The notes beneath the pieces are model-generated. The model had not been told where the DNA came from, searched no databases, and saw only the letters and a list, made by a program, of their open reading frames with translations. This document shows positions 1-32,000 of a DNA stretch of 32,000 nt, piece after piece. A program made the position numbers and the translations under genes. The stretch spans positions 1,290,001-1,322,000 of the forward strand of contig NC_014033.1 of the NCBI RefSeq assembly GCF_000025925.1, given 5' to 3'. This DNA is from Xylanibacter ruminicola 23 (GTDB lineage Bacteria > Bacteroidota > Bacteroidia > Bacteroidales > Bacteroidaceae). Numbering within the stretch: position 1 is the first letter of the stretch; the number at the start of each line of letters is the position of its first letter.

Positions 1-251
1 TGGCGAATCAAGAGGCAGTACATGCAGGATTCTATGCTACCCTGATGGCTAAGTACGATAGCGATATCTGGAAGATTGCCGAGAACTTTGCCAAGGGCGA
101 ATATCACGGCGAGCAGCAGGTAAACCAGTTTGCTCAGGCATTACGTGCTGTAGGACTGGATGAAGCAGCCAACGAGATGGATGTGTTTGCCAAGCAGGAA
201 CGTCATCATGGTGATACGCTTACAGAGTTGATTAGCAAGTATAAAAAGTAA
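1..251 (+). CDS. ferritin-like / rubrerythrin-family protein, C-terminal part (5' end lies outside the window)
   Basis: The frame is open from nt 3: ANQEAVHAGFYATL precedes the listed Met at 45, so the gene starts upstream of the window. An ExxH-type motif (QERHHGD) and a helical, acidic composition fit ferritin-like four-helix bundles. Only 6 nt separate it from the next gene. Confidence 0.5.
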   Translation, partial: ANQEAVHAGFYATLMAKYDSDIWKIAENFAKGEYHGEQQVNQFAQALRAVGLDEAANEMDVFAKQERHHGDTLTELISKYKK

Positions 252-257
252 ATCAGT

Positions 258-1364
258 ATGGATAGTCAGAGTGCCATCAATTTGGCAGAATACATGAATG
301 GCAGCATTCGCAATATCATGGCTACAGCCTATAAGAATGTGCTGAGTAATCCCCGTGAAGCGAAGTTTGCCTTCAAGATGCAGCGCCTGTTCGAGAAATC
401 GGAAAAACGCCGTAAGAAGATGGCAGAAAGCGAAGGTTTAGATGTGCCACCTTTCTTAATTAGTAGTATCTCAACCACCTGCAATCTGCATTGCAAGGGT
501 TGCTATGCCCGCTCCAACGGAATAGCCGAGGATAAAGAGTCCGACCGCAAGGCCACACTTACTCCCGAGCAGTGGCGCCACATTTTTGAGGAGGCTGCTG
601 AGATGGGTATCAACTTCTCGCTGCTGGCTGGTGGCGAACCTATGATGCGCAAGGATATTCTGGAGCAGGTGGCTGAGGTTAAGGACATGATATTCCCCAT
701 TTTTACCAATGGCACACTGATTGGTCCATCGTACATGGAGTTTCTGCGTAAGAATCTGAACATGGTGCCTATCATCAGTCTTGAGGGTACTGCCATCGGT
801 ACCGACGAGCGTCGAGGTCAGGGTGTGTTCAAGCGTGCTATGCAGTCGATGGAGATGCTGAAGACCGAGAATCTCTTCTTTGGTACCAGCATCACCGTTA
901 CTACCGAGAACATGCAGCTGGTAACATCTGCTGATTTCATTAATCAGCTACGCGGCTATGGTTGTAAGATCGTGTTCTATATCGAGTATGTGCCCACAGA
1001 ACCAGGCACTGAGCATTTGGCATTTAGCGATGCACATGTGGCCCAGATGGAGCAGGTACTCGAAGAACGCCGCACGATGTATCAGGATATTATCTTCCTG
1101 TCGTTCCCCGGTGACGAGAAGGCTTTAGGTGGCTGTCTGGCCTCAGGTCGCGGCTTCTTCCATATCGGTCCAGATGGATCGGCCGAGCCCTGTCCGTTCT
1201 CTCCATTTAGCGATAGTAATGTATTAGAACTTGGTGTACGACAGGCACTTAAATCACCTTTATTCAAGAAGATTAGAGCTGCCCGTGCATTAGGTTGGGA
1301 GCACACAGGCGGCTGTACCCTCTTTGAGCACCGCGAAGAAATAGAACAGATGATGAACAAATAA
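258..1364 (+). CDS. radical SAM domain protein (substrate unknown)
   Basis: CNLHCKGCY is the CxxxCxxC radical-SAM cluster motif. A GGEPMM motif follows downstream. There is a C-terminal Cys-containing segment (GGCLASG...EPCPFSPF). ATG start and a full-length ORF. Confidence 0.8.
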   Translation: MDSQSAINLAEYMNGSIRNIMATAYKNVLSNPREAKFAFKMQRLFEKSEKRRKKMAESEGLDVPPFLISSISTTCNLHCKGCYARSNGIAEDKESDRKATLTPEQWRHIFEEAAEMGINFSLLAGGEPMMRKDILEQVAEVKDMIFPIFTNGTLIGPSYMEFLRKNLNMVPIISLEGTAIGTDERRGQGVFKRAMQSMEMLKTENLFFGTSITVTTENMQLVTSADFINQLRGYGCKIVFYIEYVPTEPGTEHLAFSDAHVAQMEQVLEERRTMYQDIIFLSFPGDEKALGGCLASGRGFFHIGPDGSAEPCPFSPFSDSNVLELGVRQALKSPLFKKIRAARALGWEHTGGCTLFEHREEIEQMMNK

Positions 1365-1384
1365 ATAAGCTCAAGTAGATTAAG

Positions 1385-1702
1385 CTATAGCACAACTGCA
1401 GTGCCGCTGGCGGCTACCATCAGCATAGAGCCGTTAGCACCAATGGTTTCGTAATCCAGGTCGATGCCTACGATAGCGTTAGCACCTAACATCTGGGCGC
1501 GCTCCATCATCTCGCGCATAGCCTCGTCCTTGGCCTCGCGCAGCACCTTCTCATAGCTACCGGCGCGACCACCTACGATATCACGAATACCAGCAAACAG
1601 GTCTTTAAACATGTTTGCACCGATGATTGTTTCACCTGTCACTACACCCTTATACTCACGGATAGTGTGACCTTCGATTGTTGGAGTTGTTGAAAGTACC
1701 AT
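1385..1702 (-). CDS. YbjQ/UPF0145 family protein (heavy-metal-binding-domain-like)
   Basis: The 106-aa product [24 protein letters not shown]...[13 protein letters not shown]...[13 protein letters not shown] matches my memory of the YbjQ family. I chose the internal ATG at 1702, because the ORF-track start at 1747 would overlap the upstream gene end at 1725. Confidence 0.8.
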
Positions 1703-1724
1703 AATTTTAAAATTTAAGTTATTA

Positions 1725-2903
1725 TTACCAATATTCTTTTGCGTCAAGTATCACATGTTTCTGCTGGCCCTGTGGCGTCACGATATCAAGTTCGTGGCGT
1801 GGTGCTTTGTGCAAGGCTTCCTCCTCGTCCCAGGTGTAATCCTTTACATCGCGACCATTAATGGTGGTAATCGTGTCGCCGATCTCTACACCAGCCTCAT
1901 GGGCCTCGCTCGAGTGGTTCATATAATACACCACCCAACCGCGACAGATATCCGTACGGTTTCGCCAGCCGTAACCATATCTCTTACCGATGGGGTCATC
2001 AGCCTTATGCCGGCGCAGATAAAGTTTCAGGTTCTGGGCATCGATAATAATGTTAAACCTATCCCAAACGTCGTTACCGATAATACCCAGATAAGGTCGG
2101 TCGCTCATAGCCCCTACCCCCTCGGGTACATAGCTGATATCAGTATAACGGATGGTGTCGCCACCTATCAATATATGGTCGCTCATCATTTCAACCGATG
2201 TCTCCATCGCCTTGTCGCCAATGCCAGGCTGAGCCATATCTGCCAGGTAGCGCTTGCCTTCAATCTTATCAAGAGCGAACTCGGTCACGGCACCCGACGT
2301 AAAGGTAACCGAACCACCACTGCCCGTATCCATCAAGTACCAGCCACGTATCTTCTTGCCACCCAACTGTACTTCTGCCTGCAGCATAATCCTATTATTC
2401 TCGTATTTTATGGGTAACTGCTGATAGCCCTCGGTATTGGGCTTGGTGCTGGTGTACTGCTTAAGATACTGCTTTTCGAAGTTGATCTCGAGCGGATATT
2501 TCGAGATATCCTTGATACCCCAGATACCATCCACATGGCGACTTACAATGTCGCGCAACTTAAATATCGGCACTATCTGATATTGCTGCACCACATTTCC
2601 CATCTGTACCTTGGTGCCATCGGCTATCACACGTACCATGGTCGATCCTGCGGCACCACCAGCTCTGGCCTTACCTACTTTCTGTGGATGCCAGAAAGAT
2701 TGCGCAAGCGCTACGCTGTCGATACCAAAGATGTTAGCTGCACCTGTATCAAACAGCGTATTTACGTGCAGCTTATCGTTAATGATAGTCTGCAGATAGA
2801 TATGTCCATGATACACAAACGGCATCGTATTATCGTTGGCATTATTCTGTGCCAAGCCATTCAGACTGCTTAATGCAAGTATGATAGTTGATAACAGTTT
2901 CAT
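1725..2903 (-). CDS. secreted retropepsin-like aspartyl protease with C-terminal PDZ-like domain
   Basis: Signal peptide ([19 protein letters not shown]). Two Asp-protease signatures (FDTGA and MDTGSG). The C-terminal segment [16 protein letters not shown] is typical of PDZ domains. Confidence 0.75.
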
Positions 2904-2935
2904 AAAATAGCGTTTTTAAATAATCCTATCTGTTG

Positions 2936-2943
2936 CAAAATTA
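2936..2943 (-). promoter_or_regulatory. Bacteroidetes -7 promoter box (TAATTTTG) for the protease gene
   Basis: The reverse complement of caaaatta matches TAnnTTTG, about 33 nt upstream of the ATG at 2903. Confidence 0.45.
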
Positions 2944-3035
2944 AGCATAATTTCTGAAAGGCCCAAAAATATTAGCGTTTTTTGGTAATTAGCATAAAAA
3001 AAGAAGCAATATTTGGTGGTAAACAAAATAATATG

Positions 3036-3043
3036 TACCTTTG
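3036..3043 (+). promoter_or_regulatory. Bacteroidetes -7 promoter box (TACCTTTG) for the pectinesterase-like gene
   Basis: Matches TAnnTTTG about 46 nt upstream of the ATG at 3089. It overlaps the TTG that opens the ORF-track call at 3041, which argues against that start. Confidence 0.45.
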
Positions 3044-3088
3044 TCAGCGAAAACAAACAATAAATATCAAAAACAAACAGCAATCAAG

Positions 3089-4594
3089 ATGATAAAAAAA
3101 CTGATTTTTGCACTGGTGATTGGAGCCAGTAATAGCGCATTGGCTCAGGTAAGTATGGTAAAAATGCAACCCGCATGTGGGGCACAGGATGTAAATATCG
3201 ATACCCATTTGGAGCTCACACTTTCCGACACTGCCTCGATCGGCCAGAAAGGTTTCATCTCGGTTTACGATAAACAATCGGGCAAACTGGTTGATCGCTT
3301 AGACTTAAGCATACCTGCCGGTCCTACACAAGGACAGTCGCGTAATCCTGCAGCACAATACACGTCTATACCTTATACGTATAAGGCATCACAAAACATC
3401 ACCAACCGCAACACCAAAGCCGGAACACCATCGGGCGTAAACGCTATCGATAGGTCGCGCTATCAGTTGGATATCATTGGCGGATTCTCCGATGCCTTCC
3501 ACTTCTACCCCATCATCGCTCACGAGCGCCGCTTTACCATCTACCTACATCATAACATGTTGGAGTACGGGCACGAATATTACGTAACCATTGATAACAA
3601 CGTCATTAAAGGTTTTAAAGGTATAAAAGGAAAAAATGCGTGGTCTTTCAAGACAAAAAGTAAAGCTCCCGATGCAAATAAACGCACGCTAACAGTTTCT
3701 GCCGATGGACAAGGTGATTTCTCTACGATACAAGGTGCCATGGATTTTATCCCTGATTCGCTAGCTACAGAATACAGCCGTTATTGCGTGCAGGTAAAAA
3801 ATGGCGATTATCAGGAGTTGGTATATTTCCGCAACAAGCGCTTTGTAACCATCCAAGGCGAAACACGCGATAGCGTGGTTATCCATTACCCCAATAACGA
3901 GGTGTTTAATCCTCATCCATCTGATATCAAGACCAACGAGGTGCGTGGCACATTCCCATCACGACGAGCAGCCTTTGCAGCCGACAACTGTAGCGATCTG
4001 ATTTTCAAGGATATCACCATTAAGACCGATTGTAAAGGTCAGGCCGAAGGACTCTTGGTTAATGGCGAACGGAACTACTTTGAAAACGTTCATGTTATCG
4101 GCGACGGCGATGCCCTGCAGGCCAATGGTAGCTGTTACTGGTTAAACTGCCAGATTGATGGTGGCGGCGATACGATATTAGGTCGAGGTCCTTCATTCTT
4201 TAATCATTGTACGATAACCAGCTATGGTGCGTTTATGTGGATACGCAACACTGCCGAAAACCATGGTAACGTGTTTGTTGATTGTCACTTCAAAGGCTTG
4301 TCGGATTACGCAGAATTGGGTCGTTTACCCGACAATAAGGGGCGTAACTATCCCCATGCCGAGTGCGTACTACTCAACTGCACACTCGAGAACATCCCTG
4401 CAAGAGGCTGGGGCGTGATTGATAATGGTGCCCAAACAGCCACCATCCTCGAGTTTAACAGTCACGATACCGAAGGATATCCTGTAGATACTACCAAACG
4501 TAACCCTCTCATGCGTCAACTGCATCCAGTCCGCGATGCCGAGCTGATTGGAAAATACTCGGATGCCAACTGGGTACTTTACCATGGGATTTAA
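3089..4594 (+). CDS. secreted CE8-like pectinesterase family protein (N-terminal Ig-like domain plus parallel beta-helix)
   Basis: The ATG at 3089 gives a clean signal peptide (MIKKLIFALVIGASNSALAQ). Motifs appear in CE8 order but are divergent: GDYQELV (GxYxE), GDGDALQ (in place of QDTL), GGGDTILGRG (in place of DFIFG), ELGRLP (LGRPW-like). Confidence 0.6.
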   Translation: MIKKLIFALVIGASNSALAQVSMVKMQPACGAQDVNIDTHLELTLSDTASIGQKGFISVYDKQSGKLVDRLDLSIPAGPTQGQSRNPAAQYTSIPYTYKASQNITNRNTKAGTPSGVNAIDRSRYQLDIIGGFSDAFHFYPIIAHERRFTIYLHHNMLEYGHEYYVTIDNNVIKGFKGIKGKNAWSFKTKSKAPDANKRTLTVSADGQGDFSTIQGAMDFIPDSLATEYSRYCVQVKNGDYQELVYFRNKRFVTIQGETRDSVVIHYPNNEVFNPHPSDIKTNEVRGTFPSRRAAFAADNCSDLIFKDITIKTDCKGQAEGLLVNGERNYFENVHVIGDGDALQANGSCYWLNCQIDGGGDTILGRGPSFFNHCTITSYGAFMWIRNTAENHGNVFVDCHFKGLSDYAELGRLPDNKGRNYPHAECVLLNCTLENIPARGWGVIDNGAQTATILEFNSHDTEGYPVDTTKRNPLMRQLHPVRDAELIGKYSDANWVLYHGI

Positions 4595-4611
4595 GATTAT
4601 ATAGGAAATAC

Positions 4612-4647
4612 AAATGCAGACAAGCTTCACAGCTTATCTGCATTTTT
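4612..4647. terminator. bidirectional rho-independent terminator between convergent pectinesterase-like gene and eno
   Basis: AAATGCAGA (4612-4620) pairs perfectly with TCTGCATTT (4637-4645). There is an inner AAGCT/AGCTT stem. T-runs follow on the plus strand and A-runs precede. Confidence 0.65.
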
Positions 4648-4690
4648 AAGTTGTTTTATTATAAATGATTTACTCAAAAAGTTAATTCAC

Positions 4691-6007
<1,317 letters not shown>

Positions 6008-6043
6008 TTACAATTATAACTAATAACTAACAAAATTGCGCTG

Positions 6044-6051
6044 CAAAGGTA
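6044..6051 (-). promoter_or_regulatory. Bacteroidetes -7 promoter box (TACCTTTG) for eno
   Basis: The reverse complement of caaaggta matches TAnnTTTG about 46 nt upstream of the eno ATG at 5998. Confidence 0.45.
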
Positions 6052-6064
6052 CGGCGAAAAAAAG

Positions 6065-6109
6065 AAGTGCGCAATACCTAAAACACGGGGTTTTAAGCAC
6101 GGCGCACTT
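6065..6109 (-). terminator. rho-independent terminator downstream of the TonB-dependent receptor gene
   Basis: AAGTGCGC (6065-6072) and GCGCACTT (6102-6109) form an 8-bp stem with an inner AAAAC/GTTTT stem. On the minus strand the stem is followed by CTTTTTTT. Confidence 0.55.
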
Positions 6110-6152
6110 ACCACGTATGCAGAAACGGATTAATTATAAGTAGGTATTCGCG

Positions 6153-8318
6153 TTACATAGAGATGGGCACTACCAGTTTGAAGGTGATGTTGCGGCCCAT
6201 GTTATATACGCCTCGGCGACCGGTAACCACATTCTCGTCGGCATACTTCAAACGACTCAGGTGATTCTGATAGGCCTTGTTCAGCAAGTTATCGGCGGTG
6301 ATGTATAACTCTGCTATCTTCTTACCTTTTACCTGAATATCGGTTCCTGCCGAGAGATTCAGCAACGCATAGCCGGGTGTGACAGTTTCGGTTTCGTCGG
6401 CGCTATAGATATGCGACTGCTTCAGATAACAGTCGAGACCAGCTGCAATATAGAGGTTGTTCAGCACCGAACGGTGGGCTGCATCGGTAGTATGGTGATG
6501 ATTTACCGTGGTATGCGAGTGGTGGAACAGCTCCCACTTCAGTTCCGAAGCCCATTTGGGTGCTGGCGTAAAGGGCAGATACTTGGTGCCAGGATCGGCA
6601 TGCATCTGCTGTGCATCTACATACGAGAAGGTGTTCGAGAAATGCACGCTGTGTACAGGATGTAAGTCCACGCCAGCCTCGAAGCCTAACAAGCGGGCAT
6701 CGCCCTGGGTATAGGCATAAGTCAGGTAGCCTTCTTCAATCTCCTCGGCCAATCGATGGGTGAAAATGTAATTATCGATGCGATTGGCAAAGAGTGCCAA
6801 CTGTGCTGATACATATTGCGAAGTAAACTCCAGTCCCAGATCGGCCTGCATACTATATTCAGCTTTCAAATCTTGGTTACCAATCTCGTAGCGCAAAGAA
6901 CCCTCGTGTACACCGTTCGAAGCCAGTTCACTCATGTTTGGTGTGCGGAAACCGCGGGCCAGATTCAAGCGTACATTAAAATGCTCGTTAATGTTGCATA
7001 CAGCACCGATGCTACCTGTTACACCATTGAAATGGCGACTGAAGTTGGCGAAACGAACGTCGCCATCTTCCATCAGCTCGTAACCGTGCAGTCGGCGATG
7101 ATCGTAGCGTAATCCACCGTTCAGTGTCCAGTTGTCGCCAAGTCTCTTGGTGGCGGTGGCATAGAAACCGAAGTCGAACAGTCGGTAGTCGGGAATCAGA
7201 TACTCCTCGCCCTCATTATCCGACTTCTGATACATACCACCAATACCAGTCGACAGTTTCCAACCGTTAAACTCGTTGGTAACGTAACGCAGGTCGTATG
7301 TCAGTGTGTGCAACTTGAAATACAGCTCGTACTCATCCATTTCCTCCTCGAACTCCTGACGGCGGTTCTGCTGGTAGCCGATGATGGCCTTCAAGTAGCC
7401 CGACGACAGGTTCAGCGAGTTGTCCCATACCACCTTGTAGTGCTTTACCTGCTGGAATGGGAGTGCTTTCGAGTACTGATGTCCGGTCCAACCCTCTTCG
7501 TGTTCCAGTTCACCAGTCTCGGCATCACGCTCTCCTTCAACGATTCCCGGTGTTAAGTGATAGGCGGTCCACGTCAAGCGCGAGTGCCCCCACCCTTTGT
7601 TCAGTCCCAGCATCAGTCGTCCTGCTCTTTCGCGGAACTGTGAGCCAGGCACATAGCCGTCGTACTTATTCTTATAGGCATGTGCCATCTTATCGCTATA
7701 GCGGGCGTCCCACACAAAACCTTTCTGGTTGCCTGCCATTTGTAACGAGTAATTAAACAAACCATTGTTGGTTTGGTATTCGGTACTGATATTGCCTTTC
7801 AGCTCGCCCTCGGCCAATGTGGGTTGAGCGTGCAGGATAACCACGCCTGCCATGGCATCCGATCCGTACATCAGTGAGGCAGGACCTTTCAGAATCTCGA
7901 CACTGCCCACGCTACTGCCATCAACCTCAACGCCATGCTCGTCGCCCCACTGCTGTCCTTCCTGGCGCACACCTTCGCTCATCACTACCACGCGGTTATA
8001 ACCCAGTCCGCGGATGATGGGTTTCGAGATGCTACCACCGGTAGTGAGCTGACTCACACCTGGCTGGTGGGCGATGGCATCGATGATATTGGTAGAGGCC
8101 GTGGCCTTTAATATCTGTGGTGTAACAATGCTCACGGGTGCTGTAGCGTGTTTCAGTTTTGTATCGCCCGTTACGCCTGTTACTGTTACTTCGTTTAAGT
8201 TCAGATGGCGGAAAAACACATCTGTTGAATCTTCAATATGGTGATGTTTACTATTATCCTGAGCTGCCAAGGTCATGCATACGCACAACAATGGCAGAAT
8301 GATATATCTTGCTTTCAT
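6153..8318 (-). CDS. TonB-dependent outer-membrane receptor with His-rich segments (metal uptake suspected)
   Basis: Signal peptide, then a plug region (VTVTG..., IIRGLGYNRVVVMSEGVRQEGQQWGDEHG, ILKGPASLMYGSDA) and a long beta-barrel. His-rich stretches occur right after the signal peptide (SKHHHIED) and in a C-terminal loop (HHSHTTVNHHHTTDAAH). Confidence 0.9.
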   Translation of the reverse strand: MKARYIILPLLCVCMTLAAQDNSKHHHIEDSTDVFFRHLNLNEVTVTGVTGDTKLKHATAPVSIVTPQILKATASTNIIDAIAHQPGVSQLTTGGSISKPIIRGLGYNRVVVMSEGVRQEGQQWGDEHGVEVDGSSVGSVEILKGPASLMYGSDAMAGVVILHAQPTLAEGELKGNISTEYQTNNGLFNYSLQMAGNQKGFVWDARYSDKMAHAYKNKYDGYVPGSQFRERAGRLMLGLNKGWGHSRLTWTAYHLTPGIVEGERDAETGELEHEEGWTGHQYSKALPFQQVKHYKVVWDNSLNLSSGYLKAIIGYQQNRRQEFEEEMDEYELYFKLHTLTYDLRYVTNEFNGWKLSTGIGGMYQKSDNEGEEYLIPDYRLFDFGFYATATKRLGDNWTLNGGLRYDHRRLHGYELMEDGDVRFANFSRHFNGVTGSIGAVCNINEHFNVRLNLARGFRTPNMSELASNGVHEGSLRYEIGNQDLKAEYSMQADLGLEFTSQYVSAQLALFANRIDNYIFTHRLAEEIEEGYLTYAYTQGDARLLGFEAGVDLHPVHSVHFSNTFSYVDAQQMHADPGTKYLPFTPAPKWASELKWELFHHSHTTVNHHHTTDAAHRSVLNNLYIAAGLDCYLKQSHIYSADETETVTPGYALLNLSAGTDIQVKGKKIAELYITADNLLNKAYQNHLSRLKYADENVVTGRRGVYNMGRNITFKLVVPISM

Positions 8319-8375
8319 TCTGTTTTGTAATTAATTGTATGTTATATAAATATGTATGTAAATAATCCGAGGTAA

Positions 8376-8720
8376 TCAGAGTGTTGGAGGACCTCGGGTT
8401 ACGATGTTGCCACAGCTGTAGGTGCGAAATCCGCACAAGGGCTGAGCATAACTCTTGATACATACATGAACATATAACGTAACAGCCATTACAGCGGCTG
8501 CCAACATAGTCAGCGTCAGGAACTGGCACAGCACGCAGTCGTGATCCCACGAGGCCACCGACGAAAGGTGACCATGACAACTATGGTGTACGCAGTCGCT
8601 ACACTCGGTAGTTGTTGTGTCGCCAGTTTCATGAATGTGAATAGACGACAGCAGCAGTATTGGCACAAAAACTGCCAATAGCATCCAAGCCGCCATATGT
8701 CGTTTATTCGCTAGTTTCAT
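8376..8720 (-). CDS. small membrane protein rich in Cys/His (putative metal-handling partner of the receptor)
   Basis: I chose the start MKLANKRHMAAWMLLAVFVPILLLSS (ATG at 8720) because a TACTTTTG box lies just upstream. The product has two hydrophobic segments flanking HIHETGD...ECSDCVHHSCHGH...WDHDCVLC. It ends 57 nt before the receptor gene on the same strand. Confidence 0.55.
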   Translation of the reverse strand: MKLANKRHMAAWMLLAVFVPILLLSSIHIHETGDTTTTECSDCVHHSCHGHLSSVASWDHDCVLCQFLTLTMLAAAVMAVTLYVHVCIKSYAQPLCGFRTYSCGNIVTRGPPTL

Positions 8721-8731
8721 ATATTCGGCTG

Positions 8732-8739
8732 CAAAAGTA
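8732..8739 (-). promoter_or_regulatory. Bacteroidetes -7 promoter box (TACTTTTG) for the small-protein/receptor operon
   Basis: The reverse complement of caaaagta matches TAnnTTTG about 12 nt upstream of the ATG at 8720, which implies a very short leader. Confidence 0.4.
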
Positions 8740-8804
8740 CACATAAAATCCCAAAGCACAATTGTTTTGCCTTGGGATTTAACTTTTGTTGAATTCTGTC
8801 GTAT

Positions 8805-10781
8805 TTAATTATTCACTGGCAGGGTGATAACGAAGCGGCATCCGGTGGTGTAATCTGGATCGATAGTGAGCGTGCCGCCAAGCAATTCGGCTGAACGACG
8901 GGCTACGGTAAGACCCAGACCGATGCCTTGCACAAACGAATCCACCTTATAGAATCGCTCAAACACGCGTTCCTGCTGGTCTTTAGGAATACCCTTGCCG
9001 GTATCCTCTACGGCTATCTGCAACTGTTTGTTATCAGCTTTTACTTTGATGGTTACACTACCCTTAGTGGTAAACTTCAAAGCGTTGCTCATCAGTCGGT
9101 CCAATATCTTGCGGATGGCTGTGGCATTGCTCTTTAAGCGATAATCGGCAGGCAGCTTGCTGCTCACACTCAGTGCCAGTCGCCCTTGGTTATCAGCCTC
9201 ACTGGCATCTATAGCCTCCTGACAGATGGCTGTCACATCTACCTCATCGGCAAGCTGATACATACTTTGGCTCTCGCTTTCCGACAACTCCAACAGTTCG
9301 TTCACAAAGTTGGTAATCTCGGTGGTGTTGTGACTGATGTCGGCCATAATGCGGTTGCGGTCCTCGTCGCTCAGATCGTAGTCGGGATTGCTCACCACCT
9401 GCGCAAACCCCGTGATGATATTAAGCGGAGTACGTATCTCATGACTGATATGCTGAACAAATGCCGTCTTCATACGGTCCGACTCCTTGGCATGTTCCAG
9501 CGCCTTGGCCAATCTGGCCTGCGAACGATGACGCAACACAATGTATATCAGCATGATAACAATCAGTATGATCAGCGAAACCAGGCGCCAGGCTTGACGG
9601 GTATGCAGATTCTTTTCACGTTCAGCTGCCATTTCAAGCTCCTTCTGATGCACAGCCTCCTGCTCTAGTGCATCGGCATGTCTCGATATGTTGATGACCG
9701 AGTCGAGATGCTCTATGATGTCAATACTGATAGCCTTCGCAGAGTCCAACCTACCCGCATTACGGTTGGCCTCGTATTTCTTTAGCATCACTTTCTGAAT
9801 CATCTCGAGCGTATAGCTTACCTTGTATTCTTTAAGGAGCTCATTCAGGTCCTTAAAATTGTCGGCAGCCTCCTGCCAGCGGCCTGCCACGCCCAGATAG
9901 GTTCCACTCAAGTTGCTACCTTCGGGTGTACGGCTCATACCTGTTTTCATAAAGTTCTGATAGCACTCGGCAGCTTCGGCTGAACGGTGCAGACCCTCGA
10001 GGGTGATGGCACGATAGATATGGTATCGGGCCCACTGTTTTTCGGCATAATCCTTACGTGCATCTTTTGCTGACTCATAGCCTCGTATCAGTTGGGCCAT
10101 ACGATCCAGCCATATCAGGGCTTTCTCGTAGTCGTGAATCTCGATATAATTATAGCTGATACTGATAACGCCCACGATGGCATCGCGATAGGATGTGGCA
10201 TAATTGTGACGCTTGATATAGTCGAGATGAAAATCGTATGCGCGATTAAAATTTTTGTTTGTAGCTGCCTCGCTGATGCCGTGACGAGTCTGACAGCAAC
10301 CTGCATAGATGAGTAGATTGGTGTATTCGCTCGTGGTGTCGCATCCCAGTTTCTCCAGTCGGTCGATGGCTGGTTGTGCTATCTTCAGTACCGCCTCATA
10401 CTCTCCCCACAAATACTTCAGGCCTGCCAATCGCTGGGCAATACCAGCATACACCCTGACATCCTCGTCGCCAGTCGAATTCTCAACAGCCGTAAGTCCC
10501 CGTTTCCAATACAGCTCGGCCATACGCTTCTGCATCAAGCGGTCGTAGGCATAGCCCATCCAATAGTCGGCTTTTCCCTCCGAAAAGAGTCCCAACTGCT
10601 CCACGCTGTCGGTCAGTTCAATTATGCGGTTGTAATCTTTGTCCAGATAAGCATCGTACACCATGTGCTCGGCGTCTTCGCATCGTTCCTTAAATTCAGC
10701 ATCATGACATCCCGTTAGAGATATCGGCAAAAGGAATGCACCGGCTATTGATATAGCAATAGTTAATAGTTTTTTTTTCAT
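8805..10781 (-). CDS. sensor histidine kinase with lipoprotein signal and TPR-like extracytoplasmic domain (no cognate response regulator in window)
   Basis: LTGC lipobox. About 380 aa of helical, repeat-like sensor region. One TM segment (LVSLIILIVIMLIYIVL). H-box FVQHISHEIRTPLN. ATPase motifs VEDTGKGIP and GIGLGLTVARR. Confidence 0.9.
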   Translation of the reverse strand: MKKKLLTIAISIAGAFLLPISLTGCHDAEFKERCEDAEHMVYDAYLDKDYNRIIELTDSVEQLGLFSEGKADYWMGYAYDRLMQKRMAELYWKRGLTAVENSTGDEDVRVYAGIAQRLAGLKYLWGEYEAVLKIAQPAIDRLEKLGCDTTSEYTNLLIYAGCCQTRHGISEAATNKNFNRAYDFHLDYIKRHNYATSYRDAIVGVISISYNYIEIHDYEKALIWLDRMAQLIRGYESAKDARKDYAEKQWARYHIYRAITLEGLHRSAEAAECYQNFMKTGMSRTPEGSNLSGTYLGVAGRWQEAADNFKDLNELLKEYKVSYTLEMIQKVMLKKYEANRNAGRLDSAKAISIDIIEHLDSVINISRHADALEQEAVHQKELEMAAEREKNLHTRQAWRLVSLIILIVIMLIYIVLRHRSQARLAKALEHAKESDRMKTAFVQHISHEIRTPLNIITGFAQVVSNPDYDLSDEDRNRIMADISHNTTEITNFVNELLELSESESQSMYQLADEVDVTAICQEAIDASEADNQGRLALSVSSKLPADYRLKSNATAIRKILDRLMSNALKFTTKGSVTIKVKADNKQLQIAVEDTGKGIPKDQQERVFERFYKVDSFVQGIGLGLTVARRSAELLGGTLTIDPDYTTGCRFVITLPVNN

Positions 10782-10819
10782 TCTATAATTTTGTTCCGTT
10801 GTTATCAGCGTTCAGGGTG

Positions 10820-10827
10820 CAAAATTA
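10820..10827 (-). promoter_or_regulatory. Bacteroidetes -7 promoter box (TAATTTTG) for the histidine kinase
   Basis: The reverse complement of caaaatta matches TAnnTTTG about 39 nt upstream of the ATG at 10781. Confidence 0.45.
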
Positions 10828-11119
10828 CTAAATAATGCTGACGTGGCAAAGTAATTTTAGAAGATTAACGCAAATCGGCCTTAAAATAAGGGCAATACGA
10901 ATAAGAATGGGGAATTTTGAAAAATGATGGTGTGCAAATTTGGGAGGATTGATGAAGGAGTTAGGTTGCCAAATCGTAACCCGTTTACGACCTCGTTGAC
11001 AGTTAAACTTTTCTAAATCCGTAGGGTGTAAAATCGCAGAATAACGAACTTCACTCCGATTGGTTTTCAATGACACGAACTGCATGGTTTTGCCGAAAAA
11101 GCGATTCGGAAATTGGTAT

Positions 11120-11127
11120 TATCTTTG
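11120..11127 (+). promoter_or_regulatory. Bacteroidetes -7 promoter box (TATCTTTG) for the integrase
   Basis: Matches TAnnTTTG 27 nt upstream of the ATG at 11154. Confidence 0.45.
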
Positions 11128-11153
11128 CAGCCCGAATTAAAAAAGGATGAAGT

Positions 11154-12383
11154 ATGTCAAGAAGCACATTCAACATTCTCTTCTATGCCAACAAGAGCAA
11201 GGAGAAAAACGGAATTGTCCCTATCATGGGACGAGTAACAATCAACGGAACGCAGTCGCAGTTCAGTTGTAAGAAGAATATCCCACTGGCCATGTGGGAT
11301 GTAAAGGGTAATTGTGCCAAGGGAAGAAGCAAGGAGGCTTTGCAGATTAACCGTGACCTTGATAATATCAAAGCGCAGATTATCAAGCATTATCAGCGTC
11401 TGTCTGACCGCGAGGGATTCGTAACGGCTGAGATGGTAAGAAATGCATATCAGGGATTGGGCAGCGAGTATGAAACGCTGCTCGGAGCCTTTGATAAAGA
11501 TATTGCCAATCTGAAACGTCGTGTAGGCAAGGACAGGGCAGAAGGGACCTACAAGATACAGATGAGGTCGAGGAACTACATTGCAGATTTCCTTCGAACA
11601 AATTACAAGCGGAACGACATTGCCATGCAAGAACTGACACCTGACTTTATCAAAGAGTTCAGTGTGTACCTTAGCAATGAACGCGGCTTGGCGCATTCCA
11701 CCATCTGGCTGTCGTGCATGCACCTGAAGGGAGTGGTAGGCAGAGCACATGATAATGGCAAGATACAGCGCAATGTCTTCGCACAGTTCCATATCAGCCC
11801 CAAATGCAAGGAACGCACATTCCTGACAGAAGAAGAGTTAAAGACGGTGATGACACATGAGTTTGAAGATGCCAATCTCGCCTTTATCCGCGACCTGTTC
11901 GTATTCATGAACTTCACGGCACTATCTTTCGTGGACTTGAAGGAACTGACTACGGACAACATTGTAGAGATAGACGGTGACAAGTGGATAATTGGCAAGC
12001 GTCACAAGACCGACGTACCCTATCAAGTGAAGCTGTTAGACGTTCCACTGCAAATTATCGAGCGTTACAGCAACTTCCCCAAGGAGAATCCGAAGTCAGT
12101 ATTCGGTGAGGTCAATTACTGGAGTGTCTGCAAGAAACTGAAGACGGTCATGAAGGAATGCGGTATAGACAAGCCTATCTCCGCTCACTGTGCAAGACAC
12201 GGCTTTGCCACAATGGCCTTAACCAATGGCATGCCCATAGAGAGCGTGAGCCGTGTACTGGGTCATACGAACATTGTCACAACTCAGATTTATGCCCGCA
12301 TCACGACCAAGAAGCTGGATAATGACCTGACAATGTTGGGTAACAAGCTTAACGCATCATTCAGTAACATCAAAACAGCATAG
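11154..12383 (+). CDS. tyrosine site-specific recombinase / integrase (Bacteroides mobile-element type)
   Basis: N-terminal arm-binding-like region (FNILFYANKSKEKNGIVPIMGRVTINGTQSQF). C-terminal catalytic motifs HCARHGFAT and LGHTNIVTTQIYARI (the R-H-R-Y family). Confidence 0.93.
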   Translation: MSRSTFNILFYANKSKEKNGIVPIMGRVTINGTQSQFSCKKNIPLAMWDVKGNCAKGRSKEALQINRDLDNIKAQIIKHYQRLSDREGFVTAEMVRNAYQGLGSEYETLLGAFDKDIANLKRRVGKDRAEGTYKIQMRSRNYIADFLRTNYKRNDIAMQELTPDFIKEFSVYLSNERGLAHSTIWLSCMHLKGVVGRAHDNGKIQRNVFAQFHISPKCKERTFLTEEELKTVMTHEFEDANLAFIRDLFVFMNFTALSFVDLKELTTDNIVEIDGDKWIIGKRHKTDVPYQVKLLDVPLQIIERYSNFPKENPKSVFGEVNYWSVCKKLKTVMKECGIDKPISAHCARHGFATMALTNGMPIESVSRVLGHTNIVTTQIYARITTKKLDNDLTMLGNKLNASFSNIKTA

Positions 12384-12387
12384 ACAC

Positions 12388-12762
12388 ATGGAACAGAGAA
12401 ACATCATTGAGTGGAGTGAGCATAGTGAGTACAGGGAACTGACTATACCGAGTGGAGAGATTTGGATGAGCGAGTCCGAACTGGTTGACCTTTTCGGAGT
12501 GTTCATCCCGAAACTAAGGAACACCATCCAAACACTCTACAAAGAGGAACTGGTGAAACCCTATGAGACAGAGCGGACTATCAAACAAAGCCGAAACCTG
12601 TACCTCACCGTATATAACATGGAGTTGGTTCTGTTACTTGCCTTCCGTCTTAACTCTTATCAGGCAAGGGCTGTCCGCAAGGAACTGATGGTACGAATTG
12701 AACGAGACCACAAGCCGTTTGAGGTGATATTTACGAATGTAGGCCGTAAACAATTCCAATAA
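12388..12762 (+). CDS. hypothetical protein, possibly ORF6N/RhuM-like DNA-binding
   Basis: Starts 4 nt after the integrase stop. The segment LYLTVYNMELVLLLAFRLNSYQARAVRKEL resembles the YNLDxIISVGYRVxSxxxxxFRxW core I recall from RhuM/ORF6N proteins. The similarity is weak. Confidence 0.4.
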   Translation: MEQRNIIEWSEHSEYRELTIPSGEIWMSESELVDLFGVFIPKLRNTIQTLYKEELVKPYETERTIKQSRNLYLTVYNMELVLLLAFRLNSYQARAVRKELMVRIERDHKPFEVIFTNVGRKQFQ

Positions 12763-12784
12763 AGGGACGATTTGGATTAAGATA

Positions 12785-12824
12785 TTGTTGCCAGTTTACT
12801 TCTATATGGAGGAACTGGCAACAA
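12785..12824. terminator. perfect 12-bp hairpin between convergent genes (terminator of the Abi/helicase operon)
   Basis: TTGTTGCCAGTT (12785-12796) pairs perfectly with AACTGGCAACAA (12813-12824) around a 16-nt loop. It lies immediately after the 948-aa ORF stop (12827-12829). Confidence 0.6.
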
Positions 12825-12826
12825 TT

Positions 12827-15673
12827 CTATTTCTCAATAATAGAGGCTAATAAATTCGTGGCTATCTCAGCATTCTTGAATCTAATGAGATTGTCTTCAA
12901 TAGAGTGGTAACCAAGGATGTTGACGCTGCCATACCATATAATGCTCTTGTCGATAATAGCAGTATGTAGGGAAAGACGGTCAATTGTGATAATCTGCAT
13001 CCCTTGATGTAGCAAACGAAGAGTATCATCGTTCTCTTCTTTTGTATAGAGTACAATTTCTATTCCATTTGCAGTTAAATCAATAAGTCGCTCTGCTATT
13101 TGTGTGTTCCTACCAATCTTTACTCTGGGACATGAAATAACTATAGAACGTTTGCACTGAGTCAAGTCTGAGATAAATGGTTGCACGAAGTTCTGACCAT
13201 CATAGATTAAGTCTGCTGTTGGGAACAGACTTTCAAACATCTCATTATTTCTGATTCTATAGCCGATTGAGGCATATCCTTTCAGACGTTTACGATACAT
13301 GGATTCGCAAACAGGAACTCGTATGTCGATATAGTCATAGACTTGCACATCCTTTTTCCCCTCAAACTCACGATGCAGTCGGCCAGTGTATTGTTGTAGT
13401 CTGCCTTTCCATGCTATGGGCGATACCAGAAACAGCGTATCGAGACGGGCATAGTCAAAGCCCTCGCCGACATACTTGCCTGTGGCAATAATAACAAGTG
13501 GCTCAGTGGAAGGAATAGAATGCAGTTGCTCCATCTTCTGGCGTTTCTCCTTGATGCTTTCAGAACCAACAAGAGTAATCACGTTAGGGCAGTGAGGTTT
13601 CAGAAGTTCTGCCAATATTGTAACATGCAAAGTCCTGTCAGTTAATATTATTGGCGAACGACCTTCTTTTTGGGCCTCAATAACATCCTTGACGATAAAC
13701 AAATTACGATATTCGTCTTCTGACAGTTGCTGAGCGACCTGAGTAAACGAAAGGGCTTCACCACTTACAGGTCTGAATGGAGTAAACCGAGGCACAAGCA
13801 ACCGCTGGAAGGTCTGGTTCTGCATCTGGGCTTTGGCATCAGTAGCATATCTGATCGGGCCACATTGCATGAAGAGAACGGGGTGATGCCCGTCTTTGCG
13901 AAATGGTGTCGCAGTCAGACCATATACATATCGGGCGTTTACAGCCTTCAAAACTTGTTCGTAATTTACAGCCGATATATGATGACATTCATCAGCTATG
14001 ACCATACCGTAGTCTTTCACAAAGGATTTTACTTCGTTATCCGTCATGCACGATTGCAAAAGGGCTATGTCGATGATACCGTGAAGCCTGTTTCCTGCTG
14101 ACGAAAGAGTACCAATAGGCGAAAGAACTTTTTTCCGTCTGTGTTTTCCAACCTCAACTTCAGGAACATCGTCTATTACAAGAAATTGCTCCAATCTCTG
14201 AACCCATTGGTCAAGTAAGGCTTTGGTATGAACCAATATCAGAGTGTTTACGCCATGCTTGGCAATAAGAGCAATACCTGTCGTCGTTTTTCCGAAAGCA
14301 GTCGTTGCAAAGAGCACACCTGTGCTATTTGCAGCCAAAGCATTAACCGCCTCTTGCTGATTATCCCGGAGTGTGCCGATGAAATGAACAGAAATAGGTC
14401 TGCCGTGATTAGTCTTGTCATCGTAGCGATAAGTAACTCCTTTCTCTTTAAGCAATGTAGTGACGACATCCTCACATCCACGAGGCAAAGCAAGATACTC
14501 ATCCGTTAAGTCAGCACACGAAATGATACGTGGTGTTGAATAGGTGGAGAGTCGCATTGCCTGTTTGCTATAGAATTCAGGATTGCGGAATGAGGCGATA
14601 CGTCTGAGGTGGTTAAGAACCTTTGATGACAATTGGCTCAATGGTATATAGAGCATATTCGAACGAGTGATAACAACCTCTGACGAGAAGTCTGATTTTT
14701 CAATCTTGGTTGCAACGGGGACTTCCCAAGGCTTGATCTCGCTAGTCTTTGATAATTCGCCAAGTGGAAGGATGTTAGAAGTCTGCCTCAATATCATTTC
14801 CAACGCATCCTCTGAGAGTTTCTTCACATTCAATAAATACTCCCATTGATCATCGTATGGCTCGAAATATTCATTCACAAACACACTGTTACCTTTTTTG
14901 CGAGCATTGCCTTGTAAGGGAAGGGCTACAAGATTACCAAAACCTCCCTCTGGCAATGTGTCCTGATTAGGAAAGAATCTGTCATATGACTTGAAATCAA
15001 TCTTCCCGTTTCTATTCATTGCTTCTGTAAGGATGGCATTACCCAATCTTCTGGCTTTCACCGCCAGTACAGGAGTCCCAAAGAATATCCACACATGAGC
15101 ACCATTGCCAGAACGGGAACGCTCGACTGAACAAGGAACGCCCCAACTCTTACACACATCGACGAATGCCAATACGTCTTCCTGATAGCCGTGTTCACAG
15201 TTCTTGTCATCAAAGTCGGTGCATAACAGGTTGCATGTATTATCCTCCTTGAGGACATATAGGCCAATAACATCTTCACCATTGACATTCTTTCCTTCCA
15301 AGTGATGGTAAAAGTCATCGTATGTCAATGGCAAGAACTGACGATTTGGGCATTCTGCACATTTATGAGCTTTCTTGTCGCAAAGCAGACGGTTCCACTC
15401 ATTCTGACAAACAGGCTGATAACCAGACTTACCGCTTGCTTTGCTATACCAGCGTCTGGCGAAGACATCCTCACGTCCTTTGAACAGATTCCGAAACAGT
15501 TCAATCTTTTCCTGTAGCGACAATTTTTGCATGGCTGTCGGCTCCTGAACAGCAGGCACAAAATCTTCACCAAGTCGTTTCCTCAACTCGGCATTTTCGA
15601 CTTCCAGCTTCCTGATTCGTTCAAGAAGTTGTTGCCGTTCAGCCATCCACTCCTGATAATTCTCTAATGGCAT
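12827..15673 (-). CDS. fusion protein: coiled coil + 4-Cys + archaeo-eukaryotic primase (PrimPol-like) + SF2 DEAH helicase + degenerate PLD-like C-terminal domain
   Basis: aa 8-35: heptad-like QQLLERIRKLEVENAELRKRL. Cys residues at 89, 98, 105 and 108 (CxxC). AEP motifs TDFDD (DxD, aa 153-155) and SGNGAHVW (aa 188-195). Helicase motifs AFGKTT (Walker A, aa 459-464), DECHH (aa 561-565), LTATP (aa 586-590) and QYTGRLHR (motif VI, aa 761-768). The C-terminus LHTAIIDKSIIWYGSVNILG resembles an HKD motif but lacks the Lys at +2. It resembles proteins I recall being annotated as a TOTE conflict system AEP-domain protein; I could not verify this. Confidence 0.85.
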   Translation of the reverse strand: MPLENYQEWMAERQQLLERIRKLEVENAELRKRLGEDFVPAVQEPTAMQKLSLQEKIELFRNLFKGREDVFARRWYSKASGKSGYQPVCQNEWNRLLCDKKAHKCAECPNRQFLPLTYDDFYHHLEGKNVNGEDVIGLYVLKEDNTCNLLCTDFDDKNCEHGYQEDVLAFVDVCKSWGVPCSVERSRSGNGAHVWIFFGTPVLAVKARRLGNAILTEAMNRNGKIDFKSYDRFFPNQDTLPEGGFGNLVALPLQGNARKKGNSVFVNEYFEPYDDQWEYLLNVKKLSEDALEMILRQTSNILPLGELSKTSEIKPWEVPVATKIEKSDFSSEVVITRSNMLYIPLSQLSSKVLNHLRRIASFRNPEFYSKQAMRLSTYSTPRIISCADLTDEYLALPRGCEDVVTTLLKEKGVTYRYDDKTNHGRPISVHFIGTLRDNQQEAVNALAANSTGVLFATTAFGKTTTGIALIAKHGVNTLILVHTKALLDQWVQRLEQFLVIDDVPEVEVGKHRRKKVLSPIGTLSSAGNRLHGIIDIALLQSCMTDNEVKSFVKDYGMVIADECHHISAVNYEQVLKAVNARYVYGLTATPFRKDGHHPVLFMQCGPIRYATDAKAQMQNQTFQRLLVPRFTPFRPVSGEALSFTQVAQQLSEDEYRNLFIVKDVIEAQKEGRSPIILTDRTLHVTILAELLKPHCPNVITLVGSESIKEKRQKMEQLHSIPSTEPLVIIATGKYVGEGFDYARLDTLFLVSPIAWKGRLQQYTGRLHREFEGKKDVQVYDYIDIRVPVCESMYRKRLKGYASIGYRIRNNEMFESLFPTADLIYDGQNFVQPFISDLTQCKRSIVISCPRVKIGRNTQIAERLIDLTANGIEIVLYTKEENDDTLRLLHQGMQIITIDRLSLHTAIIDKSIIWYGSVNILGYHSIEDNLIRFKNAEIATNLLASIIEK

Positions 15674-15678
15674 AGATA

Positions 15679-16713
15679 TTATAACACCATTTGCCGGAAT
15701 CGATTTTGTAACTCTTCAAGCCGCTTTAACAGTGCATCAAAGTCCAAAGGATTGCCATAGATAAAACTCGACTTCATGTTCTCGTAGTCACTACGGAATC
15801 TGTTTTGTATTTCGCCAACGGGACAAAACGAAATCTTGTCTGGCATATCCAGTGAATAGTCAACGCCACCGACATGATAGAACTTTTTGCGATGCTCCAC
15901 AATCTCGGTATATAGAAGCACATTCTGCAATGCAGATCTCGCGTATTCTGTATCCATCAGTTTCTCCAAGTCGTAGAGGTGTCGGCTCATGCGAAGTGTT
16001 CTGGGATGTCTGCGCTGGTATTCTTCATTCAAGAGAAAGGCTTTCTCAAGAAAGGTGCGCGATGGGGATATGGTAGCAATATCGGTCATTGTCTCACCGT
16101 CATCATCCTTGAACTCATCAGAAATCAACGAAGAAATATGCTTCACCTCAAATGGTTCTTTCATTGACAGACAACTGATCTCAATTTTCACCACGGGCTT
16201 CACATATGAATGACCGGAATTAAAGATGCTGGGATAATGTACCAATAGCACTGTCGGGTCTGCGTCATGGTCAATAGGCTTTTCACCCTCTGCAGTCATG
16301 TGAGTTGTGACTGCTTCCACTTTCACGTTAAAACCTATACTTTCCAGTTTCTTTTCAAGTTCATTTTTCAGTTCACCATGTACGAAGTCACGTGATGCTT
16401 TTCGTAGCATCTTTATCTGGTTGTTGTTCTCGCATCTGGCACACGCAACACCTTTTTCTATTAGGAAGAAGTCACGATATAGAGCAATGTCGATGTCTTC
16501 ACTGAATCGGTTGATGATGTTCCAGCCCTTGCTCAGACTTGTACCTCCCTTGAAATAAGTGTACTTTGATGTGCTCAGTTCGAACAATGCCTTTAATACG
16601 GTTGTCACCCACCAATCTTTTTCTACCGATTCTTGGTCGATGTTCTTCAAGTCCGATATACGGTTGACCATATAAAGACGGTCTGCCAAGTTGTTATCTA
16701 TCCATCTACTCAT
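15679..16713 (-). CDS. abiEii: AbiEii/AbiGii-family nucleotidyltransferase toxin (DUF1814)
   Basis: YFKGGTSLSKGWNIINRFSEDIDIALY is the GGTxL ... RxSxDID nucleotidyltransferase signature of AbiEii. The 344-aa size fits. Its start overlaps the stop of the upstream AbiEi-like gene by 8 nt. Confidence 0.85.
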   Translation of the reverse strand: MSRWIDNNLADRLYMVNRISDLKNIDQESVEKDWWVTTVLKALFELSTSKYTYFKGGTSLSKGWNIINRFSEDIDIALYRDFFLIEKGVACARCENNNQIKMLRKASRDFVHGELKNELEKKLESIGFNVKVEAVTTHMTAEGEKPIDHDADPTVLLVHYPSIFNSGHSYVKPVVKIEISCLSMKEPFEVKHISSLISDEFKDDDGETMTDIATISPSRTFLEKAFLLNEEYQRRHPRTLRMSRHLYDLEKLMDTEYARSALQNVLLYTEIVEHRKKFYHVGGVDYSLDMPDKISFCPVGEIQNRFRSDYENMKSSFIYGNPLDFDALLKRLEELQNRFRQMVL

Positions 16714-17311
16714 GGTTAATCTCTTTTTTCAGAGTTGTTACTATCTTTCGAATCCAGGCAGGTGCAAGTTGCAAATCCTTCTGCCATGTCTTTTCTTCGG
16801 GATGCTCTGTCAACAATTTGCGTATGATGCCGATATGTTCGTCTGTCAGGTCTTCTTTGCCAATAGCCTTCAGTGCCTGTACAAGAACGGGCATCAACTC
16901 ACCTTTATAGGCAAAGTTCTTGGGAACGCTACGCCTGAGCCGGATAGTACGATTCCCTAATTTGATCTCCCTTGCAGAGCCACTGGTTATGTACTCCGAA
17001 TTCATAGGTACTTGTGTTGACAGACCTAACAGATTCATGGCCGTGTTGCCTGTTGGCAGGATCTTGGCTTTGTCGCGTTTAGCGATAGCCTTTATGATGT
17101 CGCCCACAGGAGGAAAGACAACGCCAAACTTGCTCCGCATAGGCTTGACATAGATTCCGTAGGAGATTCGCGAAATCAGTTCCTGTCCACATAACTCAGA
17201 CAATATCTGTCTTACATAGACATCATCATAATTCGGGAAACTGTTGTTGAAAAACAGACTTCCGTCCTGACTTCTGTTAATCACATTTATAATATGCTCT
17301 TTTACTGTCAT
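16706..17311 (-). CDS. abiEi: AbiEi-family (DUF6088-like) antitoxin / transcriptional regulator
   Basis: The 201-aa product has an N-terminal wHTH-like region (VRQILSELCGQELISRISYGIYVKP) and GNTAMNLLGLSTQVP, as I recall for DUF6088/AbiEi proteins. It sits immediately upstream of AbiEii and overlaps it. Confidence 0.75.
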   Translation of the reverse strand: MTVKEHIINVINRSQDGSLFFNNSFPNYDDVYVRQILSELCGQELISRISYGIYVKPMRSKFGVVFPPVGDIIKAIAKRDKAKILPTGNTAMNLLGLSTQVPMNSEYITSGSAREIKLGNRTIRLRRSVPKNFAYKGELMPVLVQALKAIGKEDLTDEHIGIIRKLLTEHPEEKTWQKDLQLAPAWIRKIVTTLKKEINHE

Positions 17312-17375
17312 TTATGCTATGATATTTTTATTCGTCAACATACAAATATTTGCAAAATTTGTTAGTTCTCGACTG

Positions 17376-17383
17376 CAAAGATA
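17376..17383 (-). promoter_or_regulatory. Bacteroidetes -7 promoter box (TATCTTTG) for the AbiEi-AbiEii-AEP/helicase operon
   Basis: The reverse complement of caaagata matches TAnnTTTG about 65 nt upstream of the AbiEi ATG at 17311. Confidence 0.45.
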
Positions 17384-17516
17384 ATACATTTTTCTTAAAT
17401 GAGAGCAATGTAGAACATATTTTTTTCTGGGGGAATGATAGAAAGAAGGATTTTCCATGCCATTCCAAGTGAAATGACACAGAAAATCCAAAGAAAAGAC
17501 AAGAACAAACATTTTT

Positions 17517-17828
17517 CTAATCTTTACGGTATGCAGGATGGTAACATTCCTCTAACAGCTTTTCAAGGTCACTCTCACGATAGAGCACCTTTCCACCTAA
17601 CTTGATGTAAGGTACAATGCCGCTGTCACGATACTCCTGCAATGTGCGACGGCTTATCTTCAGGCGGTGCGACACCTCCAAATCCGACAAGTACCGCTCT
17701 CCGTTCAACAAAGGACGATAATTGTATGTAACCTTGTCAAACAGCGTCTCAATCTCCTTCATCGACTTCATGGCATCCACCAAGCCGTCAGTTCTCAAAG
17801 TAATCAACTCTTTCAGATAATTCTCCAT
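17517..17828 (-). CDS. helix-turn-helix (excisionase/MerR-like, HTH_17-type) DNA-binding protein
   Basis: LKISRRTLQEYRDSGIVPYIKLGGKVLYRESDLEKLL is the typical excisionase-family HTH of Bacteroides mobile elements. Confidence 0.8.
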   Translation of the reverse strand: MENYLKELITLRTDGLVDAMKSMKEIETLFDKVTYNYRPLLNGERYLSDLEVSHRLKISRRTLQEYRDSGIVPYIKLGGKVLYRESDLEKLLEECYHPAYRKD

Positions 17829-17859
17829 GTTTTACTTTTGTTTATTATTCCATTCCACA

Positions 17860-18201
17860 CTAAACCATTACAGCCCCGTTGGTTCTGGGCTTTCGAGGCT
17901 TTCGCCATGCCGCATCCTTCTTCCTGTCTGCTACCACCCTCATGATGCTCTCTACATCCTCCGGCTTGTAATAAGTCTTGTGGCTAATCTGTGAATATGC
18001 CAGAGTGCCGTTGTCCCTCAACGTCTGCAACGTTCTCGGACTGATGCGCAACCTGTCGCATACCTCCTGATTATCCATCCACTCGCCCAGACGCTTGTCT
18101 GAGCCTCGCTTACCCATCTCCATCATCTTCTTGACGAAGTGATCAAACTTCCCTGCGAACTTCTCGTAGGCATCTTTTTCGATATTCACAATCTCCATCA
18201 T
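17860..18201 (-). CDS. helix-turn-helix (excisionase/MerR-like) DNA-binding protein, paralogue of the previous gene
   Basis: LRISPRTLQTLRDNGTLAYSQISHKTYYKPEDVESIM is the same HTH family. It lies in tandem with 17517-17828. Confidence 0.8.
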   Translation of the reverse strand: MMEIVNIEKDAYEKFAGKFDHFVKKMMEMGKRGSDKRLGEWMDNQEVCDRLRISPRTLQTLRDNGTLAYSQISHKTYYKPEDVESIMRVVADRKKDAAWRKPRKPRTNGAVMV

Positions 18202-18256
18202 TATTATATTTTTAAGTTATACTTCATGTTTATATGGCTCTTTTCGGAACCGTCGG

Positions 18257-18264
18257 CAAAGGTA
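18257..18264 (-). promoter_or_regulatory. Bacteroidetes -7 promoter box (TACCTTTG) for the HTH gene pair
   Basis: The reverse complement of caaaggta matches TAnnTTTG about 56 nt upstream of the ATG at 18201. Confidence 0.45.
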
Positions 18265-18306
18265 CTTCAAAAGTTCCTGTTGCCTGTTGTTTGGAAGTTT
18301 TCTTGT

Positions 18307-18323
18307 CTGAATTAACAATTCAG
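18307..18323. promoter_or_regulatory. perfect 7-3-7 palindrome upstream of the HTH promoter (candidate operator)
   Basis: CTGAATT-AAC-AATTCAG lies about 45-60 nt upstream (minus-strand sense) of the -7 box at 18257-18264. Confidence 0.3.
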
Positions 18324-18916
18324 CCTTTCTTTATTCTAATGCCCTCAGAGCTTGCTCATCAGGAAAGATACCCGCAGCATTGTGTGGCACTCCGCCACCA
18401 GCTGCGTATTAGGCTACACCCTTCTATGGCATCCCTTTGCGGCATTGCAAGCAACAGGGGGTAGTAGGCTACCCCTATTGCGGGTTGGTGCAAGCACCTT
18501 TGTGCCATTTTCCTATTTGTCAATGCGAAGGTACTACATCCACTTCATTCTTATCGCCTTTCCAAAGCATGTGTCACCGAATGTCCCACTAAAACGGTGA
18601 CATTGGTGACACTGATTCTTCAATTCCAGTGCAAAAGTAACGTTTTCCATGCCTAACTGCTACATCTCTCAGACAACTTGCGCAGTTTTGCCCTCAAAAT
18701 CGGCGCAATCAGCGCAAGCAAGGCATCATCCATCTGTTCAATTGCGGTGCGAAATTACATATTCCTGATGTAACCACCAAATTTTTAGAGGCAGTTGGCA
18801 CTCGTGGCATCGATAATGGGTGCCACGAACGCCACCATTTTCACTGAAATCACATCACTATAGCGAGTAACTTCACCAAAGGCACAATATCAACTATACC
18901 GTTAAAACATTAAAAT

Positions 18917-18948
18917 GATAAAACGATAAATTGATAAATTGCTAAATC
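18917..18948. repeat. four tandem 8-bp units (GATAAAAC GATAAATT GATAAATT GCTAAATC)
   Basis: Read directly from the sequence. The block is followed by four dispersed TGATT(G) copies between 18956 and 18997. Confidence 0.7.
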
Positions 18949-19008
18949 AGTCAGCTGATTGATTGCTCAAATGAGAAGTTGATTTTGAAATTGATTGGCA
19001 AACACACT

Positions 19009-19080
19009 CACCAATTCACCAATTGGCTGAAGGACTGACAGCACAACGGACTAATGGATGGACTGACGGATGGACTAATT
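19009..19080. repeat. tandem CACCAATT x2 followed by GGACTRA / GGATGGACTRA iterated block
   Basis: CACCAATTCACCAATT at 19009-19024. GGACTGA at 19032. GGACTAATGGATGGACTGACGGATGGACTAATT at 19048-19080. Confidence 0.7.
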
Positions 19081-19127
19081 TCACAAAGGACATGGTACAC
19101 CTTTATTATATATAGAAGCCATTGAAG

Positions 19128-19186
19128 CCACTATAGCCACTTGCTTCACCTTATCTACTTGATACAACGTATCCACTATAGCCACT
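19128..19186. repeat. 14-bp direct repeat CCACTATAGCCACT x2, start positions 45 bp apart
   Basis: Identical copies at 19128-19141 and 19173-19186. A related CACTATAGCGAG lies near 18856. Confidence 0.7.
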
Positions 19187-19290
19187 CGGAAAAACAGGGA
19201 ACCAATCACCTGAAATACCACACATCCTCTATGATGTATGCAGAATGGGGCAACATAACCCAAACGCTTGGAGGGTAATTTCAATCATCT

Positions 19291-19298
19291 TACTTTTG
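19291..19298 (+). promoter_or_regulatory. Bacteroidetes -7 promoter box (TACTTTTG) for the DUF3408/mobilization genes
   Basis: Matches TAnnTTTG 63 nt upstream of the ATG at 19361. Confidence 0.45.
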
Positions 19299-19360
19299 CC
19301 CAGAAAAACGGTCATCAGCGACAGCTTTGGCCATAGTAGTAACAATTAAACCAAAATCAA

Positions 19361-19888
19361 ATGACAGCAAAAAAGACCAAGAATGTGCCTCCGACAAAGG
19401 AAGAAGACGAGGCATTGAGAACCTTCATGTATGGTGACAGACTTCGCTCATCTATCAGCATGGAAGAACGCTACCCAGATCTTGAAGAGAGCGATAACTC
19501 CGCCATCTCCACTGACACTAATGCAGTGATTCCACCCCCTACAACAGAAGAAGCCCAAGGCCAAGAAACTTCACCAAAGAATGAACAAGAGGAAGAACCA
19601 GAGCCGAAGCCTGTTTCTTTTCCTGCTGGTAAGCAGTCACCTGCCCACCGTGTCAGCAGCAAGCAGCGTAGACTTTCACTCGATGAGTATGGCACCGTCT
19701 TTCTCCCTGTACCCAAGATTGACCACCCAAAGCCCGTGTTCATCAGCGAGTCACTACGCGACGAACTTGACAAGGTGGCACGTAGGCTCGGAGGCAAGCG
19801 GATGAGTGCATCAGGCATCGTAGAGAACATGGTCAAGCACCACTTAGGCATCTATGGGGAGGATATGGAACAATGGTTTAAACTGTGA
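19361..19888 (+). CDS. DUF3408-like protein of Bacteroides mobile elements (disordered acidic N-terminus, RHH-like C-terminus)
   Basis: The C-terminal LSLDEYGTVFLPVPKIDHPKPVFISESLRDELDKVARRLGGKRMSASGIVENMVKHHLGIY matches my memory of DUF3408 proteins found next to mob genes. Confidence 0.65.
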   Translation: MTAKKTKNVPPTKEEDEALRTFMYGDRLRSSISMEERYPDLEESDNSAISTDTNAVIPPPTTEEAQGQETSPKNEQEEEPEPKPVSFPAGKQSPAHRVSSKQRRLSLDEYGTVFLPVPKIDHPKPVFISESLRDELDKVARRLGGKRMSASGIVENMVKHHLGIYGEDMEQWFKL

Positions 19889-19966
19889 GCGATAAGACTG
19901 GAGTCTGTGACCAGACAGGCGTGGTTTGACACCGAAGGTGGCACAATCGTCTGGAAACTACGTTTT

Positions 19967-20019
19967 GAGTGCGGCGAGGTTATGTTTTCGGCATCCCGAA
20001 AACGACCTCGCCCGCACTC
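19967..20019 (+). other. long interrupted hairpin, candidate oriT
   Basis: GAGTGCGGCGAGGT ... ACCTCGCCCGCACTC form a 14-bp outer stem with a one-C bulge. They enclose a perfect GTTTTCGG-CATC-CCGAAAAC inner hairpin. The structure lies 77 nt upstream of the MobC-type gene and is followed by CAGTC repeats. Confidence 0.45.
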
Positions 20020-20095
20020 CCGTTGCGAGGGAAATCCGCTCCCCACTGGTCGCAGATTCAGTCAGTCCAGTCACTAAAGTGAATACACTGAAGCA

Positions 20096-20485
20096 ATGAT
20101 AATTACAGGCACTCAAAACACGAAGAAGCACGGAGGCAGACCGACAGTTGCTGAAGCAAGACGGTTGACAAGGGCAGTCACGGTCAAGTTCTCCAAGAAG
20201 GATTACGAAATCCTGAAAGTCAGGAGCAAGAAGGCAAATAAACACATGGCCGAGTACATCCGAGACTCTACCCTAAACCCTGATGTAGCACAGAAGCCTT
20301 TAGAGGCGGTAACAAAGGACTACCGTATGCTTGTAGGCATGGCGAACAACCTCAACCAACTCACGAAGATGGCTCACCAAGAAGGAATCATATATCTGTA
20401 TGTTCCGTTAAACAGTCTGCTGGGTGACATCAGCCATATCGTAAGAGAGTATAAACAGGACGCCGACAAAAAGAGAAAAAGATGA
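20096..20485 (+). CDS. MobC-family relaxosome accessory protein (called MobA in Bacteroides mob operons)
   Basis: YRMLVGMANNLNQLTKMAHQEG is the NLNQ(I/L) motif of the bacterial mobilisation protein MobC family. The N-terminus is RHH-like. Its stop overlaps the relaxase start by 4 nt (ATGA). Confidence 0.8.
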   Translation: MIITGTQNTKKHGGRPTVAEARRLTRAVTVKFSKKDYEILKVRSKKANKHMAEYIRDSTLNPDVAQKPLEAVTKDYRMLVGMANNLNQLTKMAHQEGIIYLYVPLNSLLGDISHIVREYKQDADKKRKR

Positions 20486-21468
20486 TAGGAAAGATTATGA
20501 AGGCTGCATCGTTCAAGCGGTGCGTCCAATACGTGACAGGCAAGGAAGATGCGAAAATCCTTGCCTCCGACGGTGTGTTGCTGATGTCAACGCAGGACAT
20601 CATTGACAGCTTTGAGTTCCAGCGGCAGTTGAATCCCAGGATCTCCAAACCCGTAGGCCATATCGCTCTGAGCTTTCTGCCAAAGGACAAGGACAAACTG
20701 ACAGACGAGATGATGGCCCGGATAGCAATGGAATATATGGAACTGATGGGCATCAAGGACACTCAGTTTATCCTTGTCCGCCACTTTGATAATGGCAATC
20801 CCCACTGCCATCTGGTCTATAACCGTATCAACAACGAGGGCAAGACCATCTCAGACCAGAACGATTTTAGACGGAACGAACAGGTGACGAAACTGCTTAA
20901 ACGGAAGTACGGACTCACTTTTTCCAATGGCAAGGGAACCACTAAAACCGAGCGATTAAGAGGAAATGAAAAGACGAGATACGAGGTTTATCACATTATT
21001 ATGAACACACTGGCACAGGCCACTTCATGGCGAGAATTCACAGATGAACTAAAGCGAAACGGTGTTACGATGGACATTGTGATGAAGAAAGATGGAAGTA
21101 CTAAGATTGCCGACATACAGGGTCTTCGCGTCACCAAAGACGGTAAGGCCTTCAAGGCTTCGCAGATTCGAAGAGGAATGACATACACAAAGATGGACAA
21201 TATTCTGAAGAGGAATGCACATAAGGAACAGGATACCAAAGCCTCTTGTCAGCAGCAGACAGGCCAAAGCGAACAACCCAGGCAAGCACAAAGACCAGAA
21301 CAAAAAGAACATCATGAAGAGTCTCAGCAGCACTCTTCCAGTTCATCCATTCCTATTCCATCATTGGGATTGTTCGATACAACTAATCCTGTCTATGACC
21401 CAGAAGATGAAGCCTTTCGTCGCCAGATGCAGCGTAAGAAAAAGAAGACGAGTCAATTAAAATTGTAG
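20482..21468 (+). CDS. relaxase / mobilization nuclease
   Basis: VGHIALSF near the N-terminus and the His-triad-like RHFDNGNPHCHLVYNRI are typical of the relaxase/mobilisation nuclease domain. The C-terminal tail is Q/S/E-rich and low-complexity. Confidence 0.88.
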   Translation: MIGKIMKAASFKRCVQYVTGKEDAKILASDGVLLMSTQDIIDSFEFQRQLNPRISKPVGHIALSFLPKDKDKLTDEMMARIAMEYMELMGIKDTQFILVRHFDNGNPHCHLVYNRINNEGKTISDQNDFRRNEQVTKLLKRKYGLTFSNGKGTTKTERLRGNEKTRYEVYHIIMNTLAQATSWREFTDELKRNGVTMDIVMKKDGSTKIADIQGLRVTKDGKAFKASQIRRGMTYTKMDNILKRNAHKEQDTKASCQQQTGQSEQPRQAQRPEQKEHHEESQQHSSSSSIPIPSLGLFDTTNPVYDPEDEAFRRQMQRKKKKTSQLKL

Positions 21469-21469
21469 T

Positions 21470-21499
21470 AATGAGGATAGGGGGCGTTTGTCCCTCATT
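21470..21499 (+). terminator. weak hairpin after the relaxase gene
   Basis: AATGAGG (21470-21476) pairs with CCTCATT (21493-21499) around a 16-nt loop. It is followed by CTTTGT, with no strong T-run. Confidence 0.3.
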
Positions 21500-21618
21500 C
21501 TTTGTAATGTCTTATAGTAATGCCATTTTTATCATCAGCTATCAATTGCAACATGTCATTTCTATTTCTTTCCCTTTTATATTATATGTTATGCCATATT
21601 TGCCATGTCCGCAACTAT

Positions 21619-23682
21619 TTACAATTTCCCTTTTAATATAGCACTCTCACTACCAACAGAATTGTACCTGTATGAACGAGTTACCTTTTTCCCATATTCA
21701 AATGTATATACTACTTTTATTGATGCATTTTGATTATATGTTTGATTATTGTTTGAATATGAAAAAGAATATACATCAGACACCGCAGAGCTAGTTACCT
21801 CTCGATGCATAAAGAATAGATTATTTATATTTGTTTTCAAAGAAAGCATTTTATAGTCCCATCCTATCGTTATTGAATATTGCCATGGAATCTTCTGGAT
21901 GATTTGGTTGTTAACAATCTGTTTTTGAGGAGTATTCACTACGAAAGATGCGTACAAGTCTTTTCTTGACACGTCTACTTGAAAGTTGCTCCACAATGTA
22001 TGCACACTTTCACTGACATCACCTGCCAATTTCGTATGTTTATAGCCTCCGTTTATTTTTATATTAATTTTAGTTGATGGTTTGTAAACAGCAGATAAAT
22101 CAAGTGAAGTCCGTTGATATCTGTTTTCGCTGGAAAAAGTATTAATGAGGTTGTCTCCATCGTAATGATAAACATTGGCAATTGCGTGATTTATATAATA
22201 GTATTGGAAGTTTGAGGAAAAAGACATATTGTCGAGACTCCAGTTGTAACTAATTCTAGGCATCAGAAGGATGCTGTTGTCCATTTTCGGATTCCCACGA
22301 CGAATCATAATACGATCTATCCGCTGTTCCGCATTATTTATTGTATTGGGACTAGGATATGTATTCCCTAATGCTAATGATAATTGCAATCTTTTTTTCT
22401 TGCTAATCATATATGCACCCATCAAATTAAGTCGAGGAGTTAAATGGCTTATAGATGGGCTTCCTGACAATTGATATGTCATATAAGAAAGTCCTGGATG
22501 AATATTTAATAGTATATTTCCATATATTCTTTTAGAATAATCAGCAAATAAAATTGTTTCAGAGGAATATAGATGCTGTTTCCTATTTTCACTTAATTCA
22601 TAAGCAATTTGACTATTTCTAAAATATTCATGCAAGCTGAATGTTATACTGCTCTTATCTTTCAGTGAGATACTGTAATTCGCATTAATTTTGGTATATA
22701 AATAGTCCTCTGAAGCATTTGACTGGAATGTGTAGTCCAATTCATCATAGTACCTTTCGTATTTACGCTTTGAATAGTAACCGTCAAGAACCACATCTAT
22801 ATGTCTAGAATCAGAAATATCTTTTGAATAATATAAATATGTCGTCGGTTTAACGTATCTCTCATTTTCTTTTTTTAAAAATCTTGCGGATGGGTATGTA
22901 GAAGAGTAAGAAATAAAGCCTTCATTGGTATCTTTACCTGTTTTTTGGCGTTCGATGCCAGCCCTTATCATCCACATCTGCTTTTTATCAATTTTGCTGA
23001 TACTTGCAATCCCATACAAGTTTTCCAGACGATTATTTAGAGAGTAACTGCTATTCTTGATTAAGTTTCCTGTTTTGAAATTTACATATCTTTCAGCCTC
23101 TTCATCATTGTCATTTAAACCACAAACATTGTATCCGCCCCATACATTAATATTATAATTGTTGAAAGAGTATTTTGAAACAAGATTGTAATCACCAATA
23201 AGATAGCCAATGCCTTGTTTACCTTCCAGCAAAGTATATCCTCCAGACGTAGGTTCTTTTAAAACAAAATTTATGGATGAGGCATCGATAGAATATTTTC
23301 CTGAAGGAGAATCAAAATACTCTATCTTTGCAACTTCTTTAGGTCGTAACGATTCTATCTCACGATAAGTAGCTTTACGTCCATTTATGTAGAGTGTTGC
23401 TTGCCCTGCTGGTGTAACAACTTCTCCTTTCTGATAATCAACAGACACATTCGGTATCATCATCCGATATAACAAGTCAAAACCACTATGTGTATGTTTA
23501 CGTTGTAACTCTGTTGGAATGCATATGATATGGTCATCTTCTAACACCAAATTATTTCCTTTAACAACGATTTCTTGTAACTGAATAATATGATTAATAG
23601 AATCATTGCCTGTTGTTTGCTGCTGTGCAGTTGCTGAATTTGTAGATAATAATGTTACAAATAATACTATAATATGTCTCAT
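21619..23682 (-). CDS. outer-membrane plug/beta-barrel protein (TonB-dependent-receptor-like, OMP_b-brl_3-like)
   Basis: Signal peptide MRHIIVLFVTLLSTNSATAQ. Plug-like LQEIVVKGNN ... ATLYINGRKATYREIESLRPKEVAKIEYF. A long region rich in Y, N and S with alternating hydrophobicity suggests beta strands. Its start overlaps the stop of the rSAM gene by 1 nt (TAATG). Confidence 0.7.
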   Translation of the reverse strand: MRHIIVLFVTLLSTNSATAQQQTTGNDSINHIIQLQEIVVKGNNLVLEDDHIICIPTELQRKHTHSGFDLLYRMMIPNVSVDYQKGEVVTPAGQATLYINGRKATYREIESLRPKEVAKIEYFDSPSGKYSIDASSINFVLKEPTSGGYTLLEGKQGIGYLIGDYNLVSKYSFNNYNINVWGGYNVCGLNDNDEEAERYVNFKTGNLIKNSSYSLNNRLENLYGIASISKIDKKQMWMIRAGIERQKTGKDTNEGFISYSSTYPSARFLKKENERYVKPTTYLYYSKDISDSRHIDVVLDGYYSKRKYERYYDELDYTFQSNASEDYLYTKINANYSISLKDKSSITFSLHEYFRNSQIAYELSENRKQHLYSSETILFADYSKRIYGNILLNIHPGLSYMTYQLSGSPSISHLTPRLNLMGAYMISKKKRLQLSLALGNTYPSPNTINNAEQRIDRIMIRRGNPKMDNSILLMPRISYNWSLDNMSFSSNFQYYYINHAIANVYHYDGDNLINTFSSENRYQRTSLDLSAVYKPSTKINIKINGGYKHTKLAGDVSESVHTLWSNFQVDVSRKDLYASFVVNTPQKQIVNNQIIQKIPWQYSITIGWDYKMLSLKTNINNLFFMHREVTSSAVSDVYSFSYSNNNQTYNQNASIKVVYTFEYGKKVTRSYRYNSVGSESAILKGKL

Positions 23683-24965
23683 TATTCCTTCTTAATTTGA
23701 TCCTCTGTATGCTTTATTATAAGTTCTTTTATGTATGCTTCACGTTTCGAGCAATAATCCTCTAAAAAAGAGTCTGCCGAGAAAATTCTCTTAAACGGAC
23801 ATCCTCCATCGCATATTGGGAAACAAAAACACTTTTTACATTTATCAGATTCCAAAGGGTCATTTGCTAAAAGATATTTTAAGCAAAGACTATTTAAATT
23901 TGAAAAATCAGAAATGTTGCCTATCTCTTTATCTTGTAATCCTATGTCATTCCAACATTTATAGAGTTCTCCAGATGGACCAATTACAAAACTATTCAAG
24001 TGTCTTGCGCTACATTCTCCAAATGAAGGCTTAGGATATAATGATATTGGGATACCATACAAATCATGTTGTTTAATTACGAAATTGCCCCTATCAGAAA
24101 AATCCATACAATTGCAATTGGCTTTTGAGGAAAAATCATCCGTAACATAGCCAGGGTGTATGTTTATCTTATAGTCATGGTATCTTCCTGTCATGAAATT
24201 ATACAGTTTATGGTATTCCTCAGAATTGGACTTGTCTATATTAACTCTTAACGCAACTCTGACATCAGGATACTTGAAGAACAAATTATCTATATTGTGA
24301 ACGATTCTCTTATAGCTGTCTGCATTTTTGTAATGGGGACGGCGTTTATTGTGAACTTGCTCTAATCCGTCTATGGTGATTTGCAATCCCATTATCTTTA
24401 GATGTTTCAGTTTTGAAATTTTCTCATCGTCAAGGAGATACCCATTGGTTATCATAAAGGCTTGATAATTAGGATACTCTTGCATAAACATCTTTGACAA
24501 CCTTTCAATAAATCCAAACTTCAGAAGAGGTTCCCCTCCATACCATGTAACTCTCAGATAATTTGTCTTCTTGAAAATTTTAGTAAACTTAATGATACTA
24601 TTTGCCATCTTTTCTTCGTCCAATACATTTTTACTTTTAATACCGGACTCATAACAATAAGAGCATCTAAAGTTACATGCAGTAGTAGGTGCGATTGTTA
24701 AGGATAAATAGTTCTTGTCATATCTTGCTAATGTCCTTTCCAATTTGATACGATTGTAGATGTTTATATCATTGTCGATGACAACATATTGCTTTTTCAA
24801 TTCTTCAAGAAAAGGCGACGCGACATCTGCAAATTCACCTTTTGCACAAGACTCTAATCTGTACTTGTCGTCAATATCAAAGCGCATCAGATTGTTTGTG
24901 TATGAATTATATAAGTAAATGTTACTACCTAATTCAAAAAGATAATTATATATTGACCAAATCAT
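23682..24965 (-). CDS. radical SAM/SPASM-domain peptide maturase
   Basis: APTTACNFRCSYCYE (CxxxCxxC). WYGGEPLL. SPASM signatures GELYKCWND and CKKCFCFPICDGGC (Cx2Cx5Cx3C). About 95 aa precede the cluster (LYNSYTNNLMRFD), as expected for a peptide-recognition region. It lies directly downstream of a Cys-rich precursor gene. Confidence 0.88.
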   Translation of the reverse strand: MIWSIYNYLFELGSNIYLYNSYTNNLMRFDIDDKYRLESCAKGEFADVASPFLEELKKQYVVIDNDINIYNRIKLERTLARYDKNYLSLTIAPTTACNFRCSYCYESGIKSKNVLDEEKMANSIIKFTKIFKKTNYLRVTWYGGEPLLKFGFIERLSKMFMQEYPNYQAFMITNGYLLDDEKISKLKHLKIMGLQITIDGLEQVHNKRRPHYKNADSYKRIVHNIDNLFFKYPDVRVALRVNIDKSNSEEYHKLYNFMTGRYHDYKINIHPGYVTDDFSSKANCNCMDFSDRGNFVIKQHDLYGIPISLYPKPSFGECSARHLNSFVIGPSGELYKCWNDIGLQDKEIGNISDFSNLNSLCLKYLLANDPLESDKCKKCFCFPICDGGCPFKRIFSADSFLEDYCSKREAYIKELIIKHTEDQIKKE

Positions 24966-24989
24966 ACTTATATTTATTTCTGTTAATGT

Positions 24990-25036
24990 AAAAAAGAGGA
25001 AGCGTTAGGCAAATGCGTCGCCCAACGCGACCTCCT
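24990..25036 (-). terminator. hairpin plus U-run between precursor-1 and the rSAM gene (attenuator/partial terminator)
   Basis: On the minus strand, GCGTTGGGC ... GCCTAACGC form a 9-bp stem with one G-U pair. An outer GGAG/CTCC segment extends the stem, and TTTT follows. This arrangement resembles known RiPP operons that over-express the precursor. Confidence 0.5.
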
Positions 25037-25041
25037 AATGT

Positions 25042-25233
25042 TTAAGCCATATTGCCTTTGCAAGTACAGTCAGGATTACAATTCCAAGCATCGCAATCAC
25101 TCCAAGGATCGCAGTATTGCCGAAGTTCTTCTACTCTGTCTCCTCCAACAATGCCACCTAAAGCAGCATTCGTTAGACGATTTTCAAATGTAACATGTGC
25201 GTTACTTTTCTCAACGAAATCAATCTTTTTCAT
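25042..25233 (-). CDS. RiPP precursor peptide 1: double-glycine leader, Cys/Trp/Asp-rich core
   Basis: MKKIDFVEKSNAHVTFENRLTNAALGGIVGG | DRVEELRQYCDPWSDCDAWNCNPDCTCKGNMA. There are two GG motifs and five Cys in the last 23 residues. It lies 76 nt upstream of the rSAM/SPASM gene on the same strand. Confidence 0.75.
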   Translation of the reverse strand: MKKIDFVEKSNAHVTFENRLTNAALGGIVGGDRVEELRQYCDPWSDCDAWNCNPDCTCKGNMA

Positions 25234-25295
25234 CTTATTGAAGTTGAATTAATAAATTACATTATGGTGAAGCATTTTAAGTCATAACACCACGA

Positions 25296-25321
25296 TGACC
25301 CATATTTTGTGCACTAATATG
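25296..25321 (-). promoter_or_regulatory. conserved 26-nt element (copy 1) with palindrome CATATT-n-GTGCAC-n-AATATG upstream of precursor-1
   Basis: TGACCCATATTTTGTGCACTAATATG (plus strand) is identical to 29020-29045. It sits 62 nt upstream of the precursor ATG and 2 nt after the stop of the preceding gene. Confidence 0.6.
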
Positions 25322-25323
25322 CT

Positions 25324-27816
25324 TTATATGTTAAACAGTATTCTGCATAAGAAATCCCTTGGCCTCATCTGGTTTAGGACGATGATGTCGGTATAGTCGG
25401 TGGTGTAGTGACGGCGGTAGTTGCGTGTGCCGAAGAGGTTAGAGCATAAAAGTCCTGCCTCGAAGGTCTTGGCGCGATAGGATATGGAGAGATCGCTGAA
25501 ATAATTGGTAGAAACGGATTTATCGTTACTATGATAGAGTTCATTCGTCCATTCTATCTGCCATTTGCCTGGCAATATGAACACTTTTAACTCATGGTTC
25601 CACGATTGAAGTGCATTTGTCATCGACTGGTGGCTGTAGTGGTAAGCAGACTCTTCCTCTATGGAGAGCCAGCGAGTAGGCTTCAATGAGAACCGCAGCG
25701 AGGCTCTACCGTTGCGGGTATGCTGACGAGCAAGAGAGTGATTGATCAGCAGGTCGTAATTGGTCCATGAGTAACTTCCGTTCAGTGTTATACTGAGCTT
25801 TGCCCAAAAGATGGATTTTCCCAAACTGCCAGAAAGGCTATAGGTCTCACGGTTCTGACGGAAATCGGTAGCCTGACGAATATAGACATTATTCACAAGA
25901 TGACTCTGATAGATAACGGCATCACGCAGATTGCTGTAACCAGATGTGAATCTACTGAACATACCTGTCATCACATTACGATAGCCTAATCCTATATTTG
26001 CCGTTTGTCCCGTGGTGTTTTCAAACTGTCCTGAGCCTTGCTGACAAGAGATGTAATCGGTGTAATAAGGCTGACAGGTGATAGTGGTGATGTCGCTGGG
26101 AGTCCATCGGTAACTGTAACTGCCGCTGATCTCAAGTTTGGAAGTCAGACTGTAGCGGATGAAAAGGCGCGGCTCGGCAAGGAAATTCTGGCTGTTCTTC
26201 TTCTGATACTGACGCATGAGCCAACTAAGCCGCCCGTTCAGGCTGATGGTCCATGCTCCTTCACGATAACTGATTGACGGCTCCACGTATGGCAGGTATT
26301 CACTGTAGCGGTCTTTGTTGTTCAGTGTCAGCCACTGCGTTTTTGTTTCAAAACCTGCCTGCCATGTCACTTTTAACTGCTTGATGCTGTGTTGATAATA
26401 GGCGTATGCATTCCAATATAGCATTTGTTGAGTGATTTGCTGAGTGCTGTCATTGGTTAGAAGTAACGTGCCTGGCAGATAACTGTAACTAAACAATGAG
26501 GTGACGGAATAACTTTGCCCATTCTTCAGTTTATTGATGAGTTCGAGGTTATCCACGATGTATCGTTTGCGAGGCTCAACCCATTGAGGCGTCGGGCGTT
26601 CGTTTAATATTGAAAGTCCCTCATTCTTGTTAAAGTCAATATAGCCTTTTAGTGTGTTCGACAGATATTGTTTATCGTGGTTTGCCTTATAGAGCAGTTC
26701 TGCCTGCCATTCGCTACGGGTACTTGTTGCTGTCTGTTCCTCAGTGATAATGGCAGAGTCGGCATCCAGATAGACGGTCTGCCTGTCCTGTTGCTGTCGG
26801 CTCCGGTCATAAAGCCCTGTCACTTGCAGTTTCAGATCATCGTCCTTTTTCGTCTTGAACAGCCAGTTGGTGGCGGCAATATAGGTATCATTGAACTTGC
26901 TCCTTCTCGCATCGAGACTTGGTGCCCCCAGATTAATATTGTTCAATATACCATCCTCTGTAGGAGCAGTCTTGTCGAACTGCGTCAAATCGGCAACTTC
27001 GTGCTCAATATCCTTGCCAGTATTGTTGGCCTTTACCATCGAAATGCTCTGCTTTTTGCGTCCAAATACCATCTCCAGCCATTGAGCATCGCGCAACCAG
27101 TCGTCGCCATAACCTGTAGCCACATCTATCACACCCTGCCATACATTCTTAGCTTCGTCTTTCAGTACCAGATTGAGTGCAGCCTGTTCAGAGAACTTTA
27201 TATCTTTGAGAACTTTCACGGGTTGATGATTCTCATATACCTGTACGCTCTTCACTTTGTCAGCTGAAAGGTTTTCACTCGCCATCGCATACTTACCACC
27301 CAGCAAGTCCATTCCTTCTATATAGAACTTGTTGATAGCCTTGCCCTGATACCTGATAGTACCTGATGGGAGAACTTCCAATCCCGGCATTTTAGCTATT
27401 ACATCGGCTATCGAACGGTCCTGTTTCAGTTTAAAGGATTCTACGGAATAGGTCAGCGTGTCGCCTTGCTCGCGGATGCGCTGTGGCGTTACTTTCACTT
27501 CCTTTAAGGCAATGGCCTGTTCTTGCATCTTGATGGTCTGGCCATTCTTATAATCTTTCAGCGGAATCACCACCTTGCCAAAGCCCATCATCAGAAACTC
27601 AACACTCTTCGCCTCTTTCCCTTGCGGAATGGTCAACGAGAAATGTCCATCCTGCCTAGCCCTTGCAAATGCAACGACAGAGCCGCCATCCCCTTTTGCC
27701 ACGACGGAGGCAGACACAAGCGGTTTCCCACTCTTGTCCGTCACCCGCCCTGTGAAGGTCTGCGCTTTACCAGTGAGAGAGACTAATATAATAAGGTATA
27801 GCAGCAAACGCTTCAT
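25324..27816 (-). CDS. outer-membrane plug/beta-barrel protein with N-terminal carboxypeptidase-regulatory-like domain
   Basis: Signal peptide. FTGRVTDKSGKPLVSASVVAKGDG is CarboxypepD_reg-like. Plug-like LKEVKVTPQR...IADVIAKMPGLEV...IRYQGKAINKFYIEG. Followed by about 600 aa of barrel-like sequence. Its start overlaps the GLPGLI gene stop by 4 nt. Confidence 0.75.
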   Translation of the reverse strand: MKRLLLYLIILVSLTGKAQTFTGRVTDKSGKPLVSASVVAKGDGGSVVAFARARQDGHFSLTIPQGKEAKSVEFLMMGFGKVVIPLKDYKNGQTIKMQEQAIALKEVKVTPQRIREQGDTLTYSVESFKLKQDRSIADVIAKMPGLEVLPSGTIRYQGKAINKFYIEGMDLLGGKYAMASENLSADKVKSVQVYENHQPVKVLKDIKFSEQAALNLVLKDEAKNVWQGVIDVATGYGDDWLRDAQWLEMVFGRKKQSISMVKANNTGKDIEHEVADLTQFDKTAPTEDGILNNINLGAPSLDARRSKFNDTYIAATNWLFKTKKDDDLKLQVTGLYDRSRQQQDRQTVYLDADSAIITEEQTATSTRSEWQAELLYKANHDKQYLSNTLKGYIDFNKNEGLSILNERPTPQWVEPRKRYIVDNLELINKLKNGQSYSVTSLFSYSYLPGTLLLTNDSTQQITQQMLYWNAYAYYQHSIKQLKVTWQAGFETKTQWLTLNNKDRYSEYLPYVEPSISYREGAWTISLNGRLSWLMRQYQKKNSQNFLAEPRLFIRYSLTSKLEISGSYSYRWTPSDITTITCQPYYTDYISCQQGSGQFENTTGQTANIGLGYRNVMTGMFSRFTSGYSNLRDAVIYQSHLVNNVYIRQATDFRQNRETYSLSGSLGKSIFWAKLSITLNGSYSWTNYDLLINHSLARQHTRNGRASLRFSLKPTRWLSIEEESAYHYSHQSMTNALQSWNHELKVFILPGKWQIEWTNELYHSNDKSVSTNYFSDLSISYRAKTFEAGLLCSNLFGTRNYRRHYTTDYTDIIVLNQMRPRDFLCRILFNI

Positions 27817-28691
27817 TTTTTCTTTTTAGTAGAACTTTTCTTCTGCGGATATTTCTTCTTGACATTAACACCTGGGAACTTCTCGTAGAGGATACGTGTC
27901 TTGGGAACTATCTTAACTTCATTTCCCTGAGGATCCCACATCCTTGTTACCTGCCCCGACATTCCTGTCATTTGAGAAAAATGAGCAGAAGGATCCCAAT
28001 ACTCCAACATCATAATTTCAGCAACACGTTCTGGCATATATGTGTCAATGACACCTGATTTCGGTGTCTTCATTTTAATATCATGCCCATCACCTTTCTC
28101 TATACCGATACAATTGAAACGGAAACAGCCTTCTGAATCAGATGCGTATAGTATCAAACCCGGCAAGCCGCAAAATTTCCACGGACCATCACTATATGGC
28201 AAGCCAAGTGTGTACCATACCGTCCATGTTCTACCTCTGAATGTGGTAATAGCTTTGTGGCAAGTATATTCGCATACAATGGTATCACCCTCTTGGAGTT
28301 GCCAATCAAACAGCCCATCAATCTTATCGCGACAAGAAATCCAGCCAGGCATGTGAACAAATTGCATATAGCCACTTTTGGGGGTGTTTTTAAACACTTC
28401 ATCCCGCATAGAAGCATAACCAACATAAGGATTCTTAACCCTTTTGCTAACAACGTCACTTTTGTTTTTTGCCAGGAACTCGCCAATAACACTGACAAAT
28501 TGCGATGAATTTTCCCCAATATCCAAACGCATCAAGTCTTTCTCCTGTTTGGGTTCTTCCTCAAACTTTTGATAATAAACATCATAAGTCACTGATAGAA
28601 TAGTAGAATTACTTGCATGACTATTCATCATTATCAGATATGAAGGAATAGTCATTTTTAATATAATGTTAAAAAAAGGATTCATACGCAT
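27813..28691 (-). CDS. GLPGLI family protein (Bacteroidetes-specific, function unknown)
   Basis: Contains the eponymous motif in FCGLPGLILYA, plus the family-typical N-terminal VTYDVYY...MRLDIGENSSQFVS pattern. It has a Lys-rich C-terminal tail. The N-terminus lacks a convincing signal peptide. Confidence 0.8.
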   Translation of the reverse strand: MRMNPFFNIILKMTIPSYLIMMNSHASNSTILSVTYDVYYQKFEEEPKQEKDLMRLDIGENSSQFVSVIGEFLAKNKSDVVSKRVKNPYVGYASMRDEVFKNTPKSGYMQFVHMPGWISCRDKIDGLFDWQLQEGDTIVCEYTCHKAITTFRGRTWTVWYTLGLPYSDGPWKFCGLPGLILYASDSEGCFRFNCIGIEKGDGHDIKMKTPKSGVIDTYMPERVAEIMMLEYWDPSAHFSQMTGMSGQVTRMWDPQGNEVKIVPKTRILYEKFPGVNVKKKYPQKKSSTKKKK

Positions 28692-28705
28692 ACAATCGCC
28701 TCTTT

Positions 28706-28742
28706 AATGAGAGTATGCCAACTAAATAGGCATACTCTCATT
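28706..28742 (-). other. perfect 14-bp hairpin immediately after precursor-2 (no U-run; RNA stabiliser/processing or attenuator)
   Basis: AATGAGAGTATGCC (28706-28719) pairs perfectly with GGCATACTCTCATT (28729-28742) around a 9-nt loop. It lies between the precursor-2 stop (28746) and the GLPGLI start (28691). Confidence 0.5.
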
Positions 28743-28745
28743 TGT

Positions 28746-28949
28746 TTAACAGGTAATAAATGCCCAATCGCCATAAGCATCATTTAAAACCTCAACAGCA
28801 TCATCAACAGATACAGCTGATTCCATTACAATCTCTTTGGACCAGCCGCTTTCAACGTCAAGGACAACGCATTTGATTTTTCTTCCACCATTCACATTGT
28901 TCATCTGAGCCTTGCTCATTTTGAACATTTCTAAATTTGTTTTGTTCAT
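28746..28949 (-). CDS. GG-leader exported peptide 2 (bacteriocin-type signal sequence, acidic 45-aa core)
   Basis: MNKTNLEMFKMSKAQMNNVNGG | RKIKCVVLDVESGWSKEIVMESAVSVDDAVEVLNDAYGDWAFITC. The leader fits the Bacteroidetes L-x-x-F-x-x-SK-x-x-M-x-x-(I/V)-x-GG pattern. It sits directly downstream of ABC/HlyD exporter genes. Confidence 0.7.
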   Translation of the reverse strand: MNKTNLEMFKMSKAQMNNVNGGRKIKCVVLDVESGWSKEIVMESAVSVDDAVEVLNDAYGDWAFITC

Positions 28950-29019
28950 CTTGAAAAAAAATTAATTAAACTTAATTTGTTAACTCTCATAGGTGAAAAT
29001 TAAGGTCATATCACCAAAT

Positions 29020-29045
29020 TGACCCATATTTTGTGCACTAATATG
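29020..29045 (-). promoter_or_regulatory. conserved 26-nt element (copy 2) upstream of precursor-2
   Basis: Identical to 25296-25321. It sits 70 nt upstream of the precursor-2 ATG and directly abuts the HlyD stop codon. Flanking sequence is also similar (GGTGAA...TAAG(G)TCATA(A/T)CACCA). Confidence 0.6.
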
Positions 29046-30338
29046 TTAATTACGAAGATTCCTATGGAACAGATACTTGAGAGGTCCTATTATCCTTTCT
29101 GCTACACTAAGGTCATCGGTGATAATCTCCCCAACTCCAGAAAGGTCGCCAGTCTGACGAATTGCCTTGCCGTATGATGTCGTTTGGCTATTCTGTAGTT
29201 CAAAGGTCGCTGTATAGATGTCCTCATCGGGCATCAGTGCAACAGAAGTTATACACCCAGTCAGAAAACCATACTCCAAATAGGGATAACCATCTAGTTG
29301 AATATTGACCCGCTGACCTATCTTTACCTTGCCAGAACCTGCAACAGGAATCTTTGCCTTGCCTATTGATTGTTCCTTGCTGCTGCTGATAACGGAAAAC
29401 GCCTTGTCGCTGGAAGTGATGTTCTGGTTTATCTTCCACAGGTTGTTATATGACACGAATCCTTCTATAGGACTCTGAAGCAGATATGTCTGTTTCCACT
29501 CTCTAATAGCCGTCCTTGTGCCCTCCCATGCTGACCAAAGTATAGTCTCCTGCTGTTGTCGTTCCTGTTCTTTTTGCAGCTTCAGTTCTGAGATGGTGTT
29601 ATATATTTGTGCCATTTGGATTTTGGCATTAGCCAACGATGAGCGTATCTGTTCGGCAGACATATTACTGCTAAGTAAGGATTGTTCGGTAGATTCCAAG
29701 TCAGAAGTGGAAGTTAGTCCTTTGTCGTGGAGAGTCTTTTCCCGTTGATAGTTTTCGTTACTTAGGAATTTTATACGTTGGCTATAGCAAACCAGTTTCT
29801 CAATGGATTCTACATATTCCGAGTAAGGCCTTAGCTGTGCTTCCTCTGCGGCAATGCGCTGGTCATAGAGATTCTTATTCACAAAATTATTATAATCAGT
29901 GATTGCCTTGGCTAATGTCGTATAAGTACTCTGGATACTGCCGAGATGTGCATCATCAAGATGGAGGTTTATTCCTTCTCCATTTTCGAACAGTACGGAC
30001 AATATGGAGTCAAGTTTCAGCACATCCTGAGTATTGGCAGGATTTTCTATCACCGCTATCACATCACCAGCATTGACATGTTGTCCGTCTTGGGCGTACA
30101 ACTCTTGCAATCTGCCAGATGTTTTAGCCACAATCCATACAGGCGGCTCTGTTTTTGTGATTGTAACAGTGCAGGTAATCGTATCTGGGTATTTAAATAT
30201 AAAGCATCCGATGAACAGAACCAGCAATATACCGCCAATCACTGACGAGCCAACGCTCAGCAGTGTATGGGGAGGTGTTGACAGGATCTCCTGTACGTCC
30301 TCACTTCTTATAATACTATCCTTATTTCTCTTGGGCAT
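29046..30338 (-). CDS. HlyD-family membrane fusion / secretion accessory protein
   Basis: One N-terminal TM segment (VIGGILLVLFIGCFIF). Lipoyl-like AGDVIAVIE. A long coiled-coil middle. A beta-rich C-terminus. It starts 6 nt after the ABC transporter gene on the same strand. Confidence 0.8.
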   Translation of the reverse strand: MPKRNKDSIIRSEDVQEILSTPPHTLLSVGSSVIGGILLVLFIGCFIFKYPDTITCTVTITKTEPPVWIVAKTSGRLQELYAQDGQHVNAGDVIAVIENPANTQDVLKLDSILSVLFENGEGINLHLDDAHLGSIQSTYTTLAKAITDYNNFVNKNLYDQRIAAEEAQLRPYSEYVESIEKLVCYSQRIKFLSNENYQREKTLHDKGLTSTSDLESTEQSLLSSNMSAEQIRSSLANAKIQMAQIYNTISELKLQKEQERQQQETILWSAWEGTRTAIREWKQTYLLQSPIEGFVSYNNLWKINQNITSSDKAFSVISSSKEQSIGKAKIPVAGSGKVKIGQRVNIQLDGYPYLEYGFLTGCITSVALMPDEDIYTATFELQNSQTTSYGKAIRQTGDLSGVGEIITDDLSVAERIIGPLKYLFHRNLRN

Positions 30339-30344
30339 CGTGCA

Positions 30345-32000
30345 TTATACATTTAATTGGTTCTTGACTAAAGTGTAATATACCCCATGACGGCAAATCA
30401 GTTCTTCGTGGGTGCCCTGCTCGCAAATCTTTCCTCCTTGTAGCACCACGATTTTATCGGCATCTCTCACTGTGCTCAGACGATGGGCGATGACTATAGC
30501 TGTCCTGCCTTGCATAAAACGGTTGAGCTTTTCCATTATCAGGTACTCGTTATTGGCATCAAGCGAGTTTGTGGCCTCATCCATAAAGATGAACTCAGGA
30601 TTCTTATAGACGGCGCGAGCTATAAGGATACGCTGTTTTTGGCCCATGCTTAGTCCATGGCCCTCAGCTCCTATCTTTGTATTATAGCCTAATGGCAAAT
30701 CCTCGATGAAATCTCTGATGTTGGCTGTTTCTGCTGCTTCACGCATTCTGTCTTCATCAATCCGCTCTTCTCCTGGGGCGATATTTCGGGCTATAGTGTC
30801 TGAGAAGATGAATCCGTCCTGCATCACTGTACCGCAGTGCTTACGCCACTCCCGTTTGTCATAGTTGGCAATATCCGAACAGCCCAACACTACTTTCCCC
30901 TTGTCTGGTTCATAGAAACCTAATATCATCTTAAGCAGTGTGGTTTTTCCGCTGCCACTAAGACCTACTATGGCAGTTGTCTTACCTTTAGGAATTGCCA
31001 GGTTTATGTCATCAAGTGTAGGCACCTCGTTGAGTTTGTCGTATCTGAATGTCAGATGTTCTATCCTAATGTCTGCATTCTTGATATCTGTAATCTTGGT
31101 CTTGCCTGCAGGGCGTTCGTCGTCTCTGTTATAGATTTCCTGTAGTCGGTCTAAACTCAATTTGGCATCCTGATATTGACGGACAAAACCTATCAGTTGG
31201 TCAACAGGACTATTCAATTGTCCAATGATATATTGGATGGAAAGCATCATGCCAAGAGTGATGTTTCCTTTTATAACCAATGCCGCAACAAGGGCTGTAA
31301 TAATAGCATTTTTCATCTGATTTATCAACACGCCACCCGACTGCTGGTATTGTGACAGGGCTAGCCCTTTGACGGTAATCCTGTATTTTCGAGCCTGTAT
31401 ATGCTCCCATTCCCAGCGTTTCTGCTGTTCGCAGGCATTTAGTTTGATTTCCTGCATGCCACTCACCAGTTGCACCATATTACTTTGATTGGCCGAATTT
31501 TGTGCAAACATCTTATGGTCGAGAACAGCCCTCCGTTTCATGAAACCCCATACCCAGGCAATATATAAGCCACTACCGATAAAGAATATAAAGAATATCA
31601 TCCAGTTATAGAATAGGATGACCAGTCCAAAAATGATGATGTTGACAATGGAGAAGAGTGTTGACAGACTGGTACTGGTCAAAAACTCTTGTATTCTAGT
31701 ATGATCATTGATGCGCTGAAGAATGTCGCCCGTCATCTTCGTGTCAAAATAGGCGATGGATAGGCGCATTAGTTTGGCCAGATAGTCAGATATCAGCGAG
31801 ATATTCACCCTCATGCCGATATGAAGCAATATCCAGCCTCGGATAAACTCCACAGATGTGCTACTGATAACGAGCACCATTTGGGCTATCAGCACTAAAT
31901 AAATATAGCCTAAATTCTGATTGGTAATACCGAAGTCAACGATAGACTGTGTGAGAAATGGCAGGATAAGCTGTATCAACGAGCCTGTAGCTAATCCGAT
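30345..32000 (-). CDS. ABC transporter permease/ATPase, bacteriocin-exporter type; N-terminus (probable C39 peptidase domain) outside the window
   Basis: The frame stays open to nt 32000 (IGLATGS precedes the listed Met). TM domain followed by Walker A GLSGSGKTT, signature LSMGQKQR, Walker B FIFMDEATNSLD and H-loop IAHRLS. The visible part is about 551 aa. Exporters of this class are about 700+ aa with an N-terminal C39 domain. Confidence 0.85.
   Translation of the reverse strand: MGLATGSLIQLILPFLTQSIVDFGITNQNLGYIYLVLIAQMVLVISSTSVEFIRGWILLHIGMRVNISLISDYLAKLMRLSIAYFDTKMTGDILQRINDHTRIQEFLTSTSLSTLFSIVNIIIFGLVILFYNWMIFFIFFIGSGLYIAWVWGFMKRRAVLDHKMFAQNSANQSNMVQLVSGMQEIKLNACEQQKRWEWEHIQARKYRITVKGLALSQYQQSGGVLINQMKNAIITALVAALVIKGNITLGMMLSIQYIIGQLNSPVDQLIGFVRQYQDAKLSLDRLQEIYNRDDERPAGKTKITDIKNADIRIEHLTFRYDKLNEVPTLDDINLAIPKGKTTAIVGLSGSGKTTLLKMILGFYEPDKGKVVLGCSDIANYDKREWRKHCGTVMQDGFIFSDTIARNIAPGEERIDEDRMREAAETANIRDFIEDLPLGYNTKIGAEGHGLSMGQKQRILIARAVYKNPEFIFMDEATNSLDANNEYLIMEKLNRFMQGRTAIVIAHRLSTVRDADKIVVLQGGKICEQGTHEELICRHGVYYTLVKNQLNV

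Follow-up and report, generated by a model that had tools for sequence, protein, structure and literature searches.

A probable shuffled pairing of autonomous AbiE and IS-excision-enhancer-like modules in the cargo operon of a Prevotella mobilizable element

The locus described here, part of a 32,000-nucleotide stretch of DNA analyzed as a whole and referred to below as the window, is probably an operon carried as cargo by an integrative mobilizable element of Prevotella, and joins two self-working modules in a shuffled pairing. The first is a standard AbiEi/AbiEii type IV toxin-antitoxin and abortive-infection pair with its nucleotidyltransferase (NTase) motifs kept, and the second an IEE-family protein combining a Z1568-like/AEP-TOTE primase-polymerase, an SF2 DNA-dependent ATPase and a PLD/Nuc-like extension. 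Most likely, the two modules are autonomous and co-transcribed from the AbiEi promoter, presumably with no direct functional interaction between AbiE and the IEE-like protein. We propose that the IEE-like ORF acts as a cassette of one gene, which would have landed repeatedly behind different conflict-type genes and, in the lineage of the window, 5 nt behind abiEii, so that its transcription would start at a promoter under the expected autorepression by AbiEi. Its product would act on the intermediates of other mobile DNA, such as those of copy-out-paste-in IS transposition, with the ATPase domain holding or remodeling DNA, and AbiE may additionally stabilize the element as an addiction module. 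We infer both AbiEi control of the operon and IEE-like biochemistry for its 948-aa product.

Operon layout and gene identities

The features of the locus are as follows, with coordinates given in the window:

11154–12383, plus strand: tyrosine integrase of the mobilizable element (Pfam Phage_integrase, Arm-DNA-bind_5, SAM_5)
12785–12824, no strand assigned: hairpin ATTGTTGCCAGTT/AACTGGCAACAAT, 13 perfect pairs, where the IEE-like gene and orf124 converge
12827–15673, minus strand: IEE-family PrimPol-helicase (IS-excision-enhancer-like), 948 aa (blastp against IEE, Pfam)
12830–13240, minus strand: PLD/Nuc-like domain, residues 812–948 (weak PLDc_2 match, profile matches, column counts)
13322–14374, minus strand: SF2 (XPB/RadD-like) ATPase-helicase core, residues 434–784 (Pfam, IEE alignment)
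14795–15511, minus strand: AEP (Z1568-like/AEP-TOTE) polymerase domain, residues 55–293 (Pfam, IEE alignment, PDB CAPP 7nqd 1.6e-13)
15679–16713, minus strand: AbiEii, nucleotidyltransferase toxin, 344 aa (Pfam, PADLOC)
16706–17311, minus strand: AbiEi, antitoxin/repressor of DUF6088 type, 201 aa (Pfam, PADLOC)
17376–17383, minus strand: promoter box TAtcTTTG, Bacteroidetes-type -7, about 65 nt 5′ of the AbiEi ATG
17448–17489, minus strand: terminator-like hairpin, 19 pairs followed by TTCTTTCT, just 3′ of an HTH_17 gene (consensus scan, inverted repeat I1)
17517–18201, minus strand: two HTH_17 genes, excisionase-like, upstream of the operon (Pfam HTH_17 8.5e-12 and 3.4e-9)
19361–21468, plus strand: mobilization module with DUF3408, a NikA/MobC-like gene and a MobA/VirD2-type relaxase

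An earlier reading of this DNA from its letters alone (the sequence-only reading) had described three minus-strand ORFs as looking like a single transcription unit behind a TAnnTTTG box. All three ORFs, the box and the tight junctions are confirmed: the stop codon of AbiEi and the start codon of AbiEii lie in an 8-nt overlap, ATGAGTAG, and the 5-nt gap between the AbiEii TAA and the ATG that opens the 948-aa ORF reads TATCT. Because of this overlap and gap there is no room for a terminator between the genes, and with one promoter box upstream the three very likely do form a single transcription unit, co-transcription being deduced from the layout. Across the window TAnnTTTG occurs at near-chance frequency (30 found vs. 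23 expected), its copies mostly sitting just 5′ of genes. The terminator-like hairpin at 17448–17489 separates the HTH_17 gene from the promoter box and so would insulate the operon from upstream transcription, and an inverted-repeat search near the AbiEi promoter found short inverted repeats only and no clear operator. The hairpin after the last stop lies where it had been placed before but comprises 13 perfect pairs rather than 12; with a dG of -19.4 kcal/mol (z = -6.2 vs. shuffles) and no U-tract following it, it is likely a bidirectional terminator.

The assignment of the first two genes to AbiE is upheld by profile matches, with AbiEi hitting Pfam DUF6088 (1.9e-46) and PADLOC AbiEi (1.5e-60), and AbiEii hitting Pfam AbiEii PF08843 (DUF1814; 1.1e-31) and PADLOC AbiEii (1.3e-96). 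The AbiEii translation contains the NTase motifs GG[ST] (G56-G57-T58) and DxD (D73-I-D75). In 4/4 cases sampled, AbiEii homologues at 73–80% identity pair with a DUF6088 gene as stand-alone modules surrounded by housekeeping genes; the pair itself is therefore an ordinary AbiE, to which the third gene has been added.

The 948-aa protein had been regarded as an uncharacterized AEP, SF2 helicase and PLD-like fusion. The composition stands, with matches to AEP-TOTE (PF22548; 4.9e-99, residues 55–293), ResIII (4.8e-21), DEAD and, weakly, PLDc_2; the lack of characterization does not, since the protein is a homologue of IEE, which has been studied both genetically and biochemically. Against verified O157:H7 IEE, blastp gives 42% identity and 619 bits in one HSP spanning query residues 18–807 and subject residues 8–777. 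The reference was the 786-aa O157:H7 CDS (Z1568/ECs1305), checked against the published residues, all of which it carries (Y128, D142, D144, S171, Q175, G176, H178, D216, K451 and R735). In the AEP domain, which also contains a CX8CX7CX2C motif at residues 89–109, window residues Y139, D153, D155, H193 and D231 align with IEE Y128, D142, D144, H178 and D216, and the catalytic positions (steric-gate Tyr, DxD, motif-B His and motif-C Asp) are invariant or nearly so in 34 diverse members. The SF2 core features Walker A G461-K462-T463, motif II DECH at 561–564 and an arginine finger, R765, in YTGRLHR; here AFGKTTT aligns with IEE AFGKTVT, which holds the Walker A lysine K451, and YTGRLHR with IEE YAGRLHR, which holds the arginine finger R735. 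Judged by these alignments, the 948-aa protein is a full-length IEE homologue with its catalytic residues all conserved.

The C-terminal domain carries a degenerate HKD motif. Its PLDc_2 match is weak (2.9e-4, profile positions 2–124 of 132), and its likeness to PLD nucleases is seen in profile matches to NucT (6ehi, 1.1e-3), Nuc (1byr, 6.8e-3) and Zucchini (4ggj, 1.1e-2), as well as to PLD1. The canonical HxK(x)4D(x)6GSxN is present in about a quarter of long-form members (full H/K/D set in 20/79, both H and K lost in 50/79), whereas the window protein reads S901-L-H903-x4-D908-x6-G915-S-V-N918, with D908, G915, S916 and N918 kept. H903 is not the catalytic histidine but fills the lysine position of HxK, and the histidine position is S901. 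With both His and Lys replaced, nuclease activity of this domain is unlikely.

The proposed location on a mobilizable element agrees with the integrase, two HTH_17 genes, DUF3408, NikA/MobC-like gene and relaxase found around the operon. The left end of the element lies at about 10811–10818, where homology to two related loci (L101 and L018) breaks off. That the three genes are its only cargo, as had been suggested, is not established: a right end was looked for and not found, and the relaxase is closely followed by a radical-SAM/peptide cluster of 33% GC.

Upstream partners of IEE-like genes

The same-strand upstream neighbor was scored in 104 non-redundant loci encoding relatives of the 948-aa protein. 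AAA_14-DUF4143 genes were found in 15, ATPase_2 in 10, AbiE or AbiEi in 7 and Schlafen/HATPase_c_4 in 6, followed by DUF3307 plus HTH (4), PDDEXK_9 ATPase (2), RM (2) and RloB, HigB, Abi_2 and Fic (1 each); no same-strand ORF lay within 300 nt upstream in 19/97 assessable loci. The position upstream holds exchangeable cassettes, HigBA and RloAB among them. On the tree, partners differ among relatives with 72–84% identity to the window protein, and at the DNA level only the IEE-like ORF is homologous in differently partnered relatives: in blastn comparisons with 13 of them, homology starts 0–15 nt from the ATG in most, and within about 45 nt of it in every relative of about 72% DNA identity or more, and it ends 15–30 nt from the stop.

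In about five separate lineages (7 loci) an IEE-like gene has AbiEi, with or without AbiEii, as its direct neighbor, so the adjacency seen in the window, which could have been essentially without parallel elsewhere, is in fact recurrent. Within about 1.5 Mb of flanking sequence all AbiE matches are directly adjacent, except for a contig-edge fragment in L038. AbiEii has decayed in 3–4 of the 7 AbiE-linked loci, being reduced to a stub of 28–39 codons in L126, L169 and L111 and frameshifted in L129, with AbiEi and the IEE-like gene persisting. Both modules occur independently of each other. An obligate three-component system is not supported in view of the other cassettes in the nearest relatives, the partnerless loci and the ORF-limited homology, and the candidate three-component defense system of the sequence-only reading is weakened further by the stand-alone AbiE pairs and the AbiEii decay.

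Alternative readings of the locus

The survey also bears on a composite modular conflict system, in which a constant IEE-family PrimPol-helicase would sense or process nucleic acid and interchangeable upstream cassettes would act as effector or licensing partners; the cassettes would possibly replace the decayed C-terminal PLD nuclease, and the AbiE version would possibly be a true three-component system. When present, the upstream neighbors are overwhelmingly of conflict type (Abi, TA or ATPase-nuclease), often overlapping or 1–6 nt away; same-strand gaps of -37 to +6 nt recur in many independent lineages, the partner is upstream in all linked loci but two (L111 and L150), and AbiE or AbiEi returns in its separate lineages always adjacent. 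This pattern is closer to what selection for partnership in an operon would give than to chance adjacency within islands, and the conflict-system label that Pfam and PGAP give the AEP domain, as well as the Ssp, Dnd, MADS, PARIS-like and type IV restriction genes in the flanks of IEE-family loci, point the same way. A recognized cassette furthermore accompanies 38/52 HKD-dead long forms vs. 4/19 HKD-intact ones (p = 1e-4, phylogenetically confounded), an excess that hints at functional compensation but is not significant outside the Bacteroidales clade (7/15 vs. 4/19, p = 0.15). However, IEE has been supplied in trans from a pBR322 clone built with the iee region only (PMC9397093), and purified IEE is active by itself in vitro (PMC9943667). 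Taken with the 19 partnerless loci, the restriction of DNA homology to the ORF, the stand-alone members of the same AbiE subfamily and the loss of AbiEii from linked loci, these observations leave the composite system an unlikely account of the locus.

AEP PrimPols are common mobile-element replicases, which would fit an AEP-helicase serving as the element's own primase or replicase, or as a strand-establishment enzyme after excision or conjugative transfer, with AbiE as the addiction module. The IEE family is found on 115 plasmids (49 conjugative, 26 mobilizable) and integrase-bearing islands, no full-length members were found in phages, and a scan of the window proteins showed no other primase gene on the element. 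Such a housekeeping role is nevertheless improbable: the helicase is a monomeric-type SF2 enzyme (XPB/RadD-like) and E. coli IEE is an ATPase without unwinding activity (PMC9943667), in the related elements L013 and L016 the IEE-like gene is accompanied by a separate AAA_25 + PriCT_2/DUF6371 primase set, the IEE-like ORF moves independently of element backbones, and some of its copies adjoin RM systems or housekeeping genes. We also regard as improbable a coincidental juxtaposition in which the large gene is expressed from its own promoter inside abiEii with no shared regulation. Sigma-70-like matches inside the operon are at about chance level (14 found vs. 10.4 expected), and Bacteroidetes promoters are poorly modeled by the promoter tools used; yet the gap before the large gene is too small for a terminator, a motif scan found no further minus-strand TAnnTTTG copy between 10827 and 17376, operon interior included, and four metagenome contigs as well as Prevotella sp. 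ne3005 (95% DNA identity) have the identical three-gene arrangement.

Comparison with known systems

TOTE (TPR, OB, TBP, Effector) conflict systems were reportedly predicted by Aravind, Iyer and Burroughs in 2022, and the AEP domain of the window protein falls in the Pfam family named for them; PGAP likewise annotates IEE of E. coli as a "TOTE conflict system AEP domain-containing protein." According to PMC12458937, the defining components are a linked TPR-S1/cold-shock-domain protein and a TATA-binding-protein-like gene, whereas no TPR-cold-shock-domain or TBP-like gene was present among the 17 window proteins scanned or in the sampled neighborhoods. The components that define a TOTE system in this sense are therefore missing here. 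The CRISPR-associated primase-polymerase CAPP (PDB 7nqd/7nqf; phmmer 1.6e-13) and the PADLOC "PrimPol, CAS-associated" model (PDLC01465, 3.5e-87) show a related AEP fold and motifs, but the AEP domain of the window protein has no CRISPR-Cas context and is part of a fusion with an SF2 ATPase and a PLD-like domain.

With AbiE type IV toxin-antitoxin and abortive-infection systems the locus shares two genes with overlapping stop and start, a cognate AbiEi gene immediately 5′ of AbiEii, intact NTase motifs and strong HMM matches; it differs in that its AbiEi is of the DUF6088 subtype and that, instead of a self-contained two-gene unit, an unrelated third gene is joined to the transcription unit.

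IEE of E. coli O157:H7 has Mn2+-dependent polymerase and MMEJ activities and promotes transposase-dependent excision of IS3-type insertion sequences (PMC9943667). It is encoded on integrative elements, and the functions of its homologues are stated not to have been analyzed (PMC9397093), IEE-like activity having been demonstrated for the E. coli short form only (PMC9943667). The window protein, whose Prevotella host sets it apart and whose likeness to IEE is known from sequence, adds about 140 C-terminal PLD/Nuc-like residues with a degenerate HKD, and its gene ends an AbiEi/AbiEii operon, whereas O157 iee has no upstream toxin cassette and follows YfjI and an inovirus Gp2-like gene across a 154-nt gap. 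The two proteins nonetheless share a Z1568-like AEP followed by an SF2 DExH ATPase, collinear across the whole of IEE, and both are found on integrase-bearing mobile islands.

Operon layout and the mobilizable host element

The operon consists of three minus-strand open reading frames, which lie where the sequence-only reading had placed them:

16706-17311, minus strand: AbiEi, 201 aa
15679-16713, minus strand: AbiEii, 344 aa
12827-15673, minus strand: IEE-like gene (named for the IS-excision enhancer, IEE, of E. coli O157), 948 aa

The abiEi and abiEii genes have ATGAGTAG in common, an 8-nt overlap, and TATCT alone separates the abiEii TAA from the ATG of the large gene, a gap of 5 nt. A Bacteroidetes-type TAtcTTTG box is found at 17383-17376 on the minus strand, with no other TAnnTTTG box on that strand within the operon, where a scan for sigma-70 promoters and intrinsic terminators returned matches at chance level. 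A perfect hairpin (12785-12824; dG -19.4 kcal/mol, z = -6.2; no U-tract) directly follows the last stop, as had been noted, with a stem of 13 bp rather than the 12 bp claimed, and a second terminator-like hairpin (17489-17448) separates the upstream HTH_17 gene from the promoter box. Given the overlap, the 5-nt gap, the single upstream box and the flanking hairpins, the three genes very likely form a single transcription unit, in agreement with the original proposal. A search for an AbiEi operator returned only short, weak inverted repeats.

Both identities suggested for the first two genes hold in Pfam and PADLOC: AbiEi matches DUF6088 (1.9e-46) and the PADLOC AbiEi model (1.5e-60), and AbiEii, which features the GGT (residues 56-58) and DID (73-75) motifs, matches the AbiEii models of Pfam (1.1e-31) and PADLOC (1.3e-96). 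Judged from sequence, they are a normal, bona fide AbiE pair. Close AbiEii homologues (73-80% identity) accompanied by an overlapping DUF6088 gene occur as stand-alone pairs amid housekeeping genes in 4/4 independent contexts.

Around the operon are found an integrase, a 124-aa ORF, two HTH_17 excisionase-like genes, DUF3408, a NikA/MobC-like gene and a relaxase, and the host is a Bacteroidales-type integrative mobilizable element. Its counterpart in the cultured isolate Prevotella sp. ne3005 (NZ_FOCK01000003; contig L101) is 95% identical to the window in DNA across the operon region and 97% identical in the IEE-like protein, and comparison with this contig and another, L018, places the left end of the element at about 10811-10818. 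No direct repeat of at least 10 nt links that end (about 10811) to 21400-25400 and the right end was not found, so that the earlier statement that the operon is the element's only cargo is not established. The 124-aa ORF (12388-12762, plus strand) starts 4 nt past the integrase stop, converges with the IEE-like gene, is kept in every copy of the element (contigs L007-L010) and has no match in Pfam, NCBIfam or PHROG. Just past the relaxase, a 33%-GC island (21619-25233, minus strand) looks like a RiPP-type maturation cluster, in an arrangement conserved in L007 and L008:

25042-25233, minus strand: 63-aa peptide with GG motif and Cys-rich tail
23682-24965, minus strand: radical SAM enzyme (Radical_SAM and Fer4_12)
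21619-23682, minus strand: 687-aa protein, no family match

The large protein and its C-terminal domain

The window protein combines a Pfam AEP-TOTE domain (4.9e-99; residues 55-293) with an SF2 ResIII/DEAD core (434-592) and a weak Helicase_C match (662-768). An E. coli plasmid homologue was traced into an E. coli genome collection, where 876 of 5426 genomes, many O157:H7 strains among them, carry it. The 786-aa copy of O157:H7 FRIK804 (L180:8001-10361) presents Y128, D142, D144, S171, Q175, G176, H178, D216, K451 and R735 exactly at the published positions and is thus IEE itself, a protein of 786 aa whose 'Z1568-like' AEP domain (1-290) precedes an SF2 helicase-like domain (291-786) (PMC9943667). 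One HSP spans residues 18-807 of the window protein and 8-777 of IEE (42% identity, 619 bits). All listed catalytic residues are conserved, and the window protein is by these alignment criteria a bona fide IEE-family member.

[quoted passage not shown] The purified E. coli enzyme is active alone in vitro as a Mn2+-dependent, error-prone DNA polymerase capable of microhomology-mediated end joining, which requires both domains, and has DNA-dependent ATPase activity with no unwinding (PMC9943667). As IEE has been studied both genetically and biochemically, the sequence-only reading was incorrect in regarding AEP-helicase fusions of this type as experimentally uncharacterised. The many homologues outside E. 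coli have been described as functionally unstudied (PMC9397093); the family comprises 2459 clusters (50% identity, E below 1e-30). RefSeq/PGAP names IEE a 'TOTE conflict system archaeo-eukaryotic primase domain-containing protein' or 'DEAD/DEAH box helicase', which hides the connection to the IEE literature, and with PGAP recognizing IEE only as a TOTE-domain protein, the present assignment corrects an annotation gap. A phage origin of the gene was considered and rejected, there being no full-length phage homologue.

The final 137 residues of the window protein give a weak PLDc_2 match, and a profile of the domain built from 17 diverse members matches the PLD-family nucleases NucT, Nuc and Zucchini, while several relatives retain the textbook HKD motif HxKx4Dx6GSxN (for example HQKFTLIDQSIVWYGSIN); HKD alignment and PDB profile matches together settle the predicted membership of the PLD family. 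The window protein has S901-L-H903-AIID908-KSIIWY-G915-S-V-N918 at this motif, so that Ser replaces the catalytic His and His replaces the Lys. H903, previously taken for the catalytic histidine, occupies the Lys position, and an H903A mutant would not test a catalytic His; the appendage is probably non-catalytic. Most family members possess this domain, and roughly one in four of the sampled long forms, as the PLD-bearing proteins are termed here, keeps it intact: H, K and D are all kept in 20 of 79 non-redundant long forms and H and K both lost in 50. E. coli IEE and most plasmid copies belong to another clade, of proteins of about 800 aa that lack the PLD domain.

Upstream neighbours and boundaries of homology

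Same-strand upstream genes were classified in three samples, comprising close relatives with their contigs, 80 metagenome loci (55-97% identity) and 80 loci from GTDB species representatives gathered via a 34-member alignment, with 104 loci left after redundancy removal.

Genes upstream of IEE-like genes (loci out of 104)
AAA_14-DUF4143: 15
ATPase_2: 10
AbiEi with or without AbiEii: 7
Schlafen/HATPase_c_4: 6
DUF3307 + HTH protein: 4
AAA-ATPase_like-PDDEXK_9: 2
RM enzymes: 2
RloB+AAA_21, HigB+HTH-M78, Abi_2, RhuM-Fic: 1 each
Housekeeping genes: 4
Unclassified ORFs: 22
Fragments: 2
No same-strand ORF within 300 nt: 19
Contig end, upstream not assessable: 7

When present, the partner is nearly always of conflict type, on the same strand and tightly coupled, often with gaps of 1-6 nt or overlaps, and it lies upstream in almost all linked loci. 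The placement is not strictly upstream, since in locus L150 an AAA-ATPase_like + PDDEXK_9 gene (8907-10484) directly follows the IEE-like gene with a 4-nt overlap; the gene of this type at L147:3227-5089 lies upstream, with a 241-aa ORF in between that shares 4 nt with the helicase start. In a clade sharing about 55% identity with the window protein, a DUF3307 membrane protein (230 aa) lies 3 nt before the IEE-like gene, and the gene before that, overlapping it by 8 nt, encodes a 223-aa protein with a C-terminal sigma-70 region-4-like HTH (L068, L104 and about 29 other loci; e.g. L068:4600-6000). The pair forms a TA-like two-gene cassette in the slot taken elsewhere by AbiE. In a quick neighbour-joining tree (numpy distances, no support values), partners switch repeatedly among Bacteroidales proteins 72-84% identical, and the window lineage is a lone AbiE-linked twig amid ATPase-linked ones.

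Counting homologues with an adjoining AbiE, as had been suggested, shows that the linkage is not a one-off: the seven loci fall in about five separate places on the tree, with AbiEi calls confirmed by pairwise comparisons independent of the HMM seeds.

AbiE linkage on the tree
Place 1: window/ne3005 clade
Place 2: L126 and L129/L130, Desulfobacterota-type long forms
Place 3: L117, Sedimentibacter
Place 4: L169, short form
Place 5: L111, Bacteroidetes MAG, AbiEi downstream

Beside these genes AbiEii is reduced to a stub in L126 (residues 1-31, abutting the IEE-like ATG; L126:2896-2988), L169 (residues 5-43; L169:3331-3447) and L111 (residues 158-185; L111:3643-3723) and frameshifted in L129 (5038-5986), with AbiEi intact in each, a pattern suggesting that the toxin was lost while the repressor and promoter were kept. 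Across flanks of about 1.5 Mb all AbiE matches are adjacent save one fragment, the HMM seeds being adjacent copies and hence biased towards such matches. This exception, at the contig edge L038:1-74, is a 66-nt fragment 88% identical to the window AbiEi/AbiEii junction, near to but not adjoining an ATPase_2-partnered IEE-like gene about 5.4 kb downstream. Comparison of 150 flanking proteins with PADLOC gave Ssp, Dnd, MADS, PARIS-like and type IV restriction genes among the top 25 families listed, making defence-island co-location a realistic null.

In blastn comparisons of the window with 13 relatives that have different partners, homology is confined to the IEE-like ORF and both flanks are unrelated. 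It starts 0-15 nt from the ATG in most, and within about 45 nt in every relative with a DNA identity of about 72% or more, or about 150-160 nt into the ORF in the distant L103, L047 and L068, and ends 15-30 nt from the stop.

Autonomous modules or a composite system

The ORF-limited homology, the stand-alone AbiE pairs, the toxin stubs and the ability of IEE to act alone all count as evidence that the two modules are autonomous. Two such modules, co-transcribed and with an IEE-type enzyme downstream of an ordinary AbiE, make up what we consider the probable and likeliest mechanism. AbiEi/AbiEii would here be an ordinary addiction/abortive-infection pair whose promoter, expected to be autorepressed by AbiEi, also drives the IEE-like gene. 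The AEP polymerase of the latter would fill in and join DNA ends at microhomologies, with its SF2 ATPase gripping or remodeling DNA, and the protein would act on intermediates made by other mobile DNA. The same observations weigh against a truly composite modular system, which we hold possible but doubtful, even with its tightly coupled, conflict-type partners and the adjacency of AbiE matches bar the L038 fragment. A recognised cassette also accompanies 38 of 52 HKD-dead long forms but 4 of 19 HKD-intact ones (Fisher p = 1.1e-4, raw counts), a correlation that is a lead only: without the heavily sampled Bacteroidales clade it is not significant (7/15 vs 4/19, p = 0.15). In its most far-reaching, somewhat less likely version, IEE-family PrimPol-helicases would be the invariant part of a widespread, modular platform directed against mobile DNA, in which swappable upstream toxin or ATPase-nuclease cassettes (AbiE, Abi_2, HigBA, RloAB, DUF3307 + HTH, AAA_14-DUF4143, ATPase_2, Schlafen-like) replace the decayed PLD nuclease as effector, and DNA sensing or processing would license the AbiEii toxin in a three-component system.

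Expression of the large gene independently of AbiE, from an internal promoter, appears improbable. Slighter still is the chance that the IEE-like protein is a replication or establishment enzyme of the element: its helicase is of SF2 type and related elements have a separate primase set. Altogether, the arrangement described by the sequence-only reading is confirmed, while its interpretation as an undescribed three-component defence system is partly supported.

Nearly everything known of IEE comes from pathogenic E. coli, whose genomes it reshapes through IS removal; in gut and rumen Bacteroidales an IEE-like gene is routinely found behind swappable toxin/ATPase cassettes on mobilizable elements. 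If functional, the pairing would newly connect defence islands, toxin-antitoxin modules and the control of transposons, and would make a predicted 'conflict system' domain accessible to biochemistry; if not, it is a clean example of single-gene cassettes shuffled into autoregulated TA operons. [quoted passage not shown] Relative to the IEE papers (PMC9397093, PMC9943667), the long PLD-bearing form, the huge distribution of the family and its habitual siting behind swappable toxin/ATPase cassettes, with AbiE one recurrent choice, all appear to be new.

Follow-up and report, generated by a model that had tools for sequence, protein, structure and literature searches.

The 32,000-nucleotide window analysed here carries, on the minus strand at positions 12827..15673, a gene whose product unites in one polypeptide an AEP (archaeo-eukaryotic primase-polymerase) domain, an SF2 helicase-like ATPase and a nuclease-like tail, and the question it raises is what such a protein does on the mobile element that carries it. 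The gene, complete in the list of open reading frames (ORFs) and encoding 948 aa from an ATG start, is a real ORF in which every motif listed by the initial annotation is present; its product is called T below. The architecture, which had been regarded as unusual, is largely of a known kind, as the same combination of AEP and SF2 modules, N-terminal helix and Cys spacing is found in the IS-excision enhancer (IEE) of E. coli, and the ‘CAPP-Helicase’ type is a further instance. T is a relative of IEE and not an orphan, to which a catalytically dead nuclease-like tail has been added. Judged by homology, T is probably a long-form IEE-family (‘Z1568-like’ AEP + SF2) end-joining polymerase, carried as accessory cargo by a Prevotella mobilizable integrative element.

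A Pfam search of T returned AEP-TOTE (PF22548, E=4.9e-99, aa 55-293), ResIII (4.8e-21, aa 434-592) and DEAD (7.9e-13), and because of the PF22548 and ResIII E-values and of the more than 8000 homologous clusters at 90% identity, the domain motifs are not a product of chance. The AlphaFold2 model of the whole protein has a pTM of 0.81 and a pLDDT of 89.3, and omega values of 0.04-0.16 point to purifying selection; residue conservation was scored in 150 diverse relatives with 35-56% identity. In the phage collection, no record spans more than 53% of T, and the matches listed lie nearly all in the helicase half (aa 303 on) at 24-27% identity.

The N-terminal segment, previously described as a coiled coil, is helical, but it consists of one predicted 34-residue helix (aa 3-36, 15566..15667, minus strand; H3-36 by DSSP on the model), and a disordered linker (aa 36-48, pLDDT <50 in the AlphaFold2 model) comes next. 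The helix aligns to the N-terminus of IEE in BLASTP and may act in dimerisation. In the AEP domain (aa 55-293, 14795..15511, minus strand), the signatures are intact as had been claimed: regular expressions locate TDFDD at aa 152-156, whose D153/D155 form the DxD, and SGNGAHVW at aa 188-195, and the catalytic residues D153, D155, H193 and D238 are accompanied by Y139 as the steric gate. The acidic residues, whose loss among homologues had been named as grounds for abandoning the assignment, are conserved (D153 in 139/145 relatives, D155 in 140/145, D238 in 134/146), as is H193 (141/145). Compared with the CAPP Prim-Pol structures 7nqd/7nqf, the domain gives a sequence E of about 5e-15 (4.7e-15 for 7nqf) and a Foldseek TMt of 0.79-0.81. 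Four Cys had been placed ahead of the catalytic core, and their positions, C89, C98, C105 and C108, are confirmed; they form a CX8CX6CX2C cluster (15350..15409, minus strand; regular expression and alignment of relatives) within an insertion in the N-terminal AEP part, each is kept in 127-129 of the 129-143 relatives aligned per Cys column, and the cluster may bind metal.

The SF2 ATPase, with two RecA-like lobes, spans aa 434-805 (13259..14374, minus strand). Its motifs, also reported earlier as intact, are recovered by regular expressions as GKT Walker A (461-463), DECH (561-564), TATP (587-590) and QYTGRLHR for QxxGRxxR (761-768), and the key residues are kept in relatives (K462 in 147/147, D561/E562 in 146/146, R765 in 144/145). 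The module matches XPB/Rad25 by sequence and, in Foldseek, by fold at an E of about 2e-20, with UvsW and RadD also matched; it is thus of the XPB/UvsW/RadD type and not of the hexameric SF3, SF4 or MCM type. Ahead of the ATPase core lies an alpha/beta domain (aa 326-430, 14384..14698, minus strand; pLDDT mostly >90), which the long Foldseek alignments to XPB include, with ~505 columns for XPB chains of ~437 aa, and which, on the model, may be equivalent to the N-terminal DNA-binding domain of XPB/UvsW.

All of these modules are collinear with those of IEE from E. coli O157:H7 (AAG55274.1 / WP_000233452.1; AEP ‘Z1568-like’), also designated ECs1305 (10.1101/2023.06.07.543989). In BLASTP, T aa 18-807 and IEE aa 8-777 share 42% identity (619 bits, E=0), with D153/D155/H193/D238 aligned to D142/D144/H178/D216, Y139 to Y128, and K462 and R765 to K451 and R735; in the O157:H7 protein, K451, R735 and D142/D144/H178/D216 stand at exactly the published positions (PMC9943667; 10.1101/2023.06.07.543989). 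T therefore displays the family features of an N-terminal AEP, a fused C-terminal SF2 module and collinear homology, and shares with IEE the N-terminal helix, the AEP D/D/H/D set, the steric-gate Tyr, the linker domain, all SF2 motifs and equal Cys spacing (C83/92/99/102 in IEE). RefSeq assigns E. coli IEE to the same Pfam family, and among 5426 complete E. coli genomes, 1730 have the gene.

E. coli IEE holds an AEP and an SF2 ‘helicase’ in one polypeptide (PMC9943667), and this fusion of DNA polymerase and DNA-dependent ATPase joins the ends of broken DNA and enhances transposase-dependent excision of IS3/IS1/IS30-family elements. The purified protein is a Mn2+-dependent polymerase capable of microhomology-mediated end joining (MMEJ) that requires both domains, of primer and template dislocation and of strand displacement, and it is an ATPase that does not unwind DNA (PMC9943667). 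Excision in E. coli requires transposase and is only marginally affected by known repair genes. An integrative element carries iee in E. coli, and homologues had earlier been reported from Bacteroides and Firmicutes; the literature found on IEE biochemistry makes no mention of a primase assay. To our knowledge, no other factor is dedicated to clearing insertion sequences from bacterial genomes, and work on IEE has been confined to E. coli.

The tail of T, aa 820-948 (12830..13216, minus strand), is where a PLD fold had been proposed, and structure prediction (AlphaFold2 pLDDT 93.3) and Foldseek agree on it. The best match is Zucchini (4ggk, E=8.5e-8, TMq 0.72), NucT, PLD3 and Nuc are matched too (probability 1.00 and TMq about 0.7 for all four), the pseudo-PLD proteins TrmBL2 and FAM83 are also among the matches, and a family profile of the domain finds NucT, Zucchini and Nuc in the PDB. 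As modelled, the domain has a genuine PLD fold, and with Pfam PLDc_2 it scores 21 bits against a cutoff of 27 and 34-51 bits for homologues with an intact HKD motif. The HKD-like stretch of T, LHTAIIDKSIIWYGSVN (aa 902-918 by regular expression on the translation), belongs to a degenerate motif, S901-L-H903-x4-D908-x6-G915-S916-x-N918 (12920..12973, minus strand). The initial annotation was right that the catalytic Lys is missing, but its explanation by a 2-residue deletion is rejected: in the gapless family alignment, S901 occupies the His column and H903 the Lys column of HxKx4Dx6GSxN, with D908, G915, S916 and N918 in register, so that both His and Lys have been lost, by H-to-S and K-to-H substitutions.

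HxK is kept in 8 of 90 relatives, for example P0122 (FHQKFTLIDQSIVWYGSINFLS), and the perfect HxKx4Dx6GSxN is confined to a minority. All Bacteroidales relatives are without both H and K, and the HKD motif is retained in Desulfobacterales and Sedimentibacter homologues; those in Desulfobacterales sit amid ordinary chromosomal genes, and the neighbours of HKD-intact homologues revealed nothing informative. The dN/dS of the domain, where estimable, is 0.09-0.14. Loss of the catalytic pair under retained constraint fits the earlier suggestion of a PLD domain repurposed for binding. No mention of a PLD-type domain was found in the IEE, CAPP and AEP papers searched for the term.

The carrier, a mobilizable integrative element, is placed at 10815..21468 (without strand) by Pfam matches and by homology to Prevotella sp. 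ne3005 (L013; 10815 to 21446), its right limit being provisional; host-type genes lie to its left, and no att direct repeats or tRNA targets, sought to delimit it, were found. From the left, it comprises an integrase (11154-12383, plus strand) convergent with T, a small ORF (12388-12762, plus strand), T, AbiEii (15679-16713, minus strand; PADLOC 1.3e-96), AbiEi/DUF6088 (16706-17311, minus strand; PADLOC 1.5e-60), two HTH_17 genes (17517-18201, minus strand), DUF3408 (19361-19888, plus strand), MobC/NikA (20096-20485, plus strand) and a relaxase (20482-21468, plus strand). AbiEi/AbiEii, a type IV toxin-antitoxin pair, stands directly upstream of T on the same strand, the AbiEii stop being 5 nt from the T start codon; for Bacteroidota, scanning with sigma-70 promoter and terminator models gives no useful information.

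Elsewhere, a home-made HMM found an integrase near T homologues in about 17 of the roughly 50 loci with enough downstream sequence, and the association is real, not universal. Homologues stand beside integrases in Bacteroidales integrative elements, with three tandem recombinases in Dinoroseobacter, with TniQ in Sinorhizobium, and on a transposon-rich plasmid in Bacillus; by sequence, the family appears to be accessory on mobile elements across several phyla. A 4.6-kb block of an AAA_14-DUF4143 gene and a T homologue is 99.9% identical between genomes whose adjoining integrases are just 39% identical, and in three loci (L021, L023, L047) the two genes overlap by 4 nt. Two clades account for most of their co-divergence (r=0.95), which is no proof of partnership.

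On the strength of homology to IEE as purified from E. coli, the AEP of T would be an error-prone DNA polymerase using dNTPs, a role suggested because the DxD, His, Asp and steric-gate Tyr are all present, and the XPB/UvsW-like module would be a DNA-dependent ATPase or a dsDNA clamp and not an unwinding helicase. Together, they might align either a pair of 3' single-stranded ends or a primer with a new template at short microhomologies, after which T would extend the paired ends, resulting in MMEJ or template switching. The PLD domain would descend from an active single-HKD nuclease domain, still present in some relatives, and together with the N-terminal helix may serve in dimerisation and/or in DNA-end or phosphate binding, aiding the bridging of two ends. 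These enzymatic activities are inferred for T, as are a part in the excision of IS from Prevotella and what the pseudo-PLD domain does. Against the IEE reading, the one protein known to promote IS excision is that of E. coli, at 42% identity and without a PLD domain, and the window is free of transposases and IS in a Pfam scan of its ORFs. Upstream, T is tightly coupled to genes that vary (AbiEi/Eii, AAA_14-DUF4143, HigBA), a hint of a two-part system for which the IEE model has no explanation.

Two roles had been offered earlier, a defence effector and the replicative primase-helicase of the excised element, and neither matches the closest characterised relative of T; a replicase or an anti-phage effector is less likely than an IEE-family accessory polymerase. 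As a replication or establishment enzyme, T would prime and extend DNA, either of the excised circle or of the single strand transferred to the recipient, much as conjugative primases or the primase gene of NBU1 would. T shows 57% identity across related elements (the window, L013, L031 and L033) against 43-52% for the relaxase and 31-33% for the integrase, the genes between HTH_17 and T vary, and because T equals or exceeds the backbone in conservation and is the sole DNA-synthesis gene from the left end of the element to the relaxase, it would fit a core element function. The integrase neighbours counted above point the same way, as does B. ilei, in which a block of ~5.9 kb with ATPase, T and integrase genes lies between host-type genes and appears minimal. 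However, the ATPase is a monomeric-type SF2, IEE does not unwind, Pfam detects neither PriCT nor an origin-binding domain in T, and the E. coli IEE island encodes its own P4-type (primase-type) DUF3987/YfjI protein. Moreover, homologues occur on plasmids of 100 kb to 1.4 Mb, with a separate replicon type recorded for two, the block of ATPase and T moves independently of the integrase and lacks one in Alistipes, and the repeats at 18.86-19.19 kb, once taken as iteron-like, number 2-3 short copies only. The replicative role is thereby weakened, and we consider it unlikely.

Infection-related roles start from the neighbours. AbiE/HigBA toxin-antitoxin pairs and P-loop ATPases, families typical of defence islands, lie upstream of T homologues (elsewhere AAA_14-DUF4143, ATPase_2-DUF234, SLFN-AlbA_2/HATPase_c_4 and HigBA), spaced by the 5-nt gap or 4-nt overlap already described, and such a partner might sense infection and license T on foreign DNA in an anti-phage or anti-plasmid module. 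The Pfam family bears the name of a conflict system, PADLOC scores T as a CRISPR-associated PrimPol (PDLC01465, 3.5e-87), and the union of SF2 and PLD nuclease, with HKD intact in a minority of homologues, resembles restriction-type enzymes. Yet no PADLOC system model covers the whole of T, TPR/OB/TBP and cas genes occur neither in the window nor up to two genes away in more than 60 loci, the partner varies, ordinary host genes are the neighbours in several loci, the nuclease is dead across the Bacteroidales clade, and the characterised relative works on transposition intermediates and not on phage. The defence label holds loosely, in that IEE acts against insertion sequences, but the anti-phage role is unsupported and decidedly improbable. 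A broader proposal, itself quite unlikely, would make long-form IEE the common effector of two-gene conflict cassettes on mobile elements, in which a variable upstream partner (AbiEi/AbiEii, AAA_14-DUF4143, ATPase_2-DUF234, SLFN-AlbA_2/HATPase_c_4, SatD-like/DUF3307 or HigBA) senses or gates, T uses template switching to abort the replication of intruders (such as copy-out transposons, rolling-circle plasmids or phage), and the PLD domain, ancestrally a nuclease, is in Bacteroidales now a dimerising DNA-end clamp. Least probable is a general function in the repair of double-strand breaks or in damage tolerance, by a polymerase that works like Pol theta or LigD and benefits host or element independently of transposons; the in vitro MMEJ, dislocation and strand displacement of IEE would suit it, as would the chromosomal setting of the HKD-intact Desulfobacterales homologues and the mobile-element PrimPol AgaPP, which raises survival after DNA damage and has been likened to IEE and Pol theta (PMC11724360), but the E. 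coli phenotype needs transposase, known repair genes are marginal in the excision assay, and the family is carried mostly on mobile elements.

The IEE assignment matters in that such genes, which with more than 8000 clusters at 90% identity abound in the Bacteroidales of gut and rumen, are tempting to misannotate as a ‘primase-helicase replicase’ or as ‘TOTE/CRISPR defence’, which it corrects. Most of the closer relatives of T carry the extra PLD-type domain, which some lineages keep as an intact nuclease and others as a conserved but dead copy, and it provides a handle on which nuclease and end-bridging element cooperate with the IEE polymerase.

Among known systems, IEE and T are each encoded within an integrative element, but the host phylum differs, the IEE gene lies downstream of a P4-like AlpA/DUF3987 module and that of T downstream of AbiE, and IEE, of 786 aa, ends 9 residues past the ATPase whereas T continues into a PLD-fold domain of 130 aa. 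That domain is alike in fold to the single-HKD nucleases Nuc, NucT and Zucchini/PLD6 and holds the Dx6GSxN half of their motif, with S901 and H903 in place of the catalytic His and Lys; FAM83 and TrmBL2 share with it a PLD fold without the catalytic pair. TOTE conflict systems, reportedly the subject of Aravind et al. in 2022, gave their name to the AEP family of T. The acronym denotes TPR, OB, TBP and Effector (PMC12458937), and the defining TPR-OB/CSD or TBP partners were not found near T or its homologues. None of the window ORFs scanned has a TPR-OB, TBP or cas domain, the window has no CRISPR repeat array, and cas, TPR-OB (S1/CSD) and TBP-like families are missing from the 25 Pfam families listed as commonest among the 241 neighbouring proteins at -2..+2 of homologues; because these partner genes are absent, membership of T in TOTE and in the CRISPR-associated CAPP operons is rejected. 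CAPP (CAPP_A; MpCAPP 7nqd/7nqf) shares PF22548 with T, but MpCAPP has TPR and PriCT where T has SF2 and is without the Cys-cluster insertion, a stretch that its alignment skips; the ‘CAPP-Helicase’ or non-CRISPR CAPP type, a Prim-Pol with a helicase on mobile elements, is the commonest non-CRISPR architecture (Zabrady et al. 2021). Pol theta, with a polymerase fold unrelated to that of T, and LigD differ from T, which has no ligase domain and a reversed domain order, and they are functional analogues only, as polymerases with accessory end-processing or ATPase modules in microhomology end joining, to which IEE has itself been likened (PMC9943667, PMC11724360).

The 948-codon reading frame at 12827-15673 (-) is unbroken, and searching the translation directly for patterns recovered all the motifs named in the initial annotation: TDFDD (aa 152-156) and SGNGAHVW (188-195) in the AEP part, GKT (461-463), DECH (561-564), TATP (587-590) and QYTGRLHR (761-768) in the SF2 part, cysteines 89, 98, 105 and 108, and LHTAIIDKSIIWYGSVN at aa 902-918. 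In Pfam, aa 55-293 correspond to PF22548, 'AEP-TOTE' (E=4.9e-99), and aa 434-592 to ResIII (4.8e-21), with a weak match to Helicase_C and one to PLDc_2 (aa 834-941) below threshold; the CRISPR-associated PrimPol profile of PADLOC also matches (3.5e-87). Among the 79 near-full-length relatives retrieved by plasmid tblastn is a 786-aa protein from an E. coli O157:H7 EDL933 record, whose D142/D144/H178/D216, K451 and R735 stand at the exact positions published for the IS-excision enhancer, IEE (PMC9943667; bioRxiv IEE review, 10.1101/2023.06.07.543989). The two proteins are collinear, with 42% identity (E=0) between aa 18-807 of the Xylanibacter protein and aa 8-777 of IEE; the alignment takes in an N-terminal helix common to both, and the CX8CX6CX2C cluster has identical spacing (C83/92/99/102 in IEE). 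Therefore, the single-polypeptide architecture that had been called unusual is that of IEE. E. coli IEE carries the RefSeq label 'TOTE conflict system archaeo-eukaryotic primase domain-containing protein', and 1730 of the 5426 complete E. coli genomes carry iee. In some strains (genomes H111-H113), iee is itself broken by IS1203/IS629, an IS3-family element of just the type that IEE excises.

The family is very large, with more than 8000 matching 90%-identity clusters and, at E<=1e-30, 2459 representatives at 50% identity. When the protein was aligned with 150 representatives (35-56% identity), the AEP catalytic residues were found to be kept (D153 in 139 of 145 sequences, D155 in 140/145, H193 in 141/145, D238 in 134/146), as were the SF2 residues (K462, 147/147; D561/E562, 146/146; R765, 144/145) and the four cysteines (127-129 of 129-143 aligned sequences). 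Since D153, D155 and D238 are near-universal among relatives, the poor conservation of acidic residues that had been proposed as grounds for rejecting the initial reading was not found. The steric-gate tyrosine, Y128 in IEE and Y139 here, is nearly invariant, and from this residue the use of dNTPs is predicted.

In the full-length AlphaFold2 model, built from 55 sequences (pLDDT 89.3, pTM 0.81), an N-terminal helix of 34 residues (aa 3-36) is joined by a disordered linker to the AEP domain. A second linker (aa ~301-325) leads to an alpha/beta domain (aa 326-430) and a pair of RecA-like lobes (aa 434-805), and a brief flexible linker (aa 811-818) separates these from a compact C-terminal domain. 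In Foldseek, the AEP fold matches the CAPP Prim-Pol domain (TMt about 0.8), but MpCAPP lacks the cysteine cluster: the CAPP sequence aligns with aa 56-77 and resumes at about aa 115, which makes the cluster an insertion. The ATPase fold is nearest to archaeal and eukaryotic XPB, followed by UvsW, RadD and Snf2-type translocases. XPB is mainly a dsDNA translocase. Such a likeness agrees with the finding that the SF2 domain of IEE, a DNA-dependent ATPase, does not unwind DNA (PMC9943667). Sequence, architecture and fold together make it secure that the protein belongs to the IEE family.

What IEE lacks is the C-terminal domain (aa 820-948). It is present in 90 of 151 aligned sequences, a share biased towards this long form because the query is itself long, and the remainder end at about aa 807-812. 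Modelled alone from 50 sequences (pLDDT 93.3), the domain has as its best PDB match the single-HKD nuclease Zucchini/PLD6 (E=8.5e-8, TMq 0.72), then NucT, PLD3 and Nuc, and the PLD-like domains of TrmBL2 and FAM83, which are catalytically inactive, match as well; its sequence profile retrieves NucT, Zucchini and Nuc. A perfect HxKx4Dx6GSxN motif, such as FHQKFTLIDQSIVWYGSINFLS, occurs in 8 of the 90 relatives in a gapless family alignment, and all seven HKD-intact relatives scanned pass Pfam PLDc_2 (34-51 bits, cutoff 27), against 21 bits for the present domain. In the same alignment, S901 occupies the His position and H903 the Lys position, with D908, G915, S916 and N918 kept, and the two-residue deletion previously invoked is needless; the catalytic Lys is indeed gone, as had been noted, but so is the His. 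Both are absent from all of about 45 Bacteroidales homologues; Desulfobacterales-type and Sedimentibacter homologues retain them. D836, D908, W913, G915 and R931 are nearly invariant, and omega of the domain is 0.09-0.14 where dS is estimable, indicating purifying selection (for the gene as a whole, compared with the 97%-identical copy of Prevotella sp. ne3005, it is 0.16). The PLD fold, the loss of the HKD residues and purifying selection therefore mark the domain as a conserved pseudo-enzyme of nuclease-domain origin, and the structural side of the initial annotation, with intact AEP and SF2 domains and a repurposed PLD fold, was well judged. Single-HKD PLD nucleases act as dimers, and thus dimerisation and/or DNA-end binding may be its natural role, which would suit an enzyme bringing two ends together.

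The gene lies within a mobilizable integrative element. Host-type genes (pectinesterase, enolase, TonB receptor, histidine kinase) stop at about 10.8 kb, and homology to Prevotella sp. ne3005 covers 10815-21446. A tyrosine integrase (11154-12383, +) is followed by a small ORF (12388-12762, +) that matches only N-terminal parts of PADLOC PDC-S05 (E about 1e-7), has no Pfam match and probably represents either a fragment or a small domain protein. Beyond the IEE-family gene lie AbiEii and AbiEi (15679-17311, -), the AbiEii stop being 5 nt before its start codon, two HTH_17 genes (-) and, across a 1.2-kb intergenic region, the divergent operon of DUF3408, MobC/NikA and relaxase genes (+). The right end and att repeats of the element were sought and not found, and the window contains no tRNAs, CRISPR arrays, cas genes, TPR/OB/TBP genes or transposases. 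In the gap that separates the AbiEi start from the second HTH_17 gene, an inverted repeat with a 19-bp stem (17448-17489, -) is a candidate operator or terminator for AbiEi and, as such, would split an operon of abiE and the IEE-family gene from the HTH_17 genes. The intergenic region holds two exact copies and one diverged copy of CCACTATAGCCACT (18856-18877, 19128-19141 and 19173-19186); because they number only two to three, these repeats are weak as iterons and more likely oriT or regulatory sites. In a Prevotella sp. UBA1378 MAG (locus L001), the same element is without most of the integrase and the small ORF (window 11360-12718), and is either immobilised or an assembly artefact. Just past the relaxase, a 687-aa protein with no Pfam match adjoins a radical-SAM enzyme, with HlyD and ABC-transporter genes further on (21619-24965 and 27813-31979, both -), which could be a peptide-modification and export cluster.

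Clustering of neighbours in 79 genome loci, with a bulk Pfam scan, showed that the same-strand gene directly upstream of the homologues varies: AAA_14-DUF4143 ATPase (16-18 loci), DUF3307 with a SatD-like protein (6), AbiEii/AbiEi (5), SLFN-AlbA_2/HATPase_c_4 (4-5) and ATPase_2/DUF234 (4). Downstream, tyrosine integrases (9-11) and HTH_17 (7) are the commonest families, and no TOTE or cas partners were found by Pfam at these loci. The commonest partner, the AAA_14-DUF4143 gene (e.g. L005-L008, L018-L023, L052, L071), is translationally coupled at L021, L023 and L047, its stop overlapping the next start by 4 nt; between two Bacteroidales clades, this ATPase is about 31% identical and the IEE-family protein about 61%. 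The 4.6-kb block of the two genes is 99.9% identical in B. ilei, B. gallinaceum and Phocaeicola fibrisolvens, the adjoining integrases being only 39% identical in amino acids, and in one Alistipes genome it has no integrase. Up to this identity across genera (L019 8405-13063 against L018, L020, L022, L052, L023, L047 and L021), the block has a sharp left junction and a right junction 60-90 nt inside the 3' end of otherwise dissimilar integrase genes, which suggests that cassettes are exchanged beside the 3' ends of integrases. Short-form homologues, without the PLD-fold domain, reside on large plasmids, with a separate replicon type recorded for two, beside TniQ (Sinorhizobium), HigBA (Acinetobacter) or IS/Tn3 transposases (Bacillus). 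On Dinoroseobacter shibae pDSHI01 (L080 11457-14892), three tyrosine recombinase genes in a row lie convergently after the short form, in what resembles the 'recombinase in trio' arrangement, with a strawberry-notch helicase gene beyond. Toxin-antitoxin or regulator pairs also lie directly upstream in unrelated hosts, such as HigB and an HTH regulator 26 nt upstream in A. baumannii plasmid NZ_CP038501 (L084 7228-10367), and VapBC is about 1.9 kb downstream in S. meliloti (L081 13245-13888); this proximity may reflect shared autoregulated promoters or functional pairing.

With IEE, elements of the IS3, IS1 and IS30 families are excised orders of magnitude more often, in a transposase-dependent manner; the AEP domain works as an Mn2+-dependent, error-prone DNA polymerase tolerating primer and template dislocation, and the protein joins 3' overhangs sharing at least 4 bp of microhomology, for which both domains are required (PMC9943667). 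An alternative model, in the bioRxiv review, is strand switching in the copy-out step of transposition. Both functional readings first offered, defence effector and replication primase-helicase, miss this known relative, by which the protein is probably an IEE-type polymerase/ATPase: it would act on transposase-generated intermediates, bridging and extending DNA ends or switching templates at microhomologies, and the mobilizable element would carry it as cargo.

A replication or establishment enzyme of the element itself seems unlikely. Within the element family of the window, Prevotella sp. ne3005 (L013), L031 and L033, the protein is 57% identical, against 43-52% for the relaxase and 31-33% for the integrase, and is the only DNA-synthesis gene; B. 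ilei seems to have a minimal block of ATPase, IEE-family and integrase genes between host-type genes, so a part in the element's life cycle is conceivable. An accessory, exchangeable gene is instead indicated by the near-identical ATPase-containing block beside dissimilar integrases or, in Alistipes, without one, by the short forms on plasmids, two of which have a separate replicon type on record, and by the AlpA-DUF3987/YfjI module that the E. coli island itself carries upstream of iee. It is rather doubtful that the protein works with AbiE or the other upstream partners as a defence-module effector, and a general break-repair polymerase is more improbable still.

Compared with known systems, the protein also has the 'Prim-Pol + helicase' architecture described as the commonest non-CRISPR CAPP relative on mobile elements (Zabrady et al.), and IEE homologues have already been reported from Bacteroides and Firmicutes. 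The term PLD or phospholipase is absent from the CAPP paper, the IEE biochemistry paper (PMC9943667) and the AEP classification paper, and no PLD-type domain is described in the sections consulted of the AgaPP paper and the IEE review. What appears to be new is a long form that is widespread and carries a PLD domain, active in certain lineages but in Bacteroidales a conserved dead copy, as well as the recurrent tight coupling of IEE-family genes to toxin-antitoxin or ATPase genes.

Follow-up and report, generated by a model that had tools for sequence, protein, structure and literature searches.

An operon of Xylanibacter (Prevotella) ruminicola 23, from the rumen, appears to make two secreted acidic peptides, and each precursor gene is followed by a gene for an outer-membrane protein like a TonB-dependent transporter (TBDT), a pairing that appears to be undescribed. 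The transport role of these proteins is tentatively read as taking the released peptides back up and sensing them (probability about 0.4). Positions are those of the window, i.e., the whole stretch of 32,000 nucleotides that was analysed.

Operon Organization and Mobile Element

The locus is a cargo operon of an integrative mobilizable element of ~26 kb. The features of the element and the operon are:

10819–10840, no strand: left end of the element, att-like core CAAAATTACTAAATAAT, direct repeat of the right-end core
11154–12383, plus strand: tyrosine integrase of the element (Phage_integrase, Arm-DNA-bind_5, Phage_int_SAM_5)
12827–17311, minus strand: further cargo, TOTE AEP-primase/helicase (PF22548, E 5e-99), AbiEii toxin (PF08843, E 1e-31) and DUF6088 (PF19570, E 2e-46)
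19361–21468, plus strand: mobilization module, DUF3408 (PF11888), NikA/MobC-like protein (PF21983) and MobA/VirD2 relaxase (PF03432)
21619–23682, minus strand: TBDT-1, 687 aa, plug and barrel of ~22 strands (AF2 pLDDT 71)
23682–24965, minus strand: radical SAM (rSAM)/SPASM protein, predicted maturase of pep1 (Radical_SAM E 4e-16; CNFRCSYC motif)
24994–25036, minus strand: hairpin with U-run after pep1, terminator- or attenuator-like (dG -26 kcal/mol, z -4.9)
25042–25233, minus strand: pep1, 63-aa double-glycine-leader precursor (family alignment)
25276–25321, minus strand: intergenic element copy 1, 46-nt repeat before pep1, candidate operator or promoter
25324–27816, minus strand: TBDT-2, 830 aa, with N-terminal CarboxypepD_reg sandwich, TonB-box-like LKEVKV, plug and barrel (AF2 pLDDT 80)
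27813–28691, minus strand: GLPGLI family, predicted to partner TBDT-2 in the periplasm (TIGR01200, 137 bits, cut-off 50)
28706–28742, minus strand: perfect 14-bp hairpin after pep2, without U-run (dG -22.7 kcal/mol, z -6.5)
28746–28949, minus strand: pep2, 67-aa double-glycine-leader precursor (family alignment, 10 loci)
29000–29045, minus strand: intergenic element copy 2, 46-nt repeat, first base directly after the HlyD stop codon
29046–30338, minus strand: HlyD-family membrane-fusion protein (HlyD_3 E 1e-12, Biotin_lipoyl_2)
30345–32000, minus strand: C-terminal 551 of 733 aa of the peptidase-ABC exporter (PCAT; Pfam ABC_membrane and ABC_tran)

The right-end core was mapped outside the window, at a window coordinate of ~36.5 kb, where the likeness of loci L001–L008 ends (~3826–3840 of L004). 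The DUF3408, NikA/MobC-like and relaxase genes adjoin the peptide locus in all copies examined. An identical pep1 was found in 1654 collection blocks and an identical HlyD in 802, with copies differing in their far flanks; two copies, L113 and L115, are decayed and have split barrels. A profile search of the element genes found no TolC gene.

ORF calls gave the eight co-directional minus-strand genes of the original prediction with identical coordinates, including the 6-nt gap, the spacers of 96 and 90 nt and the overlaps of 4 and 1 nt. Past the window the operon also holds a C39 domain, an oxidoreductase of the VKOR-thioredoxin type, a small (121 aa) secreted protein and a TPR-transmembrane regulator. 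In order of transcription it would run from the TPR-transmembrane-HTH regulator through the secreted protein, the oxidoreductase, PCAT and HlyD to a first intergenic element with pep2, GLPGLI and TBDT-2, and then to a second with pep1, rSAM/SPASM and TBDT-1. The idea of two peptide cassettes behind one common C39-ABC/HlyD pair is supported, the C39 domain lying outside the window. In the full-length PCAT gene of L001–L008 this domain (Peptidase_C39, E 1.5e-31) is active-looking by its motifs QHDAMDCGPTC and NHFVVL. HlyD scored 71 bits with TIGR01843, under the cut-off of that model. Observations that the original prediction had named as speaking against it, and that can be checked computationally, were not made: the ABC protein has its peptidase domain, and the barrel genes are syntenic with the precursors, TBDT-1 following rSAM in 5/6 species-level pep1 loci and GLPGLI and TBDT-2 following pep2 in at least nine loci.

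The Outer-Membrane Proteins

Neither large protein has a Pfam Plug or TonB-receptor match by sequence, and establishing their barrel nature therefore needed structure prediction. AF2 models and Foldseek agree with the earlier view that both are plugged outer-membrane barrels. The best 50 PDB matches listed were all TBDTs, with E ~1e-14 for TBDT-1 and ~1e-11 for TBDT-2, and PDB 9NN6 (Cir with microcin V) was among the fold matches of both. Judged by these models, both barrels have the TBDT fold, and each protein carries a conserved motif resembling a TonB box, which in TBDT-1 reads LxExVV (L35, E37, V39, and V40 invariant). A TolC-like or generic barrel was rejected, as the predicted structures match TBDTs. 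TBDT-2 has a weak Pfam CarboxypepD_reg match and >2300 homologues. N-terminal extensions of apparently this kind occur in SusC-like transporters, and Oar of Myxococcus xanthus has a CarboxypepD_reg-like domain in this position.

The fold and motif favour retrieval, and characterised TBDTs import, with the exception of Oar, which is required for PopC secretion (PMC6434023). This exception is the precedent for a somewhat less likely alternative in which the TBDTs are the outer-membrane exit of the peptides, an Oar-like substitute for TolC. PCAT, with or without HlyD, would release leaderless peptide into the periplasm, the VKOR-thioredoxin protein would oxidise pep2, GLPGLI would hand it to TBDT-2, and TonB would open the plug to let the peptide out; each peptide would need its own gate because specificity lies in the mature core, the leader being generic. 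The periplasmic disulfide enzyme in the operon, the lack of a TolC gene on the element and the translational coupling of the TBDT genes to the genes upstream fit such an exit. On the other hand, Oar is the only exporting TBDT known and TolC is the normal docking partner of HlyD-type fusion proteins. Since HlyD is present, canonical one-step export requires no additional outer-membrane gate, which favours retrieval.

Cassette 1

The predicted pep1 core of 32 aa has five Cys in a motif, CxPWSDCDAWxCxPDCxCK, that is common to relatives in L012, L014, L020, L024, L028, L029, and L031; its net charge is -4 and its pI 4.1. The rSAM protein carries a SPASM domain (TIGR04085, 56 bits, cut-off 27). The original prediction pointed to the GG-Bacteroidales families TIGR04148/04149 for comparison, but a TIGRFAM search matched neither. 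Membership was thus ruled out for rSAM and pep1, the best rSAM models lying elsewhere (Clo7bot, TIGR04463, and CefB), all far under their cut-offs (210 bits against 600).

The TBDT-1 gene is translationally coupled to rSAM by the 1-nt overlap, and pep1, rSAM and TBDT-1 stand together, TBDT-1 after rSAM, in L012–L014, L024, L028, L029, and L031. The neighbourhoods are of a housekeeping kind in L012–L014 and PCAT-led in L024 and L031, with genes overlapping or abutting. Cassette 1 is an independent module, elsewhere accompanied by a peptidase-ABC exporter only or exporter-free. To judge from its composition it is an add-on that was acquired separately and later, because its GC content is 0.33 against 0.43–0.47 and it is missing from L017/L018.

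Minimal clusters of PCAT, pep1, rSAM and TBDT-1 (L024, L028, and L031) lack HlyD, a TolC gene and the TPR regulator. They resemble a complete make-and-export set, which speaks for TBDT-1 as an exit and against retrieval with sensing. Relatives of TBDT-1 in oral Prevotella, however, are flanked by small lipoproteins in an arrangement typical for importers, which points the other way.

Cassette 2

The predicted pep2 core of 45 aa has two conserved Cys, one close to each end; net charge is -5 and pI 4.2. The GLPGLI-TBDT pairing is obligate: the two genes overlap by 4 nt here, and of 68 loci with a TBDT-2 homologue, mostly peptide-free, 65 have a GLPGLI gene no more than 1 kb upstream of it. In the fusion protein P0116 the GLPGLI part precedes the TonB box and plug on the N-terminal side, and GLPGLI would therefore be periplasmic. 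The GLPGLI profile also hits PNGase F-II in its N-terminal domain (PDB 4R4Z, E 5e-6).

The three genes co-occur in L017/L018, L032, L043, L044, L045, and L051, and recur in loci down to 49% identity despite changed gene order. While PCAT keeps 82–96% identity, pep2, GLPGLI and TBDT-2 drop jointly to ~50–77%. The synteny of both trios indicates a specific link, and both it and this joint divergence argue for retrieval. With a periplasmic GLPGLI, however, the periplasmic pep2 stage implied by the VKOR-thioredoxin protein fits periplasmic loading for export equally well, and in the permuted loci L050 and L051 GLPGLI-TBDT still stays beside PCAT-HlyD, as in ABC-MFP-OMF operons.

By gene content, GLPGLI-TBDT is a widespread, self-standing module, and most loci are peptide- and exporter-free, which weighs against an export gate. 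The claim of one barrel per peptide thus holds in that each TBDT is syntenic with its peptide family, but was overstated for cassette 2. The same distribution suits a view in which TBDTs and GLPGLI serve the ordinary uptake of some unrelated ligand and were brought next to the peptide genes by mosaic assembly of cargo. Prevotella histicola relatives of TBDT-1 (42% identity) without rSAM or peptide, the deviating GC of the clearly later cassette 1 and the split barrels of the decayed copies agree with it. It is nevertheless very unlikely, given that the cassette 1 trio recurs in unrelated contexts and the cassette 2 trio persists to 49% identity, even reordered.

Two to seven diverged GLPGLI paralogues stand in tandem in L041, L052, and L088. 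The seven before a single TBDT in L052 look like cargo or immunity genes and not like one binding partner, which is a point against retrieval. The arrays resemble orphan immunity arrays, and it is conceivable, if quite unlikely, that the peptides are microcin-like toxins from which GLPGLI and the TBDTs protect the producer, either by binding re-entering toxin and expelling it from the periplasm or through a TBDT that is a resistant version of the receptor used by the toxin on target cells. Pfam and TIGRFAM profile searches recognised no conventional small immunity gene in the operon, and the defence genes TOTE and AbiE share the element. There is also a precedent in Bacteroidales, where BSAP toxin genes adjoin resistant orthologues of the targeted outer-membrane protein. 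An extra resistant receptor would, however, leave the sensitive chromosomal one in place, both peptides are anionic with no known toxicity, and the conserved TonB-box-like motif favours an active transporter over a decoy. Immunity is, moreover, wholly absent in bacteroidetocin producers (PMC6671954).

Hairpins, Shared Element and Regulator

The hairpins after both peptide genes proved real in folding, and the one after pep1 was also found by a terminator scan (25028–25002). The identical palindromic 26-nt element ascribed to the two spacers was confirmed as part of a 46-nt repeat, 87% identical between copies; the palindrome is imperfect, its outer arms CATATT/AATATG flanking GTGCAC. The two copies have the same core, CATATTAGTGCACAAAATATGGGTCA, which occurs only twice in the window against 0 expected by chance. 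Copy 1 is closest to the version in L017, which is upstream of a pep2-type gene. The element precedes every pep2-family gene that follows HlyD or stands before GLPGLI in L017, L018, L032, L034, L043, L044, L045, and L048, and its place before both precursors here and in these eight loci supports retrieval coupled to regulation; one occurrence in L043, without a peptide gene behind it, does not.

The regulator has an exported TPR domain, one transmembrane helix and a predicted C-terminal LuxR-like HTH. This mirrors the import-and-sense logic of SusC/SusR, SusR being a membrane-spanning regulator with periplasmic sensing of the imported ligand and a C-terminal HTH (PMC3878776). Counting against it, the HTH comes from one hhalign comparison with hand-entered reference sequences and was missed by Pfam and PDB profile searches. 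Where 5 kb or more of sequence is available upstream of GLPGLI-TBDT, regulator homologues lie there at 14/50 loci, an association that speaks for sensing, though a low number that speaks against it.

We infer the following course, including its peptide chemistry, TonB dependence, direction of transport, regulator-operator link and role in signalling. Two unrelated acidic double-glycine-leader peptides would be produced. The VKOR-thioredoxin protein would probably close the pep2 core with one disulfide, and the rSAM/SPASM enzyme would probably put thioether bridges into the pep1 core. The common PCAT/HlyD pair would cut the leaders and export both, while the hairpins may keep the level of peptide mRNA above that of the genes downstream. 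Each mature peptide would re-enter the periplasm through its cognate, peptide-specific TonB-gated transporter, pep2 with the help of GLPGLI. The periplasmic TPR domain may then sense the retrieved peptide and the regulator act on the palindromic element before both precursor genes, resulting in autoinduction or quorum sensing. Alternatively, a peptide may be retrieved as carrier of something bound. The operon encodes no inner-membrane importer or cytoplasmic receptor, which argues against retrieval.

Comparison with Known Systems

The closest diderm analogue is the class II microcins, few-kDa double-glycine-leader peptides with disulfide Cys, exported by C39-ABC and HlyD-type proteins and having TBDTs as outer-membrane partners (PMC12219008). 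MccV (CvaC) leaves through CvaB, a PCAT, CvaA, an HlyD-type fusion protein, and TolC, and enters through Cir/FhuA and TonB. Entry of class II microcins by TBDT and TonB (PMC12219008) agrees with retrieval, and receptors of this kind with self-protection. There, however, the TBDT belongs to the target cell and serves it as a housekeeping receptor, whereas here a dedicated gene follows each precursor in the producer operon, which lies in Bacteroidota, shows no small immunity gene, and itself encodes a VKOR-thioredoxin oxidase and another peptide, modified by rSAM. Both peptides (pI ~4.1) are unlike membrane-active cationic bacteriocins, in line with retrieval.

Bacteroidetocins, reportedly the subject of Coyne et al. 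2019, have four Cys against two in pep2 and are set apart by their descriptions; their four-gene loci encode a 5-TM protein and lack HlyD, GLPGLI and TBDT. These BamA-targeting class IIf peptides share the Bacteroidales GG-leader type (~42 aa), the thiol oxidoreductase and the peptidase-ABC protein (PMC6671954, PMC8546649). The four genes, for a TM protein, the peptide, a thiol oxidoreductase and PCAT, give E. coli toxin production with no TBDT (PMC6671954). This favours retrieval over an export gate, although the source leaves the route of bacteroidetocins through the outer membrane unsettled (PMC6671954), which leaves room for the latter.

Ranthipeptide/SCIFF-type systems (PapB, CteB, Clo7bot, CefB, and TIGR04463) share a Cys-rich core beside a radical SAM/SPASM maturase, and this clade holds the best rSAM matches, if far under the cut-offs. 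Ranthipeptides are almost absent from Bacteroidota in a rumen survey (PMC13289728), whereas the host here is of that phylum and cassette 1 ends in a TBDT gene. In Oar/PopC a TBDT is likewise needed to move a periplasmic substrate out (PMC6434023), the likeness being one of common fold; the substrate is a large protease encoded elsewhere. Sus-type loci also have a TBDT beside a regulator with periplasmic sensor, membrane span and HTH, a likeness of architecture (PMC3878776); the locus here lacks a SusD-like lipoprotein and glycan enzymes, and its presumed ligand is its own peptide.

A secreted product with a receptor in its own cluster is also the arrangement of methanobactin and siderophore loci. 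These carry a dedicated TonB-dependent receptor (MbnT for methanobactin) that re-imports the secreted small product, a metal chelator, and encode periplasmic and inner-membrane uptake steps; metal-binding chemistry and an inner-membrane importer are not evident here. With the pairing of peptide and TBDT in this operon the function of the GLPGLI family becomes testable.

Organization of the Peptide Operon

All eight genes that the original prediction had assigned to a two-cassette peptide locus were reproduced at the same coordinates in an ORF list of the 19-32 kb region, as were the junctions between them: one gap of 6 nt, two spacers (96 and 90 nt) and two overlaps (4 and 1 nt).

Genes of the peptide operon within the window, with profile-search matches
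30345 to window end, minus strand: ABC protein; ABC_membrane and ABC_tran
29046-30338, minus strand: HlyD protein; HlyD_3
28746-28949, minus strand: pep2, 67-aa ORF; no family match
27813-28691, minus strand: GLPGLI protein, 292 aa; TIGR01200
25324-27816, minus strand: TBDT-2, 830 aa; weak N-terminal CarboxypepD_reg match
25042-25233, minus strand: pep1, 63-aa ORF; no family match
23682-24965, minus strand: rSAM protein, 427 aa; Radical_SAM and SPASM
21619-23682, minus strand: TBDT-1, 687 aa; no family match

These genes belong to a single operon on a mobile element. It has one common leader-peptidase exporter and two unrelated precursors, each with its own maturation (an oxidase and an rSAM enzyme, respectively), and each precursor family is specifically linked to one protein of the TonB-dependent transporter (TBDT) fold. 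The N-terminus of the ABC protein, where a C39 peptidase domain had been anticipated, lies beyond the window. In L004, a long contig with a copy of the element, the full gene encodes 733 aa and the domain is present (PF03412, E 1.5e-31) with the motifs QHDAMDCGPTC and NHFVVL. The HlyD protein adjoining the full ABC gene in the long contigs is 100% identical to that of the window. The 551-aa window fragment, with the C39 domain outside it, scores 344.5 bits against TIGR01193 (cut-off 523.85). The HlyD protein scores 49 bits with PF13437 (cut-off 22.2) and 71 bits with TIGR01843, below the cut-off of 208.65, and is on these scores assigned to the HlyD family outside the curated type I secretion subfamily that TIGR01843 describes.

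The Operon Is Carried by a Mobile Element

The identical HlyD protein was found in eight long contigs, where the same block is joined by three further co-directional genes and the neighbours beyond these differ completely. The likeness of the copies stops at one point, and a second copy of the sequence found there lies a short way upstream of the integrase, at window position ~10819-10840. An integrative mobilizable element of ~26 kb therefore carries the locus as cargo. The element extends from window position 10819 to ~36.5 kb, past the window end, and its chromosomal site differs among the eight long contigs that were compared.

Other genes of the element
11154-12383: tyrosine integrase, element backbone
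12827-15673: TOTE-type (conflict-system) primase-helicase, cargo
15679-17311: AbiEii/DUF6088 pair, cargo
Between the AbiEii/DUF6088 pair and DUF3408: two HTH_17 proteins, element backbone
Left of the peptide locus: DUF3408, NikA/MobC-like protein and relaxase (relaxase at 20482-21468)
L004:6492-7796, first gene past the window end, upstream of the ABC gene: VKOR protein with thioredoxin domain, 434 aa
Beyond the window, upstream of the ABC gene: 121-aa secreted protein
Beyond the window, upstream of the ABC gene: 591-aa protein, candidate regulator

In the assembly collection the identical HlyD occurs in 802 blocks and the identical pep1 in 1654 blocks; the element copies examined come partly from metagenome assemblies and partly from genomes of X. 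ruminicola. One copy (L113) has a split TBDT-2 gene and a truncated GLPGLI gene, and another (L115) has a DDE transposase in place of the exporter region and a split TBDT-1 gene, so the cargo is evidently not always kept. A stretch of 1.1 kb between the HTH_17 genes and DUF3408 (18202-19360) contains no ORF of at least 90 aa and may hold oriT or an RNA. The N-terminus of the VKOR-thioredoxin protein weakly matches Peptidase_C39 (residues 7-88, E 0.0012); this region could be a C39-like domain with which the disulfide oxidase binds leaders.

Both Large Proteins Have the TBDT Fold

AlphaFold2 models were built from alignments of 28 (TBDT-1) and 29 (TBDT-2) homologues and reached a mean pLDDT of 71 and 80, respectively. 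Each model shows a plug-like domain at the N-terminus, then a barrel of some 22 strands; in TBDT-2 a CarboxypepD_reg sandwich precedes the plug, and the plug region is of low confidence. In Foldseek searches of the PDB the best 50 matches of each model were all TBDTs with probability 1.0 (E ~1e-14 for TBDT-1 and ~1e-11 for TBDT-2), and the matches listed include ChuA, PirA, Cir, FyuA, BtuB, ZnuD and OprC, as well as Cir bound to microcin V. The models thus back the plug/barrel reading of the original prediction, and both proteins are predicted to be of the TBDT fold, with a 22-strand barrel and an N-terminal plug. A TonB-box-like motif lies directly before each plug, i.e., LQEIVVKG in TBDT-1 (L35, E37, V39, and V40 invariant) and LKEVKVTP in TBDT-2 (V107 invariant, E106 and V109 near-invariant).

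Neither protein matched Plug (PF07715), TonB_dep_Rec_b-barrel (PF00593) or OMP_b-brl_3 (PF14905) at E <= 0.01 in Pfam or NCBIfam, and the OMP_b-brl_3 match looked for by the original prediction was accordingly missing from both barrels. A canonical TonB-dependent receptor in the chromosomal flank (6153-8318) matches all three families and provides an internal contrast to the divergent TBDT-1 and TBDT-2. The flank also encodes a radical SAM protein unrelated to the locus (258-1364). That the two barrels are recent duplicates was rejected, as their profile-profile relation is weak (72% probability over 183 columns).

Cassette 1: A Radical SAM Peptide With Its Own Barrel

With a CX3CX2C motif (CNFRCSYC in the translation; PF04055, E 4e-16) and a C-terminal SPASM domain (TIGR04085, 56.4 bits, cut-off 27), the rSAM protein has the family hallmarks of a radical SAM/SPASM RiPP maturase, the identity first proposed for it, and is predicted to act as one. 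Its best models, Clo7bot, TIGR04463 and CefB, form a thioether/ranthipeptide-like clade, and one public source names the protein 'Clo7bot peptide maturase'. Equivalence to any of the three was rejected, the scores (209.8, 203.9, and 189 bits) being far under the cut-offs (600, 525, and 600). The GG-Bacteroidales families TIGR04148 and TIGR04149, named in the original prediction, did not appear among the matches: they are absent from the 25 best rSAM models (to E 1.3e-13) in an NCBIfam release that may not include both, and pep1 had no NCBIfam match at E <= 0.01. The pair of pep1 and SPASM enzyme is classed from its sequence as a ranthipeptide-like RiPP of a family outside the curated models. 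Ranthipeptide clusters were almost absent from Bacteroidota in a recent rumen survey (PMC13289728).

The linkage of barrel to precursor extends to related loci. In other Prevotella (L012-L014) a 690-aa TBDT-1 homologue of 44% identity is found in housekeeping neighbourhoods, directly after a gene for a 61-70-aa peptide and a 57%-identical rSAM/SPASM gene; no exporter was seen near these cassettes. The core motif PWSDCDAW was back-translated and run against a single genome of each species, which returned six Bacteroidota loci with pep1-family genes, after 7 further chance matches (non-Bacteroidota or non-coding) had been discarded. The barrel immediately follows the rSAM gene in L024, L028, L029, and L031 as it does in L012-L014, so the synteny with the precursor on which the original prediction depended was retained. 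Throughout these loci the pep1-family peptides have a leader ending in GG and a core of the form CxPWSDCDAWxCxPDCxCK. Three of the loci (L024, L028, and L031) are four-gene clusters of C39-peptidase-containing ABC transporter (PCAT), pep1, rSAM and TBDT, with no HlyD between. It is improbable that TBDT genes stand beside peptide genes by coincidence. Remoter TBDT-1 relatives (42% identity, Prevotella histicola) are without peptide and rSAM and have small lipoproteins and a TBDT-like protein alongside.

Two of the loci are unusual. In a distant Bacteroidales (L020:4338-8000) two pep1-family paralogues, one with a different and Cys-poorer core, are accompanied by the rSAM gene, which is followed by a secreted protein of another kind (449 aa or more) and no TBDT. 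In L028:5737-8001 rSAM and TBDT run on without a stop, as a frame of more than 754 codons; the contig, assigned to a Lachnospiraceae bin, has Prevotella-like content, and the likely cause of the single frame is an error of sequencing or binning, or the loss of a stop codon.

The GC content is 0.33 in cassette 1 (21619-25000), compared with 0.43-0.47 for the exporter genes and cassette 2 (25000-32000), and the closest cassette-2 relatives (L017/L018) are without cassette 1, which indicates that cassette 1 is an add-on. The sharp GC step fits a separate origin of the pep1, rSAM and TBDT-1 module.

Cassette 2: GLPGLI and TBDT-2 as a Unit

To our knowledge the GLPGLI family (TIGR01200/PF09697), first noted in Porphyromonas gingivalis, has so far only been named, with no function assigned. 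The window protein is a clear member, as originally proposed (137.1 bits, cut-off 50; motif CGLPGLILYA), and has a signal sequence without lipobox. A GLPGLI profile matched PNGase F-II in its N-terminal domain (PDB 4R4Z, E 5e-6), as well as the structure of a 'GLPGLI family protein' (7ZGN). Literature mentions of GLPGLI were table listings that gave no function; the literature on PNGase F-II gave none for the GLPGLI-like domain, and none is attached to the 4R4Z domain or 7ZGN.

TBDT-2 has more than 2300 detectable relatives. The family alignment was used to retrieve 80 metagenomic loci, 68 of them with sufficient sequence, and in 65 of the 68 the 1 kb upstream of the TBDT contains between one and seven GLPGLI genes. 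A metagenomic TBDT-2 relative of 1042 aa (P0116) combines the two in one chain, with a signal peptide and a GLPGLI domain, in place of the CarboxypepD_reg domain, followed by TonB-box motif, plug and barrel. As both barrel ends face the periplasm in such a fusion, GLPGLI would act on the periplasmic side. The fusion is confined to one small cluster and could be an assembly artefact.

Of the 50 loci whose upstream sequence spans 5 kb or more, 3 had exporter genes and 14 had homologues of the 591-aa regulator, and in peptide-less loci unrelated housekeeping genes lie downstream of the TBDT. The basic unit is therefore an optional regulator, one or more GLPGLI genes and a TBDT, and gene content identifies the peptide/exporter block as an insertion into it. 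The pep2-family genes with PCAT/HlyD are restricted to a subset of Prevotella (L017/18, L032, L043, L044 with three paralogues, L045, and L051), and the family alignment shows cores with two Cys, one near each end, and the stretch ESGVSxDDAVxxLNxAYGxW. The genes can be reordered and remain contiguous, i.e., GLPGLI, TBDT, PCAT, HlyD in L050 and PCAT, HlyD, GLPGLI, TBDT in L051. Between the window and L017 the identity is 82% for PCAT, 63% for HlyD, 54% for pep2, 48% for GLPGLI, and 53% for TBDT; the parts expected to see the mature core appear to diverge along with the core.

In L052:1433-10547, and also in L041, L053, L088, and L095, two to seven diverged tandem GLPGLI paralogues precede a single TBDT, which looks like cargo or immunity-type diversification. 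These arrays, and the lack of a recognisable immunity gene, would suit a role of the proteins in self-protection, which we consider unlikely. Two Sec-signal proteins just upstream of GLPGLI in peptide-less modules (L068:6860-7078, 72 aa, and L061:8329-8571, 80 aa) resembled pep2 by eye; the homology was rejected, as neither jackhmmer nor a core-only HMM supported it.

Comparison With Known Peptide Systems

The predicted pep2 core of 45 aa has a net charge of -5 and a pI of 4.2 (relatives -5 to -8), and the predicted pep1 core of 32 aa a net charge of -4; in their acidity both differ from cationic membrane-active bacteriocins. The pep2 arrangement, with GG leader, two Cys, own thiol oxidoreductase and PCAT plus HlyD, is closest to the class II microcins (PMC12219008) and likewise to the bacteroidetocins (PMC6671954), the latter likeness being one of description and gene content only. 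Bacteroidetocin (class IIf) has a GG leader and a ~42-aa core with 4 Cys, and its locus encodes a 5-TM protein, a thiol oxidoreductase and a PCAT (PMC6671954). The pep2 locus shares the GG leader, a thiol oxidoreductase (of VKOR type) and the PCAT, whereas its peptide has 2 Cys instead of 4, there is no gene for a 5-TM protein (the VKOR membrane protein being the oxidoreductase), and HlyD, GLPGLI, and TBDT come in addition. Bacteroides are without general disulfide machinery, and the route of bacteroidetocin across the outer membrane is an open question according to its authors (PMC6671954). RiPP mining in Bacteroidales has noted unspecified 'OMP' genes in some clusters and assumed a TolC-like export role for them (PMC10352776).

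A Shared Upstream Element and a Candidate Regulator

The two spacers share a 46-nt stretch that is 87% identical, with a 26-nt core that is fully identical, occurs twice in the window and nowhere else in it, and is not expected by chance. The palindromic element first noted was thereby confirmed, the palindrome being an imperfect one (CATATT / GTGCAC / AATATG), and so were the hairpins after pep2 (z -6.5) and pep1 (z -4.9, with a U-run), both far stabler than shuffled sequence. In eight other loci (L017, L018, L032, L034, L043, L044, L045, and L048) the element lies upstream of every pep2-family gene situated after HlyD or before GLPGLI, and the pattern CATATT..GTGCAC..AATATGGGTCA..GGTG.T..GAC is kept. 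The pep1 copy in the window is closer to the L017 version than to the window's pep2 copy. Stand-alone pep1 cassettes have no element upstream of pep1; a different region with a TAnnTTTG-like box is found there.

A structured RNA leader was rejected since the element folds no better than shuffles (z -0.5 to -1.2), which makes a role at the DNA level more likely. A permissive Rfam scan of 21-32 kb gave one chance-level match only (STnc400, E 0.21), and no convincing fit to the Bacteroidetes -33/-7 promoter was seen by eye. The simplest reading is that the element is a DNA site placing both precursors under one control. In L043:4924-4949 a second copy, with no peptide gene behind it, lies right after the TBDT gene and is followed by an AAA-ATPase gene and then a Redoxin-like gene; in L017 and L044, too, this Redoxin-like gene comes after cassette 2. 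Further cassettes may be gained or lost at a site marked by the element.

A candidate binder of the element is the 591-aa regulator, whose N-terminal part is exported and which has a single membrane span, a coiled coil and, at the C-terminus, a conserved region of ~60 aa. TPR matches were obtained in the N-terminal part of 13 of 18 homologues (TPR_MalT best, E 4e-8). In one profile-profile comparison with a hand-entered LuxR alignment the C-terminal region resembled a LuxR/GerE-type HTH (hhalign probability 82.7%, E 9.5e-6); Pfam, whole-protein PDB and C-terminal PDB profile searches gave no match to an HTH, so the LuxR-type HTH is only a lead. SusR, of a Bacteroidetes-restricted family, binds its ligand in the periplasm and has an HTH near the C terminus (PMC3878776), and the regulator is likened to it by domain layout only.

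Direction of Transport

It is quite possible, at somewhat under even odds, that the TBDTs retrieve the secreted peptides and serve in sensing them. The characterised TBDTs other than Oar are reported to be importers (PMC6434023), and TBDTs are the route by which microcins enter cells. An HlyD is present, and secretion of the bacteroidetocin type needs no TBDT (PMC6671954). A putative SusR-like regulator whose TPR domain would be periplasmic recurs beside GLPGLI-TBDT, both precursors are preceded by the common element, and lipoproteins pair with TBDT-1 relatives.

An alternative, somewhat less probable, is that the TBDT-fold proteins are dedicated outer-membrane exporters, with GLPGLI as the periplasmic adaptor of the cassette-2-type gate, and that leaderless peptides would leave in a TonB-powered second step; we put its probability at about 0.3. 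First, the minimal clusters of PCAT, pep1, rSAM and TBDT make do without HlyD and TolC, and the mobile element carries no TolC gene. Second, pep2 would need a periplasmic oxidation step, and GLPGLI is located in the periplasm. Third, the tight linkage of TBDT/GLPGLI to PCAT/HlyD survives rearrangement. A precedent for an outward-working TBDT exists in Oar.

Implications for Bacteroidota Peptides

PCAT, HlyD, rSAM/SPASM RiPP, disulfide-bonded GG peptide, TBDT fold and integrative mobilizable element are all of known kinds. No description was found in the literature of a dedicated TBDT gene behind each precursor, of an obligate GLPGLI-TBDT pair or of its link to a TPR-transmembrane regulator, and searches on 'Clo7bot', on TBDT and RiPP in Bacteroidetes, and on TBDT and PCAT returned nothing. 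The passage of Bacteroidota double-glycine peptides across the outer membrane, in either direction, is still unsolved, as the bacteroidetocin authors state, and the locus is useful here since it places a specific TonB-type gate behind each of two unrelated peptides in X. ruminicola 23, a type organism that is in culture and has been sequenced. It also gives the GLPGLI family a first concrete, testable partner, the TBDT.

Should the TBDTs import, the novelty would be a peptide signal read through a TonB-dependent receptor together with a regulator that senses by a periplasmic TPR domain; should they export, they would be the second outward-working TBDT after Oar. If they are true exporters, they would represent a route of peptide secretion so far unrecognised in Bacteroidota, explain how peptides like the bacteroidetocins can pass the outer membrane and provide a function for the scattered GLPGLI-TBDT pairs. 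If the TBDTs act as exporters, or as receptors that pass a peptide signal on to a sensor in the periplasm, the system would merit a category of its own.
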